A stretch of DNA of 64,000 nt from a virus (taxonomy: Duplodnaviria > Heunggongvirae > Uroviricota > Caudoviricetes), in the IMG/VR virus record IMGVR_UViG_3300045051_000909, positions 1 through 64,000 of that record; one strand, given 5' to 3'. Both the position numbers and the translations under genes were made by a program. Below, piece by piece: positions 1 through 64,000 of the stretch (position 1 is its first letter; each line of letters begins with the position of its first letter). The notes under the pieces were generated by a model that saw only the letters and a list, made by a program, of their open reading frames with translations, had not been told where the DNA came from and did no database searches.

Positions 1-2
1 GG

Positions 3-575
3 CCATGCGGTCGGCGGGTACGCGGGGCATCGTATCGGTGGAGCGTACTAGGGTCGGAGCCCAAGCAGGCGTCTATTTTTGAGCTCGCTTACGAGCTCGG
101 CTGCAAGGCCGCCGCCGCACAGTTCCAGCCTGTCGCGCCGCCGAAGCCCGCCGCTGCGGCGCCTCTCCGCACCGCTGCCACCCCGCCTCCGAAGCTTTCC
201 CAGCCCCCCGCGCCTCCTACGATGCCCCTCGGCATCAAGCCGCCAGCGCCGATGCCACAGATCAATCCACAGCCGATTCCGCAGCTGGCGGGGACGATGC
301 AACAACAACAGACTCAGCAGGCGGTGGCTCAACCGCAGAAGCTGCTTAATGACGCTGCTAAGATCGGTGAGTTTCGTTTAGGTCTGTCCCCAGACCCCAA
401 GCTAGCTCCTGGAGAGATTCGAGCGGATAATGGACGGCGGGTACTGGGTACGAATTTCGACAGCCCGCTCCAGGACAGGCGGGTCTCCCAGGGTTTCGAG
501 GCACTGCGCGTCCAGAAGAACCAGGACATGCTTAACGCCGGTAACGAGGCGTCGCTAGGTGCACCAGGAGTCTAG
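3..575 (+). CDS. partial CDS: 3' portion of a Pro/Ala/Gln-rich hypothetical protein (5' end lies upstream of window)
   Basis: reading frame open from window edge to stop at 573-575; low-complexity Pro/Gln-rich; next gene starts 3 nt later. Confidence 0.4.
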   Translation, partial: PCGRRVRGASYRWSVLGSEPKQASIFELAYELGCKAAAAQFQPVAPPKPAAAAPLRTAATPPPKLSQPPAPPTMPLGIKPPAPMPQINPQPIPQLAGTMQQQQTQQAVAQPQKLLNDAAKIGEFRLGLSPDPKLAPGEIRADNGRRVLGTNFDSPLQDRRVSQGFEALRVQKNQDMLNAGNEASLGAPGV

Positions 576-577
576 GA

Positions 578-1393
578 ATGGCGTTGGGGTTGTCGATCAC
601 GCGGACCATCCCGCTGTTTCCCCATGGAAACTTCGTTCAGTGGGATCTGCTTGATCCTACCGAGCAGGGGACCTACACGTTCGCGGTATACCGTTCGGGA
701 AGCCCCCAGGGTCCGTGGGATCTGCTGGCTGATGACCTCGAGGACACTTACAACCTTGTAGATCGTGTCCCGACTACCAAAGAAAACGACACCAATCAGC
801 TTGCGCTTACACGCGGTATCTTCTATCGCGTCACCGTAGCTTCGCCGAGTGCTGAAGTCGCTGAAGCCGTTTCGGCTGTAGAACCCCGTCTCGATGTTCG
901 TCAGCGTCTCCTCAAGCGCAAGATCCTGCGCGATGAGAGCATCATGCTTCGCAAGCTCAATGGGGTCGAGGTGGCTGTGCTTAAGCGAAAGCACTGGGGA
1001 GACCGCTGCACCAAATGCTTCGACAAGTATACCAAGAACGTGATTCGAGCTAACTGCACCGTGTGCTACGGAACAGGGTTTGTCGGCGGCTACTTTGAGC
1101 CCATCACAACCCTGGCGAAGCGCGCACCCGCTCCGCCCACGACAACGCTTACGCCCCAAGGCAAGCAGGACATCGCGTTGACGCGCGTAATGATGCTTGA
1201 CGCACCTGCGGTCGTAGAAGACGACGTGCTGGTATTCCTACGAGACAATCGCCGCTTCGTTGTAAAAAATGTGGCCTCGACAGAGCTCCAGACGGTGACG
1301 GTGCACCAGACGCTGATGGTAAGTGAAATCCAGCGTGGCTCTATCGAGTACCGGCTCGACGTGGATCCGCTGCGTATCCCGCCACTATTCTAG
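578..1393 (+). CDS. hypothetical virion-module protein with CxxC...CxxC zinc ribbon
   Basis: 271-aa ORF tightly packed after upstream stop; CTKCFDKY...CTVCYGTG motif. Confidence 0.55.
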   Translation: MALGLSITRTIPLFPHGNFVQWDLLDPTEQGTYTFAVYRSGSPQGPWDLLADDLEDTYNLVDRVPTTKENDTNQLALTRGIFYRVTVASPSAEVAEAVSAVEPRLDVRQRLLKRKILRDESIMLRKLNGVEVAVLKRKHWGDRCTKCFDKYTKNVIRANCTVCYGTGFVGGYFEPITTLAKRAPAPPTTTLTPQGKQDIALTRVMMLDAPAVVEDDVLVFLRDNRRFVVKNVASTELQTVTVHQTLMVSEIQRGSIEYRLDVDPLRIPPLF

Positions 1394-1401
1394 GAATTCT
1401 C

Positions 1402-2097
1402 ATGACTCTCAAGGCTGATCCACAGCGCCGCCCTAGACTACCTGAGCAGCAGGCCGATGTTCACATCGGCTCCCCCATCGCGCTTGAGGCGTTGATGACG
1501 GAGATTGTCCGGGAGCGTTTCCGGCCAGGTAACGGGCTAGCCTGGGTCTACGCCGATAACGCTACTCCGCTGGCTACTGAAGCTAACGATCCTGACGCAC
1601 CGCGTCGTATTGTCATCGAACCCTCTTTTAACATTAATGACGAGCTCCGCAACACCCGGCCCGCCATCTTCGTGGAGAAGGGCGAGACGCAAGCCCAGAA
1701 GGTCGCGGTCAACAACTTCGTTGGCCAGGAGCTCAAGTCCGGAACTAAGGGCTTCTACGCTCTCAGCACTGTGCCCGTTGATATTGAAGCAGTGTCGGAT
1801 ACCAAGGGCGAAAGCGCCTTGTTGGCAGATCTGGTCTGGTTCTACCTACTTGCAGGTCGAGAGTCTATCCGAGCCACTTTCGGCATCCATGATGTCTCCG
1901 AACCCCTTCTTGGCCGCACTACCCCGTTCGACTCAGACAAAACGGCCTGGAGCACCAAGGTTTCACTGACCTTGCAGGTGGAGTTTCGTTGGTGGACAGT
2001 ACCCATCTCCCCGCTTCTTCGTGAAATTGTTGTGCGATTTCAACAGTCGGGGGAGACGAATCCGGATGCTTACTTGCTAAAGAGGTATATCCGCTGA
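1402..2097 (+). CDS. hypothetical protein (231 aa)
   Basis: ORF in co-directional block; stop overlaps next start (TGATG). Confidence 0.5.
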   Translation: MTLKADPQRRPRLPEQQADVHIGSPIALEALMTEIVRERFRPGNGLAWVYADNATPLATEANDPDAPRRIVIEPSFNINDELRNTRPAIFVEKGETQAQKVAVNNFVGQELKSGTKGFYALSTVPVDIEAVSDTKGESALLADLVWFYLLAGRESIRATFGIHDVSEPLLGRTTPFDSDKTAWSTKVSLTLQVEFRWWTVPISPLLREIVVRFQQSGETNPDAYLLKRYIR

Positions 2098-2615
2098 TGC
2101 CGTATAAGGACCCGGAATACATGAAGAAATGGCGTGCTGCGAACAAGGATAAGATCGCGGCGTATAACCACGAAGATCACGTCCGGCGACAACAGAATCC
2201 CGCACATCGCGAAAGCAAACGGCAAGCTGCTGCCCGATGGTACGCCAGAAACACGACCCGCATCAAACAAGCCAAGCGCGCCTACTATGACGCGAATAAG
2301 AACCAGTGGCGTAATTCGGCGTTCCGACGAAAGTATGGGATCACATTAGCAGATTACGAGAAGCTCTTAGCCGCCCAACAAAACCGCTGTGCTATTTGCA
2401 GTACGCTGACACCAGGTGGTCGTGGCGAGCATTTTCATGTTGATCATGATCATGCTACCGGTGTTGTTCGCGGCTTATTGTGTCATAATTGCAATCTTGG
2501 TGTAGGCTCATTTAAGGATCAGCCGGAACGGCTAGAAGCAGCGGCTACTTATCTTCGAACCCGGGGTTCTGCCCGAGTAGCCTATACTACTGCTAACACG
2601 CCTTTGGAGGAATAA
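2097..2615 (+). CDS. HNH endonuclease
   Basis: CAIC...HVDHDHATGVVRGLLCHNCNLGVG = canonical H-N-H zinc-finger nuclease motif. Confidence 0.85.
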   Translation: MPYKDPEYMKKWRAANKDKIAAYNHEDHVRRQQNPAHRESKRQAAARWYARNTTRIKQAKRAYYDANKNQWRNSAFRRKYGITLADYEKLLAAQQNRCAICSTLTPGGRGEHFHVDHDHATGVVRGLLCHNCNLGVGSFKDQPERLEAAATYLRTRGSARVAYTTANTPLEE

Positions 2616-2619
2616 CCCC

Positions 2620-4656
2620 ATGGCACTTAGTCGTCCGGTCGTGCTCGTGTACCAAGAGTTCGCGAGCCTCAGCAGCTCCCCGGCTACTCCGGAGCTCAAC
2701 GTTTTGATCGCGGGTCCCGCGTACCACATCCAGGACTTCCTGGATGACCGCTCCAACATCAAGGTTGCGACTACCTACGGCACGCGGAACGCGGCGGCTA
2801 CCGGCTCGTCGGTAGCTCCGCTCAACAATGCCGATGCGGTTGTGGTTGCATCGCCACCGAACAACATCGTCGGCGCAGTCCTCGATGCCGCCAGCGTCAA
2901 GGTGTACCTGGGCGCCCCGGCTATTGAGATCGCCCATGCGGATGATGCTGTGACGGCGCCTGACGTCACCACGATCACCTCCATCTTGGTTGATTTCGAA
3001 GCTGAGGGCGTACTCGCTGGCGACTCGGTGATCCTCACCAAGTTGGGCGTAGGCGACCTGGTCCGCACTGTTCGTTCAGTCTCGGGCAAGGTGATCACCT
3101 GCACCGACGAGATGCCTGCGGCCGGTTACACCAAGGTCCGCGTTGAGCGCACATTGGCGGATGCGCAGGTGCCTGCGAACAAGGTTGTCGTCGCGGGCCA
3201 GACGATCACGGTCAAGGGCGGTCTCACGCTGGAAACCAAGCCGGTCGCCAGCGCGGATGTCTATGTGGCTTACCGGGCGCTGCGAACGGATCTCCAGGAA
3301 GTCCGGTACCTCAACGACTTCAACGCGCTCAAGGGCGTGTTTGGACGTACGCTCTCGAGCGGAACGCTCCACAGCGGCGTCGATGCCCGCAACCCGCTGG
3401 CAGTTGGTGCGATGATCGCGCTACTCAACACCAACACCCCTGTGCAGATCTACGGTATCCCGACGGATGACCTCGCGGGCTACCTGACCATGAAGGCGGA
3501 CATCTCGCCGCGCAAGGACGTGTACGCGGTGGTTCCGCTCACCACGGACTCGAGCGTCGTTGCAGCGCTGAAGGCCGACTTCGAGAATCTCGCGGATCCT
3601 GCTTACGCAATCGCCAACGGCGTTCCGCAGAAGTTCCGCGTCGTGATCGGGTCGGTGGGCGAGCTGCCGACTTACGGCGTGATCGTTGATGTGGCTACGG
3701 ACGGCGAAACGAAGTACGTCAACGGCGAGAGCAGCACCGTCGACTTCTACGACGCCAACGCTACGTTCATCGACGACCATGTTGCCCCGGGACAGTACCT
3801 CGAGGTTCCGACCGACCTGGCAGCCACGAGCCTTGCTTCGAGCCAGAAGTTCGTGGTCGCGTCGGTGCTCTCCAACCAGCGTATCAAGGTCACTGCCGCA
3901 CACGCTGCGCTGGCCGAAGCCACCAACGTCGTTTACCGCATCGTCAAGGCGCTGGACAAGGACGGTCAGGTTAGCGAGCTCGTCAGCGTGGCACAGAGCT
4001 TCCGCAGCCGCCGCTGCGTCCTCTGCTGGCCGGACAAGGTTGACGTCTCGAGCCTGACCGACGGCTCGCTGACTCGTGGTGCGGATGGCGCTGCGGTTGC
4101 CGCAGCCAGCCAGCCCGGCTACTACTTGGCATGCGCGGTGGGCGGCATGACCGCTGGTCTGCCGTCGCACCAGGGCTTCACCAACCTGGGTATCGCGGGC
4201 ATCAGCAAGCTCTACAACGTCAACACCTACTTCAGCGACCGCCAGATCACCCAGATCTCGAACAACGGCTGGCTCGTCTTCCAGCAGGATACCCCGAGCT
4301 CGCTGCCGTACGTCGTCCACCAGTGCACCACCGACCCGTCGACACTCCAGTTCGGCGAGTTCTCGATGGTCAAGAACTTCGACTTCGTGTCGATGTTCTT
4401 CTCCGACATCCTGGACGACTACATCGGCATCTGGAACATTAACCCGGAGACCATCGGGTTTATCGGCGCGGCGCTGTCGGCGGGCGTCGAGAACCTCAAG
4501 CTCCGTCGGCGGGTTCGTATCGGTGCTCCGATCATCGATGCCAAGGTTACGAAGCTCGGTGAGTCGGCGATCTCCGAGGACCGCCTCGAGATCTACATCG
4601 AGGTGGACTTCCCGAAGCCGCTGAACACTGTCGGCCTCCACCTCGTCAGCGTGTAA
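2620..4656 (+). CDS. large virion structural protein (678 aa), function unassigned
   Basis: long ORF in structural block; no NTPase motifs; GC-mirror ORF 3421..4854(-) considered shadow. Confidence 0.55.
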   Translation: MALSRPVVLVYQEFASLSSSPATPELNVLIAGPAYHIQDFLDDRSNIKVATTYGTRNAAATGSSVAPLNNADAVVVASPPNNIVGAVLDAASVKVYLGAPAIEIAHADDAVTAPDVTTITSILVDFEAEGVLAGDSVILTKLGVGDLVRTVRSVSGKVITCTDEMPAAGYTKVRVERTLADAQVPANKVVVAGQTITVKGGLTLETKPVASADVYVAYRALRTDLQEVRYLNDFNALKGVFGRTLSSGTLHSGVDARNPLAVGAMIALLNTNTPVQIYGIPTDDLAGYLTMKADISPRKDVYAVVPLTTDSSVVAALKADFENLADPAYAIANGVPQKFRVVIGSVGELPTYGVIVDVATDGETKYVNGESSTVDFYDANATFIDDHVAPGQYLEVPTDLAATSLASSQKFVVASVLSNQRIKVTAAHAALAEATNVVYRIVKALDKDGQVSELVSVAQSFRSRRCVLCWPDKVDVSSLTDGSLTRGADGAAVAAASQPGYYLACAVGGMTAGLPSHQGFTNLGIAGISKLYNVNTYFSDRQITQISNNGWLVFQQDTPSSLPYVVHQCTTDPSTLQFGEFSMVKNFDFVSMFFSDILDDYIGIWNINPETIGFIGAALSAGVENLKLRRRVRIGAPIIDAKVTKLGESAISEDRLEIYIEVDFPKPLNTVGLHLVSV

Positions 4657-4665
4657 CGGAGCCCC

Positions 4666-5028
4666 ATGACGTCTGGTCTCTCCAAGTTCGCTGCCAATCG
4701 GGCGCCGGCCGCTTTCGGTGCCCGCTTGGTGGAGGAGTTGATCAAAGGGGCTAGGGAGAACGGTTTCGGTCGTCCCGTGAATGTACAATTCGCAGGGTTC
4801 CCCGAAAACTTTTTCAGCGGCGTGAAGATCGCTGCTGAAAAGTTCGCGTTGCAACCAGAAACAATTCGCGATCTACTTGAGGTGGGCGGCCTCGGGATGC
4901 TCGCGATACCTACGATCCACCATATGGCGACTGCCGAGAAGCCGATGGATAAGGCTATGGCAGGAACCGAACTCGCAGGCTTGGGCGTGCTCGCCGCGCA
5001 CCCCCTTCACGGACTCTTGAAGAGGTAA
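4666..5028 (+). CDS. hypothetical protein (120 aa)
   Basis: ORF 10 nt after previous stop, same strand. Confidence 0.45.
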   Translation: MTSGLSKFAANRAPAAFGARLVEELIKGARENGFGRPVNVQFAGFPENFFSGVKIAAEKFALQPETIRDLLEVGGLGMLAIPTIHHMATAEKPMDKAMAGTELAGLGVLAAHPLHGLLKR

Positions 5029-5038
5029 GGAGACGGCA

Positions 5039-5815
5039 ATGGCCAACCCTATCGGCATTACTAAGGGCGTCGTCGGCTGGCACTTCCAGAACCAGTACGT
5101 CGAGCGCGCAATGGACAACGCAGCCTATGAGGCTGCGCACCCTGACGACACGCTGGTTCTAGCAGGCCCGGCACGCTTCGGGTCGATGGATACGTCGGGC
5201 AACAAGTCCGACTTCTCCTCGCTCCTGGCCATTGGCATGCTCCAGTCGATCCAGTTCACCCAGACCAAGCCCACCCAGCCGATGATGGCCATCGGTTCGG
5301 GCCGCTCCTTCTTCGTCTCGGGCAAGGCCCAGACGCAGTGGAACATTGGCCGCCTGTTCGTGAACGGCCGCAACATGCTGCGCGTGTTGTACCACAACGC
5401 CGTGGCAGGCGGTGTCGAGGTCCAGAACTTCGACGACAAGCCGGCGCTCAAGAAGACCAGCCAGTTTTTCGTCAACCTGGACTCCGAGCTCTACTACGTC
5501 CCGTTCGGTCTGGCCTGCTTCTTCCGCAACAAGGCGCATGACTTCGTGGGCGCGTTCTACGCCGAGCTCTGCATGATCAACAGCTACGCCATCGGCGTCA
5601 ACGCTGGCCAAAGCATGATCCTCGAGAACGTCTCGGGCCTGGCTGACCGCCTGCATCCGATGGAGTACAGCACGCTCGCCACAGGCACCCCGCAGGGCGC
5701 TTCGAATGTTCCGAAGAAGACCCTGGACCAGATCCTGGACTTCACGGGCGGCCCGGGCACCACCTCCGGCATGACGGGCGTCAACAACAACGGCACCTTC
5801 GAGCTGAGCGACTGA
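5039..5815 (+). CDS. abundant structural protein, candidate major capsid protein (258 aa)
   Basis: AGGAG-like RBS upstream; immediately followed by the strongest intrinsic terminator of the arm. Confidence 0.5.
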   Translation: MANPIGITKGVVGWHFQNQYVERAMDNAAYEAAHPDDTLVLAGPARFGSMDTSGNKSDFSSLLAIGMLQSIQFTQTKPTQPMMAIGSGRSFFVSGKAQTQWNIGRLFVNGRNMLRVLYHNAVAGGVEVQNFDDKPALKKTSQFFVNLDSELYYVPFGLACFFRNKAHDFVGAFYAELCMINSYAIGVNAGQSMILENVSGLADRLHPMEYSTLATGTPQGASNVPKKTLDQILDFTGGPGTTSGMTGVNNNGTFELSD

Positions 5816-5837
5816 TCAGCAGCAGCTCTACAGTGAC

Positions 5838-5876
5838 CGGGGCCGTTGGACTTGTTCCAACGGCCCTTTCTTTTTG
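5838..5876 (+). terminator. rho-independent terminator (GGGGCCGTTGGA..TTCCAACGGCCC hairpin + T9)
   Basis: GC-rich perfect stem followed by TTTCTTTTT; coordinates +/-2. Confidence 0.7.
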
Positions 5877-5889
5877 ATAGGCTGAGCCC

Positions 5890-7428
5890 ATGCTAAACCC
5901 CCACCTCCCAGACTCCTATGCCGGCGACCGGCAGCGCCCCGATGATCAGTATGGAAATGCGTTGGGGGACCGATCTTCTCGTCGCTGGGATCTAGCCACC
6001 ATTGTCTCCTTCGATGCAGCTACGCAGACGTATCGCGTACAGGCCCAACGTGCAGGTCCGCTCCCTAATGTTCCACGTCTGATTCGTGACCCCGGTGACA
6101 TTGCGGTGCTGGCTGCCGAAACCACCGTGGCCATCCACGATGAGCTGGGGTTCTGGGTTATCGACAGTGTTATCAAGTTTGCGCCTATCTCGCCGGTTAC
6201 AGTGCGAACGTCGCAGGTTACAGAACTGCGAGGCGTCGGTGGAGAAGACCCCGTCTACGCTCCAAAGAGCGACGCCGTTTCGTACGGCAGTCCTGAAGAC
6301 CCCAAGGATCTTCTTGAGGGAGATTGGCTTCGGCAGAGCCCCGACGGGAACCTGGTGGGCGTCCTTGCCGGGGGCGTCAACGTATTGAAGTCTTCGCCGA
6401 TGTCGCAGATCCGCACGCACCAGCTACAGGATCTCGTCGAAATCATCTCGTCCACATATCGCCACCTCACGTCTATGGGTGATCTACGCATCCAGAATGA
6501 CGGGGGCAAGACCTCGCTCATTTGGCGTGCGGGGGCTAATCAAACTGAAACGGGAGCTAACGCGGGGCACTGGACTATCCGGCTCGACGTGGGCGCTACC
6601 GGCGACGTATTCAACTTTGAAGTGACCACTCCTGAAGGCAACACGCTCGCCAAGGTTCACATGAGTGGGGACGGGCGTCTTGAGCTGACGGGTGTGTCAG
6701 GAGTGGATATTACTTCGGGTGACCGCGGACCTATGCGAGAAGACGTGGCGGGTAGCCGTCATACTAAGATTCGCGGTGCCTGGGACCTAAGCGTCAAGGG
6801 CGACAACGATCTTCTCGTGCAGGGCGCGCGCACCGCCGAAGTTGCGAAGAACGACAGTCTCACTGTTGGCAATGATCTAAATGAGAATGTCAGCAACGCC
6901 CGTAACACTTACGTCGGCGGCAAGGCCACCGAGAAGGTGGCAGGTGGTGGTTCTGTTCCGCCGCCTGTTCCAACCCAGGTAGCCAAAGAAATCCAGCTCC
7001 TGAATGGTGGCTACCTGCTCGAGGTGGGCGACCCCGCAAAGGGATCGCTGCCCACCGGCTTGCAGGGAATGAACTTCGTGTCTCACGTCGGTGGTATCAA
7101 CTTCGTAATGATGCCCACAGCGATGCCACCCCCGGTAGGCGCATTCAGTGTCATCACCAGCCTGCCTATGTCCGTTCTTCTAGGTGCGAATGGCGCTGCT
7201 GTGAAGAACCCGTTGACAGGTGGTTACACGATCACCCCTGTGGCGCCATTCGGGGTGATGAAGTACGAACCGTTCATGGCAATGATGACCGCTCTGCTCA
7301 CCTGGCTAGACACGCATGTTCATCCGAGTGCAGTTGGTCCTACCGGTCCGCCGGCAGCCCCGTCGTCTGCGATGATCAATCCACTGATTGCACCGATCCG
7401 CAGCGTGCGCGTCATGGTAGGCATGTAG
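5890..7428 (+). CDS. Gly-rich virion protein (512 aa), tail/spike-class candidate
   Basis: long ORF with Gly-rich beta-rich composition; follows terminator plus -10-like TGATAGGCT. Confidence 0.5.
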   Translation: MLNPHLPDSYAGDRQRPDDQYGNALGDRSSRRWDLATIVSFDAATQTYRVQAQRAGPLPNVPRLIRDPGDIAVLAAETTVAIHDELGFWVIDSVIKFAPISPVTVRTSQVTELRGVGGEDPVYAPKSDAVSYGSPEDPKDLLEGDWLRQSPDGNLVGVLAGGVNVLKSSPMSQIRTHQLQDLVEIISSTYRHLTSMGDLRIQNDGGKTSLIWRAGANQTETGANAGHWTIRLDVGATGDVFNFEVTTPEGNTLAKVHMSGDGRLELTGVSGVDITSGDRGPMREDVAGSRHTKIRGAWDLSVKGDNDLLVQGARTAEVAKNDSLTVGNDLNENVSNARNTYVGGKATEKVAGGGSVPPPVPTQVAKEIQLLNGGYLLEVGDPAKGSLPTGLQGMNFVSHVGGINFVMMPTAMPPPVGAFSVITSLPMSVLLGANGAAVKNPLTGGYTITPVAPFGVMKYEPFMAMMTALLTWLDTHVHPSAVGPTGPPAAPSSAMINPLIAPIRSVRVMVGM

Positions 7429-7430
7429 TC

Positions 7431-7443
7431 TTTACCGCGTAAA
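7431..7443. promoter_or_regulatory. TTTACnnnGTAAA inverted-repeat site (copy 1 of 4)
   Basis: TTTACCGCGTAAA between convergent gene ends; AT-rich palindrome in GC-rich DNA. Confidence 0.45.
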
Positions 7444-7481
7444 AAAAAACAAACCCCCCGAACCATTGCAGGTTCGAGGGG
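7441..7481 (-). terminator. minus-strand intrinsic terminator (CCCCGAACC..GGTTCGAGGGG hairpin, T-run on minus strand)
   Basis: hairpin preceded on + strand by A9 = T-run for minus-strand transcripts from 7738..8235. Confidence 0.5.
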
Positions 7482-7737
7482 TTCGTTCCACGCCGGGCCT
7501 CTGCGCCGTCCGCATGCGCTAAATGGGCGGGCAGCGTGTTGCGGACTTCGGGTAGCCGTCGCTGTGGGCCAGCGAAGCGGTCTTAGTGCGGTTCTTCTCG
7601 GTGCCCCGATGCTTCACCGATACTCTCCTAACGCCGTGCCACATCCCAATGGTCACAACGCCAGGTACAACGAACCACGCCACGGAATATACCCCGCAGT
7701 AAAAGAAAACGCCAGACCTTTCGGGCTGGCGCTTTCT

Positions 7738-8235
7738 CTACTCGGATTCAGCGTGCCATTGCGTTCGCTTCAGCAGAGGCGTAAACGCCCCAACGAGTTT
7801 GCCGCCATCGAAGATACCGATGTTGGACGGATCCCCGTCGGGATTCTGCTCCTCGCTGTAAAGATGGAACGTAGGGTCCGTTAGGACGGAAGTTAGGAAG
7901 TCGTAGAACTGCGGGCGCATGAAGCGCTCGACGTTCTCCGACACCAGCTGCATGACCTCAAGTGCCCCTTCTTCATCGTCTTCCCAGGAAGCACGCATGA
8001 CTTGAGCACGCTCTCCGTCAGTACCTTGCGGCACTTTTTCGTAACGCCACTGGCGCACGTCGACATACGGATCGCTGACCCACGACTCAACTTTGATCTG
8101 GTCGATAGGGTACTCAAGTACGAAGTAAGGCGAATGAACAATGCCGATGCCCTTGTCGGGGAGCATCAAGCAAGCGACTTTCCTATTACGAGGATGGAGC
8201 TTGTTCAACTCCTTAACATCGCGGTCGTCGATCAT
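7738..8235 (-). CDS. hypothetical protein (165 aa)
   Basis: ORF on minus strand; overlaps upstream minus gene end by 23 nt. Confidence 0.5.
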   Translation of the reverse strand: MIDDRDVKELNKLHPRNRKVACLMLPDKGIGIVHSPYFVLEYPIDQIKVESWVSDPYVDVRQWRYEKVPQGTDGERAQVMRASWEDDEEGALEVMQLVSENVERFMRPQFYDFLTSVLTDPTFHLYSEEQNPDGDPSNIGIFDGGKLVGAFTPLLKRTQWHAESE

Positions 8236-8566
8236 CGAGCCGGATCACCGTAGCCCCACCATGAAAGGGGCAATTATGGTCTTCACACATCTCACCGTGC
8301 TCATCCACCGCGTAGGTGTGATAATCCAGTGCTACCTCCTCCAGCTGATCGAGCAGCTTCTGTTCCATGTCCCCGTCTACTAGGTACATGTGAGTGGCTT
8401 CGAGAGCACCCGATACTAGCGTACCCGCCACAGCGCTGCCCAATCGCTCCGGCAGCCGACTCAGCTCGCGACGCTGAGGCGGGCTGCCCTCGCGTAGTCG
8501 ATCTTCGTCGATCTCCATGATGACTACCAACCTTTTGACTGCCATGATTTTCCACATCACCCGCAA
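8213..8566 (-). CDS. hypothetical protein (start uncertain, 8566 or 8545)
   Basis: ORF upstream of 7738..8235 on same strand; promoter-like GTGTATAAGTG ~8620. Confidence 0.4.
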   Translation of the reverse strand: MRVMWKIMAVKRLVVIMEIDEDRLREGSPPQRRELSRLPERLGSAVAGTLVSGALEATHMYLVDGDMEQKLLDQLEEVALDYHTYAVDEHGEMCEDHNCPFHGGATVIRLDDRRPRC

Positions 8567-8738
8567 AGGAGTGACTCGTTGGATGATGGTGGTGATGTGG
8601 TTATCGCAGTGGACACTTATACACTCACGTTCGTGCTGCTGCGTCGATAGGCTCGTAACTCGAGCCTACGTCGTTGCAGAGTCTCCACCCTAATACCAGG
8701 GTTTCCGTTGAAGCACTCTGCACCTCCAAAAATCAAAA

Positions 8739-8771
8739 GAAGCAGGGGGGAGTGTGTGGCCCCCTGCTTCT
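8739..8771 (-). terminator. intrinsic terminator after 8787..9236 (AGAAGCAGGGGG..CCCCCTGCTTCT)
   Basis: perfect 12-bp stem; on minus strand followed by TTTTGATTTTTGG. Confidence 0.6.
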
Positions 8772-8786
8772 ACCGCATGCTCTGCA

Positions 8787-9236
8787 CTACGAGCCCGCGG
8801 CCTCCTTGCGCTTGGCCGCCAGCGCGTTCTTGTTGCTGACGTGCTTCGTCAGCTCCGCGCGCAGCTCCGCCTCGCTCTTCTTGACGATCTCGAGCTCCTT
8901 GATGGCGGTCTCGAGCTTGGCCTTGGTGTCGGCCGCCCCGGTGATCATCTCGTTGTACTTCTCCTGGAGGGAGGTCTTGTCCGTCTGGGCCTGGAGGAGG
9001 GCGTGGCCCACCTGCTCGCGGTCCTGGCGGAGCTTCTCGAGGTCGGCGGTCATCTCGAGGACCTGGTTCTCCAGGCGCAGCTTCGAGTTGGTCACCACCT
9101 TGAGCTCGGCCTCCGTCTCCTTCACCTTCGTGGCGGCGCGCCGCCACAGGTAGGTGAGGGTGCCGGTTTCGGCGGCGACGGCGGCGCCGATGGCGATCTT
9201 GCCCCAGTGCGCTGCGAAGAAAGTTGCGATGCCCAT
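8787..9236 (-). CDS. membrane-anchored coiled-coil protein (149 aa); i-spanin/holin-like architecture
   Basis: N-terminal hydrophobic segment FFAAHWGKIAIGAAVAA followed by long heptad-rich helix; own promoter (GGTATAAGC ~9291) and terminator. Confidence 0.5.
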   Translation of the reverse strand: MGIATFFAAHWGKIAIGAAVAAETGTLTYLWRRAATKVKETEAELKVVTNSKLRLENQVLEMTADLEKLRQDREQVGHALLQAQTDKTSLQEKYNEMITGAADTKAKLETAIKELEIVKKSEAELRAELTKHVSNKNALAAKRKEAAGS

Positions 9237-9342
9237 TTGTAGTCTCCTCCAGGAGATGTTTTCCCGCCGGGAAATCCGTTCGGGTACAATTGCTTATACC
9301 TACCCCCAGTGGGCTTTTTAGAACCCCTGGGGGTATGCTAGG

Positions 9343-9639
9343 GTGATGCCCATGTCCTGGTCTAGAGAGCTTCCATTGGCAGGTACCCTGGCCCAGTTAA
9401 TGCGGGTCCAACTACGGCTAGAACGACTGGCCTTACTCCAGAAATTGCGTGCCGCCGAGACTCAGGCCGCATCCATGGGTGTCCCTGCGGACAAATTCCG
9501 CGAGATCGAACGCACACTGATGGCGATGCCGCTAGGCCCACCCGATGAGCTGGAATTGCCACCCCCAACGCCTAAGCCGGCTAGCAGCGATTCTGTGGAG
9601 CATCTAGCTGTGAGCACGAATCCTAGGAGCACGTTCTAA
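9343..9639 (+). CDS. hypothetical protein (98 aa)
   Basis: ORF preceded by GGGTATGCT -10-like; stop overlaps next start (TAATGG). Confidence 0.45.
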   Translation: MMPMSWSRELPLAGTLAQLMRVQLRLERLALLQKLRAAETQAASMGVPADKFREIERTLMAMPLGPPDELELPPPTPKPASSDSVEHLAVSTNPRSTF

Positions 9640-11420
9640 TGGCCGGACAGTGGACAAGTTACGAGCTCCCGAAGCTTCCTCCTGGCGTATCCTCCGCCGC
9701 TTCGACGATCAAGGCGATTCTGGATACGCTAACCTCTCTACTGAACCTTCTCAAGGGTGTTCTAGAGGTTCTGTCCAGCCTAGAGATTGGCAACCTGAGT
9801 GTTGCCCAGCTTGCGATCAAGGCTGCGATTAAGACGGTGGAAACCGCGATCCAGGCATTCATGGAAGAAGCCGGGATCTACATCCTCTTCGTGCCGCCAC
9901 GAAAGCGCGTTGTAATCCCGCCTGTGGTTAGCGAAGTCATGGGGCGTATCGGCGTCTCGTCCATGTCCGATCTCGTACAGGTAAAGGTCGGCTCGGCGCT
10001 TACTGTCGACTTCCCCAAAGACAATGCGGCGATGACGCAGTTTTATGATGAGGTTTTCTCGGGTAACGCAGGCAACGCCGGCTTCGTGCGCACCGTTATT
10101 GAATCTCTAGACGACTACGGGGACGCTAATCGCCCCCAGTTGGGACAGAACGATGCTGTATTCGGGATGTGTGTTGTAGCGGGTAGCTCAGACTACTTTC
10201 AGCTGTTGAGCTTCCTCACAGCGTTCCAGTCTCTATTTGGCGCGGGCCGTCCTGCAAGTTCAATGGAGGTGCCCGGGCTACCAGTCCCGCAGAACCTGCG
10301 TGTGCGCCCTGGTGGCGGGGGTATGTTCCTCGAGTGGGACTACCAGAATGGCCTGTCCGAGATCCCCAGCCTCAATACTAGTGCGATGATCAAAAAGATT
10401 GCGATCATCCGCAGTAAGAATCCTGTGCTGTTGAGCAAGACGCAGCCGATGGAGATCTTCGGCGGCAGTGATTTGACCTCGGGGATGAAGGCAGGAACTG
10501 GGGATGACGTCATCGAGATCATCGATGTGATCTCCGACGCCAGCGGCGCCAACCTTAAGCACGACTACATGGATACGAGCACAGAGTTCGATAGCGCGGA
10601 TTCTTACTTCTACACCGTCGCTTATGGCCTCTCTGTCGGGACTACTGCTGATTTGCTACTTGGAAAGGGTCAGGACATCGGATTCCGCCGCTTTTCCAAT
10701 GTGGCGAAGGCGTGTGTAGCCACGGACCCCGCCTCCGCCCGCTCCGCGTCTGGCACCGCCCCCGACTGGATGCGCACGCCGCGCTTGCCGGACATGATGC
10801 CTTTGTTCGGTAAGCTCATTGACCGGCTAAGTGTATACCTACAACAGTTCGACAATTACACTAGCGGCTTCGGGGATATGCTGAAGACGTATATCAAGGT
10901 GCTCGAGCAACAGATCCTCACCTACGAAGAGATGGCTCAGGAAGTCACGGGGACGGTTAACCAGCTCGTTTCGCTGCTGGACGTGAAAGCCAACGTCGGT
11001 ATCTACATGCGTCCTATCGACGGCGTCGGAGGTACGACATTCCTAAAGACGGACATGCTGTCGGCATTCAGTGACACCACCGATAGTCAACGCCCCCCAT
11101 TTGACCGGGGTGATGAATACGTAGGCGGCCTGGTGCTGCTCGCGGCGGCTCCCAGCAAGGTTGATTTAGCTCCAGTCAAGGCGCTGATACAGCAGCTTGT
11201 AATGAGTGGCGGGCAGGAAGAGAGTGTCATCTCTGCTGCCTTGAAAGAGATTGACAAGGTGCTCGATAGTGCTGAGCAGAGCCTCGCTGTAACCGAGTCC
11301 GCGCCTATCAGCGAGCCACCAGTTCTCGGTTCCGACGAGCCGCTACAGCCGGACTGCCCCCAGACGCTGGCTAGGCAGTATGACTTCAACGATGACCTTA
11401 GCGTACGAGGCGAACTGTGA
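9639..11420 (+). CDS. large virion protein (593 aa), function unassigned
   Basis: long ORF translationally coupled to 9343..9639. Confidence 0.55.
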   Translation: MAGQWTSYELPKLPPGVSSAASTIKAILDTLTSLLNLLKGVLEVLSSLEIGNLSVAQLAIKAAIKTVETAIQAFMEEAGIYILFVPPRKRVVIPPVVSEVMGRIGVSSMSDLVQVKVGSALTVDFPKDNAAMTQFYDEVFSGNAGNAGFVRTVIESLDDYGDANRPQLGQNDAVFGMCVVAGSSDYFQLLSFLTAFQSLFGAGRPASSMEVPGLPVPQNLRVRPGGGGMFLEWDYQNGLSEIPSLNTSAMIKKIAIIRSKNPVLLSKTQPMEIFGGSDLTSGMKAGTGDDVIEIIDVISDASGANLKHDYMDTSTEFDSADSYFYTVAYGLSVGTTADLLLGKGQDIGFRRFSNVAKACVATDPASARSASGTAPDWMRTPRLPDMMPLFGKLIDRLSVYLQQFDNYTSGFGDMLKTYIKVLEQQILTYEEMAQEVTGTVNQLVSLLDVKANVGIYMRPIDGVGGTTFLKTDMLSAFSDTTDSQRPPFDRGDEYVGGLVLLAAAPSKVDLAPVKALIQQLVMSGGQEESVISAALKEIDKVLDSAEQSLAVTESAPISEPPVLGSDEPLQPDCPQTLARQYDFNDDLSVRGEL

Positions 11421-11665
11421 TCCTGCGTGACTACGAATGTAAGAAGTGCGAAGAGGTATTCGAGGACTTCGATGGGTCCGAAGTAGCCTGCCCAAAGTGT
11501 AAGAGTGCGGAAGTTCAGCGGATTTTCGCTAAGTCCCCTGCGACGCTGACGGTAATCATCCCCACGTATCCCGGTTGCAAGAAGCACAAGGCTGGTTACG
11601 TGCACAGCCACGGCGACCGCCCAAAGACCCCCGGGAAGATCCAAGTAGGCTACACAGGCAAGTAG
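11417..11665 (+). CDS. FmdB-family zinc-ribbon protein
   Basis: YECKKCEEVFE...CPKCKS N-terminal Zn ribbon typical of FmdB-like regulators; GTGA overlap with upstream gene. Confidence 0.55.
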   Translation: MILRDYECKKCEEVFEDFDGSEVACPKCKSAEVQRIFAKSPATLTVIIPTYPGCKKHKAGYVHSHGDRPKTPGKIQVGYTGK

Positions 11666-11687
11666 ATGTAACCGCCTATACTTAGAC

Positions 11688-12785
11688 ATGCTCCAGCACC
11701 CCTACCAAGAGGGCCAGGCGGAAGCCCTCGGCGCGTTCGGCGTTGAGAAGACCGCCATCAGTGCTCCCCTGCTGCTAGGACTAGGCGGCCTCGGCGCCGG
11801 CTACGCCATGTCGCAGCCTGGAGAGGAGTCCCAGGGAAGCATCCTGGGCGGCCTCGGGGGGCTCGCAGCAGGCTTTGGGCTCCAAGCCGCAGGGCGTGGC
11901 CTCGGGCGTCTCGGACGCGCTGCTGGTGGCTTAGCGGCGCGCGCAGGACGCGGTGTCATGGGCCTGAATCGCGTGGGTCAGGGCACTGTTGACGCGCTCA
12001 AGAATTACAGCGTCGCAGGTGCCGCCGGTCAGCAGATAGCGGGAGCGTTGCCTGCGGGACAGGCGCCGCGAGCACTACCACCGATGGGCGGGACTACCCG
12101 CGCCCCTGCGTCGATGGGCCCGATTCCACAAGGCCCGTCGTCTCTGCCGCAGCAAGGGCAGCTGCCTCCAGGTCCCGCCGCCCCGCCGATGCTCCCACCA
12201 CCTCGTGGCATGGTCCCGGCGTCCCAGGCGATTATCCCCATGCAGGCAGGTCCTGCGGGCGCGTACGCCATGGCTGCGAAGCGTGCTTCTGAACTCTACG
12301 GCGTAAAGGAGGCTGATTGGCAGTTTGGCGTAAGTCCCAATCAGCTCCCTTTTCGTATCGGCTATTCCGACAAAGCAACGCGTCTAGAAGGCATGCACCG
12401 TTTCGTTTCTCCTGATGTGATCAATCAAGCCTACGAGGGGATCGACCAAGGCCATGATCCGCAGGCGATCTTAGATACCGCGAAGGATACCGGTAGTCTG
12501 TTACATCCCGGTGTCGGTGCGGCACTAGGTGCCTACGGCGTGCACCGGTTCCTTCCATCTGGCGGCCTGCCTGGTATGGCCCTAGGTGCCCTTGCTGGTG
12601 GTGGACTGGGAGCTATTTACAACGCAGCTACAGCAGGTGACCGTATCCGCGACATGAGCGAGGCGCTTCGCGGTATCCAACTCGAGGATCAGAAGCGCGT
12701 ATCGCGCCTATCCGCGATTGGGGGCCAGCCGTCTACAACGGCCAATGAGTCGAACCCACTGCTTGTCTCGCGTGGAGAAGCCTGA
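11688..12785 (+). CDS. Gly/Ala/Pro-rich hypothetical protein (365 aa)
   Basis: ORF with GLGGLG repeats and Pro-rich segment; mirror ORF on minus strand rejected. Confidence 0.5.
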   Translation: MLQHPYQEGQAEALGAFGVEKTAISAPLLLGLGGLGAGYAMSQPGEESQGSILGGLGGLAAGFGLQAAGRGLGRLGRAAGGLAARAGRGVMGLNRVGQGTVDALKNYSVAGAAGQQIAGALPAGQAPRALPPMGGTTRAPASMGPIPQGPSSLPQQGQLPPGPAAPPMLPPPRGMVPASQAIIPMQAGPAGAYAMAAKRASELYGVKEADWQFGVSPNQLPFRIGYSDKATRLEGMHRFVSPDVINQAYEGIDQGHDPQAILDTAKDTGSLLHPGVGAALGAYGVHRFLPSGGLPGMALGALAGGGLGAIYNAATAGDRIRDMSEALRGIQLEDQKRVSRLSAIGGQPSTTANESNPLLVSRGEA

Positions 12786-12955
12786 TGCTTCACGACGCCT
12801 ATAAGCTGGGAGCCGAGAAGGCGTTGGAGACGTTCGGTGTGCACGGCACGCCGAAGCCCCCGCCTACTTGGTCCCAAGGCGTGCAGAAGTCGCCCCGTAA
12901 AACTGTGCAGCTTGGCGTCACGATCCCATCCATGAGCGAGAGCCCTGCACGATGA
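12785..12955 (+). CDS. small protein (56 aa) coupled between 11688..12785 and endolysin
   Basis: TGATG overlap at start and ATGA overlap at end; below 60-aa track threshold. Confidence 0.35.
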   Translation: MLHDAYKLGAEKALETFGVHGTPKPPPTWSQGVQKSPRKTVQLGVTIPSMSESPAR

Positions 12956-13482
12956 GCCACTTCGACGAGGCCATCAAGAGCGTCCTCGTCCACGAGGGCG
13001 GGTGGTGTGACTACCCCGAAGATCCAGGTGGTGAGACCAACTTCGGCATCTCGATGATGTTCATCCGCAACCAGGGCCTTACTGCGAAGGATCTTGGCCT
13101 GGCGGATATGCAGCCCGGATGCTTGCGAAAGCTGAGTCTAGATACTGCCAAGGCGCTCTATCGTAAGTACTTCTGGGATCCATTCCCTTACGACAAGATC
13201 GACAACTATCGGATTGCGGCGAAGCTCTTTGATACCGCCGTAAACATCAGTCCGCGAAACGCGCACCGAATGCTCCAGCGCGTGCTCGGTGATGATTTGA
13301 AGGTCGATGGAGTCCTGGGACCAAAGACGATCTCTGCGACTAACGCCGCGACGCCCGATCTTCTTTTGGCTAGCTACTGCCAAGCTCACGCGGATTACTA
13401 CAAGGCGTTGGCCGCCCGTAAGCCTGAGATGAAGATCTTTCTGAAGGGCTGGCTTGAGCGCGCCCGCTGGCCTCTGAGCTAA
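12952..13482 (+). CDS. endolysin: GH108-like glycosidase domain + PG_binding_3 peptidoglycan-binding domain
   Basis: HEGGWCDYPEDPGGETNFGI (GH108 signature) then DGVLGPKTISA... C-terminal PG-binding module. Confidence 0.8.
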   Translation: MSHFDEAIKSVLVHEGGWCDYPEDPGGETNFGISMMFIRNQGLTAKDLGLADMQPGCLRKLSLDTAKALYRKYFWDPFPYDKIDNYRIAAKLFDTAVNISPRNAHRMLQRVLGDDLKVDGVLGPKTISATNAATPDLLLASYCQAHADYYKALAARKPEMKIFLKGWLERARWPLS

Positions 13483-13519
13483 AAAAAAAAAGGCGCCCGG
13501 TGATTTCTCACTAGGCGCC
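13481..13519 (-). terminator. intrinsic terminator for minus-strand arm (GGCGCC..GGCGCC hairpin, T11 on minus strand)
   Basis: A11 then GGCGCCCGGTGATTTCTCACTAGGCGCC on + strand; sits between convergent endolysin and vWA genes. Confidence 0.55.
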
Positions 13520-13526
13520 TCCCAAA

Positions 13527-14561
13527 CTACCGCAGATGCAGCAGCTTGGTTCCGCGAGGCAGCTTGCGGTTGTTCGACGTGCTCTGGACGAAGATGTCGT
13601 AGTTGCCGTGGTTGCCCGGCACCACCGTCACGTCGAGGTCCGGCAGGCCCAGCACCTGGCGCGCCTGCGGCCCGGCGTAGACCTTCTGGGTCGCCTTGTC
13701 GACGATGGCGATGGCCTTGTGGAACTGCACCTTCTCCTTCTTCATGAGCTGGTAGTACGCGCTGCCCGGGTGGTAGAACCCGATCTTGTTCTCGACGAAC
13801 GGCTGGATCGCCGTCTCGCTGGGCACCGTCCAGATCGTGGCCCGGTCGGTCAGGTCATGGAGCTGCTTGTTCAGCGTCGAGGTCTTCACCTGGGCCATGT
13901 TGGGCGCGAAGAAGCCCCGGGTCGCGCTTTGCCCGAAGGCGCGGCTGGTGTAGTAGGCGCTGATACCGCTCGAGATGGCCTCGCCCATCACCTCCGCGCC
14001 CTGCGACGTGGCCTCCCACACCTGGATGTTGTCGATGGGGATGTCGAAGTTCTTGTGCAGCTGGCGGCGATTGTCATCGCTGGGAACGAGGAAGACCAGC
14101 GTCCAGCGGTCGGTCTTCTGCACCCGGGCGGTGAGCTTGGCGAGCGTCTTGGCGTTGAGCGTACGCGACTGATTCTCCTCCCCGTCGGTGATGACGAAGA
14201 GCAGGAACGACGTGTTCTTCTCGTCGGCATCGTCGAACTTCTCGAGCTCGGTGATGGCGATGCCCGTGGCGTCGAGGAGCGCCGTCCCGCCCGCCGGCTG
14301 GATGCTCAGGTCGGTCTCGTTGACGCGCTCCACGTCGCGCCGGAGGAATTCGATGTCGACCTGGTCATCGAACTTGATGTACGACACGGTCGTCTTCTGG
14401 CCGGTCTCCTTCGCGGTCTTCTTGAGCGTGCGCAGGTTCGAGCGCAGCGCCTGGGTTGCCGGCGTCTTCACCGACTGCATTGACCCACTGCGGTCGACGA
14501 CGAACATGACGTGGTTGGTCAGCGCCTTCTGGGAAACAGCCGTCTTCTTCTTGGTTGCCAT
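13527..14561 (-). CDS. von Willebrand factor A (vWA) domain protein
   Basis: VVDRSGSM (MIDAS DxSxS) ... ITDGEEN motifs; the + strand mirror ORF 13536..14483 is a GC shadow. Confidence 0.8.
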   Translation of the reverse strand: MATKKKTAVSQKALTNHVMFVVDRSGSMQSVKTPATQALRSNLRTLKKTAKETGQKTTVSYIKFDDQVDIEFLRRDVERVNETDLSIQPAGGTALLDATGIAITELEKFDDADEKNTSFLLFVITDGEENQSRTLNAKTLAKLTARVQKTDRWTLVFLVPSDDNRRQLHKNFDIPIDNIQVWEATSQGAEVMGEAISSGISAYYTSRAFGQSATRGFFAPNMAQVKTSTLNKQLHDLTDRATIWTVPSETAIQPFVENKIGFYHPGSAYYQLMKKEKVQFHKAIAIVDKATQKVYAGPQARQVLGLPDLDVTVVPGNHGNYDIFVQSTSNNRKLPRGTKLLHLR

Positions 14562-14579
14562 GTGGTTCTTCTCCTTTTG

Positions 14580-15512
14580 TTACTTTCGCGTCAGTGCGTC
14601 GATGTTCATCAGCGGTGTTACTCCGCCCATGATCGTCTGGGGTAACTGCCCGTTCCACTTTTCCACGCGCGCTCGCTCCACTTCCAGGCGCCGCAACTCG
14701 AGCAGCTTGTCGGTCAGTGCTGCGTTGAGTAATGCGTTGGCCTTGGCTTCTGCTTCGGCGCGCGCCAGCTTGGATTTGGCCTCGCCTTCGGCGGTTGTGA
14801 GATTTGCTCGAGCGTCAGCTTCCGCAGCCGCTACGCGCTTGGCACCCTCGGCCTGTGCTTGTTTCACCTCGTTCTCCACTCGCAGCGCGTGCTGCGTGGC
14901 TTCGATCTTGGCGTTCAGAGTTTTGACCACGCTGTCCGGCAGTCGGAAGGTCCCGATGAGGTAAACCTTGCTTACTTCGATGCCGAAAGGTTTGACCTCA
15001 GCGGCGACCCGGTCCTGGACCTTGTCCATCAGTTCGGCTTTGCCTTCTCCGTAAACCGATTCCACGGACATGGACCCCCCGATCTCATTGATGGCGTCGC
15101 GTACGTTGTTGCGCAAAAACGTATCGGTGATCTCGTCGATGCCGCGTCGATACTTCTGGAACACGGTGACCACCTTGTCGGACGGGATGTGGTAGGTGAT
15201 CCCGATGTCTGCGTTGACGCTCAGTCCTTCCTTGGTCTGGAAGGTCAGCGACTCGTCGCGCGGCGACTGGTCGGTCTTGTCGTGCGTCCAGGTGTAATTC
15301 TGCTCGTAGATCGGGAACTCGTACAGCGTTTCACCCATGCTCATCCAGTGCACCCCGACCGGCAGGATCTTGGGCTCGACGCCCTTGCCCTCGCCGAAGA
15401 GATCCACCTTGACGCCGACGTGACCCGGATCCACCGTTGCGCACTGACAACCGCCGTAGCACCCACCGGACAGCAACAACAGCAACGCCAGAAGCCTCAG
15501 ATCGTGTTTCAT
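14580..15512 (-). CDS. SPFH/band-7 (prohibitin/flotillin-like) domain lipoprotein
   Basis: start moved to MKHDLRLLALLLLLSGGC (lipobox); SPFH core ...VNADIGITYHI...AEVKPFGIEV.. then Ala/Glu-rich coiled coil; ATGA overlap with upstream gene. Confidence 0.8.
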   Translation of the reverse strand: MKHDLRLLALLLLLSGGCYGGCQCATVDPGHVGVKVDLFGEGKGVEPKILPVGVHWMSMGETLYEFPIYEQNYTWTHDKTDQSPRDESLTFQTKEGLSVNADIGITYHIPSDKVVTVFQKYRRGIDEITDTFLRNNVRDAINEIGGSMSVESVYGEGKAELMDKVQDRVAAEVKPFGIEVSKVYLIGTFRLPDSVVKTLNAKIEATQHALRVENEVKQAQAEGAKRVAAAEADARANLTTAEGEAKSKLARAEAEAKANALLNAALTDKLLELRRLEVERARVEKWNGQLPQTIMGGVTPLMNIDALTRK

Positions 15513-15712
15513 TTCTTCTCCTTGTGTTTGTTGTAGAAGTGAACACCAACGGCGATGGCGCTTATCACGCCAGCACCGACAGCGATAAAGCCGAGACGGA
15601 CCAGGGCGTCGTTCTGAGAACTGACCCAGTGTGGCACCCAGATCCCGTACAGCATGACCGCAGGGACTGCTGTCATCCCCGCATAGACGACGTGGACAGG
15701 CTTCAAAGACAT
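15509..15712 (-). CDS. small two-TM membrane protein, NfeD-like partner of SPFH gene
   Basis: 67 aa, two hydrophobic helices, GAGG RBS, translationally coupled to SPFH gene. Confidence 0.5.
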   Translation of the reverse strand: MSLKPVHVVYAGMTAVPAVMLYGIWVPHWVSSQNDALVRLGFIAVGAGVISAIAVGVHFYNKHKEKK

Positions 15713-15896
15713 CGTTTACCTCGTAACGAAAACGCCACCCACCCTCGCAGGTGAGTGGCGTCATGGGTAGCCGGGGGCCGGGACCTACCCGGCGACCCTT
15801 GGGTTAGCTAACCCACTGCTCTGGTCCAGGCTCCTCAACCGCGCTAGCTTTCGGCTCGGTGTGCCCAAGTCTGAGCTACCCCGGCATGCGTTGGAA

Positions 15897-16244
15897 CTAC
15901 TCGGCCTTGAAGTGCAGCTTGGCGTAGATCGCGTCGCGCACGAAATCCGCCGGGCGGTACGGCTGTTCCTTCGTGCTCTTCTCCTTGCAGACCGCCACGA
16001 TCTGCTTGAAGGCATCCTTGGCCACCTGGCCCTGGGCCTTCACGCCTGCGATGCGCTTGCTGGGCGCCTTCTCAGTCTTCGCCTTCGGCGCCTTGACGGT
16101 CTTCTTCGCGGCCGGCTTCTTGGTCGCCTTCGCCTTGGTGGCCTTCTTGGCGGCCGGCTTCTCGACCTCAGCCTTCGGGGTCTCGACGGTGGTGTTCACC
16201 AGCGGGATGACATTCGTGTCCGTGCTGCTGTTCTGGTTTTCCAT
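15897..16244 (-). CDS. Lys/Ala-rich histone H1-like basic protein
   Basis: KPAAKKATKAKATKKPAAKKTVKAPKAKTEKAPSK repeats; start set to MENQNSS with AAGGGGAAG RBS. Confidence 0.55.
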   Translation of the reverse strand: MENQNSSTDTNVIPLVNTTVETPKAEVEKPAAKKATKAKATKKPAAKKTVKAPKAKTEKAPSKRIAGVKAQGQVAKDAFKQIVAVCKEKSTKEQPYRPADFVRDAIYAKLHFKAE

Positions 16245-16321
16245 ATTGCGCTTCCCCTTGTTCAAGTTTTACTGCGATCTGGCCCCCTAAATATCAGGGG
16301 CACCGATCCGGCGTCAAGCTC

Positions 16322-16954
16322 TTACAGCTGACCCCGGTAGATGATGAAGTTGGCCTTGTGGATCGTTTCGGCCGCCTCCTCCTCGAGCTTCTGCCAGGCG
16401 TGCGACCAGTCGGCGCTCAGGGTGTAGTGGACTTGGGCGTAGCCGCGGTCCTTGTGCAAGGTGACCGTCACTTCCTTGACTCCCTTGCTGCCGTCGGTGG
16501 TGAACTTCACCTGGTCCTTGCGGCTCTTGGTGCGGGCGGTCACCTCATCGATGATCTCGTCATCGTTCTCGCTGCTGTTGTCGACGATCTCCTGGAGCTG
16601 GCTGACCTTCACCTTGCCGAAGGTCTTGCGCTGCGCCGCATCCACACCGATCTCCTCGAGCGCGTCCAGGAGGTCGCGTTTGGTGCTCGCTTCCTGGATG
16701 ATCATGCGGTTGAGCGTGTGGCTCCAGCCGCGCGGGGCTTCGGGCTTGGTGCTGAAGATCGCCTTGAACACGCGGTCGTGCAACCGGGTCAGGGCCTGGT
16801 AGGTCTCATAGGGCACCCGCTGACGCCCACTCCGGTGGTACTCCTCCTCGTGACCGGAGATCCGGAAGATCTCGAACTTGTTGTTCACTTCCGTGCCGTG
16901 GCGCCGCACGAAGTCGACGAAATCCTGAGCCACGAAAAAGATGAGCTGTTCCAT
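16322..16954 (-). CDS. hypothetical protein (210 aa)
   Basis: AAGGAG RBS 7 nt upstream of ATG. Confidence 0.55.
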   Translation of the reverse strand: MEQLIFFVAQDFVDFVRRHGTEVNNKFEIFRISGHEEEYHRSGRQRVPYETYQALTRLHDRVFKAIFSTKPEAPRGWSHTLNRMIIQEASTKRDLLDALEEIGVDAAQRKTFGKVKVSQLQEIVDNSSENDDEIIDEVTARTKSRKDQVKFTTDGSKGVKEVTVTLHKDRGYAQVHYTLSADWSHAWQKLEEEAAETIHKANFIIYRGQL

Positions 16955-17006
16955 GGTTGTACTGCTCCTTGTAAAAGAAGCAGCCCCCGAAGGGGCTGCC
17001 TCAAGA

Positions 17007-17408
17007 TCACTTCACCTGCTTCTGGACCTTCCCCATGAAGGCCTTGATGATGTACGCGTTGAGCTTGGGGTCGTCGGCGAACGTCACCATCTCGCCGATG
17101 CCCATCCCCAGGGTCGTGGAGAACTCCTCCAGGGTCCGCTTGGCCACGCCGGGGAGGGCGACCTCCTTGACGGGCGGCGGAGTGACCTTCGACCCCGTCG
17201 GTGCCGGGTAGTACCGCTTCGGGTGTCGCCCCTGCACGTAGAGACGTCCTTCCTTGACGTGATGCTGGAGCCCCGCGTGTGCGCTGACTCGGCTCAGCCC
17301 CGTGGCTTCCATCACGTCGCGGGTCGTGAGCCCCGTCGGCTTCGTGTTGATGACCTTCCACGTCAACGTCTTCGCGTTCTTTTTCTGCATGGTTCCCTTT
17401 CTGATCAT
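17007..17408 (-). CDS. basic hypothetical protein, possible winged-helix DNA binder
   Basis: GAGGAGG RBS; ATGA overlap with kinase gene. Confidence 0.5.
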   Translation of the reverse strand: MIRKGTMQKKNAKTLTWKVINTKPTGLTTRDVMEATGLSRVSAHAGLQHHVKEGRLYVQGRHPKRYYPAPTGSKVTPPPVKEVALPGVAKRTLEEFSTTLGMGIGEMVTFADDPKLNAYIIKAFMGKVQKQVK

Positions 17409-17908
17409 GCCGCCTCCTCGAGAACCTTATCAAAGTTCTCAGGTGTGACGATGAGAATCTGATCAAATCCCTCTGCGCGTGTGGGGGGTTCGATCTGCAT
17501 CGCCAGCGCTTCGAGCTTCCCATCGGGAAGCCGACGGTCGTGAGTTCGTTGCAAGTTCCGCTGGACGCACGTATTCAGCGGAGTGTCGAAGAACAGCCCG
17601 ACGACTCTTTGCTTCTGCCCCTTCGCGACATTGACCGTCGCACAGCGCGAGATCGCCGTCAGAAACATGGCGTCGAATACCACAGCCACGTCCTTAGGTA
17701 CGTCGCGAAGGTTTGCCAGCGCTTCTCCGTAGCGCCGGTAGGCCAGTCGCCAAGCATCGGCAGATCTCTCACGAGTCCACCGGTATTGCTGTTCGTCGTA
17801 GAGTGCCTCGTCCGGAGATATGTAGATACAAGGCACGCGCTGGCGAAGAGCCTGCGCGAACGTCGTTTTTCCCGAGTTCGCAAGGCCCATGAGAACTAGC
17901 ACAGCCAT
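17405..17908 (-). CDS. P-loop kinase (polynucleotide-kinase/AAA_33-like)
   Basis: Walker A VLVLMGLANSGKTTFA near N-terminus, Walker-B-like VVFDAMF; small stand-alone kinase fold. Confidence 0.7.
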   Translation of the reverse strand: MAVLVLMGLANSGKTTFAQALRQRVPCIYISPDEALYDEQQYRWTRERSADAWRLAYRRYGEALANLRDVPKDVAVVFDAMFLTAISRCATVNVAKGQKQRVVGLFFDTPLNTCVQRNLQRTHDRRLPDGKLEALAMQIEPPTRAEGFDQILIVTPENFDKVLEEAA

Positions 17909-17958
17909 CCGGGTTCACCTCCTTTCCTTGGAGGCTTATACCCTATTGGCTAGGTGTT

Positions 17959-18816
17959 TCAGATGTGGCAATCGACGCAGACGACGATGGTATCCTGGTG
18001 CTTCTCGAGCACCGTACGCACTTCATCAGCCCAGTCCGACTCCTTCTTTTCGTTCGCCACCGACGCCCACCAGCCCATTTGTCCTTTCTCGATCCACTCC
18101 TGATCAGGAGTAACCAAGGCAAAAGGCGCATCTTCGGGCGTGTAGTGCTTGAGCAGTTCGCGTGCGGGCAGAATGTTTCCCTGGCTCTTCCACTCAGTCG
18201 GCCACTTCAAGCGCATGCCTTTGCCGTCGCAGCCGTTGCAGGTGTACGCAGGATCCTTCGCACGCGTTTCCCTGCCCAGAGTATCGTTGCGCTTACCTGT
18301 GCCTTGGCACAGAGGACAGCGCTCCATGTTGTCCGGATCCTTCTCAGGATCGTAGTCGCTGAGTGCACCGGTCCAGCGACCGCCAATCATCCACCAATCC
18401 CACTTCGAATCCGGGTTGTAGGTGGTGTGTCGAATACCTGTTCCGTTGCAGTCGCTGCACGTAGGATCCGGCTTTTGGTAGAGCGGATGCTGCCGCTCTG
18501 CGGCTTCCACTGCCTGCACATATTTCCCAATGTGCTTATTCCAGAGAGTATTTACGTCCTCACGCGCAGCATCCTCCAGCTCCCTGTGCGCCGTGCTCGC
18601 GTGGTACGTGGCGCGCAGCATCTCCATGTTGGTGCCCAACGCCTTCTCCGCCTCCTCACGACCCTCTTGTCGCGCTATTTGCCCTATGCAGTAGCAGTCC
18701 TCCTCGTGAGTATCGACAATCATGTTCTCATCGAATGGCGCCAGCAGATTACTGACCGCGTTGTCCAGGTCCCGGGCATTTGCCGGAACCAGAACATACG
18801 TCAAGAAATGCGACAT
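17959..18816 (-). CDS. Cys-rich hypothetical protein (start at MSHFLTY)
   Basis: CSDCNGTG...CPLCQGTGKR...CNGCDGKG repeats; start chosen to give ATGA coupling to phosphoesterase gene. Confidence 0.5.
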   Translation of the reverse strand: MSHFLTYVLVPANARDLDNAVSNLLAPFDENMIVDTHEEDCYCIGQIARQEGREEAEKALGTNMEMLRATYHASTAHRELEDAAREDVNTLWNKHIGKYVQAVEAAERQHPLYQKPDPTCSDCNGTGIRHTTYNPDSKWDWWMIGGRWTGALSDYDPEKDPDNMERCPLCQGTGKRNDTLGRETRAKDPAYTCNGCDGKGMRLKWPTEWKSQGNILPARELLKHYTPEDAPFALVTPDQEWIEKGQMGWWASVANEKKESDWADEVRTVLEKHQDTIVVCVDCHI

Positions 18817-18817
18817 G

Positions 18818-19561
18818 TCAGATCTCCACGATCTGGTTGGGGCGGTATCCGTTTTTCCCGCGCTCGTAATTCGGATATCCCATCGGGTTACAGACCACGC
18901 GGGTACCACCAATCCGGTATCTAAAGGCCATGTGTGTATGGCCATGGACCCACAGCGACGGACGCTGTGCCAAAATCTGCTTCTCCATATTCACCATGAA
19001 GAAACGATTGATCGGTGAATGGATGTACCTGTTCGGGATGCTCATGGGACTCGGCAGGTGGTGCGTGAGCACGATGTCCCCTTTCTGGACTGCCTCGAGC
19101 CCCGCTACAAACCGAGCGTGCTCCTCGTACACCCATGGGACAAAGTGTTCGATGTGCTCGAAATCCGGCATCGCTTCTCCGAGGCGCCCATAGTACCAAG
19201 GTTCACCCTCGGGGAACCACATAGTACCGGCGTAGATCCGGCGCCCCTCGATCTCGATCAATTCGTTGCGAGGGATCCGCAGGTTCGGATGCCAGGAGGC
19301 GACTGTCTTGAGCAGTGACCAAGTCTCTTCGGGCACGGTGCCCCAGAACTCGTGATTTCCTGGAACGTAGACCACGTACTGGAATGCACCGCAGACCCGC
19401 GTGAGCCAATCATCGATGGGATTCAAAAACTGGGCGGGCAGCACGTCTCCGACAAGAAAGAGAACTTCGCCCCCCGGCTGATCGCAGATCTCACTAAGGA
19501 GCTCAGCCCCGCCGTCTTCGTAGAACTCCAGGTGCCAATCAGATTCTATTTGTGCGCGCAT
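18818..19561 (-). CDS. calcineurin-like metallophosphoesterase
   Basis: metallophosphatase motifs ...VGDV..(GD), GNHE, ..VHGHTH.. Confidence 0.8.
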   Translation of the reverse strand: MRAQIESDWHLEFYEDGGAELLSEICDQPGGEVLFLVGDVLPAQFLNPIDDWLTRVCGAFQYVVYVPGNHEFWGTVPEETWSLLKTVASWHPNLRIPRNELIEIEGRRIYAGTMWFPEGEPWYYGRLGEAMPDFEHIEHFVPWVYEEHARFVAGLEAVQKGDIVLTHHLPSPMSIPNRYIHSPINRFFMVNMEKQILAQRPSLWVHGHTHMAFRYRIGGTRVVCNPMGYPNYERGKNGYRPNQIVEI

Positions 19562-19632
19562 CTATTTCCTCTACCCGGTCGATGGCAAAAATTGCCAGGG
19601 CGTGTGTACGCCCCAGCAATTCTCTGTTCCGC

Positions 19633-20115
19633 CTATCCGCCGTTGATGATACGGAATCGCGCCCTGCGAACTTGTGGGTGTGCCATGCGTTCGAGAGCGG
19701 CGTAATACTCCTTGCGACTCTGTATATTGTGGAAGATGACGGTGTTGGTTTTCGCTACGTATACACCCGGTACGGAAATCGGTTCGTCCCCAACAATGGT
19801 GACAGGGAACACTTCACGGCCGTTTCGGATCACAAGGGAGAGCTCCGATGAAGGAGCCCACGACGGGAGACTTGCCGCGTCTGCTTTCGTGTCCTCGGCA
19901 CTGAAGAGGCCGCCCCAGTAGATAGCCGCTGCGGCTACCCTGTCGTACGTCTCAGGTGAAGTCGGATCCCCGATTGGCGGGACCCACAGCTCGCTGAAAC
20001 TCCACGTACCCTTGTTGGTTCGAACTGTGCCTTCGTACCGGCCTTCACCGAGCTTGCTAACTTCCCCGGTGAAGCGACTCTTTACTTCCAACGTACCTGA
20101 GAGCCGGGTAGACAT
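19633..20115 (-). CDS. hypothetical protein (160 aa)
   Basis: minus-strand ORF in operon context. Confidence 0.5.
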   Translation of the reverse strand: MSTRLSGTLEVKSRFTGEVSKLGEGRYEGTVRTNKGTWSFSELWVPPIGDPTSPETYDRVAAAAIYWGGLFSAEDTKADAASLPSWAPSSELSLVIRNGREVFPVTIVGDEPISVPGVYVAKTNTVIFHNIQSRKEYYAALERMAHPQVRRARFRIINGG

Positions 20116-20118
20116 CGC

Positions 20119-20472
20119 TCACACTGCCTTTCTGCGAATGCGGCGCCCGAAGGCCTTCCGCAATTCCTTCTCCATTCTCTTTGTGAGCTCCAGCATGTCG
20201 CTGATGCCGTTTCGAACACGACTACTGGCATCGACCTGGATTACGGTAAGACCATGCGCAGCCGGATCTGAGCCTCTCAGCCCGTCAGCCGATTCCCCGA
20301 GTTCTTTGTTAAAGTTCTCGAGAGACTGCGCAGTCCAGTCACTCCATTCTTGGAGCTCCCGGAGTGTCTTTTGCAGGCGCCACCCCTGCTTGGACAACTC
20401 GCGTTTTCTCATTGGGTTGCGTACCTCCAGTGGATTGGGTTTAGAAGCCACCTGTGGCGCGGGTACATACAC
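20119..20472 (-). CDS. hypothetical protein (start possibly internal MRKREL)
   Basis: chosen over opposite-strand ORF 20012..20509 because all neighbours are minus-strand. Confidence 0.4.
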   Translation of the reverse strand: MYVPAPQVASKPNPLEVRNPMRKRELSKQGWRLQKTLRELQEWSDWTAQSLENFNKELGESADGLRGSDPAAHGLTVIQVDASSRVRNGISDMLELTKRMEKELRKAFGRRIRRKAV

Positions 20473-20483
20473 TTATACCCACG

Positions 20484-20681
20484 TCAGCGCCCGTGCTGAT
20501 GGTACTTAGCATCCGGATCTGGGTAGCCTGTTCGATCCATGTTGTCCTGAATCTCCTGCGTCGGTGTCCCGAAACGGGACCTGATCCCGACTTGGAAACC
20601 GATGATAATACCTCGGATGTTGTGCGGGTGACCGGCTTCCTTGCCGCAGTACCCGCATACACGCTTCTTCAAAGCTGGCAT
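20484..20681 (-). CDS. small CxxC protein (65 aa)
   Basis: VCGYCGKEAGHPH motif. Confidence 0.4.
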   Translation of the reverse strand: MPALKKRVCGYCGKEAGHPHNIRGIIIGFQVGIRSRFGTPTQEIQDNMDRTGYPDPDAKYHQHGR

Positions 20682-20684
20682 TAT

Positions 20685-20882
20685 TTACCTCGTAAAGGAT
20701 TGCTGCCGAAGCTCGTCTTCCACTTCCTCGATAAGTCGAGTCAGCGTCTCGAGGAGCTCCCCCGTATCATTGTCTCCACGCTCGTAGGCTTCAATAGCCC
20801 GAGTCGACACACGATCTCTCTCGAGGCGTGCGGAGACATAGAAGGAGTGCAGATCAGTGAAGAGTGGGCTTTTTGCGGGCAC
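20685..20882 (-). CDS. small acidic hypothetical protein (65 aa)
   Basis: ORF immediately upstream of 20484..20681. Confidence 0.35.
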   Translation of the reverse strand: MPAKSPLFTDLHSFYVSARLERDRVSTRAIEAYERGDNDTGELLETLTRLIEEVEDELRQQSFTR

Positions 20883-21104
20883 GGCGCGAGACCTGGGTAT
20901 CGTAGGCGGTGGAATCCATCGAGGCCAGATGCGTCTTGCCAGTAGGGTGAGCGGTGACGTCAGGGTCTGGCGCAGGCGTGGGCGGGAGCACTGTTACCTC
21001 CACCCACTGCCCGTACATGAACACCTTTTTCTTTGGCAGCTCGTCGCTCACGGGGTGAAGCCTATGCGACTTGGGCTAGTTCCGCAAGCGCGTTGTTACG
21101 CTTT

Positions 21105-21425
21105 TCACCGCACTTCTTGAAAGCGCGCCGTGTACTTATCGATGTCCTTCTGGGTTAGCGAAACGGACTCGCCCTCGGCGTTCACGCGGGAAACGAAGAA
21201 ATCTCCCATGACAACGTCCCGGATCTCAGGCAGGGAGCGGTTGGGCGGAAGGCCTTTGAGCTTACCCTCCTCATTGCAGATCAGCTGTACGTAGTCCTCG
21301 AGGTACACAGCTTCGATGAATCCTCCGACGAGCTCCTGCATCGGCCTCAGGGCGGGCTCGATCTCCCGCGCTTCTGGCGATTGTCCCACAGGGACTACGA
21401 GAACTTTGATCTTCTTCTTGGCCAT
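21105..21425 (-). CDS. hypothetical protein (start at MAKKK)
   Basis: AGGAGG RBS upstream of ATG at 21425. Confidence 0.5.
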   Translation of the reverse strand: MAKKKIKVLVVPVGQSPEAREIEPALRPMQELVGGFIEAVYLEDYVQLICNEEGKLKGLPPNRSLPEIRDVVMGDFFVSRVNAEGESVSLTQKDIDKYTARFQEVR

Positions 21426-21503
21426 GGTGCCTCCTAGACAAAAAAGGACCACAGCGGGAGAAAGCCCCGCGTGGCCCAGTTGCTAGCTTCTACCAACTTT
21501 CGG

Positions 21504-21686
21504 TCAGCTCTTGAGCTGAGGGATTGAACGTAGGCCTCGGAGGGCTTTCCACTCCGGAGGCGGTTCAATAGGCACCCCGTGGATGAGGACGTAGGGGGCC
21601 CAGATTTTCTCAAGGAACTCGTCCGCTCCGATGCGGAGTCCCAGCTTCTGGAACATGATTACGCCACTCACCGCAGCTGGAACCAT
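21504..21686 (-). CDS. small hypothetical protein (60 aa)
   Basis: AGGAGG RBS; first gene after divergent promoter region. Confidence 0.45.
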   Translation of the reverse strand: MVPAAVSGVIMFQKLGLRIGADEFLEKIWAPYVLIHGVPIEPPPEWKALRGLRSIPQLKS

Positions 21687-21706
21687 GGTGTACCTCCTCG
21701 TTCTAT

Positions 21707-21733
21707 CTTATACCCGCTCTACCACCTATACTT
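21707..21733. promoter_or_regulatory. divergent promoter pair (minus GGGTATAAG; plus TATACT)
   Basis: CTTATACCC and CTATACTTG elements between divergent genes 21686(-) and 21739(+); coordinates +/-2. Confidence 0.4.
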
Positions 21734-21738
21734 GAGGC

Positions 21739-22587
21739 ATGTTCCTGGATCCTTATGAGCGCGGTGTCGCTGACGCCCTTGAGAAGTTTGCGATGTCGCG
21801 GGGCCGCGCGATGGCCCGGCAGTTCGGCCAGATGTTCCAATCCACCAAGGACCCCCGCTACCTGAACCTAGCTGCACGCGCCGGTGAAGCTGCGTTCTCG
21901 CCTACCTCGCGTCCGGTGCAGCTTGCGAATATTGGCGGCGGGGCCGAGGCCAACGTCAACCTGATGGTCGGTCCACACGCGGGCCAGGCCAAGGCCCAAG
22001 TCTGGAAGCAAGGGCGTACCGACTCCTCTGCGTTCTCGCAGACTCAGTGGAATCGCCGTGCGCAGCTTGGTGCTGAGAACGCGGGCAATCCCGCGTTCGC
22101 GCAGTTCCTGGGAGAGTCCCAGGGCCCCAAGGGCGCCCCGATCCACAAGTATGAATACGTACAAGGTACGCCGATGAACCGCGCGCAGGTGCAGCAGGAT
22201 CCGCAGCTTGCGCAGGCGTATATGCGCACGCGTATGCAGGCCGGTCGCGCAGGACGTCAGGCTGGTATGCGGATTCTCGATGCCAAACCCGGCAACATGG
22301 TGCGGCCTGCCAATGGGGGCGACCCCAAGCTCGTCGATTACCTCGCCTTCAAGCCGGATGAGCTCTACAGCAACGCCATGCGCAAGCGCATGGGTGTGCA
22401 GGAAACCCGGCCGCTCATGACTCCCAAGGGCGAACAGATGTTCCCCAATCTCGGGCCTTCAAATATGGGCGCCCACGAGACAATGCAACAGCAGCAACAG
22501 CAGCTTCTGTCAGCGGTGCACCGACCCCCTCAAAAGCGAGTCCCGCCCCCCGGTGACCCAACACGCGTTGAGGGTCTGCGCCGCTAA
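21739..22587 (+). CDS. Gln-rich hypothetical protein (282 aa)
   Basis: ORF downstream of TATACT promoter. Confidence 0.55.
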   Translation: MFLDPYERGVADALEKFAMSRGRAMARQFGQMFQSTKDPRYLNLAARAGEAAFSPTSRPVQLANIGGGAEANVNLMVGPHAGQAKAQVWKQGRTDSSAFSQTQWNRRAQLGAENAGNPAFAQFLGESQGPKGAPIHKYEYVQGTPMNRAQVQQDPQLAQAYMRTRMQAGRAGRQAGMRILDAKPGNMVRPANGGDPKLVDYLAFKPDELYSNAMRKRMGVQETRPLMTPKGEQMFPNLGPSNMGAHETMQQQQQQLLSAVHRPPQKRVPPPGDPTRVEGLRR

Positions 22588-22596
22588 GAGGTCACC

Positions 22597-22986
22597 ATGG
22601 ATCAGCGAGTTGAGCTCATTGCAGCAGCGTGCCATCAAGCGTGGTACGCATATACCGTCCTCGCGCTGGGCGAGGAGGGCAAAACGTGGCAGGAGGCCCC
22701 CGAGTGGCAACGGTCGTCGATCCGACACGCGGTTAAATTCTGGGACGAGCTTGACGTGGCCCACACGTCATTCGAAACGCTGTGCGCGGCGACCCATGTT
22801 GCCTGGATGAACCACAAGCTGCGAGATGGCTGGAAACTCGGTCCAGTCAAGGACGAGGCAAAAAAAGAACACCCATGCCTCGTGCCCTATGAACAGCTGC
22901 CCCTCGCCCAGCGCAAGAAGGACGAAGTCGTGTTACGTGCCTATCTGGCATTGCGGGGTATTCTGGGTAACCCGAGTTTCGCCTGA
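22597..22986 (+). CDS. RyR (ryanodine-receptor) domain protein
   Basis: HQAWYAY..W......HVAWMNHKLRDGWKLGPVKDEAKKEHPCLVPYEQLPLAQRKKDEVVLR matches the RyR-domain signature seen in phages. Confidence 0.7.
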   Translation: MDQRVELIAAACHQAWYAYTVLALGEEGKTWQEAPEWQRSSIRHAVKFWDELDVAHTSFETLCAATHVAWMNHKLRDGWKLGPVKDEAKKEHPCLVPYEQLPLAQRKKDEVVLRAYLALRGILGNPSFA

Positions 22987-23002
22987 AAGCTAAACACGCC
23001 CC

Positions 23003-23032
23003 AGCCCCCTTTCGGGAAGCCGGGGCGTGTTG
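23003..23032. terminator. bidirectional terminator hairpin between convergent arms
   Basis: ACACGCCCCAGC..GCCGGGGCGTGT stem; coordinates +/-2. Confidence 0.5.
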
Positions 23033-23041
23033 TGCGTGGGT

Positions 23042-23659
23042 TTAGCATACGCATTCGAACTGCGGGGATCCGCAGAGGCCACAGCGTACGCTGTTGGTGG
23101 CCTTATACTTCGCCCAGCAGTGGTCGCAAAAGACCCCGGCGAAGTGCCTGCCAGCTACCCGATCCCGGGTTAGGATTTCAGAGCAACTTGCGCAATGGAC
23201 GCGGCCCTCATCTACCAGGGCCCATGTGCTGGCCAATGCCCCTCGGAGCAATCCATCGATTTCCATGATGGATGCTGTGGGCGTGCCTATGTGCGTGATG
23301 GCTGTACGGCCGCCATCGATCCAGCGGTAAATAGTTATGTCGTAGTTGATCATGTACTGCGGGGCTTTATCACCGCGTATGATCAACCCTAAGACGACGC
23401 TGGGGTCGCCGCTACGGCCTCGCATCGCTTTGCCTTCGCGCGACAGGAGTAATGACGCACCACCGTGGAGGCTACCGTTACCGTACTTCATTCGGTATCC
23501 CCACGCGCGTTCGTACTCCTGAATAGCGTGATCCAGAAGCCACTGTACCGCGTCCTGTTCGCCTACTCGACAGACGGAGCAGAGGTACACCATTTGGCCT
23601 GCGGCCACTTGGCTTGGGGTGAGCACCGTGTCGAACTCACCGCACTGACCGCACACCAT
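23042..23659 (-). CDS. Cys-rich hypothetical protein (205 aa)
   Basis: multiple CxxC pairs (CGQCGE, CSVC, CASC, CDHC, CGLCGS). Confidence 0.5.
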   Translation of the reverse strand: MVCGQCGEFDTVLTPSQVAAGQMVYLCSVCRVGEQDAVQWLLDHAIQEYERAWGYRMKYGNGSLHGGASLLLSREGKAMRGRSGDPSVVLGLIIRGDKAPQYMINYDITIYRWIDGGRTAITHIGTPTASIMEIDGLLRGALASTWALVDEGRVHCASCSEILTRDRVAGRHFAGVFCDHCWAKYKATNSVRCGLCGSPQFECVC

Positions 23660-24473
23660 TACCGATCACCTCTCTGAGACGTCGGTACAGCGTGTCAGGG
23701 TTATTCTCGGATAGGCCCGACATCTGGCCGTCATTCAATTCTATTACGACCCACACCCCCTCCGTCGTCTGTGCGACGTCGAGTGCATAGAAATTCGCGG
23801 CGTCTCCGATGGTGGAGATAACCTTGGCCAAGAAGGGCTCAGGGACTTCGCTCACCTGCGGATCGATGCCGCGCTCCCGCAGCTCCTCTACATGCGACGA
23901 CCAGTAATAGGCTCCGCACAGAATCTGTCCGTATGCCACGAAGAAGCGGAACTCCTTCGTGATCGGCATTCCGTTGATCTCGCTAGTCATGTACCGCTCA
24001 AGCGGTACGTATTTGCGGATCGCGATGCCCTGATGGCTGATGAGCTGGTCATCCGTGAGCCGAGAATACACGGTGCCCATGTCCTCCCAGGTTTCGGCGA
24101 ACATGTGCGTCTTCCAGCGATCCTTGCGCGAATTGGTCAGTCCCTTTAGGACGAACGGCCCGGCGTCGCGGGGCACGTCTTCCATGCGATACCACGTCTG
24201 GGGTGTCAGACCTTCCAGGTCTGTTGTCCAATTCCGCAAGTCGGCGATGTACTCGTGCTGCGTTGCCGAATTTATCATCCGGCCGCCAAGGTTGCGAACA
24301 TCTCGCTCGAGTTCCCGATAGAACGGGAGCACGGAATAACGCCCTACAACTAGCACGTCGGGGTCGTTGTTCTCGATCTCCGTTCGTGCAGGTACGCAGC
24401 AGAAGTACTTCTCCGCTGCCTCGAGCTCGTCGCGTTCCATGTCGGCTTTGCGATACAGAATGACCGGAGTCAC
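23637..24473 (-). CDS. ATP-grasp domain protein
   Basis: C-terminal GVWVVIELNDGQMSGL and preceding K/E-rich ATP-grasp-like fold pattern. Confidence 0.6.
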   Translation of the reverse strand: MTPVILYRKADMERDELEAAEKYFCCVPARTEIENNDPDVLVVGRYSVLPFYRELERDVRNLGGRMINSATQHEYIADLRNWTTDLEGLTPQTWYRMEDVPRDAGPFVLKGLTNSRKDRWKTHMFAETWEDMGTVYSRLTDDQLISHQGIAIRKYVPLERYMTSEINGMPITKEFRFFVAYGQILCGAYYWSSHVEELRERGIDPQVSEVPEPFLAKVISTIGDAANFYALDVAQTTEGVWVVIELNDGQMSGLSENNPDTLYRRLREVIGNGVRSVR

Positions 24474-24652
24474 TTGGTCCTCGTCACGGCACCGACACGA
24501 TTACCGTTGGTGTCCAGTACGACGTGCCCCTCCAGAGACTCAGCATCATCGATACGCTGGGCGAGTGCGCGAAGTATCCGCGCCACTTCGAAAGCGGGCT
24601 TATCCTCAAACGCCGCATTCTCCATGTTGATTACGATCTTCACCTTGCTCAC
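24470..24652 (-). CDS. small hypothetical protein (60 aa)
   Basis: GTG start; ATGA-type coupling to ATP-grasp gene. Confidence 0.4.
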   Translation of the reverse strand: MSKVKIVINMENAAFEDKPAFEVARILRALAQRIDDAESLEGHVVLDTNGNRVGAVTRTK

Positions 24653-24828
24653 GGCGCGAAAACCTCCAGTTCACTCTTCGGAATCGTCCCGTCCTCGACG
24701 TTGACGAGAAGTGCTTCGCGAAGCACTTCAGTTGGCTCATCGTCGTAAACCTGGAACCCGTGCTCGGTCAGGATGTACTCGATGGCGTTACGGGTGAGCT
24801 GGTTGACCCTCTCCTTGGTAGATCTCAT
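24649..24828 (-). CDS. small hypothetical protein (59 aa)
   Basis: GGAGACGGGAGTGG RBS-like; ATGA overlap upstream and GTGA overlap downstream; below track threshold. Confidence 0.4.
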   Translation of the reverse strand: MRSTKERVNQLTRNAIEYILTEHGFQVYDDEPTEVLREALLVNVEDGTIPKSELEVFAP

Positions 24829-25157
24829 CCACTCCCGTCTCCTTCTTGCTGCAAGTGTCGAAGCATCTGTGCTCGCGTATGCGGGCAGCGCTCACTTCTC
24901 AAGATTCTGAATCCCGCGTTCCCTAGCGCTCTCAAGAACGCGTGCGTATGCGCGCTGGTAGTGACCGAGAATTTCTGACTGGTCACCCATGCGATTCGGC
25001 GGTCGTTGTAAGTCCACGCCAACTTCTTAGCTATAGGCTCGGCATACGAGTACGCAGTCTCTTTGCGGTACCACCCGCTACCCGCATGCGCGTACTCACG
25101 ACTGCCGGGTCGTGCAAACTGTTCAGCGACATCGTTGATCTTCTTTCGGCCGCGCAA
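24825..25157 (-). CDS. hypothetical protein (110 aa)
   Basis: minus-strand ORF in operon. Confidence 0.45.
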   Translation of the reverse strand: MRGRKKINDVAEQFARPGSREYAHAGSGWYRKETAYSYAEPIAKKLAWTYNDRRIAWVTSQKFSVTTSAHTHAFLRALGNAGFRILRSERCPHTRAQMLRHLQQEGDGSG

Positions 25158-25223
25158 AAAATTCTCCTACATGAAAGCGGCCCCCGAGCAGTGAACACAG
25201 AACACTCGGAGGCCGCCGATGGC

Positions 25224-25436
25224 CTAGTTGCGGAGCGTTACGCGCTCCAGGCGACGAATTGCAGCTTGCAGTGCACGTCGCGTCTCCGCGTTCTCGCCAC
25301 CGTGCAGGTGTTCGAGTTCGTAGAGGATGCGTAGGCGATTGGGCGGGTATTCCACCAAGTGCAACTTGGGGAAATAGGCATTGAGCAGCTTCTCCTGCTC
25401 AGTCAGCATCGAGGCCTCCGTTTGGTGCGTTCCCAT
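25224..25436 (-). CDS. hypothetical protein (70 aa)
   Basis: directly abuts HicB-like gene. Confidence 0.4.
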   Translation of the reverse strand: MGTHQTEASMLTEQEKLLNAYFPKLHLVEYPPNRLRILYELEHLHGGENAETRRALQAAIRRLERVTLRN

Positions 25437-25661
25437 CTACTTATACCGGGAATCCTCGATACCCTGATGAAGGGTATCGGCGTGCGCCGGGGTGGACATG
25501 ATCGGCACGCCGCACACGGCCATCGCCTCTACGGTGCGTTCGAGCGCCTGGGTGAGTGTCTTTCCCTGGCTCCGGCAGCCCGGGATTTCCTGTACCGACG
25601 TCACCCAGTAATTGCTGCTGTCATCTCCATCGATCACGATGGTGAGTTGTTTCTTTGCCAT
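25437..25661 (-). CDS. HicB-like (UPF0150) antitoxin-fold protein
   Basis: YWVTSVQEIPGCRSQGKTLTQALERTVEAM matches HicB N-terminal RNase-H-like fold pattern; no HicA partner seen. Confidence 0.55.
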   Translation of the reverse strand: MAKKQLTIVIDGDDSSNYWVTSVQEIPGCRSQGKTLTQALERTVEAMAVCGVPIMSTPAHADTLHQGIEDSRYK

Positions 25662-25725
25662 TCCTTCTCCTGTTGGGGTTGAACAAAAGAAGCGGAGCAG
25701 CGCCGAAGCGCTGCCCCGCCGAGAA

Positions 25726-26709
25726 CTACGGGATGTAGTACCGCAGCGGCCCTGGGTAGGTCCCAGCGGCGCCGAGGTCCACGGCGCTTACCACTTCCGG
25801 CGTAGACCCCACCACAGAGTAGCAACCGGCATTCGCCCGATACGTCAGTAGGGCGCTGGGGGTGTACAGCGTCGCCGCACCACTTGCGCTGTAATAGACG
25901 TGTCCGTTCACCACGGCCATGGTGTACGGCGACTCGAGGTACGCGTTACCGGTGCAATTCGAGGCCGTGAAGTACACTTTCATACCGTTCTCGACTGGTG
26001 CCCCGGAGAGCCAACGCTGAACCAAGACGTTGACACCGCCGTGCCGCTCAACGATGGAAATCGTGTTGGCACCGCTGCCGCTCAAGACCGGCCCAATGAT
26101 GTAGCCGGTGGCGTCCTTGGCGTAGGCCACGATACCCGGGGGGCCTTCGATGCCCTGAATGCCCTGAGCACCCGTATCACCCTTCGGCCCCTGGACACCT
26201 TGGAGACCCTGAATGCCCTGGTCGCCTTTGTCACCCTTCAGGCCCTGAGCACCGGTATCGCCCTTCAAGCCTTGGAGACCCTGAGCACCTTGAGCACCGG
26301 TATCGCCCTTCAGACCCTGCGGACCTTGGGCTCCGGTATCGCCCTTGTCACCTTTGTCGCCCTTCAGGCCTTGAGCACCCTGTGCACCCATGTCGCCCTT
26401 CAGGCCTTGCGGGCCTTGAGTACCCTGGAACCCTTGCGGACCTTGGGCACCCGTATCGCCCTTCGGTCCCTGCGGGCCCTGGGTTCCCTGCGCACCGGTG
26501 TCGCCCTTGTCGCCCTTCAGCCCCTGCGGACCTTGCGGGCCCACGTCGCCCTTATCGCCCTTGTCGCCCTGGACACCAGGATCGCCCTTCAGCCCCTGCG
26601 GGCCTTGGGGACCTTGAGGGCCAACCAGCGCGTCGGGGCTAGTAGTGTTGTTAGGCGCCTCATTGGCGCACGCGGTAAGCACCACCAGCATAGCGATAAG
26701 GGTCTTCAT
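25726..26709 (-). CDS. collagen-like (Gly-X-Y) repeat lipoprotein with C-terminal globular domain
   Basis: MKTLIAMLVVLTAC lipobox; ~55 uninterrupted GXY triplets (GPQGPQGLKGDKGD...); ~130-aa non-repetitive C-terminus. Confidence 0.8.
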   Translation of the reverse strand: MKTLIAMLVVLTACANEAPNNTTSPDALVGPQGPQGPQGLKGDPGVQGDKGDKGDVGPQGPQGLKGDKGDTGAQGTQGPQGPKGDTGAQGPQGFQGTQGPQGLKGDMGAQGAQGLKGDKGDKGDTGAQGPQGLKGDTGAQGAQGLQGLKGDTGAQGLKGDKGDQGIQGLQGVQGPKGDTGAQGIQGIEGPPGIVAYAKDATGYIIGPVLSGSGANTISIVERHGGVNVLVQRWLSGAPVENGMKVYFTASNCTGNAYLESPYTMAVVNGHVYYSASGAATLYTPSALLTYRANAGCYSVVGSTPEVVSAVDLGAAGTYPGPLRYYIP

Positions 26710-26737
26710 CGTGGACTCCTAGTTTTGGGTTTACAAC

Positions 26738-26772
26738 TTATACCCAAAAGAAACCGCCCCTTGAGAGGGCGG
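26738..26772 (-). promoter_or_regulatory. terminator-promoter cassette (hairpin then T-run then GGGTATAAG -10-like element on minus strand)
   Basis: CTTATACCCAAAAGAAA + CCGCCCC..GGGCGG hairpin; coordinates +/-2. Confidence 0.5.
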
Positions 26773-26779
26773 CTTCTAG

Positions 26780-27001
26780 TCAGCGCAGTCCCAAACGCTG
26801 TCGCAGCGTGTGGATTTCGTCGCGGAGTTCGAGGATCTTCTTGGCGGGCTTTCCGTTGAACGGCACGATGCGAGGATACCCAACAGCCGTAACGGCACCG
26901 CGCAAACTAGGGAATGCCACGCTAGCCTGCTTGAGCCCCTCGTTTACTGAGTAAACCACGCCCACCTCTCCATCGACTTCGACGAGTTCCTCAGGCAGCA
27001 T
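26780..27001 (-). CDS. small hypothetical protein (73 aa)
   Basis: ORF overlapping start of MazG-like gene by 11 nt. Confidence 0.4.
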   Translation of the reverse strand: MLPEELVEVDGEVGVVYSVNEGLKQASVAFPSLRGAVTAVGYPRIVPFNGKPAKKILELRDEIHTLRQRLGLR

Positions 27002-27338
27002 CGCCGTTCACCTCCACCACGACATAGCGCTTCGTGAACCCGCCCTTCTCCTCACGTTTGCGGTTTGCGCGGTCACGCAACTCCATCCAGCCCATGTCGT
27101 ACATGTCTGCGATGGCGAGAAGCGCCTCAAAGATATCTGTGAGCTCCTCGCGCGCAGGTTCCAAGGGCTTACCGATCCCGGACGCGTCCACGAACTCCTC
27201 AGTCTCTTCCTGCAACTTGCGAATCGCGTACAGCAGAAACTCCTCGTCGTCCTGCACCTTGCGGTAGACGACCGTCTGCCCCGCATTCACCATGATCGCA
27301 GGGATGTTGTCGCGCACCAGCTTATCCAGCTTCTTCAT
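26991..27338 (-). CDS. MazG/HisE-like nucleoside triphosphate pyrophosphohydrolase
   Basis: MKKLDKLVRDNIP...LQEETEEF...ELTDIFEAL: EExxE metal motifs of all-alpha NTP-PPase family. Confidence 0.7.
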   Translation of the reverse strand: MKKLDKLVRDNIPAIMVNAGQTVVYRKVQDDEEFLLYAIRKLQEETEEFVDASGIGKPLEPAREELTDIFEALLAIADMYDMGWMELRDRANRKREEKGGFTKRYVVVEVNGDAA

Positions 27339-27625
27339 GAGGCTCCCGTGTGAGTGGTGTGTGGATGCCTATTGCAGCACCAGGTAGTCTTGTTGTTCTC
27401 CGAGACGAAGAAGTAGAACGAGTAGCGATCAGGGTCGAAGCCCGCGTCGCGCTGGAGCTCGCGCGCGTCCTTCTCGGTAAGCGTCCTGTGAATCAGGAAG
27501 CTCAGCCGATAGTCCTCTGACCGGTCAATAATCAGCGTCACAGGTTTGTGTGGCTGGTTATGGTGAGCAGCGGGAAATTCTCCCGTAGTACGACGTCTAC
27601 GCTGCGGGTTGAAAGGCCGCGGCAT
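27335..27625 (-). CDS. hypothetical protein (96 aa)
   Basis: ATGA-coupled to MazG-like gene; preceded by cassette. Confidence 0.45.
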   Translation of the reverse strand: MPRPFNPQRRRRTTGEFPAAHHNQPHKPVTLIIDRSEDYRLSFLIHRTLTEKDARELQRDAGFDPDRYSFYFFVSENNKTTWCCNRHPHTTHTGAS

Positions 27626-27650
27626 GCGTAAGCCTCCTTTCGGTTACAGG

Positions 27651-27687
27651 CTTATACCCAAAAGAAAGCCCCCACCGAGTGGGAGCT
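27651..27687 (-). promoter_or_regulatory. terminator-promoter cassette
   Basis: GCTTATACCCAAAAGAAAG + hairpin; RBS AAGGAGG follows on minus strand. Confidence 0.5.
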
Positions 27688-27694
27688 TTCGATG

Positions 27695-28180
27695 TTATTG
27701 GGGAACCAATTCGCGCAACCGAGACGCCGCATCCAATGCCCCGAGACGATTGACGAAGCAGACCGCCGCCGCCGACGGATCCTTAACACGCTTGGCCTGC
27801 TTAGCGTATCCCTCGTACTGGTGTGCCATTACGGTCAGGCGATCCGCTGCCAGGTGAACTACCTCTCCGAACACCTTAGGTATGATCTGCAACTCCGGTG
27901 GTTCGAACACCACCGGCCGCAGATGCATATTCGCCAGCCTAGCTGCGATTCTGGTCTCAAGCCGCTCTGCACGCGCGCGGCATCCTGCGGACAGCAAGTT
28001 CAACTGATCCAGCACGTCACGATTCGACAACTGCGTCAGCCACGCTGAATCGATGATGATCTCCACGGTCTTTTCACGTTGCCAGCATACTGCCAACTGT
28101 GCAGTGAACTTCTGTCCGGCGGGATCGTTCTTGCCCGTCCCACCTCCCTCTAGCAATCTCAAGTTGAGATCTGTGGTCAT
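27695..28180 (-). CDS. hypothetical protein (161 aa)
   Basis: minus-strand ORF between two cassettes. Confidence 0.5.
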   Translation of the reverse strand: MTTDLNLRLLEGGGTGKNDPAGQKFTAQLAVCWQREKTVEIIIDSAWLTQLSNRDVLDQLNLLSAGCRARAERLETRIAARLANMHLRPVVFEPPELQIIPKVFGEVVHLAADRLTVMAHQYEGYAKQAKRVKDPSAAAVCFVNRLGALDAASRLRELVPQ

Positions 28181-28250
28181 GCGCCCCGCTCTTCCTTGTT
28201 TTCAGTTACGTGGTTGGTACTGAAAAACCCGGGTTGGTTCGTGTCCGTTT

Positions 28251-28300
28251 GCTTATACCCAAAAGAAAGCGCCGTGGAGGGGACGATGCCCCCACGGCGC
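28251..28300 (-). promoter_or_regulatory. terminator-promoter cassette
   Basis: GCTTATACCCAAAAGAAAGC + GCGCCGTGG..CCACGGCGC hairpin. Confidence 0.5.
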
Positions 28301-28314
28301 CTTCGCGGTTCGTT

Positions 28315-28437
28315 TTACGTCGAACCGCGCCTGAACGTGTAGCCTTCGTCGACGATGTACTTCTTGTACAGCATCCGACCGGCATCGTAGATGCCCATGC
28401 CGACGGCAACCGCAAACGCGGTTTTCCAGAAGCCCAT
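28315..28437 (-). CDS. small membrane protein (40 aa)
   Basis: MGFWKTAFAVAVGMGIY single TM; own cassette up- and downstream; coordinates +/-1. Confidence 0.35.
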   Translation of the reverse strand: MGFWKTAFAVAVGMGIYDAGRMLYKKYIVDEGYTFRRGST

Positions 28438-28478
28438 CGAAGGCCTCCTTGTGAGGGTTGAAGGTTTGGGGTTTGCCA

Positions 28479-28640
28479 CTAGCTGGGCAGCGGCGCTTCC
28501 GGCTCGACGTGGACCGCCACGCGGCGCGGCTTCGAGGCCATCTTGTCCAGCGCCTCAGCACCGGCCATCACGCCCACGATCCCCAGGCCGCCCAGGAAGG
28601 TGCCGACGGTGACGCAGATGATCGTCTTGAACATACCCAT
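28479..28640 (-). CDS. small membrane protein (53 aa)
   Basis: MGMFKTIICVTVGTFLGGLGIVGVMAG single TM; own promoter cassette; coordinates +/-1. Confidence 0.35.
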   Translation of the reverse strand: MGMFKTIICVTVGTFLGGLGIVGVMAGAEALDKMASKPRRVAVHVEPEAPLPS

Positions 28641-28697
28641 GTGTTTTCCTCCAACCCCGGCGGATACGGGGCAAGTTGGTTTTCCGCTTTACTAAAC

Positions 28698-28740
28698 GCT
28701 TATACCCAAAAAAACGGGGGATCCTTGGAAGGACCCCCCG
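28698..28740 (-). promoter_or_regulatory. terminator-promoter cassette
   Basis: GCTTATACCCAAAAAAAC + GGGGGATCC..GGACCCCC hairpin; TTTAGTAAA leader. Confidence 0.5.
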
Positions 28741-28809
28741 CTGGTCAGCGGAACAGCAACTCGTGCACCAGCTCCAACAATTTCAACTGGGCGCGCTGTA
28801 CGAGGCGCT

Positions 28810-29157
28810 TCATGCGCTTGCTCCTCCCGGCGGTGGCAATTGCGTGAGCTGCGGATGGCGCGGCATGGCGTTGCTGTGGAACTTGTTGCGCACCTCCGGG
28901 CCGCAGGTCGCGCACTGCCCGTCGCAGCCGAGCAGCCGGATCTGGAGGGACTTCGCCTCCGTCATGACCCGGTTCTTCGCTGCCACGCTGTTGGTCATGC
29001 TCGTCGCCTCGTCGATGACCGCATCGATGAGCGAGGCCATCTCGAGACTCGTGGCCTTCTTGTCGTTCACCAGCATGTCCGCGATGACCGTGAGCATGAG
29101 GATCTCTTCGGCCAGGAACAGCTGCTTCAGCATCTTCATCGCGTCGTTGTCGGTCAT
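28810..29157 (-). CDS. hypothetical protein (115 aa)
   Basis: AAAGGA RBS; chosen over overlapping alternative frames. Confidence 0.45.
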   Translation of the reverse strand: MTDNDAMKMLKQLFLAEEILMLTVIADMLVNDKKATSLEMASLIDAVIDEATSMTNSVAAKNRVMTEAKSLQIRLLGCDGQCATCGPEVRNKFHSNAMPRHPQLTQLPPPGGASA

Positions 29158-29166
29158 GTCGTCCTT

Positions 29167-29559
29167 TCACATCAGGTTGGGGGTAGCATGCGCTTCGGCT
29201 TCCGCATTGACCCACAGAGCCACCATCTTCCGATGCGTCTCCTCGGGGTCCGCGTCATCCAGCTTTGCGATTGCAACCGCGACATCGCGGTTGTGGCAGA
29301 ACGCCCGGAGGTACGCCTCGAGCATCTCTGCGCGAGCCTTGCTGAAGCGCTGCGTCGGGATGACCCAGGGCAGACCGAGCTGGCGCAGGTACGCCGGCCG
29401 CAGGCCCGCCAGGGTCATCCAGCCCAACATCTCGGCATAGCGCAGCAGCGCGCCGAGGTACCGCTTGTTGAGCAGCGCGAGGGCGATCCCCGCCATCCGC
29501 GTGTAGAGGGCATCCCCGAGCTGCGTGGCCAGAACGACGCGCTTGTTGTTGTGGTTCAT
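29167..29559 (-). CDS. hypothetical protein (130 aa)
   Basis: first gene after cassette at ~29600. Confidence 0.5.
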   Translation of the reverse strand: MNHNNKRVVLATQLGDALYTRMAGIALALLNKRYLGALLRYAEMLGWMTLAGLRPAYLRQLGLPWVIPTQRFSKARAEMLEAYLRAFCHNRDVAVAIAKLDDADPEETHRKMVALWVNAEAEAHATPNLM

Positions 29560-29593
29560 TTTTGGAGCTCCGAGGTTTTCGGGTTTACTAGAA

Positions 29594-29633
29594 GCTCATA
29601 CCCAAAAAGAAGCGCCGGCTTCGAATAGCCGGC
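29594..29633 (-). promoter_or_regulatory. terminator-promoter cassette (variant GGGTATGAGC)
   Basis: GGGTTTACTAGAAGCTCATACCCAAAAAGAAGC + GCCGGCT..AGCCGGC hairpin. Confidence 0.5.
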
Positions 29634-29640
29634 ACTCCTT

Positions 29641-29822
29641 CTAGCGGGTAACGAGGCGGAGCGCGTTACCCCGAGTGAAGGTACGGGGCGTCGGTGGTGG
29701 CGGGGGTCGCTTTGGGCGGTCATTGCGGACGTAGCCCTTGCGATTAGCCTCACGCGCCTTAGCCTTACGGTGGCCACGCCATTCGTAGACGCGCCACTCG
29801 TAATCGGGCAGGTAGATCACGC
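29641..29822 (-). CDS. small basic protein (start at GTG ~29822)
   Basis: GGAGG RBS 7 nt upstream of GTG; Arg/Lys/Pro-rich. Confidence 0.35.
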
Positions 29823-30068
29823 GCGAACCTCCGAGGACAGCATCGGAACCCAGGTGCACGCCTGCATCATCCAATCATCCGCCGCGCGCTGCCACGCCAG
29901 GCCCATGTTCAGCGAGTAGTTGGCGTCCAGCAATCGCCCCCACTTCTCGTAAGCCGCCGCAGCCTCGAGCGAGCGGTCAGAGTAGGAGGCGCAACGGAAC
30001 GCGGCTTCAATCGCGTCCGCGAAGCTTTCCAGGGCGTACTGCTCGGACAAGTAGTAGTCGATACTCAT
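29817..30068 (-). CDS. hypothetical protein (83 aa)
   Basis: first gene after cassette at ~30110. Confidence 0.45.
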   Translation of the reverse strand: MSIDYYLSEQYALESFADAIEAAFRCASYSDRSLEAAAAYEKWGRLLDANYSLNMGLAWQRAADDWMMQACTWVPMLSSEVRA

Positions 30069-30106
30069 GGAGGTCGGCCTCCCGCAAAGGTTTGGGTTTA
30101 CTAGAA

Positions 30107-30150
30107 GCTAATACCAAAAAAAGCAGCGCCCCCAGGATTGGGAGCGCTGC
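30107..30150 (-). promoter_or_regulatory. terminator-promoter cassette (variant TGGTATTAGC)
   Basis: GGGTTTACTAGAAGCTAATACCAAAAAAAGC + GCAGCGC..GCGCTGC hairpin. Confidence 0.5.
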
Positions 30151-30181
30151 CACATTCGCGGTGAGGATTGGCCGCAAATGT

Positions 30182-30685
30182 TCATGCCTTCGCGTGTGCC
30201 TCGGTGTGGCAGTGGTCGCAGTTCCCGTCGCAGTCCTTGTCCTCGTCCTCGCCGCCCGGCTGCATCTTCTTGAGCAGCTCCACGAACGGGTTCTTCTCCC
30301 GGGGCAGCGTCAGGTACAGCTTCTCGAGCGCGTTGCAGGCGTCGACCGGATCCGGCAAGTTCGCGAACGTCTCGGCCTGCTTGCCGATCTCCTTGGCTTC
30401 CTCGCCCGTCTTGAGGCCCTTGACCACCGCCGCCGTGAGAGCCTCGGTGATGTTCAGGTGCATCAGCGAGGACAGCGTCTTGCCCAGCGCGGGCTCGAGC
30501 GCGGCCATCGCCTCTTCGTACTTGTACTCCTTGGCCAGCGGGATCGCGATCTCGATGGCGCTGTCGTAGAGCTTCTGCGCGTTGTCGGGTTCGATGATCT
30601 TGCGCTCGATGCCTTCGCTGAGCATCTGCTGGAGGAACTCCACGCTGAGCTGCGTCTGGATTCCAGCGAGTCGGGTGATGCGCAT
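30182..30685 (-). CDS. hypothetical protein with C-terminal CDGNCDHCHTEAH metal-binding tail (start at MRITRL)
   Basis: TAATG coupling with upstream gene. Confidence 0.5.
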   Translation of the reverse strand: MRITRLAGIQTQLSVEFLQQMLSEGIERKIIEPDNAQKLYDSAIEIAIPLAKEYKYEEAMAALEPALGKTLSSLMHLNITEALTAAVVKGLKTGEEAKEIGKQAETFANLPDPVDACNALEKLYLTLPREKNPFVELLKKMQPGGEDEDKDCDGNCDHCHTEAHAKA

Positions 30686-31107
30686 TACGACCTCCTCTTC
30701 TTCTTGGTGGTAGCAGCGGGTTTGGTATTGCTCTTGGTGGTGGTGAACAACTGAACGTCGCCCTTCTCGAAGGGCTGGAAGTTGCCCGTGCGGCACTGAA
30801 TCACCTTCTTCCAGCCATTCATCTTCATGTTGGCGATGAGACTTTCCGCAGTAGGCATTTTCTTCTCGACGTCCTTGAGCGTCATCACCTGGCCGTCGAT
30901 GAAGTACATCTTGTCGCTGTACATGGGCTGCCCATGCAGGGTCTCGCGTGCGATCTTCCGCTCGTTGCGCTTCCAGAATCGGAACGCGAAGGCCTCGCGA
31001 GGCGCTTTCTTCAACGCCACCTCGGGGTCGGGCTTGGCGATGGCCTTGTCCTCTCGTTCAGAGAAGAAGGCCCCGGGGATCAGGTACTCCACGTAGTGCT
31101 TGATCAT
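30685..31107 (-). CDS. hypothetical protein (140 aa)
   Basis: minus-strand ORF coupled both sides. Confidence 0.5.
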   Translation of the reverse strand: MIKHYVEYLIPGAFFSEREDKAIAKPDPEVALKKAPREAFAFRFWKRNERKIARETLHGQPMYSDKMYFIDGQVMTLKDVEKKMPTAESLIANMKMNGWKKVIQCRTGNFQPFEKGDVQLFTTTKSNTKPAATTKKKRRS

Positions 31108-31110
31108 CTA

Positions 31111-31857
31111 TTAGATCTCGTAGTTGGGTACTCCCAGGCACCGTTCGATGATCCGGAAGTACTCGATGAACTTCTCCTTCGACCAGGCGTGCACGCCCAG
31201 GCCGCCCGTCGTGTCGTAGAACGTCACGTCGTCCTTCTTTGTCACTGCGTCGAGCTCCGGGCACTCGAACGGCGGTGAGCACGACACCTCGATGACATCG
31301 ACCCGTTTGCGTGGGCCCACGACCACCTTGGCCCCGTGCAGTGTGAACTTGTACCACGGCTCGAGCTCAGAGCCGCTGTAGCGATTCTTGATGGGCGTGT
31401 ACTCCTCGATCCCCAGCTCAGCCAGCAGCTCGGACCAGTACTTCTTGTGCCGCGTGAGGATCGGATCCTCAGGCGCTTGTACGTGCTTCGTGTTCTCTGC
31501 GTTGTACGGGCCCTCCCACTCATCGTCCGCGCGCTTGATGTACCCCACCACACCCAGGGGCAGGGCGGGCGGCGTCGGCGTGATCGGACGCGACATGTCC
31601 TTGTTCGCGTGCTTGTCCCAGGTCAGGCGCCACTGAGCCATCATCGGGCCGTTGACCCAGCGCTCGACGGCCAGCGTAGCGTCCTTCATGTGGAAGAGCG
31701 CCAGCGGGCCGCAGCCGTATCCGGTGAGGATCCAGACGGGCTGGCCGCAGCGACCACACACGAACGACTCGTGGCTGAACGACGCGCTCAGCGTCCCGCC
31801 ACCGAATCTCCACTTCTTTGCACCACAGATGCACGGCATCACATCTTCGGGCAGCAT
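31111..31857 (-). CDS. Cys-rich hypothetical protein (start at MLPEDV)
   Basis: GGAGG RBS 4 nt before ATG; GGGTATAAGCGGG promoter upstream. Confidence 0.5.
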   Translation of the reverse strand: MLPEDVMPCICGAKKWRFGGGTLSASFSHESFVCGRCGQPVWILTGYGCGPLALFHMKDATLAVERWVNGPMMAQWRLTWDKHANKDMSRPITPTPPALPLGVVGYIKRADDEWEGPYNAENTKHVQAPEDPILTRHKKYWSELLAELGIEEYTPIKNRYSGSELEPWYKFTLHGAKVVVGPRKRVDVIEVSCSPPFECPELDAVTKKDDVTFYDTTGGLGVHAWSKEKFIEYFRIIERCLGVPNYEI

Positions 31858-31890
31858 GCCACCTCCACAAAGGTTTGGGTTCACTGCCCG

Positions 31891-31935
31891 CTTATACCCG
31901 AAAAAAGGCTGTGCTCCCGGAGTGGGAGCAAAGCC
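31891..31935 (-). promoter_or_regulatory. terminator-promoter cassette
   Basis: GCTTATACCCGAAAAAAGGC + GCTCCC..GGGAGC hairpin. Confidence 0.5.
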
Positions 31936-31936
31936 A

Positions 31937-32161
31937 TCACTGGATACGGTGATCCAGTAGCAGAGCGATCTGCTTCTGCGAGCCCTGCTTGAACATCACG
32001 CTGCCCGTGTCGATCAGCTCCTGGAGCTCTTTGGTGCTCAGCTCTGGGCCCATGATCATCGTCGTCTGCCCAGCATTGAACTCGAATTGCCAGGTGACTC
32101 GCTGCGCCCGCAGATGTTTCAGTGACGCGTAGTACCGCACCTTCAGGGTGTGCAGGATCAT
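31937..32161 (-). CDS. small hypothetical protein (74 aa)
   Basis: ORF ends at cassette. Confidence 0.4.
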   Translation of the reverse strand: MILHTLKVRYYASLKHLRAQRVTWQFEFNAGQTTMIMGPELSTKELQELIDTGSVMFKQGSQKQIALLLDHRIQ

Positions 32162-32418
32162 CGCAGCCTCCGCAGCATCATTTTGAATAGCCGCTCAGCG
32201 CGTCGACACACGTCAGCACATGCGCGTTCAGGCGTCTTGTAGACGCGGGTCTCTTCGATCACCGTATCCGAGCTGATCGCGATGTACCCGGACCACAATC
32301 CCTTGGCGGGTGTTACCACCAGGAATATTTCCGACTTCTCATCAAAGTCGTAGGTGTAGAAGTCATCCAGCAGTGTCCAGTTCTTCAGCAACCGCGCGCT
32401 ACCTTTGTTAGCAGGCAC
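32158..32418 (-). CDS. hypothetical protein (86 aa)
   Basis: ATGA-coupled. Confidence 0.45.
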   Translation of the reverse strand: MPANKGSARLLKNWTLLDDFYTYDFDEKSEIFLVVTPAKGLWSGYIAISSDTVIEETRVYKTPERACADVCRRAERLFKMMLRRLR

Positions 32419-32421
32419 GTA

Positions 32422-32904
32422 TTACCGCCACCCCTTCCGACGCAGTTCCGCGTCCAGTATCTCCATCATCTGCTGGAGGTGCTCCGCTTGATTCCGGATC
32501 GTGTTCAGCAGCATCACGTCGCGCGGCTCGCTCTCTGAGCTCCCCTCCAACGCCTGCGCGGCGTACATCATCGTCTCCGCCAGGTGTGCGACGTACTGCA
32601 CCAGAGCTTCCCGCAACCGAACCTCAACTTCGGCATGGCGGCTATGCACGGGCACCCCCGGCCCGATCACCCGATGCCACGCGGCCACCATGGCAGTGCT
32701 CATGCCTGCGCCGAAGCACCAGCCGATGTTGCCCTGAGCCACAGCCTCAGCGGCTACGCCATCCATTCCCTGTAGCCGCATGAACTCGAGATATCCCAGA
32801 TAGAAAGCCCTGGCATCATTCTCGGTTGTTATCAACATCACGGCGTCTGTTAAAACACCGTTGCCCTTTTCATAGAGCGTCTTCGTGTAGAATTCGAGGC
32901 TCAC
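32422..32904 (-). CDS. hypothetical protein (160 aa), first gene of minus arm
   Basis: preceded by GGGTATAAGTC promoter-like element at ~32920. Confidence 0.5.
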   Translation of the reverse strand: MSLEFYTKTLYEKGNGVLTDAVMLITTENDARAFYLGYLEFMRLQGMDGVAAEAVAQGNIGWCFGAGMSTAMVAAWHRVIGPGVPVHSRHAEVEVRLREALVQYVAHLAETMMYAAQALEGSSESEPRDVMLLNTIRNQAEHLQQMMEILDAELRRKGWR

Positions 32905-33127
32905 TGTCGACGTCCTTTCTTTATTTCGTTGTGAGCTAATAGTTCCAGCTTCCTCTATAGACTTATACCCTACCCCGCCATACAGGCACGGATGGCTTTA
33001 ACGGCCGTTAGGGCGCTTTTGGCCCCCGGGCCCTGGCCTAGTGTTGGTTGGGGTAGCTCCGCGCGTCCTGGCCTCAATACGGCCTTTATAGCGGGGTTTC
33101 TAAATAGATCGGGGATACGATGAAACG

Positions 33128-33285
33128 TCGTTTCACCGACTCGCTGTTTCGCCGAGTCTTTCGATCAGTCAAAGCTTGTGTGTATGCTGTACGGTGTAAC
33201 GTGGTGTTTAGACTCGCCGTTTCGCCGACTCGCTGATTCCCCGAAACCTTAGAATACGCAACAGTGGTTGTTTCGCTGATTCGTA
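33128..33285. repeat. iteron-like direct repeats (core GTTTCGCCGACTCGCTG, 4-5 copies)
   Basis: GTTTCACCGACTCGCTGTTTCGCCGAGTC ... GACTCGCCGTTTCGCCGACTCGCTGATTC ... GTTTCGCTGATTCG. Confidence 0.55.
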
Positions 33286-33460
33286 TACTGTGACAGCCAC
33301 CGCCTCTAAGACAGCTACGTATACTGATCCTAAAGGCTACACGTACCCCTGTATCTCTATACATACGATAACGTTACATATATACGCATATGCCCCTTAT
33401 ATTCCCCGCGCCCCCGGGCACATCATTACGCGCGCGCGGCTACACGCTTCTAAAACTGCG

Positions 33461-33474
33461 TGTCAAATTTGACA
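33461..33474. promoter_or_regulatory. perfect 14-bp palindrome TGTCAAATTTGACA (operator candidate), with TGTCAAA half-site repeated 20 nt downstream
   Basis: exact inverted repeat in non-coding region. Confidence 0.5.
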
Positions 33475-33843
33475 CACCCATTTGGACAAAATGTCAAACA
33501 TACGTATGTACGAGACTGAGGGGTATGTGGAAAAGGTACTTTAGATTGCTCGCGCGCGCATAGATCCTAGGTTTCCCGGTAACGCATCTGTACACATGAG
33601 CATGTGCTGAGATCCCTAAGAACAATAACGCATTGGGTTGAGGGGGGCAGGTCGCCCTCATCAGATCAGACTCGTTTGAATAGCCGCTTAGTGACCCAAT
33701 AAAACCTGGGGTGGCTCATTCACTAACCACCGGTTCCGTGCGTAAATTCGACGGGGCTAAGAATACTGATCTCCGCAAATAACGTGTTCCATACTCTATT
33801 CACAACGGCGGCGGGGAGGCGGCGCAACCCCGTAGTCATTGCT

Positions 33844-33871
33844 TGACGTTACGGCGTAAACGGGGTATGTC
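33844..33871 (+). promoter_or_regulatory. sigma70-like promoter for rightward arm (-35 TTGACG, 16-nt spacer, -10 TATGTC), overlapped by GTTACGGCGTAAA inverted repeat
   Basis: positioned ~30 nt upstream of AGGAG RBS and ATG at 33899. Confidence 0.45.
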
Positions 33872-33898
33872 CTGGTCAACTTCTCGATAGGAGCAGAT

Positions 33899-35830
33899 AT
33901 GCTAAGTACCTGGCTAAAGGACCTGCATCGCCTCGCTACCGCCACCAACGCCCCCTTCCCCGTCTACGACACCACGCGCGCATGTATCAGCGAGCACGGA
34001 CTGGCGTACTACGTCCTCCCCAGGAAGCGGCGTCTCGAGGACTCCCTGTGGTTCGACGGAACGTTGTACGCCCAGCAGCGCCGGCTCGCCGCTGTCAACG
34101 CAGGGCTCGAGCCACCGCACTGGAACAGCGAGGATGTGCTGCTGCTCATCCATTGGCCGCATCTGCTATGGACGGCGAGGCCACACAGCCGCTCTCCGAT
34201 GAAGCCGATGGCTCATCGTCTCCTGCGGGCGCTGAAGCCGTTGATCCTGCAATACGACGCCGCCCTGGTGACGATGCTCGAGCGTTACGAAACTGACTGG
34301 GCCAAGAACGTCAAGGAGCACCAGGGAGATCTGGGCTACTTCGGGCAGCGAGACGAGGCGGACGGGGAGATCTTTACTGCGCATTTGCAAAGCCTCCTCG
34401 CCAACAAGAGCTTCAAGCAGCACCTCGCAGCCACCATGCGGCAGAGCACACGCATCGTCACTGCCGATCATGTGCAGCACACCTTGGGTCGCTGCCCCAG
34501 CGGAGCGACGCATCGTAAAGGCCAGGATTGCGGCGCCTGCAAGGACTTGCGCTGGGTGCGGGCCAACACCAGCGTCCTCTGGCCCGGCAAGCTCAACGAG
34601 GTCAAGAGCGGCATGGCCGAGCTCCAATTCGATAAGCCCGACCTCTGGCCGGAGGGGATTACTAATCCCTGGCTGCTGGAGCTGCGCCATTGGGTTTCTC
34701 TGTGCAGTGAGCAGGAAGGCGTGGCGCGCACTGAATACCCGGGATACGGCGAGGCGTTGCTCGTGGATTTCGGCAAGCTCATCGAAACGGCGAAGCGCTA
34801 CGACCGCGAAATGCCGTTGACGAAGTTCTTCGATGTCACCGCCCCCGCCGATTTCTGGACGCCTGGCTGCCGTGCCCGCGCCGCTTTCCACGAGGTTACC
34901 AAGGGCGAGTTCCTGGCGCGTCGCCCCAAGCCACTCAAGGATCTCGTGGAGTCGGTGGGGTGGCGCTGGGAAGAGTCCTTGGAGACGCCGTATGAATTGA
35001 TCTCCCTGTTCGCCATCGCGGGCAAGTTCGCTGGCGTCAAGAAGACCGCCAAGTCCCTTTCTTTGGCTTGGCGCAGCCGCAAGATCACGGAGCCCCGCAA
35101 GCTTCCCCCGAAGCTGGTGACGCTGACCTACGCCGACGCCGGAGGACGGCAGTTTTATATCCAGGCGGCGAGGCGGCGCTTCATCGACATCAAAGGCACA
35201 CTGGCTGAAGGCCAGCGTGCCTTTGCCTGCTTTACCACGCCGTTCCCCGTGGGCGGTGAGGAAACGAAGTACAAGTATCGCAAGCGCAAGGCCTTCAAGA
35301 TCAACGGTGTCCTGTTCTGGACGGTGCGCGGTCTCAACATGCTGGCCAGTGTGCGTTGGCAGCACAACATCAAGAATCCTGAGAATGGTGAGGTAATGCA
35401 CAAGGAAGGCGAGCCCAAATACCCCTGGGCCGAGGCTTTCCGAGACTGGGCGGATATCGAGGAGTCGAAGCTGACGTTGGAGCGCTTCCGTGAGTTGCGC
35501 TATGAGGCCAAGTACGGAGAGCGGCTTTTGCGGTATCAGAAGGGTCGAGCCAAACACATTGGCCCGTTCACTAATCAGGAGGACAACACGCTGCGAGAGT
35601 TCTTTCTTTTGCGTGCGCCAGGTTCGCACCGCATCGCCAAGGAGGAGTGGAATCAGATCCTGCCGCTGCTTCCTGGGCGTTCGCAGAAGTCGATCATTCG
35701 CCGGCTCGAGGAGCTAGGCAAACAATACGCACGGGAGCACGGCTGGGCCGCTTACTGCGACTCGGGGCTATGCGTGCGGCGTTCGCACCTGCGCAAACAA
35801 CGTTGGATCAAGGAAGGGATTGCGCTATGA
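33899..35830 (+). CDS. large early protein (643 aa) with C-terminal Myb/SANT-like DNA-binding domain
   Basis: AGGAG RBS; C-terminus FTNQEDNTLREFF...WNQILPLLPGRSQKSIIRRLEEL has Myb-repeat W/F spacing; mirror ORF 34166..35629(-) rejected. Confidence 0.65.
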   Translation: MLSTWLKDLHRLATATNAPFPVYDTTRACISEHGLAYYVLPRKRRLEDSLWFDGTLYAQQRRLAAVNAGLEPPHWNSEDVLLLIHWPHLLWTARPHSRSPMKPMAHRLLRALKPLILQYDAALVTMLERYETDWAKNVKEHQGDLGYFGQRDEADGEIFTAHLQSLLANKSFKQHLAATMRQSTRIVTADHVQHTLGRCPSGATHRKGQDCGACKDLRWVRANTSVLWPGKLNEVKSGMAELQFDKPDLWPEGITNPWLLELRHWVSLCSEQEGVARTEYPGYGEALLVDFGKLIETAKRYDREMPLTKFFDVTAPADFWTPGCRARAAFHEVTKGEFLARRPKPLKDLVESVGWRWEESLETPYELISLFAIAGKFAGVKKTAKSLSLAWRSRKITEPRKLPPKLVTLTYADAGGRQFYIQAARRRFIDIKGTLAEGQRAFACFTTPFPVGGEETKYKYRKRKAFKINGVLFWTVRGLNMLASVRWQHNIKNPENGEVMHKEGEPKYPWAEAFRDWADIEESKLTLERFRELRYEAKYGERLLRYQKGRAKHIGPFTNQEDNTLREFFLLRAPGSHRIAKEEWNQILPLLPGRSQKSIIRRLEELGKQYAREHGWAAYCDSGLCVRRSHLRKQRWIKEGIAL

Positions 35831-36546
35831 GTCGCAAGGAGGCTAAGCGGCTAAGAGCCTCGCGGCAGTATAACGAAAAGGCGGCGCAGGGTCTTTGTCG
35901 AAATGAGGGATGTCACAATCCTGTGACACCAGGAAAGGTACGTTGTGCGCCGTGTCTCGAACACTACAATAAGCTTCGACAAGAGCGGCGAGTACGCAAC
36001 CGCGAAATTAGTTTGTGCATCGATTGTGGTAATCCCTCAAGCGGATATTCGAGATGTGAAGTATGTCGTTCGGGCGCCCGGCGTATCGATAATAAGCTGT
36101 ACCGCATCAGCTGTGAAGCAGGTACTTGTGTAACTTGTGGCCGCCCCGCGGCCCCAAATCTTCGAAGTTGTTTGGTTCATTGGTTTAGCGGTATTGCCAA
36201 GTCTCAGCAGTATCGCGGAGCTGATCTCGGTTCGCTTTCAGGAACGGAAATTCGTGCACTGTTTGAATTACAGCAAGGGCGTTGTGCATACACGGGGACT
36301 CCACTGCGTATCGGAGGCCGTGCGTGGAACAGTGCTTCACTGGACCACAAACTCCCAATCAGTCAAGGAGGCACGAACAGCATCGACAACTTGCACTGGG
36401 TCGCGTGGTGTATAAACGGTCTCAAAGGCACGTTATCAGACAGCGAATTCCAAGAGACGTTTGATGCACCCACACTTTCGCGATTTATAATCGTCTTAGC
36501 TAAGAAAGAAAAGCATGACCAAATCCCAGGAAACAGCGCTGCGTAA
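35827..36546 (+). CDS. HNH endonuclease with N-terminal tandem CxxC zinc-finger repeats
   Basis: RCAYTG...DHKLPISQGGTNSIDNLHWVAWCIN = HNH core; four Cx2C..Cx2C pairs upstream; ATGA-coupled. Confidence 0.75.
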   Translation: MSRKEAKRLRASRQYNEKAAQGLCRNEGCHNPVTPGKVRCAPCLEHYNKLRQERRVRNREISLCIDCGNPSSGYSRCEVCRSGARRIDNKLYRISCEAGTCVTCGRPAAPNLRSCLVHWFSGIAKSQQYRGADLGSLSGTEIRALFELQQGRCAYTGTPLRIGGRAWNSASLDHKLPISQGGTNSIDNLHWVAWCINGLKGTLSDSEFQETFDAPTLSRFIIVLAKKEKHDQIPGNSAA

Positions 36547-36715
36547 GATCTGCAAGAAGGCGGGCTTCAACGTCGCTATCACCAACGTACTCGTGGAGAT
36601 CCATAAGGGCCTCGAGCGCACCTACGCCGGCTACATCAAGGCGCTGCGGCAGGAGAACGTGGAGCTCAAGCGGCAGCTGCGAGACGCCGCGTTCTACACC
36701 ATGAGGATGAAGTGA
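36515..36715 (+). CDS. small hypothetical protein (66 aa)
   Basis: ORF overlapping 3' end of HNH gene by 32 nt; weak support. Confidence 0.3.
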   Translation: MTKSQETALRKICKKAGFNVAITNVLVEIHKGLERTYAGYIKALRQENVELKRQLRDAAFYTMRMK

Positions 36716-36906
36716 TGCGCCGAGATCTGTGGGTAATTCTGCTCTGCCTCGCCATCCCCATCGCCGCCCTGTTCTGGGTGTCCTGGGAGAAGAGCCGCTG
36801 GCGGTGCGTCGAAACTGGGCCGGGGACGTGTTGGCGCACCTACGTTCCGCTGCACTCGGGGCCGTATCCCTGCACGATGTGCACGAAGTGGGAAAGGAAA
36901 TCATGA
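36712..36906 (+). CDS. small membrane-like protein (64 aa)
   Basis: ATGA-coupled; hydrophobic N-terminus. Confidence 0.35.
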   Translation: MMRRDLWVILLCLAIPIAALFWVSWEKSRWRCVETGPGTCWRTYVPLHSGPYPCTMCTKWERKS

Positions 36907-37136
36907 AACCTACGATTTACTACACCCTTGGTGTGGAGAAAGACGATTACGCAAAGGGGCGTTACATGGTGGTGATCCGGGATAGCAGGCGGCATATTCT
37001 CGGGGTTCCTCTGCGCGACGAAGACAAGGAAACCGCAGAGCGGCTGTTGGGGGCGTTGCGGTTTGCCTTCGATTACGGCATGACCGCCGTTCGCATGGAG
37101 GTAGATCGCGTCCACATCAACCTGGTGGAGAAATAG
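36903..37136 (+). CDS. hypothetical protein (77 aa, start MKPTIYY)
   Basis: ATGA overlap with upstream ORF; GGAAAGGAAA RBS. Confidence 0.45.
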   Translation: MKPTIYYTLGVEKDDYAKGRYMVVIRDSRRHILGVPLRDEDKETAERLLGALRFAFDYGMTAVRMEVDRVHINLVEK

Positions 37137-37138
37137 GA

Positions 37139-37345
37139 ATGAAGTTCATCGTCCGCCTCTACGACGGCTTCGACAACCAGTGGATGGATATCAGCAAGCC
37201 CGTGTCCAAAGAAGAAGCGCAGAAGATCTGGGCCGAGAACACGAACGGCGGAACGAAGAACACCAAGTACAGCGACATCGATTACTACGCCATCTTCCCG
37301 GCGGACACCAAGATGCTCTATTCCGATGGGTTCGGGGAGTATTAA
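37139..37345 (+). CDS. hypothetical protein (68 aa)
   Basis: AGGAATG start 3 nt after previous stop. Confidence 0.45.
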   Translation: MKFIVRLYDGFDNQWMDISKPVSKEEAQKIWAENTNGGTKNTKYSDIDYYAIFPADTKMLYSDGFGEY

Positions 37346-37348
37346 GCC

Positions 37349-37726
37349 ATGAAAAAGTCGCGATTAACATTCAAGGAAGGCGGCGTGCATGGCTGCTGCG
37401 CCAACTGCGGCGAGCCCCCTGAAGAACACCTCCGCAACATAAACCACTGTGATGGCGTCTGTCCGCCGAAACCTACGCCGCTCCGCGACGAGGTCGGCCT
37501 GGTGCTGTCGGGCAAGCATCTCGCCTACGGCTGGAAACGTGGGTGGTTACAGTGGGCGCCCTCGTGCGTTCGAAAAACAATCATCGATGTCTGGAATCCC
37601 GTCGCCTGTTGTATCTGGGGCCATGCCCCTTTTGGGCCGCTGGTTGAGGAAGACGGGACGGTGATTCAACATGACGTTGTTTGCACGCACTGCTGCAAAC
37701 ACTGGCTGCCGGAGAAGGAACAGTGA
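37349..37726 (+). CDS. Cys-rich protein; distant member of zinc-knuckle family (CANCGEPPEEHLRNINHC)
   Basis: C-x2-C-x6-H-x6-C spacing near N-terminus plus extra Cys pairs. Confidence 0.5.
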   Translation: MKKSRLTFKEGGVHGCCANCGEPPEEHLRNINHCDGVCPPKPTPLRDEVGLVLSGKHLAYGWKRGWLQWAPSCVRKTIIDVWNPVACCIWGHAPFGPLVEEDGTVIQHDVVCTHCCKHWLPEKEQ

Positions 37727-38061
37727 CCAAGAAGAAGACCAAGAAGCCTAAGTTGATGCAGCGTCGTCTCGCGGGCCTGGAAGTCCGCAGACGCGTCAAT
37801 AGCCATGCGGCCTATGCCCACCTGTTCTACGAGGACATGTACGACGACGGCACCGTGCGTGTCTCTCGCGGAAACAACCTCGACACGCTGCCGGGGTTCG
37901 ACTACTACAACGGCGGCACCAAGAAGCAGCAAGAGCGGGCCAAGCAGGCATACGCCGGTGAGATGTATGCGGAGCTCCAAGCCGCTGCGGTCCTATTCGA
38001 GCACATCACTCGGCGCTGCTTGGAGCTGGACGAGCTGCATGGGATCAAGGAGAAGCCGTAA
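37723..38061 (+). CDS. hypothetical protein (GTG start, 112 aa)
   Basis: GTGA overlap with upstream stop. Confidence 0.45.
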   Translation: MTKKKTKKPKLMQRRLAGLEVRRRVNSHAAYAHLFYEDMYDDGTVRVSRGNNLDTLPGFDYYNGGTKKQQERAKQAYAGEMYAELQAAAVLFEHITRRCLELDELHGIKEKP

Positions 38062-38264
38062 TGGCCAACCACCTGCACAAATACGTTCTGTGGCTTCATA
38101 ACCACACAGATCAGCGTGACGATGAATGGTTGGTGTTCTGGGCCAAGGACGACGATGAGGCCAAGCACAAGGGCTCTGAGTTGAGTATTGACCGTACGCG
38201 CTTCAGCCGGGGCGGCGTCATGACCGCCAAGGAGTTCCAGAAGAAGATGGGGATGGCGCCATGA
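38061..38264 (+). CDS. hypothetical protein (67 aa)
   Basis: TAATG coupling. Confidence 0.45.
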   Translation: MANHLHKYVLWLHNHTDQRDDEWLVFWAKDDDEAKHKGSELSIDRTRFSRGGVMTAKEFQKKMGMAP

Positions 38265-38464
38265 GGCCATTCCGCAGTTGGCTCGGTACCATCAACTTCT
38301 TCTTGTTGCAGTTCTTCTTCGTTCGCCTCTACGCTGAGGGCGCCACCACGGAGGAACTGGAGAACAATCCGCGCTACGGCCTTATGGGCTTTGTGGCGCC
38401 GTTCACGGGCTGGTGGGGCTCGTATTGGCCCCGGCAGCCGCGCTTCATGAGGACGTTTCGATGA
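38261..38464 (+). CDS. hypothetical protein (67 aa)
   Basis: ATGA coupling. Confidence 0.4.
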   Translation: MRPFRSWLGTINFFLLQFFFVRLYAEGATTEELENNPRYGLMGFVAPFTGWWGSYWPRQPRFMRTFR

Positions 38465-38655
38465 ACCTGCGAATCAAGACAGGCCAAGAGCCCGGAGATC
38501 TCGGTAAGTCCGAAAAGCAGAAGATGCTCGAGGGAAAGCACAAGGACAAGAAGCGCGCGAAGAACTTCAAGAAGTACGTGCGCATGCAGGAGCGCGCCGT
38601 GCTTAAGGAGCGAGCCAAGAAGCGCATCGAGCAAGACCTGAGCGAGGAGTCATGA
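38461..38655 (+). CDS. Lys-rich small protein (64 aa)
   Basis: ATGA coupling; KHKDKKRAKNFKKY basic tract. Confidence 0.45.
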   Translation: MNLRIKTGQEPGDLGKSEKQKMLEGKHKDKKRAKNFKKYVRMQERAVLKERAKKRIEQDLSEES

Positions 38656-39170
38656 AGGAACACGTCTGGGAAGTAGAGGAGATTGACGGCGGTCCGGTCG
38701 GTATCGAGGAGTTCTGGATCTGCCGCGCCTGCGGTGCCAGCGGCGGGCCGACGATCACAGGGCAGACGCCGGGGAAGTGGATCTTCTACGCCAGCGGCTT
38801 TCACGCTGACCAGAAGCTGCCTGAGGACTGCGACGCCGCTGCGAAGATCATCGCTGGGTTCAAGAAGGAAACCGTGCTGGAGGCCATGTTGAACAGCATC
38901 GAGAAACGGCGTATGAAGCCGCCCAAGAAGAGCCCCCGCAAGGCAGAAGCAGTGCCGATGCCCACGATGGAAGACCGCGTCCGCGTCTATGAGGCGTTGC
39001 TGCACAGCATCCAGGCAGCGCGGGTTACTGGCGAAGGCGAGCGGCTCTACAAGCTGCTGGGACGCGTAAACAACTGGTCCTATGCCCACCGCGCCGGCAA
39101 TGGAGAGCTCAGCGACAAGGAGTTGCAGCAGCAGATCAACCGCGCGTTCTGGGCGCTGGAGGACAAGTAG
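38652..39170 (+). CDS. hypothetical protein (172 aa) with CRACG zinc motif
   Basis: ATGA coupling. Confidence 0.5.
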   Translation: MKEHVWEVEEIDGGPVGIEEFWICRACGASGGPTITGQTPGKWIFYASGFHADQKLPEDCDAAAKIIAGFKKETVLEAMLNSIEKRRMKPPKKSPRKAEAVPMPTMEDRVRVYEALLHSIQAARVTGEGERLYKLLGRVNNWSYAHRAGNGELSDKELQQQINRAFWALEDK

Positions 39171-39172
39171 TT

Positions 39173-39589
39173 ATGCGTATCCTAATCCTCGACGACGACA
39201 AAGATCGCCACGACGGCTTCGCCGAGCTGTACGCCAACGACGAGCGCGTCCACGTCTACACCGCAGAGCATGCCGCCCAGGCCCTGGACTCTCAGGACTT
39301 CGACGCCGTCTACCTCGACCACGATCTCAACGGGACAGCGTACGCGCCGAGCTCGACCGAGAGCGGCTACGCTGCGGCAGTGCACATCACTCACATGGCG
39401 CCAGAGCGCCGTCCCAAGAAGGTATTCGTCCACAGCTGGAATCCGCCTGGTGCCTACAACATGGTGCGCGTACTGCGCCGTGCCGGCGTAGACGTCGTCT
39501 ACAAGCCCTACTGGATCGGCTACGAAACAGCGGCAGAGGGCTGCGAAGAAGCATTCCACACCTGGGAAAAGATGCACGGTAAAGCCTGA
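39173..39589 (+). CDS. stand-alone receiver (REC/CheY-like) domain protein
   Basis: MRILILDDD acidic pocket, ..DAVYLDHDL phospho-acceptor region, conserved downstream S/T and K-like positions. Confidence 0.5.
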   Translation: MRILILDDDKDRHDGFAELYANDERVHVYTAEHAAQALDSQDFDAVYLDHDLNGTAYAPSSTESGYAAAVHITHMAPERRPKKVFVHSWNPPGAYNMVRVLRRAGVDVVYKPYWIGYETAAEGCEEAFHTWEKMHGKA

Positions 39590-39590
39590 G

Positions 39591-39887
39591 ATGCCGCCTG
39601 ACGCCATCGTAAAGATTCTTACCAGCAACGGCGTAAAGACCGCGCTGATGGCCGATCCACGTAAAGATGACTTCGTCTGGCACGGCGGGACGTTGCTGCG
39701 CGTAGTCCAAATCAACGAAATTGCATTCTTGGCCTGCTGCGTTTTAGCGGATTCGCCAGTGCCAGAAGCTACTTGGTTTGCTTTTGAGAGTCTGACCATC
39801 GCCACCTGCAAGCACTGCCACCAAGCCCACACAGATCACGCTGATAATGAGAAATGCCTATTCGAACCAACGAATTGGGCCATTTGA
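39591..39887 (+). CDS. zinc-knuckle family paralog 1 (CKHCHQAHTDHADNEKCLFEPTNW)
   Basis: C-terminal C-x2-C-x6-H-x5-C-LF-xPT motif. Confidence 0.6.
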   Translation: MPPDAIVKILTSNGVKTALMADPRKDDFVWHGGTLLRVVQINEIAFLACCVLADSPVPEATWFAFESLTIATCKHCHQAHTDHADNEKCLFEPTNWAI

Positions 39888-39905
39888 CAAAGCAAGTTGT
39901 TTCAG

Positions 39906-39950
39906 AGGGCGCCCTGTATCCGGGGGCGCCTTCTTTTTGGTATAAGGAGG
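39906..39950 (+). promoter_or_regulatory. terminator-promoter cassette (hairpin, T-run, TGGTATAAG, AGGAGG)
   Basis: GGGCGCCCTGTATCCGGGGGCGCC TTCTTTTTGGTATAAGGAGG. Confidence 0.55.
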
Positions 39951-39953
39951 GCA

Positions 39954-40232
39954 ATGCTAAAGACGGATTGGATATTCGACATGATCCCCTGCGAAATACG
40001 ACTCGAGTCGCGCTGGCCTCAGCGCTGCGGTAAACGCTCCGTAGTTGCCAAGTTGAATTCCAATGGCTTCGTGGTCTACTGCTGCCGTACACACTCTCGC
40101 AGCAAGGCTCTCAAGAACGCCGATTCCCCTGCGTGGTGGGAGTGCGCTAACTGTGGCAAGATCCGCGAAAACCACGCCGACAACGGTAAGTGCCTCTATG
40201 AGCCAACCACCTTCAAAGCCATCGAACGCTGA
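39954..40232 (+). CDS. zinc-knuckle family paralog 2 (CANCGKIRENHADNGKCLYEPTTF)
   Basis: start at ATG after cassette RBS; C-terminal family motif. Confidence 0.6.
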   Translation: MLKTDWIFDMIPCEIRLESRWPQRCGKRSVVAKLNSNGFVVYCCRTHSRSKALKNADSPAWWECANCGKIRENHADNGKCLYEPTTFKAIER

Positions 40233-40428
40233 CACGATTGAGCGTTGGGCGACGCCGCAACAAATTGATACGATCATCAGCGGCACCAAGGCAGAGGGGG
40301 AGCATACATGGTACGTATTGAAAGCTGCTTGGGCGATCTGCAAGCACTGCAAGCAGCCTCGGCGAGACCACGCTGACAATGAGAAGTGTCTCTACGAACC
40401 GACGAGCTTTGAGCCTGAGATCACATGA
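40198..40428 (+). CDS. zinc-knuckle family paralog 3 (CKHCKQPRRDHADNEKCLYEPTSF); start uncertain
   Basis: only in-frame ATG overlaps paralog 2 by 35 nt. Confidence 0.45.
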   Translation: MSQPPSKPSNADTIERWATPQQIDTIISGTKAEGEHTWYVLKAAWAICKHCKQPRRDHADNEKCLYEPTSFEPEIT

Positions 40429-40727
40429 CTCAGACCTATCCGCACGCTGAGGGCACTGTGCTCGGTATTAACGAGGACCTGTTCATCGTTCGCGGCTACC
40501 ATTACGTCCCTTATGGCAAAGACGCAGGCCATTGGTATATCCGCCTTCGCCGCATGGCCGATACTGCATTCCTCAGCACAATAGTGGTTGACGATAAGCT
40601 TGAGCAGGCGCGGGTTGCCTGCAAACACTGCCGTATGGTGTTACTAGACCACGCCGACGGCGGGCAGTGCCTCTACAGCCCCACGCGCTTCGAGTCGTGG
40701 GTAATCAAGGAATATCCACATGGCTGA
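40425..40727 (+). CDS. zinc-knuckle family paralog 4 (CKHCRMVLLDHADGGQCLYSPTRF)
   Basis: ATGA coupling; family motif. Confidence 0.6.
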   Translation: MTQTYPHAEGTVLGINEDLFIVRGYHYVPYGKDAGHWYIRLRRMADTAFLSTIVVDDKLEQARVACKHCRMVLLDHADGGQCLYSPTRFESWVIKEYPHG

Positions 40728-41025
40728 ATTCACGCCGCCCCCCTGGAAGTGGGAGTACGGCTATAACAACGGCGGGATGGCAACGGGATTCTTCTTTATC
40801 CCGGCGAACAACCAGAATGCCAGCGTGGAGATGCTGATTGACGATGCTATCCTCGCCGCCGCCTCTCCCAACCTGTACCTGGCGTTGAAGGGGCTCGAGG
40901 ATCCCTACGAGCCGGGACGATTCTGTGACCACGCTGCCGAGCCTTGTGCTCGCTGCGAGGCCGCACGCAAGGCGCTTGCACGCGCTGAGGGCAAGGGCAT
41001 GATCTCCTCGGACGAGGAAGCATAG
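40720..41025 (+). CDS. hypothetical protein (101 aa) with CDHAAEPCARC
   Basis: co-directional ORF. Confidence 0.45.
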   Translation: MAEFTPPPWKWEYGYNNGGMATGFFFIPANNQNASVEMLIDDAILAAASPNLYLALKGLEDPYEPGRFCDHAAEPCARCEAARKALARAEGKGMISSDEEA

Positions 41026-41208
41026 ATGACCAGCAAAGACCTGGAGCACTACCTCAAGGCCGCCAACGAAAGCAGCATCGCGAACGCACATCCCAATCTT
41101 CAGACTGCCTACGCCATCCTCGTTCTGGCGCAGGTGGTGGATCACGGATTCAAGTCTGTCGTTGCATCACTGTCCGATGTTTACCGCGTAATGAAGGAGA
41201 GGCGGTGA
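41026..41208 (+). CDS. small hypothetical protein (60 aa)
   Basis: begins 1 nt after previous stop. Confidence 0.4.
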   Translation: MTSKDLEHYLKAANESSIANAHPNLQTAYAILVLAQVVDHGFKSVVASLSDVYRVMKERR

Positions 41209-41360
41209 TGGGACGCCGAGCCGAGCAAAACGACCGCCACGAGAACAGCGAGACCAAGAAGTACAACAAGAAGCAAACCAATCGCCATCTGCGGCGCCGA
41301 GGCAAGAAAGAGTTGGAAGACGCGCCGAAGAAGAAGGCATATCGAGGATACAGCGGATGA
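41208..41360 (+). CDS. small highly basic protein (50 aa)
   Basis: TGATG and ATGA overlaps on both sides; Arg/Lys-rich. Confidence 0.35.
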   Translation: MGRRAEQNDRHENSETKKYNKKQTNRHLRRRGKKELEDAPKKKAYRGYSG

Positions 41361-41611
41361 TTATCACCAAAGCCTGGCAGCGATTCCTGGATGGACAGTG
41401 GGTCAAGAAGGCGCCGAAGAGGCCGGGTAATTACCCTGTCGCTGATCAAGCCGGCCACTACGCCGGCGAGATCGAGGTGATTCGTACGCGGGAGAAGGAG
41501 TTGCTCGCAGCGCGTAGTGTCGCTGAACCGCCGCATCGGGCGTGGGCGGGTTGGTGGTGGTCGGCGCCCCTGCCCCGCCTCCCCAAGCCGAAGAAGTGGG
41601 ACAGCAAGTGA
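41357..41611 (+). CDS. hypothetical protein (84 aa)
   Basis: ATGA coupling. Confidence 0.45.
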   Translation: MIITKAWQRFLDGQWVKKAPKRPGNYPVADQAGHYAGEIEVIRTREKELLAARSVAEPPHRAWAGWWWSAPLPRLPKPKKWDSK

Positions 41612-41955
41612 AATTCCACAAGAAGCCCATCTACAACGATCTGCCCAAGTACTTCAACGGCAAACCTGCGGAGTCGTTCACCGCCGCCCAGATTCGTATC
41701 CATTCGCTGGTGGTGGCGCTCACCATGTCATCCGTACAGTGGGCAACCACGAAGCATTACGAACGCATGACTCAGCAGTACCAGCACGATGACTCCTATC
41801 GTTGGTGGCTCGACCGCTTCACCGAGAGCGCGAGCTACGAGGTCTGGAATCGGGTCTTCGAGGTAACGCGGGCAGGGCAGTACGGCAGCAACGACCGCGA
41901 GGCCGAGAAGAAGGCCAATGCGGCGAAACAGCAATTCGACGCAGCAGTGGTGTAA
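41608..41955 (+). CDS. hypothetical protein (GTG start)
   Basis: GTGA overlap with upstream stop. Confidence 0.45.
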   Translation: MKFHKKPIYNDLPKYFNGKPAESFTAAQIRIHSLVVALTMSSVQWATTKHYERMTQQYQHDDSYRWWLDRFTESASYEVWNRVFEVTRAGQYGSNDREAEKKANAAKQQFDAAVV

Positions 41956-41964
41956 TGCCGCAGA

Positions 41965-41998
41965 GAAGGCGCCCTCCCACAGGGCGCTTTCTTTTTGG
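41965..41998 (+). terminator. terminator, left copy of identical 34-bp repeat GAAGGCGCCCTCCCACAGGGCGCTTTCTTTTTGG
   Basis: GGCGCCCT..AGGGCGC hairpin + T-run. Confidence 0.6.
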
Positions 41999-42064
41999 CC
42001 TACAGATGAACGCTTCCTTGGTATGAGGATGAGCAGCAACGATCACGTTTACTCGAAAGGACCC

Positions 42065-42589
42065 ATGACTGACATTCACTGGAAACACCGGATGGACCGC
42101 CGTGTCTACATCGATCTGAATGATGAGATGAATATCCGTATCGGTAGTAGCGGCAATGTCCCTGAGCGCACACGCGTCATACAATCCACGCACTATCGCG
42201 AAGTCTTCAATCTTTTCTCGATCCCGGGAAACGAGGACGTGGAAAAGCTGTTGCAGTATTGCTTGTATCGCCACGCTATCGATAAGGATTGGTTCAGCGC
42301 CAAATCAGACAAGGACCCTGAGGTCTGGTACTTGATTGAAGAGCTGCGTCCAGCGGAACAGCGAGGCAATGTCGTCAACACCGTCGAGCGGCTGTGTCTT
42401 GAGTTCAACGTCCCGTCGTGGCCAGTCGTACTTCGCCCCAGCAAGAATATGCTGGCGGGAATATTGCGACAGCGGAAGTGGCAGAATGCGCGGGAATCCG
42501 TAGCGGCGGCGCGCCGGTACTGGGAGCCGATCCTTCAACGGCGGGACCGTCGTGAAATACCTTTGGCAGATATTGCTGCGGGGATTTGA
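42065..42589 (+). CDS. GIY-YIG-like (T5orf172/MUG113-type) domain protein, putative homing endonuclease
   Basis: N-terminal VYIDLNDEMNIRIGSSGNVPERTR resembles GIY..(K/R)IG.T..R core; GAAAGGA RBS; flanked by identical terminator repeats. Confidence 0.45.
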   Translation: MTDIHWKHRMDRRVYIDLNDEMNIRIGSSGNVPERTRVIQSTHYREVFNLFSIPGNEDVEKLLQYCLYRHAIDKDWFSAKSDKDPEVWYLIEELRPAEQRGNVVNTVERLCLEFNVPSWPVVLRPSKNMLAGILRQRKWQNARESVAAARRYWEPILQRRDRREIPLADIAAGI

Positions 42590-42591
42590 AG

Positions 42592-42631
42592 GAAGGCGCC
42601 CTCCCACAGGGCGCTTTCTTTTTGGTATGAG
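42592..42631 (+). promoter_or_regulatory. terminator-promoter cassette, right copy of 34-bp repeat (then TGGTATGAG)
   Basis: sequence identical to 41965-41998. Confidence 0.6.
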
Positions 42632-42660
42632 GTAGTACCACGTCAACAATTGGAGTCGCC

Positions 42661-42954
42661 GTGAAGTTCGAAGTAGGGGAGCGCGTGTTTTGGAAGGCCG
42701 CATACGAGACTCAGCTCATGAGCCCTCGCTCAATGGATGGCCCGTACACCGTAACGACACCTCCGCCCGGTACGCCGCGCTGGATGCTTGAGTGCATGGT
42801 CTGGCTCGAGGAAGACTTCTATGGGAATCGGCGTACCATCGGACGCTACGCCAACCACTTCATCAGCATCTGCATCAACTGCTACAAGCCCAAGGCCGAC
42901 CACGCTGACAATGGGAAATGTCTCTTCGAACCAACCTACTGGAGGTCACACTAG
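42661..42954 (+). CDS. zinc-knuckle family paralog 5 (CINCYKPKADHADNGKCLFEPTYW)
   Basis: GTG start after TGGAG RBS; family motif. Confidence 0.6.
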   Translation: MKFEVGERVFWKAAYETQLMSPRSMDGPYTVTTPPPGTPRWMLECMVWLEEDFYGNRRTIGRYANHFISICINCYKPKADHADNGKCLFEPTYWRSH

Positions 42955-43317
42955 ATGGTGCAGCTTTCTTTGCCATTCAACATCGCCTCGCCGCTCGCAA
43001 TTACCAGTCTGTCGTTCTGGGCGCAGCTCAAGCGCTACATCAAGAACTACGCCGCCCAGCAGAACCGCTTCGAGATTGAACCGCAGATCCCGCCCGCCTT
43101 GCTGGCGTTGGCGTTGAAGTCCAAGGTCCGCTGCGTCCACTGCAACAAGTGGATCCACCCCGTTCGCCTGCGCAAGGCGTCGCCGGGGCGCAATACCCGG
43201 AACACCGCCAAGCAGTTCTTCGTCGCCCTCACCTGCCCGCTGAAGGTCAACATGGGCTGCGCCCGCGGCAAGCGTGCCCGCGACGCCAGCGCGGCTCTGG
43301 CACAGGCGCTACGATGA
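42955..43317 (+). CDS. hypothetical protein (120 aa)
   Basis: starts 1 nt after previous stop. Confidence 0.45.
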   Translation: MVQLSLPFNIASPLAITSLSFWAQLKRYIKNYAAQQNRFEIEPQIPPALLALALKSKVRCVHCNKWIHPVRLRKASPGRNTRNTAKQFFVALTCPLKVNMGCARGKRARDASAALAQALR

Positions 43318-43568
43318 GCCCGGATATCCAGCTGTGCGTTGAGATCCTCGACGCTTGGATTGCGGACGCCGGCAAGAAGATTGCTGAATACAGCGCGCAG
43401 TGTCGAGGGTTGGAAAGCGCCCGCCGCTTCGAGGTGTGCAGCGGCGAGGCAGACGCCAACGAGCCGCCGGCACCAACCTACGCCTACGCCATCAAGAACA
43501 TCGTTCCGCGTATCAAGCGTGAGCTCCTGTACAAGTGCGGTGAGCTCTCGCGAGGCGCCGGGATCTAA
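43314..43568 (+). CDS. hypothetical protein (84 aa, start MSPDIQ)
   Basis: ATGA coupling. Confidence 0.45.
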   Translation: MSPDIQLCVEILDAWIADAGKKIAEYSAQCRGLESARRFEVCSGEADANEPPAPTYAYAIKNIVPRIKRELLYKCGELSRGAGI

Positions 43569-43573
43569 ATCCA

Positions 43574-43750
43574 ATGTTCTGGCAAGCAATACCCAGCAGC
43601 AAACTGTCCAGCAAATCGCTCAGAGCCGACGACTACATGCCAGTGTCCAAGCGGCGGCGCCTCATCAAGGAATTGAAGTCTAACCTGCGCGTCATCCACA
43701 GCCACCTGGCGGGCATGGAGAGGCGCCTCAAGGAACTCGAGGAAACGTGA
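43574..43750 (+). CDS. small basic protein (58 aa)
   Basis: below track threshold; coupled to next small ORF; coordinates +/-1. Confidence 0.3.
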   Translation: MFWQAIPSSKLSSKSLRADDYMPVSKRRRLIKELKSNLRVIHSHLAGMERRLKELEET

Positions 43751-43887
43751 TGTCCACCAACAACATCCTTCATCTGATCGGCTTGGGTTTGATCGGCACT
43801 GCCGCGGTCAATCAGTTCGGCTGGCTCAACGGGCTGGCCATCGTCTTCGCCGTCTTCATTCTCATGCCCTACCACCCGCGTTCCTGA
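43750..43887 (+). CDS. small membrane protein (45 aa)
   Basis: ILHLIGLGLIGTAAV..LAIVFAVFILM hydrophobic. Confidence 0.3.
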   Translation: MSTNNILHLIGLGLIGTAAVNQFGWLNGLAIVFAVFILMPYHPRS

Positions 43888-43888
43888 C

Positions 43889-44128
43889 ATGAAGACCCGT
43901 CGCGGCTACACCCTTGTCGAGGTCCTGATTCTCGTCGCCATCGTGGGGATCCTCTCCACCATTGCCCTGGCCAGCTACCAGCAATACCACCTGCGAAAGA
44001 ACTGCCGGCGCGGGCGCTACGAGTTCACCGGGGCGACGGTGTGCTCGAGCTCCAGCCCCTCCGGCCATTACTGCGAACGCTACGAACCCGAGAAGCGATT
44101 CATCTGTGACCAACCCAACGAAGAGTAA
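43889..44128 (+). CDS. type IV pilin-like (prepilin N-terminal motif) small protein
   Basis: MKTRRG|YTLVEVLILVAIVGILSTIALASY = class III signal peptide with G-1 and E+5. Confidence 0.55.
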   Translation: MKTRRGYTLVEVLILVAIVGILSTIALASYQQYHLRKNCRRGRYEFTGATVCSSSSPSGHYCERYEPEKRFICDQPNEE

Positions 44129-44140
44129 AGGAGCAACACC

Positions 44141-44419
44141 ATGAACGTTTCCAAAGAATGGCTCGACGAGCACGTCAAGGAGTTCGAGGACGCGCTGCGC
44201 TTCACTGAGCCGGAGTCGCGTGTAGCGGTGGCCACCTGCCTCGCGGGGGCAATGATCGCTGAGGAAGTTGCGAACGTCTCGAGCACGCTGTCGGAGGTCG
44301 CCCAGAATCTCGACTACATCGACAACAAGCTCGACAGCCTGATCGACACGAGCGCGCTCAACGGCATTCAAGAGGCCATCGAGGAGCTCACCAAGGCCGT
44401 CACCGAGAAGTCGAAATGA
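44141..44419 (+). CDS. hypothetical acidic protein (92 aa)
   Basis: AAGGAG RBS. Confidence 0.5.
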   Translation: MNVSKEWLDEHVKEFEDALRFTEPESRVAVATCLAGAMIAEEVANVSSTLSEVAQNLDYIDNKLDSLIDTSALNGIQEAIEELTKAVTEKSK

Positions 44420-44856
44420 CGGACGCTGAGATCAAGAAGCTCGCTCATGATCTGGTCACCAACCAGATCTTCATGAGCGACCAGTGCAGGCGCCCCGAAG
44501 AAGTCTCGATGGTCTTCATGCCGCTGCTCTTCCTGGACGCTGCCGCCCTCGAGACGCTGAAGAAGGATGACATCGTTCACTTCTACGAGTACAACGCCAA
44601 GGCCCTGCCGCGAGGCATCAACGGGATGCCGATGTTCTCCTCTATGCACTGCATCAGCCGCCAGGACTACGACAAGCTGCTCGTGGTCGAGAAGCAGATG
44701 CGGGTGGCGCTCGGCGAAATCAGCGAGACGCCGGAGCCATGTGAGTATTGCAAGGCGGACGGGTCCGACAGGGAAACCGCTACTGCCGAACGCCTAGCAC
44801 TCGGGCTGCCAGCCTTCGGCGCCTGCTGCGAGTGGTCGAAACAGAAGTCGTCATGA
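44416..44856 (+). CDS. hypothetical protein (146 aa)
   Basis: ATGA coupling. Confidence 0.5.
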   Translation: MTDAEIKKLAHDLVTNQIFMSDQCRRPEEVSMVFMPLLFLDAAALETLKKDDIVHFYEYNAKALPRGINGMPMFSSMHCISRQDYDKLLVVEKQMRVALGEISETPEPCEYCKADGSDRETATAERLALGLPAFGACCEWSKQKSS

Positions 44857-45116
44857 AACCGCATGTCGGTGATTACGTCGGCTACCCCGGTGGGAAGGCC
44901 ATCGGGGTAGTCGAGAAGTACGGACACTTGAATGCAGAAGTCTGTGCCTGGACAATCCGCTACCTGAACAACACCGGGGTAGAGAGCGGGACATCTGTCT
45001 ACGGCTTTCCTTTTGTCGTCAAGTGCAAGAACTGCCACTGTAGCCGCAACCAACACGCTCGCGGAGGCAAGTGCCTCTTTGAGCCAACGAAGTGGGAACG
45101 TGGAGTCAAGCTGTGA
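44853..45116 (+). CDS. zinc-knuckle family paralog 6 (CKNCHCSRNQHARGGKCLFEPTKW)
   Basis: ATGA coupling; N-terminal VGDYVGYPGGKAIGVV SH3/KOW-like strand. Confidence 0.6.
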   Translation: MKPHVGDYVGYPGGKAIGVVEKYGHLNAEVCAWTIRYLNNTGVESGTSVYGFPFVVKCKNCHCSRNQHARGGKCLFEPTKWERGVKL

Positions 45117-45496
45117 AAAATGAAGACATCGCTCCAGTAGTAACTCTCTTCATAATAATCAGTCTATTCGTCGGCGGTATTGTCGGGTTTGCGCTGATGC
45201 CTAGCGGCCACGAAGTTCTGGCCACGGTCCTAACGTCGATCTACGTGGCGCTGTGGACTATCCCCCTTGTCACTACGCCAATCGTCTGCGCTATCCTCGA
45301 TAAGCTCGAGGAAGGGCGGGCACTGAAGCGCGACATCCGCCGCGCTGAGTCCAAGGCCAAGGTAGAGGAGATCAACCTGCGTCACGCGCTGGAGATGGAT
45401 CGCATTCGCCTGGAGCACGGGAGAATTCAGCATGAGCTCAGAGAAGTCCTCGCGGAAGACGGCGTCCCGCCGGCACCCCGTGCCCAGGGTCGGTGA
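45113..45496 (+). CDS. membrane protein (GTG start) with two TM helices and coiled-coil tail
   Basis: GTGA overlap. Confidence 0.45.
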   Translation: MKNEDIAPVVTLFIIISLFVGGIVGFALMPSGHEVLATVLTSIYVALWTIPLVTTPIVCAILDKLEEGRALKRDIRRAESKAKVEEINLRHALEMDRIRLEHGRIQHELREVLAEDGVPPAPRAQGR

Positions 45497-45725
45497 TCTT
45501 GTTAAACATGAATACATCGATAGCGCTGTCGGGGTAGTCACCGAAGTGCGCCGAGACGAACCGTTTGGCGTCTGGATCACCTGGAACGCGAAATATGGAC
45601 CTAGTCCGTATAGGTGGGAAGAGCTCTTCGTCGTCTGCATGCACTGCAAGCAACCGTTCAAAGACCACGCTCGAGGGGGTTGGTGTCTATTCGAGCCGAC
45701 GCGTTGGGCGCGGAGACCTGCATGA
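45432..45725 (+). CDS. zinc-knuckle family paralog 7 (CMHCKQPFKDHARGGWCLFEPTRW); start 45432 or GTG 45480
   Basis: family motif; overlaps upstream gene. Confidence 0.5.
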   Translation: MSSEKSSRKTASRRHPVPRVGDLVKHEYIDSAVGVVTEVRRDEPFGVWITWNAKYGPSPYRWEELFVVCMHCKQPFKDHARGGWCLFEPTRWARRPA

Positions 45726-46003
45726 CAATCGTACCTATCGGCAAGGGAGACTACGTACGCAAGTTGCGTATGACCTCCAATTTCTACGACACGTATCCGG
45801 ATGATCCCATGCGTCGCGGTCAGGTGACTGACCGGGACGAGTGTATGCTCTATGTGAATTGGATAAGCGGCTTCATTACCGGGTGGTTCAAGCCCGAGGA
45901 GCTCGAAGCTCTCTGCCACAACTGCTTCATGGTCCATGAGGACCACGCTGACAACGAGAAGTGCCTGTACCAACCCACTTACTGGAAGGGGCCGTATCCA
46001 TGA
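45722..46003 (+). CDS. zinc-knuckle family paralog 8 (CHNCFMVHEDHADNEKCLYQPTYW)
   Basis: ATGA coupling. Confidence 0.6.
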   Translation: MTIVPIGKGDYVRKLRMTSNFYDTYPDDPMRRGQVTDRDECMLYVNWISGFITGWFKPEELEALCHNCFMVHEDHADNEKCLYQPTYWKGPYP

Positions 46004-46242
46004 TCTGGAACCACCGAGTCGTGAGGCGCGTCCACCGCCAAGGGAGGCGGCGGGAAACCGAGTACGCCATCCACGAGGCGTTCTACTGGGACAAGCGCAG
46101 CAAGAAGAAGGTGAGCGCGGTCACCGTGGACCCCATCGCTGTGCGCGGCAGCACGAAGAAGGAACTGCGGGAGACCTTGGAGCGCATGTTGCGCGCACTC
46201 GACGCCCCCGTGATCGACTACGATACACGGAAGGAGATCTAG
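46000..46242 (+). CDS. hypothetical protein (80 aa, start MIWNHR)
   Basis: ATGA coupling. Confidence 0.45.
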   Translation: MIWNHRVVRRVHRQGRRRETEYAIHEAFYWDKRSKKKVSAVTVDPIAVRGSTKKELRETLERMLRALDAPVIDYDTRKEI

Positions 46243-46244
46243 CC

Positions 46245-46523
46245 GTGTGTGCCAACTGTTACAAGAAGATCGAGGAGGCGATGAAGCGTGTTAACCGCTG
46301 GGGGCCGTTCGTCTGGTTCGTAGTGGTTCTCGGCGGCAACACGCTTATGGTCAAGATGGAGATCACGCTGCTGCTGAAGCCATTCCAGCTCTTCCACAAC
46401 ATCCTCTGGCTGGCGACGTGCATTGGGTTCGGCATCTTGGCCGCAGAGTGTGAACGCGCCTACGAGCACTACGTCTTCTGGTCCCTTGAGCGCGACTACC
46501 TGCGCAAGGACAAGCATCTGTGA
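46245..46523 (+). CDS. membrane protein with N-terminal CANC (GTG start)
   Basis: two hydrophobic helices. Confidence 0.4.
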   Translation: MCANCYKKIEEAMKRVNRWGPFVWFVVVLGGNTLMVKMEITLLLKPFQLFHNILWLATCIGFGILAAECERAYEHYVFWSLERDYLRKDKHL

Positions 46524-46912
46524 GTCGGTTCGACGATATGCCGTTTTACATCCATGATGGCGATAAGCAATACATCGTGGATGCACATTTCGACACTCGC
46601 TCCAAAGTTGGAGATCTCGTCCGCATCGGGATGCTCACCTTCTTCGGCATCGTAATCAAGGCCTGGAATGCCGAAGTAAGAAACGCCAGCGGCTTCATAG
46701 AGAGCGTTCCCATGCGCCGCGTGGTATTCCAGAACGGCTCACGCGACCGCGCGAATTACTCGGAGGACAATCTGAGCATCGTCCTCTGCGCCAACTGCTT
46801 GCTTCCAAGGTCAGAGCATGCGAAATACATGAGGTGTCTGTTCGAGCCCACGCGGTTCACACCCTGGAGGAAGACTGATGTACTGCCCAACGCACGGAGA
46901 CGTCTACGGTAG
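46520..46912 (+). CDS. zinc-knuckle family paralog 9 (CANCLLPRSEHAKYMRCLFEPTRF)
   Basis: GTGA coupling. Confidence 0.55.
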   Translation: MSRFDDMPFYIHDGDKQYIVDAHFDTRSKVGDLVRIGMLTFFGIVIKAWNAEVRNASGFIESVPMRRVVFQNGSRDRANYSEDNLSIVLCANCLLPRSEHAKYMRCLFEPTRFTPWRKTDVLPNARRRLR

Positions 46913-47114
46913 CAGCACCATCGGTTGCCCCTACTGCAATACTGGAACAATCACCGTGCCTCAGGGAGTGGTCTATTCGGGGCCGCCCCTCAGGGTTCCG
47001 ACGCTCGAGGAGCGCGTCGCCGCCCTGGAGGCCGAGGTGGCTGCGCTCAAGGAGCAGCTCCGCAACGCCGCCGGCGCCTTGGACTACGCGCGGCAGTTGA
47101 TGCCATTGCGATGA
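46878..47114 (+). CDS. zinc-ribbon + coiled-coil small protein (78 aa)
   Basis: MYCPTHG...CPYCNTG then heptad helix. Confidence 0.45.
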   Translation: MYCPTHGDVYGSSTIGCPYCNTGTITVPQGVVYSGPPLRVPTLEERVAALEAEVAALKEQLRNAAGALDYARQLMPLR

Positions 47115-47329
47115 AACCCTGGACAATCGAAACGCGGGACACCTGTCGCTTTTGCAGAATGCCCAAGGCCGAACACGCGGCCGCTGCCAAGTGCCTATTC
47201 GAGCCTACGCAATACGACCCGACAACGGTGTTGGTCATCGACGCAGAGAACGGTATCTCGTTGGATATCTCCGAACCCGCCGTACGGCAGTGGGTTGAGG
47301 GGATCGCCAGCGGGATACGCGGAGTCTGA
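47111..47329 (+). CDS. zinc-knuckle family paralog 10 with N-terminal motif (CRFCRMPKAEHAAAAKCLFEPTQY)
   Basis: ATGA coupling. Confidence 0.55.
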   Translation: MKPWTIETRDTCRFCRMPKAEHAAAAKCLFEPTQYDPTTVLVIDAENGISLDISEPAVRQWVEGIASGIRGV

Positions 47330-47335
47330 AAGGAA

Positions 47336-47370
47336 GCGGGCCAGCACCGGCCGCTTCTTTTTGGTATCAG
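47336..47370 (+). promoter_or_regulatory. terminator-promoter cassette (then TGGTATCAG)
   Basis: GCGGGCC..GGCCGC hairpin TTCTTTTTGGTATCAG. Confidence 0.5.
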
Positions 47371-47375
47371 CAGAC

Positions 47376-47645
47376 ATGAACCCCGCGAATTTCCGGGTCG
47401 GGGATGCGGTCACTATTGCCCTACTCCGTACGGATAGTTACCCTGTTGGCCGCGTCGTTAGTGTCCTCCCCGACTGCTTAAACGTAGCGTGGGGGTTTTC
47501 CCACGGCTACTTGGCGTATGACCCTACTGCGCTATGCCCTCTCTGTAACAATTGTCTAATGCTCCAAGTGGAACACGCCCAAAACAACAAATGCCTATTC
47601 GCTCCGACCTACTGGGACGGGGCGTGTGAAGGAAGGAAGAAGTGA
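47376..47645 (+). CDS. zinc-knuckle family paralog 11 (CPLCNNCLMLQVEHAQNNKCLFAPTYW)
   Basis: ATG 6 nt after -10-like element. Confidence 0.55.
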   Translation: MNPANFRVGDAVTIALLRTDSYPVGRVVSVLPDCLNVAWGFSHGYLAYDPTALCPLCNNCLMLQVEHAQNNKCLFAPTYWDGACEGRKK

Positions 47646-47761
47646 TCGAAGCGCTAGAGAGTTTCATAGGAGCTGTGTTGGGCTTGGTTGCAACGGCCGT
47701 TGCCGTTGCGGGCGTCCTTTATTTATTGGGCGTCCTTCAGTGAACAGGGAAACATCAAAAC

Positions 47762-49216
47762 ATGAGCGACCAGATTCTTCGCAATGCGCTGGATGAGGCC
47801 AAAGAGACCATCCGCGAGCAAGACGAGATGCTGCGCCAGTTGACCGCGCCCCCGTATCTGCGGGGCGTCGTCATCCGCCCACCGAAGCCGAACGACAAGC
47901 AGCTCTGCCTCATCTCCCAGGACGGAAAGCTCCTCGAGCTCGTCGCCCCCGCCAACGTGCAACTCCGCGCAGGTATGCAGCTGCGGCTGAACGCCCAGAC
48001 GATGGGGATTGTCGAGGTACTCAAGGAAGCGTCTCTCGGAGAGATCGGCTCCGTACTGCGCACGATGCCCGCGACGAATCAGTGTGAGGTCGAAGTCCAG
48101 GGGACAACGCGCGTGGTGTCGGTCGGTCTCGACAAAGCACCTGTCCGCGGCGACCGCGTGGTCGTCGACGAGACCTGCTCCGTGATCACCCAGAACCTGG
48201 GGAAGGAACAGGAGGCGTTCGCCTTCACTGGCGAGACCAGCGTGTCCTGGGAGGACATCGGTGGCCTGCGCGATGCCAAGGAGCAGATGATCGAAGCCAT
48301 CGAGCTCCCGCACAAGCATCCCGACCTCTACAAGAAGTACGGGAAGAAGCCCATCAAGGGCGTGCTGCTCTACGGTCCTCCGGGCTGCGGCAAGACGATG
48401 CTCGCCAAGGCCACGGCCACGGCGCTGTCCAAGGTCCACGGTCAGAAGACCTCCACGGGGTTCATCTACGTCAAGGGCCCCGAGATCCTCAGCAAGTTCG
48501 TGGGAACCAGCGAGGCGACGATTCGGGGGCTCTTCGAGCGCGCCCGCGAGCACAAGAAGAAGCACGGCTACCCCGCTGTGCTGTTCGTCGACGAAGCCGA
48601 CGCCATCCTGTCTCGTCGCGGTACGGGCATCAGCTCCGACATCGAAAAGACCATCGTCCCGATGTTCCTCGCCGAGATGGACGGCATGGACGACAGCGGG
48701 GCCGTCGTTCTGCTGGCAACGAACCGCCCAGACGTCCTGGACCCCGCAGTGGTCCGCGACGGACGCGTCGACCGCAAGGTTCGGGTGACCCGGCCCGAGG
48801 TCGACGGCGCCGCCGAGATCTTCAGCCTGAACCTGAAGGGGAAGCCCCTCATCGATCACACGCCCAAGGAGTACGCGCGCTTCTGCGCCGGCGAGCTGTA
48901 CGCCGACAAGCACGAGCTCTACGAAATCAATCTGCGCTCGGGAAACACGCTCAAGGTCAAGCTGTCCCACCTGGTCAACGGCGCGATGATCGCCGGCGTG
49001 GTCGACCAGGCCACCACCCTCGCAATGCGGCGGGACATCGCCCACAGCGGCAAGGGAAAGTGTGGGCTGACCAAGGAAGACGCCACGGAGGCCATCGCCT
49101 CTCTGCTCAAGCAGAATCGCGACCTCGACCACACCGACGAGTTGCAGGAGTTCACGCACGACTTCCGCAAGGACGTCGTGGGCGTCAACAAGATCCGGCA
49201 CGCGGCCACCGCGTAG
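47762..49216 (+). CDS. ARC/Mpa/PAN-like proteasomal-type AAA+ ATPase (coiled coil + OB + classic AAA)
   Basis: DIGGL...ELP..HP.LY..YG..P.KGVLLYGPPGCGKTMLAKA (near-identical to Mpa/ARC Walker A region), Walker B LFVDEAD, SRH ATNRPDVLDPAVVRDGRVDR; N-terminal heptad helix and OB-like segment. Confidence 0.8.
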   Translation: MSDQILRNALDEAKETIREQDEMLRQLTAPPYLRGVVIRPPKPNDKQLCLISQDGKLLELVAPANVQLRAGMQLRLNAQTMGIVEVLKEASLGEIGSVLRTMPATNQCEVEVQGTTRVVSVGLDKAPVRGDRVVVDETCSVITQNLGKEQEAFAFTGETSVSWEDIGGLRDAKEQMIEAIELPHKHPDLYKKYGKKPIKGVLLYGPPGCGKTMLAKATATALSKVHGQKTSTGFIYVKGPEILSKFVGTSEATIRGLFERAREHKKKHGYPAVLFVDEADAILSRRGTGISSDIEKTIVPMFLAEMDGMDDSGAVVLLATNRPDVLDPAVVRDGRVDRKVRVTRPEVDGAAEIFSLNLKGKPLIDHTPKEYARFCAGELYADKHELYEINLRSGNTLKVKLSHLVNGAMIAGVVDQATTLAMRRDIAHSGKGKCGLTKEDATEAIASLLKQNRDLDHTDELQEFTHDFRKDVVGVNKIRHAATA

Positions 49217-49231
49217 CCAGAGGAGCTACAC

Positions 49232-49432
49232 ATGTGGGAGCAGACCAAGAAGAGCAAGAAGAAGCCGACCGGCGGCAAGGGCGGCAAGACGGAGTTCGAA
49301 GACATCAGCGCGAAGATCCCCGACGCCAAGAGCGCCCTCGAGAAGTTGGAGGCCGCTGAGCGCGAGGCCAACCGGCTGAACCGCCAGAAGCAGAAGAAAG
49401 AAGAGGAGTCCAGTGGCTGCACCTGCTGGTGA
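49232..49432 (+). CDS. small disordered Lys-rich + helical protein (66 aa) downstream of AAA ATPase
   Basis: KKSKKKPTGGKGGK then EKLEAAEREANRL helix. Confidence 0.45.
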   Translation: MWEQTKKSKKKPTGGKGGKTEFEDISAKIPDAKSALEKLEAAEREANRLNRQKQKKEEESSGCTCW

Positions 49433-49772
49433 CATCCTCACGGTCATGGCGCTGTCGCTAGCAGTAGCGGCAGCTGCTATGACGCTCACCAAGGCGAAGG
49501 TGTTCTCCTGGCTGCGCGAGGCTGTGAGCTCGCGCAGTCAGTTCTTCGGTGAGCTGTTCAGTTGCCCGTACTGCATGAGCCACTGGCTCGCGTTCATCGG
49601 AGTATTGGTTTTCCGGCCGGCGCTGGCTATTTGCCCGGTCCCCTACCTGGGCCCGGTCGCCGAAGTGGCCCTGTCCACGTTCGTCGTAGTAGCGCTCAAC
49701 GCACCCATCGCCCGTTTGATTTTCTCAGCGTACGCCGCTATGGGAGCTCTTGCTGAAGAAGAGGAGGAGTAG
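49413..49772 (+). CDS. membrane protein with CPYC motif (DUF1360-like)
   Basis: three hydrophobic helices, CPYCMSHW. Confidence 0.5.
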   Translation: MAAPAGDILTVMALSLAVAAAAMTLTKAKVFSWLREAVSSRSQFFGELFSCPYCMSHWLAFIGVLVFRPALAICPVPYLGPVAEVALSTFVVVALNAPIARLIFSAYAAMGALAEEEEE

Positions 49773-50105
49773 ATGAGCGAAGAAGCGTTCGACGCCCTGA
49801 TGAAGAAGTACAGTCTCAACCCCAAGATTCCCAGCGTCTGCGGCCCCGGTTGGCTGCCCATTCTCGATGAGCTCTTCGACAAGCTCATCAAGCTGGGCTG
49901 GGACCGCGACGTACACCAGATCAAGGAGAAGTTCGGAAAGCTGCGCATCTACATCGGCCCCGGGACCGATGAGATGCGCCGGCTCGTTCACGAGGCCGAA
50001 GACAAGTCCAACCACGTCTGCGAGGAGTGCGGTAAGCCCGGTACGAACGGCGCAAGCAAGACGGGCTGGTTCCGCACCCTCTGCGAGAAATGCCGTGGCC
50101 GATAA
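49773..50105 (+). CDS. hypothetical protein with C-terminal CEECGK...CEKC zinc ribbon
   Basis: begins 1 nt after previous stop. Confidence 0.5.
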   Translation: MSEEAFDALMKKYSLNPKIPSVCGPGWLPILDELFDKLIKLGWDRDVHQIKEKFGKLRIYIGPGTDEMRRLVHEAEDKSNHVCEECGKPGTNGASKTGWFRTLCEKCRGR

Positions 50106-50434
50106 CAAGAAGATCGTTCGGATCCTGTTCGAGTACGAGGACGGGACGGCACGCCAAGCCGTCGGTGCCGACGCTGATACGTACATCAACTGGGTCAACG
50201 GGTTCATGGTCACAGCGCAGCTGCGAGCCGGTGGCGCGGACCCGACGGGCGAGAAGATGCACGCCCTGCTCAAGCCCTGCAAACCGCCGGTGGTGGAAGA
50301 GCTGTGAACCGCACCGATCCTGACCGCATCTTGGCGTGGCTTCTGGTGCACGCCGTGCGGCTCGGCTTCTTCATCTACGGCGTGGTGCAGCTTGTCGAGA
50401 ATCCGCCGAAGTTCAAAGAAGACGAGGACGAGTG

Positions 50435-50719
50435 ATGGCCGAGACGAAGCCCATCTACATGATCCGCAACAAGAAGACGGGGCTGTTCCGTCTGCCCAAC
50501 GGCAAAGCCAAGGTTCACTTCGGCCCGAACGGCGGCGTCCATCTCGAGGAGTGGAGCCCTGCCGGGAAGATCTTCGAGTCCATGGCCGCCGTCAAGCAGC
50601 ACCTGCGGCTCGCGGGCTACCAGCAACGCGCGAAGGACTGGGGGGTATGCGAGGTGAGGGTCCACGTAAGCAAGGCCACGCCCGTCAGAGAGGTTCTCGC
50701 CAAAAAGGAACGTCGGTGA
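50435..50719 (+). CDS. hypothetical protein (94 aa) sharing YMIRN-KTG N-domain with paralog 14
   Basis: KPIYMIRNKKTGLF vs GKLYMIRNTNTGHF in 52593. Confidence 0.5.
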   Translation: MAETKPIYMIRNKKTGLFRLPNGKAKVHFGPNGGVHLEEWSPAGKIFESMAAVKQHLRLAGYQQRAKDWGVCEVRVHVSKATPVREVLAKKERR

Positions 50720-51036
50720 ACGACGTTATCGGGTACAAGCTACTGCGCAAGCGCAAGGACGGTACGCTGGGTCCGCTGTTCATCAATCGGGCCCAGCGTA
50801 TCCCCTTCGGCGTATGGCTGAAAGCGAAGCCGCACCGTACGCCAGGCTACGCGTTTCGTCCGGGGTGGCACGCAACGGTGCGTCCCGTGGCGCCGCACCT
50901 ATCCCTCAAGGGGCGGGTGTGGTGCCGCGTTCGGCTTCGCGGCGTGACTGAGTACATCAGGCCCAAGGCGCAAGGAGGCACCTGGCTGTTGGCCAAGCAG
51001 ATGAAAATCGAAGCGGAGATCAAGGAAAAGAAATGA
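50716..51036 (+). CDS. hypothetical basic protein (GTG start)
   Basis: GTGA coupling. Confidence 0.45.
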   Translation: MNDVIGYKLLRKRKDGTLGPLFINRAQRIPFGVWLKAKPHRTPGYAFRPGWHATVRPVAPHLSLKGRVWCRVRLRGVTEYIRPKAQGGTWLLAKQMKIEAEIKEKK

Positions 51037-51518
51037 CCTGTGCAACGTGCTGGTGGCACGACAAGGGCCGTTGTCGCAATCTGGCATTCGGCTTCTTCGG
51101 TAAGGAAGTTCTCACCGCCATGCGGACGACGGACAAGCTCATCACGATCAACGTCCCCCACGCAATCAATGACTACCTGCTAGGGCGCTGCGCAAAGGCC
51201 GGCGATAACGGCTACCGCGAAGAGGCCAAGGTCCTGGTTATGTACGAGGAGGCGCGCAATCGCCCGGCGCCGCCGCCAGCTGTGTACACGGTCCCCAAGC
51301 CGATTCCTGTCGTTCGGTGCCCGGCGCCCTGGATTGCGTATGCCCCCCTCCCGGAGCATGAGATCAACTGGGGGAACAAGAAGCATCGGTTTGCGGAGCT
51401 CAGTATCATGATTCACGCACTCGACGTCAAGCCCAAGAACTCGGCGGAGATTCGACAGCTCCGCGCCCTCCGCAAAGAAGCGCGGCAGCTCAACAAGCAG
51501 ATAAGGGGGCACGCATGA
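51033..51518 (+). CDS. hypothetical protein (161 aa) with N-terminal CATCWWHDKGRC
   Basis: ATGA coupling. Confidence 0.5.
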   Translation: MTCATCWWHDKGRCRNLAFGFFGKEVLTAMRTTDKLITINVPHAINDYLLGRCAKAGDNGYREEAKVLVMYEEARNRPAPPPAVYTVPKPIPVVRCPAPWIAYAPLPEHEINWGNKKHRFAELSIMIHALDVKPKNSAEIRQLRALRKEARQLNKQIRGHA

Positions 51519-51733
51519 CCAAAGAAGAGATCAATGAAAAGGCCACGCAGTTGGGCATCGCCCTGGTGGACACCGTGAGCGGGTTCGACTTCGGAACCGA
51601 AGACCTCAACGAACGCATGATGGTCATCTACAACGCCAATCTGCGTTTCGCGGCAAGCTTCGCTGCCGGGCTTGTCACCGAAGAGGAGTTCGTCAGGCAC
51701 TTGGTCGAGTCTTACCGAGAGGCCAAGAAGTAG
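51515..51733 (+). CDS. hypothetical protein (72 aa)
   Basis: ATGA coupling; followed by cassette. Confidence 0.45.
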   Translation: MTKEEINEKATQLGIALVDTVSGFDFGTEDLNERMMVIYNANLRFAASFAAGLVTEEEFVRHLVESYREAKK

Positions 51734-51742
51734 CCGTGAGAG

Positions 51743-51779
51743 AGCGACGCCCGTAAGGGTCGCTTTCTTTTGGTATCAG
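51743..51779 (+). promoter_or_regulatory. terminator-promoter cassette (then TGGTATCAG)
   Basis: AGCGACGCCC..GGGTCGCT hairpin TTCTTTTGGTATCAG. Confidence 0.55.
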
Positions 51780-51811
51780 CTGATGCTGACAAAGCTTTCG
51801 GAGGTATCTGA

Positions 51812-52270
51812 GTGTCCCTTCCATTTGACGAAACGATCAAACCCGGAACTTGGACCAAGCGCAAGGTGGGTTTCGATGATCTGCGTTACTTAGTTACTGA
51901 TATTCACCCGGTGGCGGGCCAGTTACGTGTCGATGTTATCCAAGTCGACGCACGCACCCGGGACTGGTATCACCTGTTTTTCGAAGGCACCTTGGGGTCC
52001 TGGGCCCGTGAAATCTTCAACTGCCATCCGGGGCTACTAACGCCGCTCTGTGTGAATTGTCTGGAGTCTCGTGATGACCATGCACAGGATAAGTGCCTAT
52101 GGGCTCCGAGTTGGTTTGAGCCATTTGTAGAGTCCCGCCTGGATCGACTCGCACAGCTTCTGAGCGATCAACAAATTACGTGTATTCGCTGTGGTTGGCC
52201 TAAGGCGTTACACCAACCCCCTAGCCTGAAATGCATCGGAGGTCTCGGTATAGGAGTGTTCGCGCCATGA
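51812..52270 (+). CDS. zinc-knuckle family paralog 12 (CVNCLESRDDHAQDKCLWAPSWF plus degenerate second copy CIRCGWPKALHQPPSLKC)
   Basis: GTG start after GGAGG RBS. Confidence 0.55.
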   Translation: MSLPFDETIKPGTWTKRKVGFDDLRYLVTDIHPVAGQLRVDVIQVDARTRDWYHLFFEGTLGSWAREIFNCHPGLLTPLCVNCLESRDDHAQDKCLWAPSWFEPFVESRLDRLAQLLSDQQITCIRCGWPKALHQPPSLKCIGGLGIGVFAP

Positions 52271-52596
52271 AAGCCAAAGTCGCCATTCTCCAAAAACCCA
52301 GCGTGCCAAATCGCGCCCGCTACTACACCAACATCTTCTTGGCGATAAAGCGTCGGCGAGGCAACTACAGGGGTTTCTATTATCCCTGGACGGTGCTGTG
52401 CGCCAGACATCCACAATCTCTCGACTTCGTCTGTGTCCATTGCAAGAAGCGCTATTCCGAGCACGCGGGCGATAAGTGCCTGTTCGACACGACGTGGTTT
52501 AAGCACTGGGAAGTTGAAGTCACAGTCGATGCCAACGGCGTCGGCCACTGTGAGTACACACACCTGCTGGAAGACCTGGAAGGGGTTCCGTTTTGA
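52267..52596 (+). CDS. zinc-knuckle family paralog 13 (CVHCKKRYSEHAGDKCLFDTTWF)
   Basis: ATGA coupling. Confidence 0.55.
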   Translation: MKAKVAILQKPSVPNRARYYTNIFLAIKRRRGNYRGFYYPWTVLCARHPQSLDFVCVHCKKRYSEHAGDKCLFDTTWFKHWEVEVTVDANGVGHCEYTHLLEDLEGVPF

Positions 52597-52973
52597 GCAA
52601 GAAGAACAGCACTAAAGGCAAGCTGTACATGATCCGCAATACGAACACGGGGCACTTCGTGAGCGGCAAAGGCCGCTACGCCAACGAGACCAAGAACGGC
52701 AAGCTGTGGACGCACGGGACGCTGTTGCTACACCTCAACCTGTACAAGAGCTACCCCGCAAAGGATCTGGGCGATCCAGAGAGCTGGGCGTCTCTGCCCG
52801 AGAGCCTCGAGATCGTCGAGGTTGAGATCCGCGTCAAAGAGGAGACAGCGCGCAACGCCAAGCGTTACATGCTGGCGCGCCACCGCTGCCCGGACTGCGG
52901 CTTCTCCGCCAAAGCCCACACCGAGGATGGCCGATGCCTGTACGCACCGAATGCAGTCAACCCAAAACAATAA
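52593..52973 (+). CDS. zinc-knuckle family paralog 14 (CPDCGFSAKAHTEDGRCLYAPNAV)
   Basis: TTGA-type overlap; N-domain homologous to 50435..50719. Confidence 0.5.
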   Translation: MSKKNSTKGKLYMIRNTNTGHFVSGKGRYANETKNGKLWTHGTLLLHLNLYKSYPAKDLGDPESWASLPESLEIVEVEIRVKEETARNAKRYMLARHRCPDCGFSAKAHTEDGRCLYAPNAVNPKQ

Positions 52974-53224
52974 GCATCAACGACTGGGTACAGCTCCAAC
53001 ACTTGAAGGACGTCAAACGCGTCGGACGGGTTATTAGCGCCAGCCACTTCGTCTCGAATGCGTATGGTATTGAAGTGGTCTACCTCATACAATTTACTGA
53101 TACACCCTGGCCCGCCCAGTGTAGGGCTGAGGCACTCGTGCGTGTTTGCGGCAACTGCCACCGCCTTCCGGTGGACCACGCTGAATCGGGGCAGTGCCTC
53201 TACGCTCCTGGGAAATTCACATGA
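52934..53224 (+). CDS. zinc-knuckle family paralog 15 (CGNCHRLPVDHAESGQCLYAPGKF); start uncertain
   Basis: family motif. Confidence 0.5.
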   Translation: MPVRTECSQPKTISINDWVQLQHLKDVKRVGRVISASHFVSNAYGIEVVYLIQFTDTPWPAQCRAEALVRVCGNCHRLPVDHAESGQCLYAPGKFT

Positions 53225-53529
53225 ACACTGCTCTGCTAACCCTGGTCATTCTAGTGGCCAGTTTCGGGCCTCCCCTTGCGTACCTGATAGGGTGGGCAAA
53301 GGGGAACCGCCGACGGGCCGTATGTCGCTGGGGCGGAATCGGAGGATGTAGCGCCTACGCAGATACTGAGTGTGGGTCCGGATACTGCACGTATCACTGC
53401 CGGACATATTGTGACAGCCAGTGCTATGGTCGTCGCTCACCGAAGCCCTGTCGCCATTGCGGCCTGCCTTACAAGGACCACGCCGCGCCTAAATGCACCA
53501 TCGAGCCTACGTTCTACGAATCCAAGTAG
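53221..53529 (+). CDS. zinc-knuckle family paralog 16, membrane-anchored and Cys-rich (CRHCGLPYKDHAAPKCTIEPTFY)
   Basis: ATGA coupling; N-terminal TM helix. Confidence 0.55.
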   Translation: MNTALLTLVILVASFGPPLAYLIGWAKGNRRRAVCRWGGIGGCSAYADTECGSGYCTYHCRTYCDSQCYGRRSPKPCRHCGLPYKDHAAPKCTIEPTFYESK

Positions 53530-53536
53530 ACTGGGA

Positions 53537-53571
53537 AGCGACCTTCTAGGGGTCGCTTTCTTTGGTATCAG
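53537..53571 (+). promoter_or_regulatory. terminator-promoter cassette (then TGGTATCAG)
   Basis: AGCGACC..GGTCGCT hairpin TTCTTTGGTATCAG. Confidence 0.55.
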
Positions 53572-53621
53572 GAACCGATGTAGCCTTACGAGCATCCCAA
53601 CGAGCCACCCTGGAGGTACTT

Positions 53622-53915
53622 ATGCGCTGGCTCAAACTTGCACACGGTCTAGTCGTAGTTGCTTTGATCGCGGTGCTTATCGCGGTCGTAACAGGAGCTC
53701 AGCGCAACCACGCGGTTGCTCTAGAGAATGCGCAACACTATGCAGCTTCCCGCCATCCGCTTCGAGAAATTAGCGTCGAGTGTGCTCAGTTTGATTCACA
53801 CTCAGACGGCTATTTGCACTGCGCTGTGGTTTTGGATAAACAGCGGGTCATTCTGATCGAGTGCCCGGGTGCCTTGACCTTCAACAAGGACTGCAAGGAG
53901 AATTGGTGGCCCTGA
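53622..53915 (+). CDS. signal-anchored small secreted protein (97 aa)
   Basis: GGAGG RBS; MRWLKLAHGLVVVALIAVLIAVV hydrophobic N-terminus; Cys pairs. Confidence 0.5.
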   Translation: MRWLKLAHGLVVVALIAVLIAVVTGAQRNHAVALENAQHYAASRHPLREISVECAQFDSHSDGYLHCAVVLDKQRVILIECPGALTFNKDCKENWWP

Positions 53916-54364
53916 ATCGAGTTCCGCCGCGCCACGCCATTGTTTTACTGCGTAAAGACAAGGCGAAGCAAAGCGCGTCTCACTGGCGCGTAGCGGTTGT
54001 TCGTAACAGTAAAAAGGTGCTCATCGCCCCTATGTTTGGACCGGTGTCCCGGCAGCACAGCGGCACGGAAACCGTGGGGCCCAACTGCCTTGACCCCATC
54101 TGCTCCAACTGCAAGGAGCCCGCCTCGGACCACGCAGACAATGGCAAGTGTCTGTGGCATCCTACCTTTTTCAACTATGAAAAGGTTTCGCGTGAGTACC
54201 TTCTGAAGCTCGAGGAGGACTTTCAGGCGGATATGAAAAGGAAGGCCGAGGAGTACGAAGAGTATCGTAAACGGGAAGAGCTACTGGCCAAGTCCGCGGA
54301 AACGCAGTGGCTCTTCGGCCCACACTACCGCCCCAAGAAGAAGTCAGGAGGCAAGGTCAAATGA
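53906..54364 (+). CDS. zinc-knuckle family paralog 17 (CSNCKEPASDHADNGKCLWHPTFF) with K/E-rich C-terminal extension; start uncertain
   Basis: family motif in middle; TTTACTGCGTAAA site lies at 53944-53956 so true start may be downstream. Confidence 0.45.
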   Translation: MALNRVPPRHAIVLLRKDKAKQSASHWRVAVVRNSKKVLIAPMFGPVSRQHSGTETVGPNCLDPICSNCKEPASDHADNGKCLWHPTFFNYEKVSREYLLKLEEDFQADMKRKAEEYEEYRKREELLAKSAETQWLFGPHYRPKKKSGGKVK

Positions 54365-54573
54365 GGAGTGACGCCTTTCGCCAAGCCCTGCGGGAGTGCC
54401 GGTCCTGCTTTCGACCGCGGGTCACAGGTCGAGCAATGACCGACTACGTCTGCAAGAAGTGCGGAAAGGAGAAGACACACCACGACACTGCGGTGCCGGA
54501 GGTCTGTGAGGAGTGTTCCCGTGAGCACAACATCTGCCGGCGCTGCGGCGACCGCTTGGAGGACCACGCGTGA
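54361..54573 (+). CDS. zinc-knuckle family paralog 18, C-terminally truncated (ends CRRCGDRLEDHA-stop)
   Basis: motif interrupted by stop exactly after DHA. Confidence 0.4.
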   Translation: MRSDAFRQALRECRSCFRPRVTGRAMTDYVCKKCGKEKTHHDTAVPEVCEECSREHNICRRCGDRLEDHA

Positions 54574-54902
54574 TGGTGATCTGGAAATATCCTATAACTG
54601 CTTCTGTCGTAACCCTCTCATTGCCAGAAGGAGCACGCGTACTTCATGTTCACGAACAAAATGGAGATCCCTGTCTCTGGGCAGCGGTCGACCCAAACGC
54701 GCCCAGGACGGAAAGACGGTTCCACGCCATTCCGACTGGTTCCCCAATCGCCCATACCGTCGCGGTCGAAGATCAATCCGATCCGACCGGGTATCGTGTG
54801 GTGGGGACAGCCGGACGCCTCGGCAATGTACTGAAGTATCTCGGTACGGTGCATCTGGGAGCGTCGCTCGTCTTCCACATCTTCGAAGAAGTGCCGTGGT
54901 GA
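54570..54902 (+). CDS. hypothetical protein (110 aa)
   Basis: ATGA coupling. Confidence 0.45.
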   Translation: MMVIWKYPITASVVTLSLPEGARVLHVHEQNGDPCLWAAVDPNAPRTERRFHAIPTGSPIAHTVAVEDQSDPTGYRVVGTAGRLGNVLKYLGTVHLGASLVFHIFEEVPW

Positions 54903-55087
54903 CGGCGGAACAGCGAATCAAAGATCTCGAAGAAGCGCTGCGCTTAGCCACCGGGGACACCGGGGAGGCCTGGCAGGCGTGGGTCCACGAACAGGGCTGT
55001 CGGTACGAAGAGCCCTTTGAGGAAACGTGTACGTGCGACGGCCTCTACATCGTCAACGAAGTGAAACGCCTTCTAGGGAAGACTTGA
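54899..55087 (+). CDS. small hypothetical protein (GTG start, 62 aa)
   Basis: GTGA coupling. Confidence 0.35.
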   Translation: MTAEQRIKDLEEALRLATGDTGEAWQAWVHEQGCRYEEPFEETCTCDGLYIVNEVKRLLGKT

Positions 55088-55299
55088 CCGGGGAGTGTGC
55101 GCAGTGCGGGCTTCCTCTGCATTGGCATGACGAACAGCGCATCTGGGTGTACACACCCGACTACGAAAAGCTTCCTCATGCAGATCTTGTGGTGGCAGAG
55201 CAACGCCGCCGAGGCGAGAGCCTTGTCCATTTGTTCATGCGGATAGTCAAGCGCGAGCTTGATCACTACCGCGATGCTCGCAAGGGTAAAGTTCACTGA
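55084..55299 (+). CDS. small hypothetical protein (TTG start, 71 aa) with CAQCG
   Basis: TTGA coupling. Confidence 0.35.
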   Translation: MTGECAQCGLPLHWHDEQRIWVYTPDYEKLPHADLVVAEQRRRGESLVHLFMRIVKRELDHYRDARKGKVH

Positions 55300-55380
55300 A
55301 AGGTGTACGCGGTTGACATTATGACCGCATGTGATAGGACGGAGGTTGCAGGTTTCCACCAAACCCGGAGTACCAAAAAA

Positions 55381-56226
55381 ATGAACACCAAGATCATCAC
55401 CGAACAGGTGATCGTGACGCCGCAGATGGCGATGCAGTACCTGGACACCAACCACGACAACCGGCGCGTCAATCAGGACCGCGTCAAGCTCTTCGCCGAG
55501 GACATGCGGATGGGCCGCTGGAAGCTGAACCACCAGGGCCTCGCCTTCGACGAGAACGGGGAGCTCTTCGATGGCCAGCATCGGCTGTGGGCGGTGATCG
55601 AGGCTGACAAGTCCATCGAGTTCATGATCACGAAGGGGCTGTCCCGCGACGTCGTGACCACCATCGATGCGGGGCGTTCGCGGAGCATTGCGGACCAGCT
55701 GCACATGGTCGATCACGTCCCCAACTCGAACCGCGTGGTGGCGGCGCTCAACGCCATGCGGAACATCCCCACCAAGCACCGCAACGGCTTCTCCACCTAC
55801 GGCATGATCAAGGAGGAGACGGACAAGTACAAGAAGGAGATCGAGTGGGTGTTGAAGTACTACACCCCGCGCAACTGCCGGCTGATGAAGGCGCCGGTCG
55901 CCGCCGCTCTGATGTACGCCTACTCGGTCAACCCCGAGAAGGTGGACGCGTTCGCGATGAGCTACTGCAATGGCGATCAGCCCGAGCTCACGGATCCGAC
56001 GCGGGCGCTGCGGGACTACGTCCTCCTGCGCATGCCGGGCAAGCGCATCGAGCAGCGCGAACTCTCCCTCAAGGCGCTCAACTGCATCATGTCCTACCTC
56101 GAGGGCGACAAGGTGACCAAGCTGTACGCCACTGAGAGCGTGGTCTACTACTTCAAGGCCCACAACTCCACGGTGAAGCCCACGAAGAAGGTGGGCAAGA
56201 TCTATCGGCGGCGCAAGCTGACGTAG
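55381..56226 (+). CDS. ParB-like nuclease (ParB/Srx) domain protein
   Basis: ...LFDGQHRLWA... hallmark GxxR motif region of ParB N-terminal domain; start set to MNTKII. Confidence 0.6.
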   Translation: MNTKIITEQVIVTPQMAMQYLDTNHDNRRVNQDRVKLFAEDMRMGRWKLNHQGLAFDENGELFDGQHRLWAVIEADKSIEFMITKGLSRDVVTTIDAGRSRSIADQLHMVDHVPNSNRVVAALNAMRNIPTKHRNGFSTYGMIKEETDKYKKEIEWVLKYYTPRNCRLMKAPVAAALMYAYSVNPEKVDAFAMSYCNGDQPELTDPTRALRDYVLLRMPGKRIEQRELSLKALNCIMSYLEGDKVTKLYATESVVYYFKAHNSTVKPTKKVGKIYRRRKLT

Positions 56227-56242
56227 ATCTCACGGAAGAGAG

Positions 56243-56270
56243 GCGGCGCCAGTACGGGCCGCCTTTCTTT
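56243..56270 (+). terminator. intrinsic terminator after ParB-like gene
   Basis: GGCGGC..GCCGCC hairpin + TTTCTTTCT. Confidence 0.45.
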
Positions 56271-56284
56271 CTGTGGGTGCACAC

Positions 56285-56617
56285 ATGGACCTCAAAGCCA
56301 TTCAACAATTTCCCCACTGCGACTCCCGGATACTGCACGCTCCCGGGGAGTGCACCTACTGTGACCAGTACCCGGAGTGGCAAGACCTCCGGAAAGTCTG
56401 GGGGATCAATTTCACTGGGAAAACCGAACCCAGCTTGCAGCCGTGCCCCGCTGACAAGGCACGCGGCGGCAGCCACAAGATGTGGTATGGCAACGTCGCC
56501 TACGCGTACCCATGCAAGAATTGCAAGCGCGAACCCGGCGACCATGCCGACGACGGGCGCTGTCTCTACAGCCCCGGTACTAACTACGAACCCAACGAAC
56601 CCGCCAAGGAGAAGTAA
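56285..56617 (+). CDS. zinc-knuckle family paralog 19 (CKNCKREPGDHADDGRCLYSPGTNY)
   Basis: family motif; extra CxxC pair upstream. Confidence 0.55.
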   Translation: MDLKAIQQFPHCDSRILHAPGECTYCDQYPEWQDLRKVWGINFTGKTEPSLQPCPADKARGGSHKMWYGNVAYAYPCKNCKREPGDHADDGRCLYSPGTNYEPNEPAKEK

Positions 56618-56913
56618 TGGGTTGGGCAACTCCCTACATCAGCAAGCTCCTCGAAGGAGCTCCCGTTCAGTTTCGCCCACGCGGTAATTCGATGCACCCG
56701 CTCATCAAGTCCGGTGCGCTCGTCACTGTCGAACCCTTGACGCGCGACCCTCAGATCGGCGACATTGTTCTGTGTCGCGTCAATGGACAGCAGTACCTGC
56801 ACAAGGTCACAGCGGTCAACGGCGACCGTTACCAGATCAGCAACAACCGAGGTCACATTAACGGCTGGGTGGGTCGTAGAGCGATCTACGGGGTCACCAG
56901 CAAAGTGGAGTAG
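56617..56913 (+). CDS. S24 (LexA/UmuD-like) peptidase catalytic domain protein
   Basis: PRGNSMHPLIKSGALVTVEP...GDIVLCRVNGQQYLHKV: Ser in GNSM and Lys in HK spaced as in S24 Ser-Lys dyad; no DNA-binding domain. Confidence 0.55.
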   Translation: MGWATPYISKLLEGAPVQFRPRGNSMHPLIKSGALVTVEPLTRDPQIGDIVLCRVNGQQYLHKVTAVNGDRYQISNNRGHINGWVGRRAIYGVTSKVE

Positions 56914-56915
56914 CC

Positions 56916-57170
56916 ATGGCAAAGAAGAGTCCGAAGCTGACCCACATCACGCTCAAGAAGGACGAAGCAGCTTTGATCATCGACGCCAACGGGGTGGCCT
57001 CGCTCTACCTGCCCGAGCAGGATGGCGATGTCCCAGTCTCGGACGCCAGCGTCACTGCGGTCGTACTGTCGATGGCGGCACGGGACATCAAGCTCATGAC
57101 CAAGCTCCACAAGCAGCTCGATAAGATGGTTGCGGCCATCGAGGCAGGGAAGCCGCTACCCAAGAACTAA
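56916..57170 (+). CDS. hypothetical protein (84 aa)
   Basis: begins 2 nt after previous stop. Confidence 0.45.
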   Translation: MAKKSPKLTHITLKKDEAALIIDANGVASLYLPEQDGDVPVSDASVTAVVLSMAARDIKLMTKLHKQLDKMVAAIEAGKPLPKN

Positions 57171-57175
57171 GCAAG

Positions 57176-57212
57176 GGCCCGGGCAACCGGGCTCCTGCTT
57201 TCTTTGGTCTAC
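57176..57212 (+). promoter_or_regulatory. terminator-promoter cassette (GCCCGG..CCGGGC hairpin, T-run, TGGTCTACG)
   Basis: pattern as other cassettes. Confidence 0.4.
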
Positions 57213-57233
57213 GTTGTAAACGCGAGGTTCCTA

Positions 57234-57368
57234 ATGGCTGCTATCCTTGGATACGGTGTACTGGCCTTTGTTGTAGGCGTGATCTTATTCGGCATCGGAC
57301 AAGTTATCTATGGGCTTGTGACCAAGCCAAAGCCTCTATCTGACGGTACGGGTCGAAACGACCCATAG
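57234..57368 (+). CDS. small membrane protein (44 aa)
   Basis: AILGYGVLAFVVGVILFGIG; coordinates +/-1. Confidence 0.3.
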   Translation: MAAILGYGVLAFVVGVILFGIGQVIYGLVTKPKPLSDGTGRNDP

Positions 57369-57524
57369 CCTGAAAAAGTGGTATCAGAAGAGCCATGGGA
57401 ACATGTAGCAAACACCCACACACCAGTGAGGAGTCTGCCCAGCGCTGCTGGGCTACGGCTGCTCGCCGTAGAGCCGACCGGCGCATCCGCGCCTCTGGCT
57501 GGCTAGGCGACTTACCTTTCTACT

Positions 57525-57848
57525 ATGAACCACGAACCTACAAGCCACCTCGACGAGTCCTCCGAAGAGGCGTCGAAATCTTCGTCTTCTTCGAAGGCGT
57601 TCACGTACCGCGTAGGTGATCGCGTTCGTATCGACTTCATGGGAGGCGCGGTCTACGGCACCGTCTTCCAGGTCGTCAACGACACCACCGTGCGCGTGGT
57701 CTATGAGCACAGTCCAGAGTTCAATTCATACCATGCCGTGAGTTGGCGGGTCTCCGACATTCGAAAGCTCTGCCGCAACTGCCGCCGTCTCTACTCCGAA
57801 CACGCACAGAACGCCAAGTGTCTGTACGCCCCCGGCTACTTCGAATAG
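57525..57848 (+). CDS. zinc-knuckle family paralog 20 (CRNCRRLYSEHAQNAKCLYAPGYF); start uncertain
   Basis: VGDRVRIDFMGGAVYGTV SH3/KOW-like N-domain + family motif; preferred over overlapping ORF 57395..57619. Confidence 0.5.
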   Translation: MNHEPTSHLDESSEEASKSSSSSKAFTYRVGDRVRIDFMGGAVYGTVFQVVNDTTVRVVYEHSPEFNSYHAVSWRVSDIRKLCRNCRRLYSEHAQNAKCLYAPGYFE

Positions 57849-57850
57849 GC

Positions 57851-57884
57851 AAAAAAGGGCCCCACCGTTGGGCCCTTTCTTTTA
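57851..57884. terminator. bidirectional terminator (A-run, GGGCCC..GGGCCC hairpin, T-run)
   Basis: between convergent 57848(+) and 57882(-) gene ends. Confidence 0.6.
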
Positions 57885-58094
57885 CTGCGCTGCGCACGGT
57901 CCTGTGCACGCGGCGCCCCCTTCGATGACTTCGAGCTCGGGCGTTTTGCGGAAGATCCGCTCAACGTTGCGGGTCCGGCGCCGCAGATCCGCCACCATCA
58001 ACTTTTTCGCGTAGGCATCGAGTGCCTTGTGCGAGAAGTAACTGCCGATAGCGACCCCTGCGAGGCCAGCCAGAATGACGAGGCGGATGTTCAT
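57882..58094 (-). CDS. small membrane protein (70 aa) on minus strand
   Basis: LVILAGLAGVAIGSYF TM; own TGGTATAAGCCTTTAGTAAG promoter at ~58115-58140. Confidence 0.5.
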   Translation of the reverse strand: MNIRLVILAGLAGVAIGSYFSHKALDAYAKKLMVADLRRRTRNVERIFRKTPELEVIEGGAACTGPCAAQ

Positions 58095-58139
58095 GATAGA
58101 CTCCGGGGCTAAGGTTTCGGCTTACTAAAGGCTTATACC

Positions 58140-58457
58140 ATGTCGAATGATCGTCGTATGGAGCAGCTGCTCGGCCGTCAGATGGCGGCTATTGTGACCT
58201 CGATCAATGAAAAGCGGTACCCTGAACTATGCCGTCACTGTCATCAGTATCAAGACGAGCACGCCGAGGGTGGCAAATGTCTGTTTGAGCCTTCGACGTT
58301 TGACCCCTACCCCAATGCAGAAGCGCTGCAAACCGCAAACACCGCGTCGGAGCGCCTGAGAAAACTAAATGAACTCATTGAAGAAGTGGAAGCACCTTCG
58401 CCGCCGACCCCCATACATTGGCCCACTACAAAAGGGTCAACGGGTCGTGGTACGTGA
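58140..58457 (+). CDS. zinc-knuckle family paralog 21 (motif near N-terminus: CRHCHQYQDEHAEGGKCLFEPSTF)
   Basis: family motif followed by 55-aa tail. Confidence 0.5.
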   Translation: MSNDRRMEQLLGRQMAAIVTSINEKRYPELCRHCHQYQDEHAEGGKCLFEPSTFDPYPNAEALQTANTASERLRKLNELIEEVEAPSPPTPIHWPTTKGSTGRGT

Positions 58458-58710
58458 TGGTTATCCGAATACAGGACGAAAGGGCACCGTGCTCGAGTCG
58501 GTAGTGCCACACCGCTATTCAACTGTCCACTTACACGAACTCCCAAAACGTTACCGTGAGTACCTCGTCCAATTTGACGGCGATGGGGGGTCGTCGTATG
58601 TGCGACGTACTCACCTGTGGGCTGTCTGTAAGAACTGCGAAATGCCGCGCAAGGCACACGCAGCCAAGGGCAAGTGTCTTTTTGAACCTGCAACTTACTG
58701 GGAGACCTGA
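58369..58710 (+). CDS. zinc-knuckle family paralog 22 (CKNCEMPRKAHAAKGKCLFEPATYW); start 58369 or GTG 58447
   Basis: KGQRVVVRDGYPNTGRKGTV SH3/KOW-like N-domain. Confidence 0.5.
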   Translation: MNSLKKWKHLRRRPPYIGPLQKGQRVVVRDGYPNTGRKGTVLESVVPHRYSTVHLHELPKRYREYLVQFDGDGGSSYVRRTHLWAVCKNCEMPRKAHAAKGKCLFEPATYWET

Positions 58711-59018
58711 TGGCCGAGCAACCATGGATGTACGGCGCCAAGAAGTCAGTGGCTGTGCCACCCAAGCCGCAAAAGAAGATCGAGCCCGAAGAGAAACCGT
58801 TCCACTGGCAGCCCTCGAAGAAGAGCGTCTATTGGCCTACTGCCTTCGGTGTGAAGACGGCCGACGGCCACTGGCTCTGTATCTATGTGGATCGGCGCCA
58901 CGCTGAGAAGGTGTTCGCAGAGCACCCCGAAGCTAAGTACCTCTACACCGAACTCGACACCCTGATGGACGAGGAGGACAACGAAGCCAACTGGGGTCGC
59001 GTGGAGAAGACCAAGTGA
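58710..59018 (+). CDS. hypothetical protein (102 aa)
   Basis: TGATG coupling. Confidence 0.45.
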   Translation: MAEQPWMYGAKKSVAVPPKPQKKIEPEEKPFHWQPSKKSVYWPTAFGVKTADGHWLCIYVDRRHAEKVFAEHPEAKYLYTELDTLMDEEDNEANWGRVEKTK

Positions 59019-59452
59019 AATTTTCGGAAACCACCGCGTCACACTGCCGTTATGGGGGGCATGCGGAGGAGATCTGGGGGGACTGGCAGGTACTCTGGGA
59101 GTACAGCATTGCCGACTACCAAGGTAGCGCCCGGTTCCTTGCTGCCAAGAATGGTCGATTCGCTTACTACGAATGGAACTACGGTTCCTGTTCAGGTTGT
59201 GATAGCTGGGAAGCCGCTGGGACCTCGGATGCCGATATCTGCGAGGAGATGAAGCGCGATGCACTCTGGTTCACCAATCGCGCTGAGGTGGATGCCTGGC
59301 TTTTGCAGCGGTCTACTAGCAGCACGGATGCCGCTGATATGATGCACGCACTCCGCAACGTCTGCCCCCACTGCGGTCGCGGCAAGGATGACCATGCGAA
59401 TAGCGGCAAGTGTTTCTACGAGCCGACGACCTGGAAGGAGATGGAGACGTGA
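59015..59452 (+). CDS. zinc-knuckle family paralog 23 (CPHCGRGKDDHANSGKCFYEPTTW)
   Basis: GTGA coupling. Confidence 0.55.
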   Translation: MKFSETTASHCRYGGHAEEIWGDWQVLWEYSIADYQGSARFLAAKNGRFAYYEWNYGSCSGCDSWEAAGTSDADICEEMKRDALWFTNRAEVDAWLLQRSTSSTDAADMMHALRNVCPHCGRGKDDHANSGKCFYEPTTWKEMET

Positions 59453-59769
59453 GCGGCCTGTACATCCAAGTAGTGATGGAGTGCTGTCACTGCAAGGAAC
59501 GAGTCAACGGTTTCGCCGGTACCGGAATGGGTGGGCGTTATATCCCACATCCTCCTGAACACTGGGTTATGGTGGAGTACCGGGAGAACCTGTTCCTCTT
59601 CTGCTGTCCGCGCAAGAGGTGTCGGGATAAGCTCGGTTACACCAACCCCTCCAGTACCCATCACGGTGAGCCGCGTAAGTGCAAGTTCTGCGGGGCCTGG
59701 CTGAAGGACCATGCACATGGCGGTAAGTGCTTGTTTGAGCACACCTGTTACGAGCCTGAGTTTCCGTAA
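59449..59769 (+). CDS. zinc-knuckle family paralog 24 (CKFCGAWLKDHAHGGKCLFEHTCY), extra Cys pairs
   Basis: GTGA coupling. Confidence 0.55.
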   Translation: MSGLYIQVVMECCHCKERVNGFAGTGMGGRYIPHPPEHWVMVEYRENLFLFCCPRKRCRDKLGYTNPSSTHHGEPRKCKFCGAWLKDHAHGGKCLFEHTCYEPEFP

Positions 59770-59772
59770 TGG

Positions 59773-59813
59773 CAAAAAGAAAGGGCGCCCCTCGTGGGTG
59801 CGCCTTTTCTTTT
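59773..59813. terminator. bidirectional terminator (GGGCGCCC..GGGTGCGCC hairpin flanked by A-run and T-run)
   Basis: between convergent 59769(+) and 59812(-). Confidence 0.6.
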
Positions 59814-60144
59814 AGTCGGGGGAGAGTAGCCCAGCGTCACGGAGCATGGGCTTGAGGTATTCAGGGGGCGCTGGATCAGGGAGCAGCTGCCATACCTTCT
59901 GATCTGCCTCGGATAGCTCACCCGGTTCGTTGACATCACGGCGTGCCAGGATCTGCCGGTAAACGCCCGTCCAGTACAAGAAATACGACGCGTGGATCAG
60001 CTCAAAGGGATTGGGCAGGTAGACAATATGCACGCCAGGCTGAATACATTTGATGAGCTGCTTCATGAAGTGCCCGAAGAGCACAACGATGCCGACAGGA
60101 ACGAGGAGCCACAGCAGCGCGACCACGGCGTATCGGCGGATCAT
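59812..60144 (-). CDS. membrane protein (minus strand, start MIRRYAVV)
   Basis: two TM helices. Confidence 0.45.
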   Translation of the reverse strand: MIRRYAVVALLWLLVPVGIVVLFGHFMKQLIKCIQPGVHIVYLPNPFELIHASYFLYWTGVYRQILARRDVNEPGELSEADQKVWQLLPDPAPPEYLKPMLRDAGLLSPD

Positions 60145-60181
60145 CCAATCCTCCAAGCGTTAAGGTTTTCGGTCTCAAGTA

Positions 60182-60203
60182 CTTATACCATTCCGGGTAT
60201 AAG
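60182..60203. promoter_or_regulatory. back-to-back divergent -10 elements forming inverted repeat CTTATACCattccGGGTATAAG
   Basis: serves 59812..60144(-) and 60250..60759(+). Confidence 0.5.
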
Positions 60204-60249
60204 CGTTTGTTTCGGAGATTTACTCCGTAAACACCGATAGGAGAAGATC

Positions 60250-60759
60250 GTGAAAGAAATCGAAAGGAAGTTTCTGGTCCGCGCTGATCTCCTTCCCGCC
60301 TTGACCAAGGAAGACACGGCCAAGGTGAAGAAGGTCACTCAAGGATACCTCTCCATGGTACCCCCAGTCGTGCGCGTGAGGCTGGTTTCCACGAGTGAGC
60401 CCAACGACGTGCCCCGCGCCTACATGACCGTGAAGAGCGCTGGGACGCTGGTGCGCGAGGAAATCGAGACGGAGATCCTGCCTCGCTTCGGCTTCGAGCT
60501 GATGAAGCTCTGTCCGGTGTCGCTGTACAAATTCCGGCGGGACATGGGCGAGGGGTGGGTCGTGGACCATATCCCGGCGCTCGACCTCTGGCTCGCAGAG
60601 ATTGAGCTCGATCATGAGATGCAGCAGTTCCGCAGGCCCGCGTGGCTGGGGCGTGAGGTGACTGAGAGCCCGGAGTTCACCAGCCTGGCGCTGGCCCAAA
60701 AACTTCATCAAAAGCTTCAGGGCGACGGGAGCGTGCACGAACGTAACGCCCGCACCTAG
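60250..60759 (+). CDS. CYTH-domain (triphosphate tunnel metalloenzyme; CyaB/ThTPase-like) protein
   Basis: N-terminal EIERKFLV (ExExK), VRVRL, T.K....REE.E.EI, WLAEIELD acidic motifs. Confidence 0.6.
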   Translation: MKEIERKFLVRADLLPALTKEDTAKVKKVTQGYLSMVPPVVRVRLVSTSEPNDVPRAYMTVKSAGTLVREEIETEILPRFGFELMKLCPVSLYKFRRDMGEGWVVDHIPALDLWLAEIELDHEMQQFRRPAWLGREVTESPEFTSLALAQKLHQKLQGDGSVHERNART

Positions 60760-60927
60760 AGCTCGATCACTACTACGGCGGGGCGTTCTTCAGCCGGGCG
60801 GGCAGGAGGCGGAGGCTCGGGGAGCGGGAGCTGCGGCTGCTCTCGCTCCTCCTCCTTCTCCTGCCGTTGGATCTCTTTTATGATCCAAGCATCTAGCATG
60901 CTCAAAATATAGCTCGAGGGTAAAGAA

Positions 60928-60947
60928 AGCGCCCCTGATGGGGCGCT
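60928..60947. terminator. terminator hairpin AGCGCCCC..GGGGCGCT between convergent genes
   Basis: flanked by AAAGAAA and CTCTCTGTTT. Confidence 0.5.
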
Positions 60948-60953
60948 CTCTGT

Positions 60954-61760
60954 TTACAGCTTCGCCTTGCCCTTGGCGTGGCTCACCACCTGGCGCTCGG
61001 CGCTCCACTCGAGGTCGCCGTCGGCGGTGACATTGATCTCGAGCGTTTGCAGGTGATACTTCTTCTTGAGCTTCGAGAGGAAGGGCAGCAGAGCTTCTTC
61101 AATCTCCGCCTCCCACTCCGTCTCAGGGGCTTCGTCTTCCGTGTGTTCAGTGATACGCATGGGTTTCTCGGTCTCCGTCGGTTCGTTGTCCACGCCCAGT
61201 ACGGCGCGGGCGACCTTCAGTGATTCGCTCATGCGCGGGATCCAGATACCCCGCCCATCGTGAGCCGCCTTGTACGCCCGGTTCACTTCGTGCGCGTTCG
61301 CCTTCCTGTGCTCTGCGATATACGTCATCACGAAATTGTCGATCTCCAGCTGCTCCGGATCCACCATAGGCGTAGACTGCGGCTTCGGCGGAGGCGGCGG
61401 TACGATGACCAGTGCAGGCGGTGCCTTCATCTCCACCACCACCACCGCCTCTTCGGCAGGGGCCGGTGGTGGCGGGGGAGGCGGTGACACCTCGAACCAG
61501 GTCTTCGAGTGCTTGCGGACGAATGCGGCGCCTGCGCCGGCGGCGCAGCTGAGCTGTTGGATCAGCGGCTGCTTCCTGCGCTCCTCCTTTTCCCGGAGGG
61601 CTTCGCGCCGAGCCAGTGCTACCTGCGGTTTGGTAAGTGACGGCAGCCCGGCGTCCAGGACACCTCGGGCCAGGGTATTGATGGAGGGGGCGTGTTCTTC
61701 ATCCACGCTCTGGACAGTTTGCTTCACCCAGTCGTACGACGCTTTTAGACGTGCGTCCAT
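60954..61760 (-). CDS. hypothetical protein with poly-Pro linker (268 aa)
   Basis: PPPPPPPAPA and PPPPPKP linkers; promoter GGGTATAAGC at ~61797. Confidence 0.5.
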   Translation of the reverse strand: MDARLKASYDWVKQTVQSVDEEHAPSINTLARGVLDAGLPSLTKPQVALARREALREKEERRKQPLIQQLSCAAGAGAAFVRKHSKTWFEVSPPPPPPPAPAEEAVVVVEMKAPPALVIVPPPPPKPQSTPMVDPEQLEIDNFVMTYIAEHRKANAHEVNRAYKAAHDGRGIWIPRMSESLKVARAVLGVDNEPTETEKPMRITEHTEDEAPETEWEAEIEEALLPFLSKLKKKYHLQTLEINVTADGDLEWSAERQVVSHAKGKAKL

Positions 61761-61796
61761 GTGGTTCGGCTCCCGGAAAGGTTGCGGGTTACAAAT

Positions 61797-61815
61797 GCTT
61801 ATACCCGCTATACTG
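61797..61815. promoter_or_regulatory. divergent promoter pair (minus GGGTATAAGC; plus GCTATACTG)
   Basis: between 61760(-) and 61823(+). Confidence 0.45.
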
Positions 61816-61822
61816 AGAGGAA

Positions 61823-62071
61823 ATGTGGCGGCGAAAAGACGACTATATGACGCCAGAGGACTTTCGGTCCTGGTGCGTCAACTGCCTGCTACATCACGAT
61901 GATCACGCGGGGGAGAAGTGTCTCTATTCCCCTACGTTCTTCGCCCCCATTGAAGACATTCGTCCGGGTCAGATCGTTCCTCAGAGGTACCGGATAGTAC
62001 TCACCGAGTTCAGAAAACGCCTGATACAGCAGAGACGCCATGCACGAAAAAGACCTAAAAAAGCTAGCTAA
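61823..62071 (+). CDS. zinc-knuckle family paralog 25 (CVNCLLHHDDHAGEKCLYSPTFF, motif near N-terminus)
   Basis: family motif. Confidence 0.5.
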   Translation: MWRRKDDYMTPEDFRSWCVNCLLHHDDHAGEKCLYSPTFFAPIEDIRPGQIVPQRYRIVLTEFRKRLIQQRRHARKRPKKAS

Positions 62072-62351
62072 CCGTTTAGGGGATGAGCGTGTCGCTCGCA
62101 GCCTGGCTAAGTTCCAGTGTCGCTACTGCCGTCAGGCTAAAGCCGATCATGCGGACAACGGGAAGTGTTTGTATGAACCGACGTTCTTCGAATCACTAAC
62201 CGAAGAGCAGATCCAGGCCCAGATTGCTGAGCGCCAGACGGTTATGAAGGAGCTGTCCAGCTTCATCCACAAGTGGCAAGGTAAAGAGAGTCTTACCCGA
62301 CAGCTGTTTCCTGCAAGACCCGTTTTACCAAAAGGACCGAGATACAAGTGA
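62040..62351 (+). CDS. zinc-knuckle family paralog 26 (CRYCRQAKADHADNGKCLYEPTFF, motif near N-terminus)
   Basis: overlaps paralog 25 by 32 nt. Confidence 0.5.
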   Translation: MHEKDLKKLANRLGDERVARSLAKFQCRYCRQAKADHADNGKCLYEPTFFESLTEEQIQAQIAERQTVMKELSSFIHKWQGKESLTRQLFPARPVLPKGPRYK

Positions 62352-62719
62352 ATGACGCACGACCCTTCTTCGAAAAGACTCGCGAACCGCAGAGCTTCGC
62401 GCCTTATTTCCACAGTCTGCGCGTCCACCCATGTAACGCCTGTAACCAGGAAGTCATGGACCAGGAGCTCTTCGAGCCCTCTTTCTATGTGAGTCTCGAA
62501 TCTCTGCGTGCGCACACCAAGAATCTCTTCCGCCTGCACTGCCATACCAAGACCCCAAAGGAACATGGACGCCGGGCACTGTATGCTCGTCCGTGGTGGG
62601 TCATCGAGTCCTTGTATCAGATGTCGGACGGCTTCTGGCGTCCTGCCATGGTCGCGGGGGGCTACTCACTGTCGGAAGCTATCAAGGCCGCCATTGCAGA
62701 GATTCCGGAGATCCCATGA
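62348..62719 (+). CDS. degenerate zinc-knuckle family paralog 27 (CNACNQEVMDQELFEPSFY; His and last Cys lost)
   Basis: retains CxxC and ELFEPSFY tail. Confidence 0.45.
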   Translation: MNDARPFFEKTREPQSFAPYFHSLRVHPCNACNQEVMDQELFEPSFYVSLESLRAHTKNLFRLHCHTKTPKEHGRRALYARPWWVIESLYQMSDGFWRPAMVAGGYSLSEAIKAAIAEIPEIP

Positions 62720-63063
62720 CGGACATCAAGGACATGGTGATGCTCTGTAAAAACTGTGTGTTGACGAAGGATCAGCACGATCCCAACGGGCACTGCTTAT
62801 TTGAACCCACGTACTTCGAACCCGTCGACATCACCAAGGTGAAGGGGCAAGCCGAGATCATCAAGTACAAGGAGATCATTCGCAAGGCACACGAGAGTAT
62901 CCGGCGCCAGACTGAGCAGCTTGAGCAAACCTCGATAGCTCTGGATCGCACGTCAGAGCTTCTTGGCCGCACCTGCACACACCGCTACGCCAATGGGAAA
63001 TACGCAGGGGATAACGGGTTCCTGTATTCCCACTGCGAAATCTGCGGCGCGCCGCTTGACTAA
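62716..63063 (+). CDS. zinc-knuckle family paralog 28 (CKNCVLTKDQHDPNGHCLFEPTYF) with coiled-coil and C-terminal CEICG
   Basis: ATGA coupling. Confidence 0.55.
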   Translation: MTDIKDMVMLCKNCVLTKDQHDPNGHCLFEPTYFEPVDITKVKGQAEIIKYKEIIRKAHESIRRQTEQLEQTSIALDRTSELLGRTCTHRYANGKYAGDNGFLYSHCEICGAPLD

Positions 63064-63088
63064 TAGAATCGCATACGCTAGAAGGAAG

Positions 63089-63127
63089 GCCGTAAGGTTG
63101 ACGCGATTGACCTTACGGCTTTTTTTA
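63089..63127 (+). terminator. strong intrinsic terminator (GCCGTAAGG..CCTTACGGC + T8)
   Basis: 9-bp perfect stem + TTTTTTT. Confidence 0.7.
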
Positions 63128-63143
63128 GCTCACAGAGGGAAGG

Positions 63144-63329
63144 ATGACACGAACTGAAGGGGAACAGCTACTCATCGAAAAAGCAGAGCGGTATCAGGCG
63201 ATGTGGCGGTTGATCAAGTCCAAGAAATACAAAGGCAGCCGCCTTGACCTACTGGACCTGGAGATCGAAGTCATCAGCGCCGCCCAGAAGCTTCCACCCC
63301 GCCGTCCCAAGAAGGTGTCACATGCCTGA
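63144..63329 (+). CDS. small hypothetical protein (61 aa)
   Basis: AGGGAAGGATGA RBS-like. Confidence 0.45.
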   Translation: MTRTEGEQLLIEKAERYQAMWRLIKSKKYKGSRLDLLDLEIEVISAAQKLPPRRPKKVSHA

Positions 63330-63681
63330 ACAGTACTTGGAGAAAGGCCCCATGCGGTTCGATTACGGGGGCGAGGCTTATGCCGAAGGCTTCGAACGCG
63401 TATTCGGTCCGAAGGTGTGCAAGGGGGATCACAACTTGGAACTGGTCGCTCCGAGCCCCGAAGACCGTATCTGCGATGGAGACATTACCTGTGACACCCT
63501 GGTGTGCGGCAAGCTAGTCTGCAAGAAGTGCGACGTCGTTTGCACGGTCACTACCAATCGAGGGGCGCCGCTCTGCGAAGTATGCGGTCTGCCCCAGCAC
63601 ATGCACTCAGTGGACAAGAAGTCTTTCGTTATCGACGGTCTCGGCGCGATCCCGTGCTGGCCTCGAGAGGAGAAGCGATGA
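63322..63681 (+). CDS. Cys-rich hypothetical protein (119 aa)
   Basis: many CxxC/CxC pairs. Confidence 0.45.
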   Translation: MPEQYLEKGPMRFDYGGEAYAEGFERVFGPKVCKGDHNLELVAPSPEDRICDGDITCDTLVCGKLVCKKCDVVCTVTTNRGAPLCEVCGLPQHMHSVDKKSFVIDGLGAIPCWPREEKR

Positions 63682-63956
63682 GCACGCCTGAAAACGCTGA
63701 GCCGCAGCAACAGCAGATGTCCCCGCGTGAAGTCTTGCTAGCAACCCTTGCTGGGTGGTTGGACTCCGTAGCGCGCGAAGGCTCTACCGACGAAAGCATC
63801 ACCTTCCGGAAGGTTGGTTACATGCCGGGGGCTACGCAAGGACAGCGAGCCGGGGTAGTGGTTTCAGCGCGTGCCGAAGTAACCACGGCGATGGCACCGC
63901 TCGAGTACACCAAGATTGTTCCCGCGACGAGCGGGATCATCCTTCCGAAGCACTGA
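63678..63956 (+). CDS. hypothetical protein (92 aa)
   Basis: ATGA coupling; followed by TTTACTGCGTAAA palindrome. Confidence 0.45.
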   Translation: MSTPENAEPQQQQMSPREVLLATLAGWLDSVAREGSTDESITFRKVGYMPGATQGQRAGVVVSARAEVTTAMAPLEYTKIVPATSGIILPKH

Positions 63957-63960
63957 CCTT

Positions 63961-63979
63961 CGCTTTACTGCGTAAAGCG
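63961..63979. promoter_or_regulatory. CGCTTTACTGCGTAAAGCG palindrome (TTTACnnnGTAAA copy 4)
   Basis: 19-bp near-perfect inverted repeat after last gene. Confidence 0.45.
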
Positions 63980-64000
63980 AAAACGCCCATGGTGGGCGGA

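Follow-up and report, generated by a model that had tools for sequence, protein, structure and literature searches.

The stretch of viral DNA analysed here (the window, 64,000 nucleotides) contains, in its minus-strand arm between 26.7 and 31.9 kb, a series of gene units separated by repeated intergenic cassettes, and the question raised by this locus is what these cassettes do and which polymerase would read them. The preliminary description had reported seven near-identical copies, and all seven were found in place, with repeats far above chance (Table 1). Read on the minus strand, each has a hairpin, a T-rich run, the motif (G/T)GGTAT(A/G/T)AG(C/T), a leader, GGAG(G) and an ATG. The seven hairpins have stems of 11-16 bp and dG values of -18.8 to -30.6 kcal/mol, and the T-rich run after them has 7-9 nt. 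An independent gene call gives cassette-bounded units of 3, 2, 2, 2, 1, 3 and 1 genes, which agrees with the earlier proposal of a terminator, promoter, leader and Shine-Dalgarno (SD) sequence bounding each 1-3-gene unit, and the sequence fits this as well. A 25-nt identity reported between two copies was shorter on inspection, extending over 22 nt, one of them mismatched (GGGTTTACTAGAAGCT.ATACC, 29,582-603 vs 30,095-116). A Pfam scan of the genes in 26.7-32 kb was without matches.

Table 1. Coordinates of the cassettes and promoter-like motifs in the window (dG in kcal/mol).
Feature	Coordinates (strand)	Hairpin and T-run	Motif	Leader, SD and start	Gene or remark
Cassette 1	26707..26777 (-)	26749-26777, 12 bp, dG -20.3; T-run	GGGTATAAGT 26736-45	TGTAAACCCAAAAC, AGGAG, ATG 26709	collagen-like 327-aa gene
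Cassette 2	27623..27690 (-)	27664-27690, dG -18.8; TTTCTTTT	GGGTATAAGC 27650-59	CTGTAACCGAAAGGAGG, ATG 27625	3-gene unit
Cassette 3	28178..28304 (-)	28265-28304, 16 bp, dG -30.6; TTTCTTTT	GGGTATAAGC 28251-60	70-nt leader, ATG 28180	161-aa gene
Cassette 4	28638..28742 (-)	28713-28742, dG -23.5; TTTTTTT	GGGTATAAGC 28698-707	GTTTAGTAAAGCGGAAAACC..., GGAGG, ATG 28640	two tiny membrane ORFs
Cassette 5	29557..29642 (-)	29605-29642, dG -26.2; T-run	GGGTATGAGC 29594-603	TTCTAGTAAACCCGAAAACC, ATG 29559	2-gene unit
Cassette 6	30066..30151 (-)	30123-30150, dG -24.0; TTTTTTT	TGGTATTAGC 30107-16	TTCTAGTAAACCCAAACCTTTG, GGGAGG, ATG 30068	2-gene unit
Cassette 7	31855..31935 (-)	31907-31935, dG -19.3; TTTTTT	GGGTATAAGC 31890-99	GGGCAGTGAACCCAAACCTTTG, GGAGG, ATG 31857	3-gene unit, first gene 248 aa
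Putative stand-alone promoter	9292..9301 (-)		AGGTATAAGC		upstream of gene 8787-9236
Putative stand-alone promoter	17934..17943 (-)		GGGTATAAGC	ATG 17908	before AAA_33 kinase-like gene
Putative stand-alone promoter	20471..20480 (-)		GGGTATAAGT		syntenic with L229 7091
Putative stand-alone promoter	21706..21715 (-)		GGGTATAAGA		syntenic with L229 6129
Putative promoter	25439..25448 (-)		CGGTATAAGT		inside last codons (R-Y-K-stop) of upstream gene
Putative promoter, first of minus arm	32961..32970 (-)		GGGTATAAGT		edge of 930-bp non-coding gap
Putative stand-alone promoter	58131..58140 (-)		TGGTATAAGC	CTTTAGTAAGCCGAAACC	repeat family D7
Divergent back-to-back pair	60181..60204		TGGTATAAGT minus 60181-90; GGGTATAAGC plus 60195-204
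Putative stand-alone promoter	61797..61806 (-)		GGGTATAAGC	ATTTGTAACCCGCAACC
Plus-arm fused cassette	39904..39946 (+)	39904-34, dG -23.0; TTTT	GGTATAAG at 39939
Plus-arm fused cassette	42588..42631 (+)	dG -22.7; T-run	GGTATGAG at 42624
Plus-arm fused cassette	47328..47370 (+)	hairpin; T-run	GGTATCAG at 47363		repeat family D17
Plus-arm fused cassette	51738..51779 (+)	hairpin; T-run	GGTATCAG at 51772		repeat family D17
Plus-arm fused cassette	53533..53571 (+)	hairpin; T-run	GGTATCAG at 53564

The motif is strongly enriched. The window has 16 copies of its 8-mer core, GGTATAAG, 14 of them on the minus strand, against 0.47 expected and a simulated maximum of 3 (Markov-1), and GGGTATAAGC with at most one mismatch has 15 sites against 1.92 expected, a number reached by 0/100 shuffles; the same families (D7, D10, D13 and D17) were recovered by an unbiased repeat search. 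Every one of the 17 class-A sites is oriented towards its gene, with a start codon 24-70 nt downstream, and the presumed targets of all of them are small genes. Ten of the 17 lack a terminator on their upstream side; the two modules, promoter and terminator, are thus separable. Among the related copies listed earlier, those at 9292, 58131, 60181/60195 and 61797 are good and the one placed at 32920 exists, its true position being 32961-70; the copies at 8617 (GTGTATAAGT) and 8690 (GGTATTAG) are weak, and the list had omitted the sites at 17934, 20471, 21706 and 25439, as well as a whole set of five on the plus arm. In this set, GGTAT(C/G/A)AG stands directly after a GC-rich hairpin and T-run each time, and its GGTAT(C/G)AG variants are candidate promoters by analogy with the minus-arm sites. 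The 31-nt terminator of the cassette at 42588..42631 has a second copy at about 41,960-41,996, the two copies thus flanking one gene.

Together, the two arms have 12 fused cassettes, with hairpins of -17.8 to -30.6 kcal/mol whose stem sequences differ, which points to selection on structure. The hairpins start 3-30 nt past a stop codon and, as in intrinsic terminators, a stable GC-rich hairpin at the gene 3' end is followed by a U-rich tract, from which it seems probable that they terminate transcription. They resemble Rho-independent terminators in the GC-rich stem of 11-16 bp, the loop of 3-8 nt and the T-rich tail of 7-9 nt, several also having an upstream A-tract that pairs with the tail; unlike in these, a single C is usually part of the tail (TTTCTTTT), and terminator and following promoter have this tail in common.

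A hairpin and an A/C-rich leader beside an SD sequence would also suit mRNA stabilization and translational control, and a leader-like AAACCCCAAACC without GGTATAAG lies at the internal gene junction 28,479/28,436. The cassettes might then be RNA-level elements in read-through transcripts (a processing site, a 3'-end stabilizing hairpin or a translational-repressor site) and not DNA promoters. However, this is very improbable given that GGTATAAG stands without a hairpin at 10/17 sites, that a divergent pair is found at 60181/60195, and that the 32961 copy heads its arm, with no upstream transcript to process; also, an Rfam search of these elements was without match, and the spacing from the motif to a conserved GTA agrees with -10 to +1 geometry.

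This GTA (or GTAAA) begins the leader, 5-6 nt past the motif, at the expected start site. In the Salmonella phage Arash, the nearest isolate, GTA follows the 8-mer by 4-6 nt in 23/30 sites, against about 6% by chance, and because it is conserved even there, the first leader bases appear to belong to a phage-specific promoter. A conserved leader had been attributed to each cassette, with the suggestion that a phage factor may recognize it. The long form (GTAAACCCgAAAACC) is present at about 12/17 sites and lacking at the others, and the suggestion seems to hold for the first bases only, since the rest (CCCAAAACCTTTG) is peculiar to the window phage and also occurs without a promoter, at the 28,479/28,436 junction and after the terminator at 25,691. 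For this remainder, the likelier readings are a translation leader, A/C-rich and without structure, or a relic of duplicated cassettes.

Duplication is also the basis of another reading, in which the cassettes serve chiefly for recombination: as repeated sequences they would have spread by duplication and would let accessory genes be inserted, deleted or shuffled, the leader reflecting common descent or homogenization instead of function. It is compatible with either promoter model and is considered possible, though somewhat doubtful. Copies are alike beyond what a promoter needs (the 41-nt family D7, with 63-78% identity), an identical 31-nt terminator with GGTATGAG surrounds a single gene (41.96 and 42.6 kb), and degraded half cassettes lie at 25,691 and 28,479; in addition, the closest relative, L229, lacks the promoter-adjacent R2K, kinase and vWA genes, and one of the genes between cassettes is shared with an unrelated phage contig alone, as a 57% homologue. 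On the other hand, hairpin sequences differ among the seven minus-arm cassettes, which indicates that no recent copying of whole units took place.

As for the polymerase, no information content was found around -35 in the 17 aligned sites, and in the fused cassettes the -35 position corresponds to the variable hairpin arms. G(-14) is invariant and A(-11) is present in the class-A sites. The -10-like hexamer TATAAG ends (-7) in G at 17/17 sites of the window and 30/30 of Arash, and never in the canonical T. Host RNA polymerase (RNAP) could nonetheless read these sites as extended -10 early promoters, TGnTATAAt-like and independent of a -35, that follow intrinsic terminators just like those in the promoter-early stem-loop (PeSL) cassettes of T4-type phages, with no phage polymerase involved. 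Consistent with this, TATAAG matches TATAAT at 5/6 positions, G(-14) is shared, three class-A sites and each of the five fused sites of the plus arm have TG at -15/-14, TGGTATAAG occurs at some sites, the architecture is that of PeSLs, whose promoters are sigma-70-like, and Pfam scans and a sigma HMM detected neither RNAP nor sigma genes in the 64-kb window. However, extended -10 sigma-70 promoters have TG at -15/-14 and a TATAAT-like hexamer with T(-7), whereas T(-15) is present in only 3/17 class-A sites, G(-7) is invariant, and the canonical GGTATAAT has no copies in the window and two in Arash. Two bases flip into sigma-2 pockets, one of them being T(-7) (PMC7598289). Moreover, the motif and GTA(+1) are conserved over 41-62% GC, including a Salmonella phage, which would be unexpected under adaptation to a host sigma, and reading by the host enzyme is therefore held to be unlikely.

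Conservation in relatives points instead to the phage. In five relatives, the intergenic site syntenic with 9292 has kept GGTATAAG unchanged while its flanks have diverged (alignment A1), two further syntenic sites are kept in L229, and the closest metagenomic relatives have GGTATAAG-N5/6-GTA(AA) at sites in synteny. Arash has 31 copies of GGTATAAG, 30 on one strand and upstream of minus-strand genes, against 2.7 expected, and GGTATAAG-N5-GTA is also present in other RNAP-bearing contigs (41-62% GC), always on the strand opposite to the RNAP gene. The gene content beside the promoters differs between the window phage and L229.

The window phage, with a contig of 194 kb, is not of the T4 type; its structural module is Arash-like (sheath with 27-30% identity, MCP/tube synteny in common) and its relatives have multisubunit RNAP genes. 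Of the Arash proteins, gp206 fuses beta with beta'-N and gp216 corresponds to beta'-C, and two members of the sigma-70 family (regions 2-3) are encoded as gp10 and gp196. Arash virions contain RNAP subunits and gp10 in abundance (PMC10585845). Homologues of gp206 and gp216 (32-37% identity) are present in 4/5 close relatives, and the fifth, L153, has a beta'-C gene with 58% identity to that of L138, beta-beta'N homologues being found in the four relatives examined for it. No sigma homologue was found in the sequence portions searched of the close relatives. Judging from these relatives, the window phage probably has an RNAP too, and since the same promoter is present in distant relatives with their own RNAP, it probably reads the promoter itself.

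It is proposed here that the cassettes are transcription stop/restart marks that would split the early genes into 1-3-gene units, each a fused terminator and lineage-specific, -35-less early promoter, and that phage machinery and not host sigma-70 is the probable reader. The GC-rich hairpin and U-run would end the upstream transcript, and the last Ts of the run abut the proposed promoter. Its core, GGTATAAG, consists of G at -14 and -13 and then the hexamer TATAAG, whose last base is G(-7). Transcription would be initiated at the G of GTA(AACC), which is conserved and lies about 6 nt past the 10-mer, giving a 5'UTR of 19-65 nt, A/C-rich, predicted to be mostly unstructured and with a GGAGG ribosome-binding site. 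The outcome would be a row of early units, each independently started and stopped. Such a promoter appears common to a wide clade of myoviruses of about 170-195 kb (the Arash group and metagenomic relatives) encoding multisubunit RNAP, and its reader may be the phage RNAP, which Arash packages in the virion, or a phage sigma-like factor on an RNAP core.

The architecture is already known in kind, and the promoter is the more interesting part. PeSL cassettes have been described beside small ORFs in T4-type phages (Arbiol et al. 2010, PMC2839356; Comeau et al. 2014, PMC4122927), so the earlier view that such insulation is unusual for a phage is unsupported, stem-loop/early-promoter/SD cassettes being known across this group. 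As in PeSLs, the 12 fused cassettes have a stem-loop just upstream of an early-type promoter, then an SD and a start codon; their copies recur in variable (hyperplastic) regions, among small, lineage-variable ORFs whose function is unknown, with degraded half-elements and direct repeats around single genes. PeSL copies recombine, with mini-circles, to give indels or exchange; here, the 31-nt terminator and GGTATGAG on both sides of one gene would be an indirect sign of this. Unlike here, PeSL promoters have a sigma-70-like -35 and -10 with a 17-nt spacer; in the present cassettes the T-run runs into the promoter (0-1 nt gap) and G is the invariable last base of the hexamer, and the carriers of PeSLs are T4-type myoviruses, whereas the window phage is Arash-like, with RNAP-encoding relatives.

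T4 late promoters have the sequence TATAAATA, read by the truncated sigma gp55. In these, as in extended -10 promoters, a single -10-region element suffices without a -35, and the extended -10 sigma-70 promoters also use G at -14; here, however, the sequence is GGTATAAG, an invariant G replaces T(-7), and the motif stands at early-type small genes, not at late genes. RNAP-encoding jumbo phages have an early-promoter motif of about 10 conserved nt centred near -10, read by the virion RNAP (PMC7598289). The present sites are similar to those of phiKZ and AR9 in having a conserved motif of about 10 nt near -10 at presumed early operons, with no -35, in a lineage that encodes a beta/beta'-like RNAP, found in virions in Arash. 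Promoters of that class have start sites at a fixed distance past the motif, and their RNAP transcribes early genes without the host enzyme; for the present sites, the GTA 4-6 nt after the 8-mer would be a proxy for the former. They differ in that genomes of the window-phage lineage are of about 170-195 kb, unlike those of the phiKZ group, in that the Arash-type RNAP is a fused beta-beta'N plus beta'C instead of 4-5 split subunits, and in that Arash has sigma-70-family proteins while the phiKZ and AR9 specificity subunits are without sigma similarity. Furthermore, jumbo-phage motifs vary from phage to phage, whereas GGTATAAG-N5/6-GTA is common across hosts and GC contents.

All seven minus-strand copies named in the preliminary description have the hairpin, the T-rich tail, the promoter motif, the leader, GGAG(G) and ATG, in this uniform order. 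Their hairpins (n = 7) are GC-rich, with stems of 11-16 bp and dG of -18.8 to -30.6 kcal/mol, and six of the seven cassettes received terminator-like calls in the terminator scan; the terminators used here are the clean hairpins left after re-folding, a more permissive scan having over-called. The T-rich tail comprises 7-9 nt, typically TTTCTTTT, and is directly abutted by (G/T)GGTAT(A/G/T)AG(C/T). The stem sequences differ between copies, so structure is conserved here and not sequence. By an independent gene call on the same DNA, successive cassettes bound units of 3, 2, 2, 2, 1, 3 and 1 genes, and an unbiased repeat search re-found the cassettes as repeat families D7, D10, D13 and D17. The cassettes are very probably composed of a terminator, a promoter and a leader. 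Some details of the first description needed correction: the "25-nt identity" between two copies spans only 22 nt, one of them mismatched, the related copy placed at 32920 lies at 32961-70, those at 8617 and 8690 are weak matches, and its list omitted four copies (17934, 20471, 21706 and 25439) as well as a further, plus-arm set.

The 10-mer GGGTATAAGC, which contains the 8-mer promoter core GGTATAAG, was found with at most one mismatch at 15 sites against 1.92 expected, 13 of them on the minus strand, and none of 100 dinucleotide shuffles reached 15. The core alone has 16 copies in the window against 0.47 expected (Markov-1 simulations), and the canonical -10 variants GGTATAAT, GGTATAAA and GGTATAAC have none. 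Sites were grouped by alignment on GGTAT into class A (n = 17) and class B. Every class A site has a start codon 24-70 nt downstream, with the motif oriented towards it, and the core is followed by nnTT(n)GTAAACCCgAAAACC in about 12 of the 17; an upstream terminator is present at only seven. The class B core always has a hairpin and TTTCTTTTT upstream, and no common leader was found among these sites.

With TATAAG taken as a -10-like hexamer, positions -14, -13 and -7 are always G, +1 corresponds to the G of a conserved GTA, and the predicted 5'UTRs measure 19-65 nt. The aligned sites show no conservation at the position of a -35 box, which in the fused copies falls within the variable hairpin. 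The end of the terminator stem falls at about -24; the U-tract that closes one unit is thereby also the upstream flank of the promoter that follows. A register that takes TTGGGT for the -35 and TAGTAA for the -10 box was rejected, as its spacer would be merely 9 nt. Judged from the sequence, sigma-54, ECF sigma and Bacteroidetes-type promoters were ruled out by spacing or consensus, and an N4-type hairpin promoter was discarded because hairpin sequence and length are variable and 10 of the 17 promoters have no hairpin.

The window also has promoter-less terminators, and bidirectional ones at convergent junctions, so promoter and terminator are separable modules that are frequently fused. Most terminator tails follow the TTTCTTTT pattern with a single C. 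At divergent junctions a second short motif, (A/C)AGTATAG (CTATACT on the plus strand), occurs repeatedly, immediately upstream of GGTAT sites and 8-15 nt ahead of plus-strand start codons; it may be a different promoter class serving the opposite strand.

Positions of promoter sites, terminators and other features in the window, in related contigs and in Salmonella phage Arash
Feature	Position	Strand	Remark
Class A sites, core (G)GGTATAAG(C)	minus arm at 9.3-33 kb, also 58-62 kb		17 sites
Class A pair	60181/60195		back-to-back, divergent
Class A site	32961		heads minus arm, beside 930-bp non-coding gap
Class B sites, core GGTAT[C/G/A]AG	39939, 42624, 47363, 51772, 53564, nearby 42020	plus arm	
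Promoter-less terminators (examples)	25,691; 16,979; 21,448		
Bidirectional terminators	7,709/7,733; 57,856/57,876; 59,782/59,805; 60,928/60,949		A-tract, hairpin, T-tract; convergent junctions
(A/C)AGTATAG, relatives	L138 ~900; L139 ~750; L141 ~870	-	
(A/C)AGTATAG, window	21,720-21,735; 61,807-61,816		
Leader-like stretches	28,436-28,500; 25,660-25,720	-	A/C-rich
Duplicated terminator	~41,960-41,996; ~42,592-42,625		31 nt
248-aa gene, cassette unit 7	31,111-31,857	-	homologue at L145 10,001-10,780
Collagen-like gene	25,726-26,709	-	327 aa
Endonuclease VII gene	2,097-2,615	+	Pfam match
Cys-rich ORF	35,829-36,515	+	low GC3
Non-coding gap	32,971-33,898		palindrome at about 33,460
CxxC paralogues	39,800-62,800	+	examples 39797-39878, 42861-42942, 62135-62182; one in L229, about 500-610
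Arash (OQ632216) gp10	11,892-12,596		sigma-70 family
Arash (OQ632216) gp196	120,656-121,693		sigma-70 family

With a GC content of 59%, the window carries genes for a contractile-tail module, a GH108 lysin and a pilin-like N-methyl protein, along with many small ORFs; no Rfam families or tRNA were found in it. A DNA similarity search against 50,697 phage records gave no match, so the context was taken from proteins, and locus searches with single proteins, run for two window genes, returned no matches. One window protein has an exact copy on record in a 194,266-bp contig, which is probably the complete genome. The IMG/VR relatives are five contigs of 168-190 kb, with a syntenic sheath 58-61% identical. 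The nearest isolate is the Salmonella phage Arash (180.8 kb), with a sheath 27-30% identical and with MCP, tube and other structural genes in common.

Several further features were recorded. At least 20 small paralogous ORFs have a common C-terminal CxxC...(D/E)HA(D)NGKCL(F/Y)EPT(x)(F/W), which looks zinc-ribbon-like and has no match in Pfam; the closest metagenomic relative (L229) has one such paralogue. The non-coding gap of roughly 930 bp, which separates the divergent minus and plus arms, is GC-poorer, contains a perfect 16-nt palindrome (GTGTCAAATTTGACAC) and several GTATAC/TATAC-rich stretches, and may be an origin or regulatory region. At its N-terminus the collagen-like protein resembles a lipoprotein, and it contains a long GxY repeat, seen in its gene as a tandem 9-nt periodicity (family D1), and its gene is predicted to be driven by cassette 1. 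The Endonuclease VII gene, directly ahead of the sheath gene, and the Cys-rich ORF, which looks HNH-like from its sequence, are probable homing-type nuclease genes interrupting conserved blocks.

The intergenic site that follows the baseplate genes is syntenic in the window and all five relatives, and there GGTATAAG shows no variation between them, with diverged flanks. The closest relative also keeps sites before homologues of the genes at 21504-21686 and 20119-20412, with only the 8-mer conserved. Arash has 31 copies of the 8-mer against 2.7 expected, 30 of them on one strand and nearly all immediately upstream of minus-strand genes, which include small ORFs, genes for replication and nucleotide metabolism, and tRNA clusters. 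Its consensus is t-GGTATAAG-tAaagTgtAaa, with GTA at offset 4 or 6 in 23 of 30 sites against about 6% by chance. The arrangement GGTATAAG-N5-GTA was found in further metagenomic contigs carrying a related RNAP gene (41-62% GC), always on the strand opposite that gene. Exact-pattern scans of IMG/VR with TTTTGGGTATAAGC and a longer pattern gave single chance matches or none, and a literature search for the 8-mer gave primer matches only. The conservation of GTA across phages makes the first bases of the leader part of a promoter far older than the window phage. The proposal that the conserved leader may be a recognition element is partly supported, through these bases; the remainder, CCCAAAACCTTTG, is specific to the window phage.

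Regarding the polymerase that may read this promoter, Arash encodes a fused beta and N-terminal beta' subunit (gp206) and a C-terminal beta' (gp216), as assigned by Pfam, as well as two sigma-70-family proteins, gp10, in which sigma regions 2 and 3 are present and align to regions 2-3 of SigA, and gp196, which has region 2. No sigma region 4 was detected in gp10; one homologue, 63% identical, has a precomputed r4_2 match, and gp10 may harbour a divergent region 4. In purified Arash virions gp206 is the most abundant protein by spectral count, and gp216 and gp10 are also present (PMC10585845); the same paper makes no mention of promoters. In four close relatives, genes homologous to gp206 (about 37% identity) and to gp216 (about 33%) occupy an equivalent position relative to the capsid genes, and the fifth (L153) has a beta'-C gene with 58% identity to the homologue in L138. 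Sigma-2 flips out two bases, of which T(-7) is one. Three points argue that phage-encoded machinery, and not host sigma-70, sets the specificity: position -7 is always G, GGTATAAT is wholly absent, and the motif is conserved across hosts and GC contents. The promoter is probably read by such machinery. RNAP-encoding jumbo phages each have a conserved motif of ~10 nt near -10, upstream of early operons, which is read by the virion RNAP (reviewed in PMC7598289). Neither an RNAP nor a sigma gene was found in the window (Pfam on all ORFs; tblastn and HMM of gp10/gp196), nor a sigma homologue in the examined parts of the close relatives (tblastn and HMM of gp10/gp196), and for this reason reading by phage machinery is something we infer. 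Sigma-like ORFs were found only in a distant clade at about 28% identity (L202, L208 and L228), ~3.5 kb after RNAP beta'.

In a joint reading, to which we give an even chance, GGTATAAG-N5/6-GTA would be an undescribed and deeply conserved early promoter of the Arash group, served by an injected RNAP and fused in the manner of PeSL, the stem-loop/early-promoter/SD cassettes around small accessory genes of T4-type phages. The Arash group would here comprise widespread, mostly uncultured myoviruses of roughly 170-195 kb, which would bring a multisubunit RNA polymerase with a beta-beta' fusion into the cell, perhaps together with a sigma-70-like factor, so that the phage programme would start independently of host sigma. 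In the window phage, this promoter would have been fused to intrinsic terminators, giving PeSL-like cassettes that would insulate, and perhaps shuffle, accessory genes. If true, one promoter conserved from Salmonella to high-GC hosts would be a host-independent expression signal and, if phage machinery reads the motif, it would mark out the early regulon across an entire uncultured clade. The added value lies in the promoter, with its short motif, non-canonical G at -7 and conserved, predicted start site, which is common to phages with structural proteins only about 30% identical and GC of 41-62%, and which co-occurs with an unusual phage RNA polymerase. The motif supplies a promoter on which the Arash polymerase and sigma-like proteins can be tested, and a compact promoter-terminator part, possibly host-independent; since Arash is cultured, the prediction is directly testable.

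The preliminary description considered this insulation unusual for a phage. Its functional interpretation stands; the supposed rarity does not, because PeSL cassettes share the architecture, with a stem-loop, an early promoter, SD and ATG, repeats around small ORFs in variable regions, and degraded half-copies. Signs of PeSL-like behaviour include a duplicated terminator around a single gene, where the identical GGCGCCCTCCCACAGGGCGCTTTCTTTTTGG lies on either side of a 223-aa gene and both copies are followed by GGTATGAG, the first with a 21-nt insert between T-run and motif. The window also has leader-only and terminator-only remnants; the leader-like AAACCCCAAACC and TCAACCCCAACAGGAG, ahead of an SD and lacking the 8-mer, look like half cassettes. 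The gene content beside the promoters differs from that of the closest relative, and the cassette-bounded 248-aa gene has a 57% identical homologue in L145, an unrelated, cassette-free phage contig carrying RecA, AcrVA2-like and Dam, which suggests that this accessory gene was exchanged horizontally. Fused copies in such a dense run, with a long leader in common, are peculiar to the window phage; the promoters of its closest relative and of Arash mostly stand alone. The cassette architecture by itself is a further case of PeSL-like punctuation, mainly of use for annotating the transcription units of this phage. Unlike PeSL, these cassettes have no sigma-70-like -35/-10 boxes, and the genome is not T4-type. 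The punctuation is of a known, PeSL-like kind, here built on a lineage-specific, -35-less promoter that is probably part of a phage-encoded transcription system.

Follow-up and report, generated by a model that had tools for sequence, protein, structure and literature searches.

A conserved non-coding hub between divergent gene arms of a large uncultured contractile-tail phage, with promoters, repeat arrays and a candidate replication origin

The c2-type ori regions of Ceduovirus are non-coding, lie between divergent gene modules and support plasmid replication; they are flanked by promoters, contain neither ORFs nor ribosome-binding sites, and fall into sequence types that are unrelated between subgroups, with a conserved position (PMC7150918). 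The Vibrio satellite PLE has a 2.7-kb repeat-bearing non-coding region between divergent operons that also supports plasmid replication, and in its RepA_N iterons inverted repeats converge on a poly-A tract (PMC7145576); the lambda ori sits inside gene O (PMC6022878). The iss region of phage T5 is a 1.66-kb repeat-rich non-coding segment, located in the terminal repeat near the genome end and carrying eight paired DnaA boxes. Origins of the T4 oriF/oriG type place a phage promoter beside an easily melted AT-rich element, where the transcript may prime replication via an R-loop; they are short, lie within or next to genes, and have neither iterons nor operators. The SV40 core ori and herpes simplex oriL combine an AT-rich core with mirror-image binding sites and divergent promoters, and the first gene on the flank encodes an autoregulating binder; these dyad origins measure 60-150 bp and are bound by an initiator-helicase. 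To our knowledge, such a dyad-symmetric, initiator-coupled origin logic, as in SV40 and herpesvirus, has not been described for tailed phages.

The locus considered here occupies positions 32905-33898 of a 64-kb window, by which we mean the whole stretch of DNA analysed, and is the longest ORF-free stretch within it. Its longest part outside all stop-free frames of at least 300 nt measures 849 nt (32998-33846), compared to 385 nt for the runner-up in the 64-kb window, and the same 995-nt gap remained when genes were called independently on a Logan contig of this phage; the initial annotation, which had singled the region out as the only sizeable non-coding stretch, is borne out on this point. 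The GC content is 0.51 vs. 0.59 for the whole window, and a six-frame comparison of nine related gaps yielded no conserved peptide. Small ORFan genes of the kind typical for early regions make up both flanking arms; among the ORFs scanned, no recognisable replication gene occurs within ~30 kb on either side. The features of the locus and its two neighbours are as follows.

32422-32904, minus strand: first gene of the leftward arm, 160 aa, without a confident family
32905-33898: whole non-coding hub between the divergent arms, ORF-free and with no gene called
32962-32970, minus strand: GGGTATAAG, recurrent -10-like promoter element, 58 nt from the start of the leftward gene and first promoter of that arm
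32972-33097: GC-rich dyad block, inverted repeat I2 with arms ACCCCGCCATACAGGC / GCCTTTATAGCGGGGT, which enclose the palindrome TAACGGCCGTTA (32999-33010) and GGCCCCCGGGCC
33089-33097: box TAGCGGGGT, at the end of the GC-rich dyad block
33118-33290, plus strand: iteron block, GTTTCRCYGA(C/G/T)TC at 33130, 33146, 33219 and 33270
33230 and 33274: CGCTGATTC, within the iteron block
33118-33127 and 33241-33247: partial inverted iteron copies
33340-33405: AT-rich tract, candidate DNA-unwinding or upstream element, counterpart of the G-less tracts of relatives (CCCCCCTATCTATCTATCTA...)
33340-33348, minus strand: GGGTACGTG, mirror of GGGTATGTG; the two are the arms of inverted repeat I3
33422-33440: left CG box (ATCATTACGCGCGCGCGGC), in inverted pairing with 33546-33565 (I5/I7)
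33460-33498: operator cluster, with palindrome GTGTCAAATTTGACAC (33460-33475), box CACACCCA (33473-33480) and a second site TTGGACAAAATGTCAAA (33482-33498)
33521-33529, plus strand: GGGTATGTG, weak right-facing variant of the promoter motif, a candidate
33546-33565: right CG box (TTGCTCGCGCGCGCATAGAT), inverted partner of the left box, 112-114 nt apart
33638-33657: G-run block GTTGAGGGGGGCAGGTCGCC, counterpart of GGGGGGACTAGG in relatives
33843-33893, plus strand: candidate promoter and ribosome-binding site of the rightward gene, with TTGACG at 33843-33848, 17 nt, (GGG)TATGTC at 33866-33871 and AGGAG at 33889-33893
33899-35830, plus strand: conserved first gene of the rightward arm, 643 aa, candidate hub binder, always adjoining the gap

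The same layout was found in nine related uncultured phages, in which the neighbouring protein is 23-45% identical. The gap between the leftward and rightward arms measures 475-1323 nt and keeps its position in all nine family members, and a protein of 590-650 aa with a zinc-binding motif and a Myb-like domain always comes first in the rightward arm. In an unbiased k-mer comparison of the nine gaps against dinucleotide shuffles (0-0.03 expected), the phage promoter motif CTTATACC was common to six gaps (0-0.03 in shuffles), TACGCGCGC to five (0 expected; usually as an inverted pair flanking ~100 nt), TAGCGGGGT to four (0 expected) and CGCTGATTCG to three (0-0.03 in shuffles); TTGAC-ATTTT-GTCAA operators are present in three of the nine. 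The full order of iterons, AT-rich tract, CG box, operators and CG box is the same in the window and in the related locus L010, the order of iterons, AT-rich tract and palindromic operators recurs in relatives, and the box order inside the gap is kept across phages with and without long palindrome arms. The kind, the order and in part the sequence of these repeated and palindromic motif arrays are kept in nine distant relatives. A non-coding, cis-acting locus at which the two arms diverge, conserved in relatives, is supported, and the core of our interpretation, a hub of promoters and binding sites, is well supported. Among 50,697 phage records, the region had no match by megablast, a search for near-identity DNA only, and the 643-aa protein had none by tblastn; nor did the phage collection, searched by megablast only, reveal a near-identity match to ori sequences of type c2, bIL67 or 923. 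When IMG/VR was searched for the exact iteron, the six matches were all unrelated and due to chance, and protein-pattern scans of metagenome contigs and GTDB genomes gave no relatives. The motif CCCCCTATCTATCTATCTA was also seen in an unrelated IMG/VR contig (L014/L015).

The family of the 643-aa protein was revealed by an exhaustive HMMER search, with 56 representatives among 1.84 billion, all from metagenomes; a word-indexed protein search with a 24-sequence profile had returned only the same two proteins. Its AlphaFold model reached a pLDDT of 94.4 with 49 sequences (39.7 with 2 sequences), and the only recognisable part of this model is a DNA-binding domain of Myb/homeodomain type, formed by three helices near the C-terminus (~555-620), the remainder being without a fold match; a Cys-His-Cys-Cys motif is present at C199, H205, C211 and C214. 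Pfam, NCBIfam and PHROGs assigned it to no initiator family (Myb-like only), with no RepA_N, lambda O-like or DnaA-like domain, and no initiator of a known family (RepA, RepA_N, lambda O, DnaA), such as accompanies iteron-type origins, was found nearby. Neither a helicase or ATPase domain nor an enzymatic motif was detected in the protein, and the neighbouring genes showed no domain of a recombinase, transposase or protelomerase. With regard to a lambda-like genetic switch, operator-like palindromes are present and no HTH gene of cI/Cro type is adjacent; the adjacent Myb-like protein could take the role of such a repressor.

The promoter motif GGGTATRWD has 16 matches in the window, compared to 1.7 expected, and 11 of these are exact copies of GGGTATAAG, most of which immediately follow a terminator hairpin and its T-run and precede a start codon by 20-30 nt; in relatives the motif is likewise repeated and co-oriented with the genes. 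The hub carries the first promoter of the leftward arm, and in six of the nine related gaps CTTATACC stands at the place equivalent to 32962-32970. On the rightward side, the initial annotation had proposed a sigma70-like promoter TTGACG-16-TATGTC; both hexamers exist, but the spacer is 17 nt long and a scan with the sigma-70 consensus gave no site in 32700-34100. The -10 part bears more resemblance to a variant of the GGGTAT... motif that the phage itself uses, and the 27 nt between GGGTAT and the ATG of the rightward gene fit the spacing of the leftward promoters. This candidate promoter overlaps an arm, ACGTTACGGCGTA (33846-33858), that is paired with 33190-33202. The right-facing GGGTATGTG is only a candidate because the loosened motif is not enriched (30 observed vs. 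24 in shuffles). TTGACA boxes were rejected as -35 elements, as no -10-like hexamer lies 16-18 nt away in the window or in L008, and a scan of the region gave no terminator-like site.

The 11-nt iteron core GTTTCGCCGAC occurs four times with at most two mismatches, always on the plus strand, and ~0.06 copies per 150 nt would be expected (from 26.5 chance matches per 64 kb); these four copies in 150 nt agree with the direct repeats, at least three and clustered in non-coding DNA, that mark iteron-type origins. Four to five copies of a 17-mer had been annotated here, which holds for the four cores and is overstated for the longer unit, complete only at 33130-33146 and 33219-33235. A duplication of CGTATACTG, noted at the same time, does exist (33282 and 33318), but it is not significant alone, because we estimate that ~2 exact 9-mer pairs are expected per 1 kb and two other pairs were listed. 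Repeats of GTTTCGCCGAC are also found in L010 (5306, 5397, 5405 and 5895), which shares the GTTTCGCC repeats; other iteron sets occur in L020 and L026, CGCTGATTCG is common to the window, L008 and L020 with tandem repetition in L008/L020, and GCCCCCGGGCC of the GC-rich dyad block is also present in L008. The AT-rich tract follows ~55 nt after the last iteron, as the unwinding element of an iteron-type origin does. A tract at ~33340-33420 had been annotated, correctly: 33344-33403 (65% AT) shares first place in AT content among all 60-nt windows of the 64 kb, and with 33451-33510 and 32913-32972 it makes up three of the top four. G-less tracts of 60-70 nt, the longest of their loci, lie at the equivalent place in L008, L010 and L021, and most related loci have their most AT-rich tract or longest G-less tract within the equivalent gap. 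In relatives, the AT-rich tract opens with a C-run, of which GGGGGGACTAGG is the mirror; the inverted repeat I3 of L008 reads CCTAGTCCCCCCTATCTA / TAGGTGGGGGGGACTAGG, and the same 18-mer is found in L010.

TACGCGCG is essentially restricted to the gap in each locus, and L008, L018 and L020 have inverted pairs equivalent to the CG boxes, each extended in a phage-specific way, with arms of 34, 35 and 52 nt, respectively. The palindrome GTGTCAAATTTGACAC is perfect over 16 nt and accompanied by a further TGTCAAA at 33492-33498, in agreement with the perfect palindrome and half-site repeat described initially, and three of the window's four TGTCAAA copies fall in this cluster. Since the window contains five 16-nt palindromes (1.25 in shuffles), a single one is not rare, and the meaning of GTGTCAAATTTGACAC comes from its conservation in relatives: TTGAC-ATTTT-GTCAA sites occupy the equivalent place in L008 (9659-9677) and, twice, in L026 (984-998 and 1169-1181), and L010 carries CCAAAATGG-type sites instead. 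The operator arms vary between phages and the A-tract spacer is constant (GAC-AAAAT-GTC vs. CCA-AAAT-GG). Three relatives, L008, L010 and L023, have ungapped, imperfect and concentric palindromes of 560-690 bp, centred at 9678.5, 5671.0 and 1806.0, respectively; that of L010 has 102-nt arms at 83% and perfect 21-nt outer arms bounding a 685-bp unit, and the outer arms of L023 match at 95% over 21 nt. An extended palindrome at an AT-rich core, as in dyad-symmetric origins, is therefore found in these three relatives and not in the window, where complementarity over 350-nt arms about the palindrome centre is 24%, the random level.

Set against the described systems, the hub is like a c2-type ori in being non-coding and lying exactly between two divergent gene modules, with a strict promoter on the left and only a variant on the right. 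Unlike the hub, the c2 ori is much shorter, acts through the PE1 non-coding transcript and needs no phage protein (PMC7150918); at 0.5-1.3 kb the hub has iterons, CG boxes, giant palindromes in relatives and a dedicated DNA-binding protein that is always adjacent. Its TTGAC-AAAAT-GTCAA sites resemble the PLE RepA_N iterons, and its succession of direct repeats, AT-rich tract and palindrome, with a candidate binder next door, resembles iteron-type origins in general (lambda ori, PLE, iteron plasmids). It differs from these in the irregular iteron spacing (16, 73 and 51 nt) and in an adjacent protein that matches no initiator family, and from the lambda ori, located inside a gene, in being a gap. 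The large palindromes of L008, L010 and L023 recall SV40 and oriL, whereas no ATPase domain was detected in the hub protein and the window has lost, or never had, the large symmetry. In contrast to T5 iss, the hub lies mid-contig between divergent arms and has no DnaA-box array: a search for TTWTNCACA gave one box in the window (33526-33534, minus strand) and none in eight related gaps. A phage-specific promoter near an AT-rich element is shared with T4 oriF/oriG, and in relatives G-runs and C-runs flank the AT tract.

The gap is best read as a central hub that acts in cis in this large uncultured phage with a contractile tail. That it is a divergent promoter/operator hub to which the adjacent protein binds, and which doubles as a replication origin, has in our estimate slightly less than an even chance; the role as an origin and the identification of the binder are both inferred. 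The proposal of an origin or a genetic switch in the initial annotation names the right class, because the locus is a conserved, non-coding point of arm divergence whose element order recurs in relatives, but origin and switch are inseparable by sequence alone. In the hub-and-origin reading, the 643-aa protein, perhaps together with a second, dimeric binder, would occupy the iterons, the CG boxes and the TTGAC-N-GTCAA operators; its binding would set divergent transcription of both arms, including that of its own gene, and would melt the adjoining AT-rich tract, leading to bidirectional replication co-oriented with transcription. The 560-690 bp dyads of three relatives might then represent two mirror-image loading sites. 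The broader proposal of a contractile-tail phage family with a single dyad-symmetric, initiator-coupled origin between its arms, organised by a previously undescribed protein of 590-650 aa (zinc-binding motif and Myb-like domain on an otherwise novel fold) that would also autoregulate the flanking promoters, is speculative and unlikely in this full form. GC skew, which had been suggested as a check, was rejected as origin evidence after codon-position analysis: the cumulative minimum at 33-34 kb coincides with the switch of coding strand, and the third-position skew of plus-strand genes is the same on both sides (-0.113 to the left vs. -0.096 to the right, from crude gene calls), so that the minimum reflects the strand switch and is uninformative.

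Every feature of the hub is also compatible with a purely transcriptional hub, in which operator palindromes, iteron-like sites for activators or repressors and an upstream AT-rich element regulate the divergent promoters of the two arms without any role in replication, and the inverted repeats of relatives are duplicated, outward-facing modules of promoter and leader. We regard this as somewhat unlikely in itself, and a purely transcriptional switch as nearly as likely as a hub plus origin. Consistent with it are the strict promoter at the left edge and the outward GGGTAT variants at 33340-33348 (minus), 33521 (plus) and 33863 (plus), the outward-reading GGTAT-type motifs read from the sequence of both 102-nt arms of L010, the variable arms and constant spacer of the operators, which resemble sites for a dimeric regulator, the DNA-binding neighbour with no enzymatic motif detected, and the early-type arms with no replication genes nearby. 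However, a region of ~0.5-1.3 kb with at least five conserved boxes and a dyad of up to 690 bp far exceeds the other promoters of this phage, which take up ~40 nt behind a terminator; the loosened promoter motif showed no enrichment, no canonical sigma-70 promoter was detected, and the combination of AT-rich tract and iterons is a classic origin signature. A structured non-coding RNA, or several, or a long regulatory leader of the gene at 33899-35830, with the inverted repeats as RNA stems, appears improbable. In L010 and L023 the outermost arm, ~600-640 nt upstream, would pair with the start-codon and ribosome-binding region and gate translation; the outer right arms end exactly at the start codon (5993-6013 with ATG at 6013 in L010; 2104-2124 with ATG at 2125 in L023), and arm sequences differ between phages with complementarity kept within each. 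The minus-strand fold of 33415-33575 somewhat outperforms shuffles (z = -2.58), but that of the plus strand does not (z = -0.93), and five relatives gave no consensus fold (-3.1 kcal/mol, from a poor alignment). A c2-type ori does act via a non-coding transcript (PMC7150918); Rfam 15, however, gave no match at gathering score across the window, nor any in 32800-34000 at E values up to 1, arm mismatches show no consistent G-U vs. A-C strand bias (12:5 in L008, 4:7 in L010), the region has no terminator-like site, and the window lacks long arms.

The ends of metagenomic contigs in or near the region (L007 at window position 33579, L009 at 32872, and L017, L024 and L027) would suit a DNA-handling signal, such as a packaging site (pac/cos), a genome end or an injection-stop signal like T5 iss. 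The contigs that break are short (2.9-7 kb), however, and as the adjacent gene was what retrieved them, ends within 1 kb are to be expected; contig ends were accordingly set aside, as a sampling effect, both as termini and as a sign of inversion. Contigs of 46.8 kb (same phage, SRR24010766), 25 kb and 179 kb run straight through, no adjacent terminase was found, and the window has no direct terminal-repeat signature and no paired DnaA boxes. The packaging terminus raised in the initial annotation found no support, and in the only long contig from a relative (179 kb) the region lies mid-contig; a DNA-handling signal is very unlikely. Least probable of all, and hardly credible, is a selfish or structural palindromic element (a MITE-like insertion, an invertible promoter segment or a protelomerase target). 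The perfect 21-nt terminal inverted repeats that bound the 685-bp unit of L010 and the 21-nt arms of L023 (95%) recall such an element, and CGCGCG-centred palindromes are reminiscent of telomere-resolution sites such as telRL of N15. Against it, box order is conserved across phages regardless of long arms, each locus has one copy in a single observed orientation, with no dispersed copies in the window, and no target-site duplication was seen in the L010 sequence. The neighbouring genes also lack recombinase, transposase and protelomerase domains, the 643-aa protein has no protelomerase domain or fold, and the palindrome centres of relatives are imperfect or asymmetric, that of L010 not being symmetric.

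Hardly any origins or master control regions have been mapped in large uncultured phages, and the locus offers a target of ~1 kb with named boxes, together with a candidate cognate protein that has a confident model, no structural relatives, and is conserved across a metagenome-only family. The giant ungapped palindromes, present in some members and lost in the window, constitute a natural experiment on the need for symmetry. If only the switch reading is true, the promoter code of the family (GGGTATAAG, and TTGGTATCA after terminators) would be defined, together with its central regulatory node; if the origin reading is true, the locus would supply a phage group that has no cultured members with a minimal replicon, and would reveal a new DNA-binding architecture.

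The longest stretch of the window without an open frame of at least 300 nt in any of the six frames is 32998-33846; at 849 nt it exceeds the second-longest (57122-57506, which opens with a terminator followed by TTTCTTTGGTCTACG) by 849 to 385 nt, and the non-coding region of about 1 kb described in the initial annotation (the hub, 32905-33898) is thus borne out. In a 46.8-kb Logan contig of the same phage, genes called independently left an identical gap of 995 nt. Genomic context was obtained for eight different relatives, the loci L008, L010, L018/L019, L020, L021, L023, L025 and L026, recovered through the neighbouring gene for a 643-aa protein; their proteins are 23-45% identical to that of the window, and the GC content of related loci ranges from 47 to 66% where it was computed. 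In every relative the homologous gene comes first in the rightward arm, 475-1323 nt of gap separating it from a leftward gene, and six-frame comparison of the nine gaps yielded no shared peptide; since this layout recurs in all relatives and no peptide is shared, the position of the gap and its non-coding state are family traits.

The window (GC ~59%) belongs to a large contractile-tail phage genome and encodes a tail sheath-like protein, a T4 gp5-like baseplate hub, collagen-like, SPFH, VWA and AAA proteins, and very numerous small ORFans; no close relative was found among 50,697 phage records. Genes run mostly leftward from ~13.5 kb to 32.9 kb and mostly rightward from 33.9 kb, and the hub occupies the exact point of divergence. 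Accessory genes near it encode a collagen-repeat protein with internal repeats (25726-26709), an R2K ATP-grasp protein (23637-24473; 71% DNA identity to L008) and a cREC_REC receiver-domain protein (39173-39589). Directly 3' of the 643-aa gene lies an HNH endonuclease gene (35827-36546; PHROG endonuclease VII, weak Cas9 HNH-domain matches), which may be a mobile insertion, as it is not at that position in L008. A family of small paralogous proteins of the rightward arm ends in a C..C..DHADN.KC motif, for which a dispersed repeat of ~60-75 nt codes (39797-39873, 40338-40405, 42861-42935, 45912-45986 and 54106-54153); L008 has kept this repeat too (18728-18790 and 19202-19266); the gene 41918-42589 is flanked by a 34-nt perfect direct repeat (41965-41998 and 42592-42625).

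Features of the hub and the adjoining gene in the window
33130, 33146, 33219 and 33270, all + strand: four copies of the iteron core GTTTCGCCGAC, against ~0.06 expected over that span
33344-33403, 33451-33510 and 32913-32972: three of the top four 60-nt windows by AT content in the whole 64 kb
33427-33438 and 33551-33562: CG box pair, inverted
33460-33475: perfect palindrome, 16 nt
33899-35830, + strand: gene for the 643-aa protein, adjoining the hub

Relatives of the 643-aa protein formed a single cluster in a word-indexed search, and an exhaustive profile search of 1.84 billion proteins found 56 representatives, nearly all of 590-650 aa; the family is known from metagenomes only. AlphaFold modelled the protein at pLDDT 94.4 (49-sequence alignment), and Foldseek found no match in PDB or BFVD (best E 0.65 and 0.23). 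Its only recognised part is a small Myb/homeodomain-like domain, in which E561 and R594 are invariant across the 49-sequence alignment. Among the 24 closest full-length family members C199, C211 and C214 never vary and H205 hardly does; together they make up a predicted zinc-binding motif. No ATPase, helicase, primase, recombinase or initiator signatures were detected; the protein is best described as a predicted sequence-specific DNA-binding protein of novel architecture.

It is the obvious candidate to bind the conserved boxes of the gaps. K-mers common to the nine gaps, with orientation kept relative to the gene, were compared with dinucleotide shuffles.

Boxes common to the gaps
CTTATACC: 6 of 9 gaps, 0 expected in shuffles
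TACGCGCGC (CG box): 5 of 9 gaps, 0 expected
TAGCGGGGT: 4 of 9 gaps, 0 expected
CGCTGATTCG: 3 of 9 gaps, 0.03 expected

The CG box is nearly restricted to the gap in each locus and mostly forms an inverted pair around 90-115 nt, with arms lengthened by phage-specific sequence to 34 nt (L008), 35 nt (L018) and 52 nt (L020). Left of it, relatives carry CCTAGTCCCCCCTATCTATCTATCTA followed by a G-less AT-rich tract of 60-70 nt, and in L008, L010 and L021 no other tract of this kind is as long; window 33340-33405 is a degenerate version of this arrangement. Two IMG/VR contigs (L014 2842-2859, L015 2412-2429) likewise have the box CCCCCTATCTATCTATCTA with an AT-rich tract after it, at an intergenic site between co-directional genes of an apparently unrelated phage. 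Iterons lie left of the AT-rich tract in the relatives as in the window; GTTTCGCC repeats are common to the window and L010, while L020 has two copies of GCTGATTCGCTGACCCGCTGGG and L026 about six of GCTGTTCCG. Between the boxes sit short operator-like sites: the window has GTGTCAAATTTGACAC and TTGGACAAAATGTCAAA, L008 has CTTTGACATTTTGTCAAAG, L026 carries two copies of TTGACATTTTGTCAA, and the sites of L010 are of the CCAAAATGG type. Three of the four window copies of TGTCAAA fall within one 38-nt stretch of the hub. The A-tract spacer of the operator-like sites is constant and the arms differ from phage to phage, a pattern to be expected of a dimeric sequence-specific binder that co-evolves with its site. 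The AT-rich tract and the perfect palindrome of the initial annotation both hold; its four to five direct repeats come down to four same-strand core copies, with the full 17-mer present just twice, and its CGTATACTG duplication, though real, is no more than chance predicts for a 9-mer in 1 kb.

In three relatives, separate inverted-repeat segments share exactly one centre, giving ungapped, imperfect palindromes of 560-690 bp.

Giant palindromes of relatives
L008: centre 9678.5, span about 9403-9954
L010: centre 5671.0, span 5329-6013
L023: centre 1806.0, span 1488-2124

In L010, arms of 102 nt match at 83% identity and the 21-nt outer arms match perfectly; in both L010 and L023 the start codon marks the exact end of the outer right arm. 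The window is without such symmetry: around the centre of its palindrome, complementarity stays at the random level (24%), and I3, I5 and I6, its longer inverted repeats, do not share a centre; giant symmetry is therefore frequent in the family, not obligatory. Other perfect palindromes of the window are a 22-nt GAAGTGCTTCGCGAAGCACTTC (24708-24729) and one of 18 nt (9130-9147).

The box CTTATACC is the reverse complement of GGTATAAG. GGGTATRWD has 16 matches in the window against 1.7 expected, 11 of them exact GGGTATAAG, and nine of these 11 are - strand copies between 17.9 and 33 kb (17935-32970; the others at 60195-60203, +, and 61798-61806, -). Most copies stand directly 3' of a terminator hairpin and T-run, 20-30 nt ahead of a start codon, and the motif is co-oriented with genes in relatives and repeated there (L008, L013, L021); enrichment, placement and repetition together identify it as a phage promoter element. 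It looks like a -10-only promoter class particular to this phage family. Of its copies, the one at 32962-32970 is the leftward arm's first promoter. In the rightward arm a related element follows terminators.

Promoter-like elements of the rightward arm
47361-47369, 51770-51778 and 53562-53570, + strand: TTGGTATCA, after terminators
39937, 42018 and 42622: TTGGTATCA variants

This suggests two related promoter classes, one per arm; upstream of the 643-aa gene only the variant GGGTATGTC occurs. Back-to-back CTTATACC and GGGTATAAG-type motifs at two other gene-direction changes (20461-20480, 60180-60203) look like small divergent promoter pairs. Both elements of the proposed sigma-70-like promoter TTGACG-16-TATGTC are present, but the spacer is 17 nt and a sigma-70 scan returned no site.

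Iterons, an AT-rich tract and palindromic sites, with dyad symmetry in relatives, in a gap between divergent modules beside a dedicated DNA-binding protein, are a textbook origin signature. Experimentally supported origins occupy the same genomic position in Ceduovirus (c2-type ori regions; PMC7150918) and in the non-coding region of the satellite PLE, where the inverted repeats that make up the RepA_N iterons converge on a poly-A tract (PMC7145576). No independent evidence of replication emerged, and the GC-skew check proposed for an origin added none: the cumulative minimum at 33-34 kb coincides with the coding-strand switch, and + strand genes have the same third-codon-position skew on both sides (-0.113 left, -0.096 right; from crude gene calls). 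The ORFs scanned within ~30 kb yielded no replication genes, and the hub has no DnaA-box array. Judged on sequence, the leading, if tentative, reading is that promoters, operators and a replication origin are combined in the hub, with the Myb-like protein encoded beside it serving it.

A hub for transcription only, a possible and somewhat less likely reading, would account equally well for the promoter, for the operators and for the neighbouring regulator, and less well for the size, iterons and AT tract. An RNA-based element is improbable: long-arm mismatches have no consistent G-U versus A-C bias, Rfam gave no match, single-sequence folds are marginal at most (z = -0.9 and -2.6) and five relatives yielded no consensus fold, so that this reading is little supported. 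The contigs that end at the hub lend superficial support to a terminus or injection signal (packaging or T5-iss-like; bioRxiv 10.1101/866236), but they are short and were picked through the adjacent gene, and long contigs pass through; such a signal is very improbable, and a selfish palindromic element scarcely credible. The initial proposal of a replication origin, genetic switch or packaging terminus thus named the right class of function in its first two terms, the packaging terminus being unsupported. The hub adds a cis-acting region from a phage family known through metagenomes only, and this region is coupled to a novel-fold protein.
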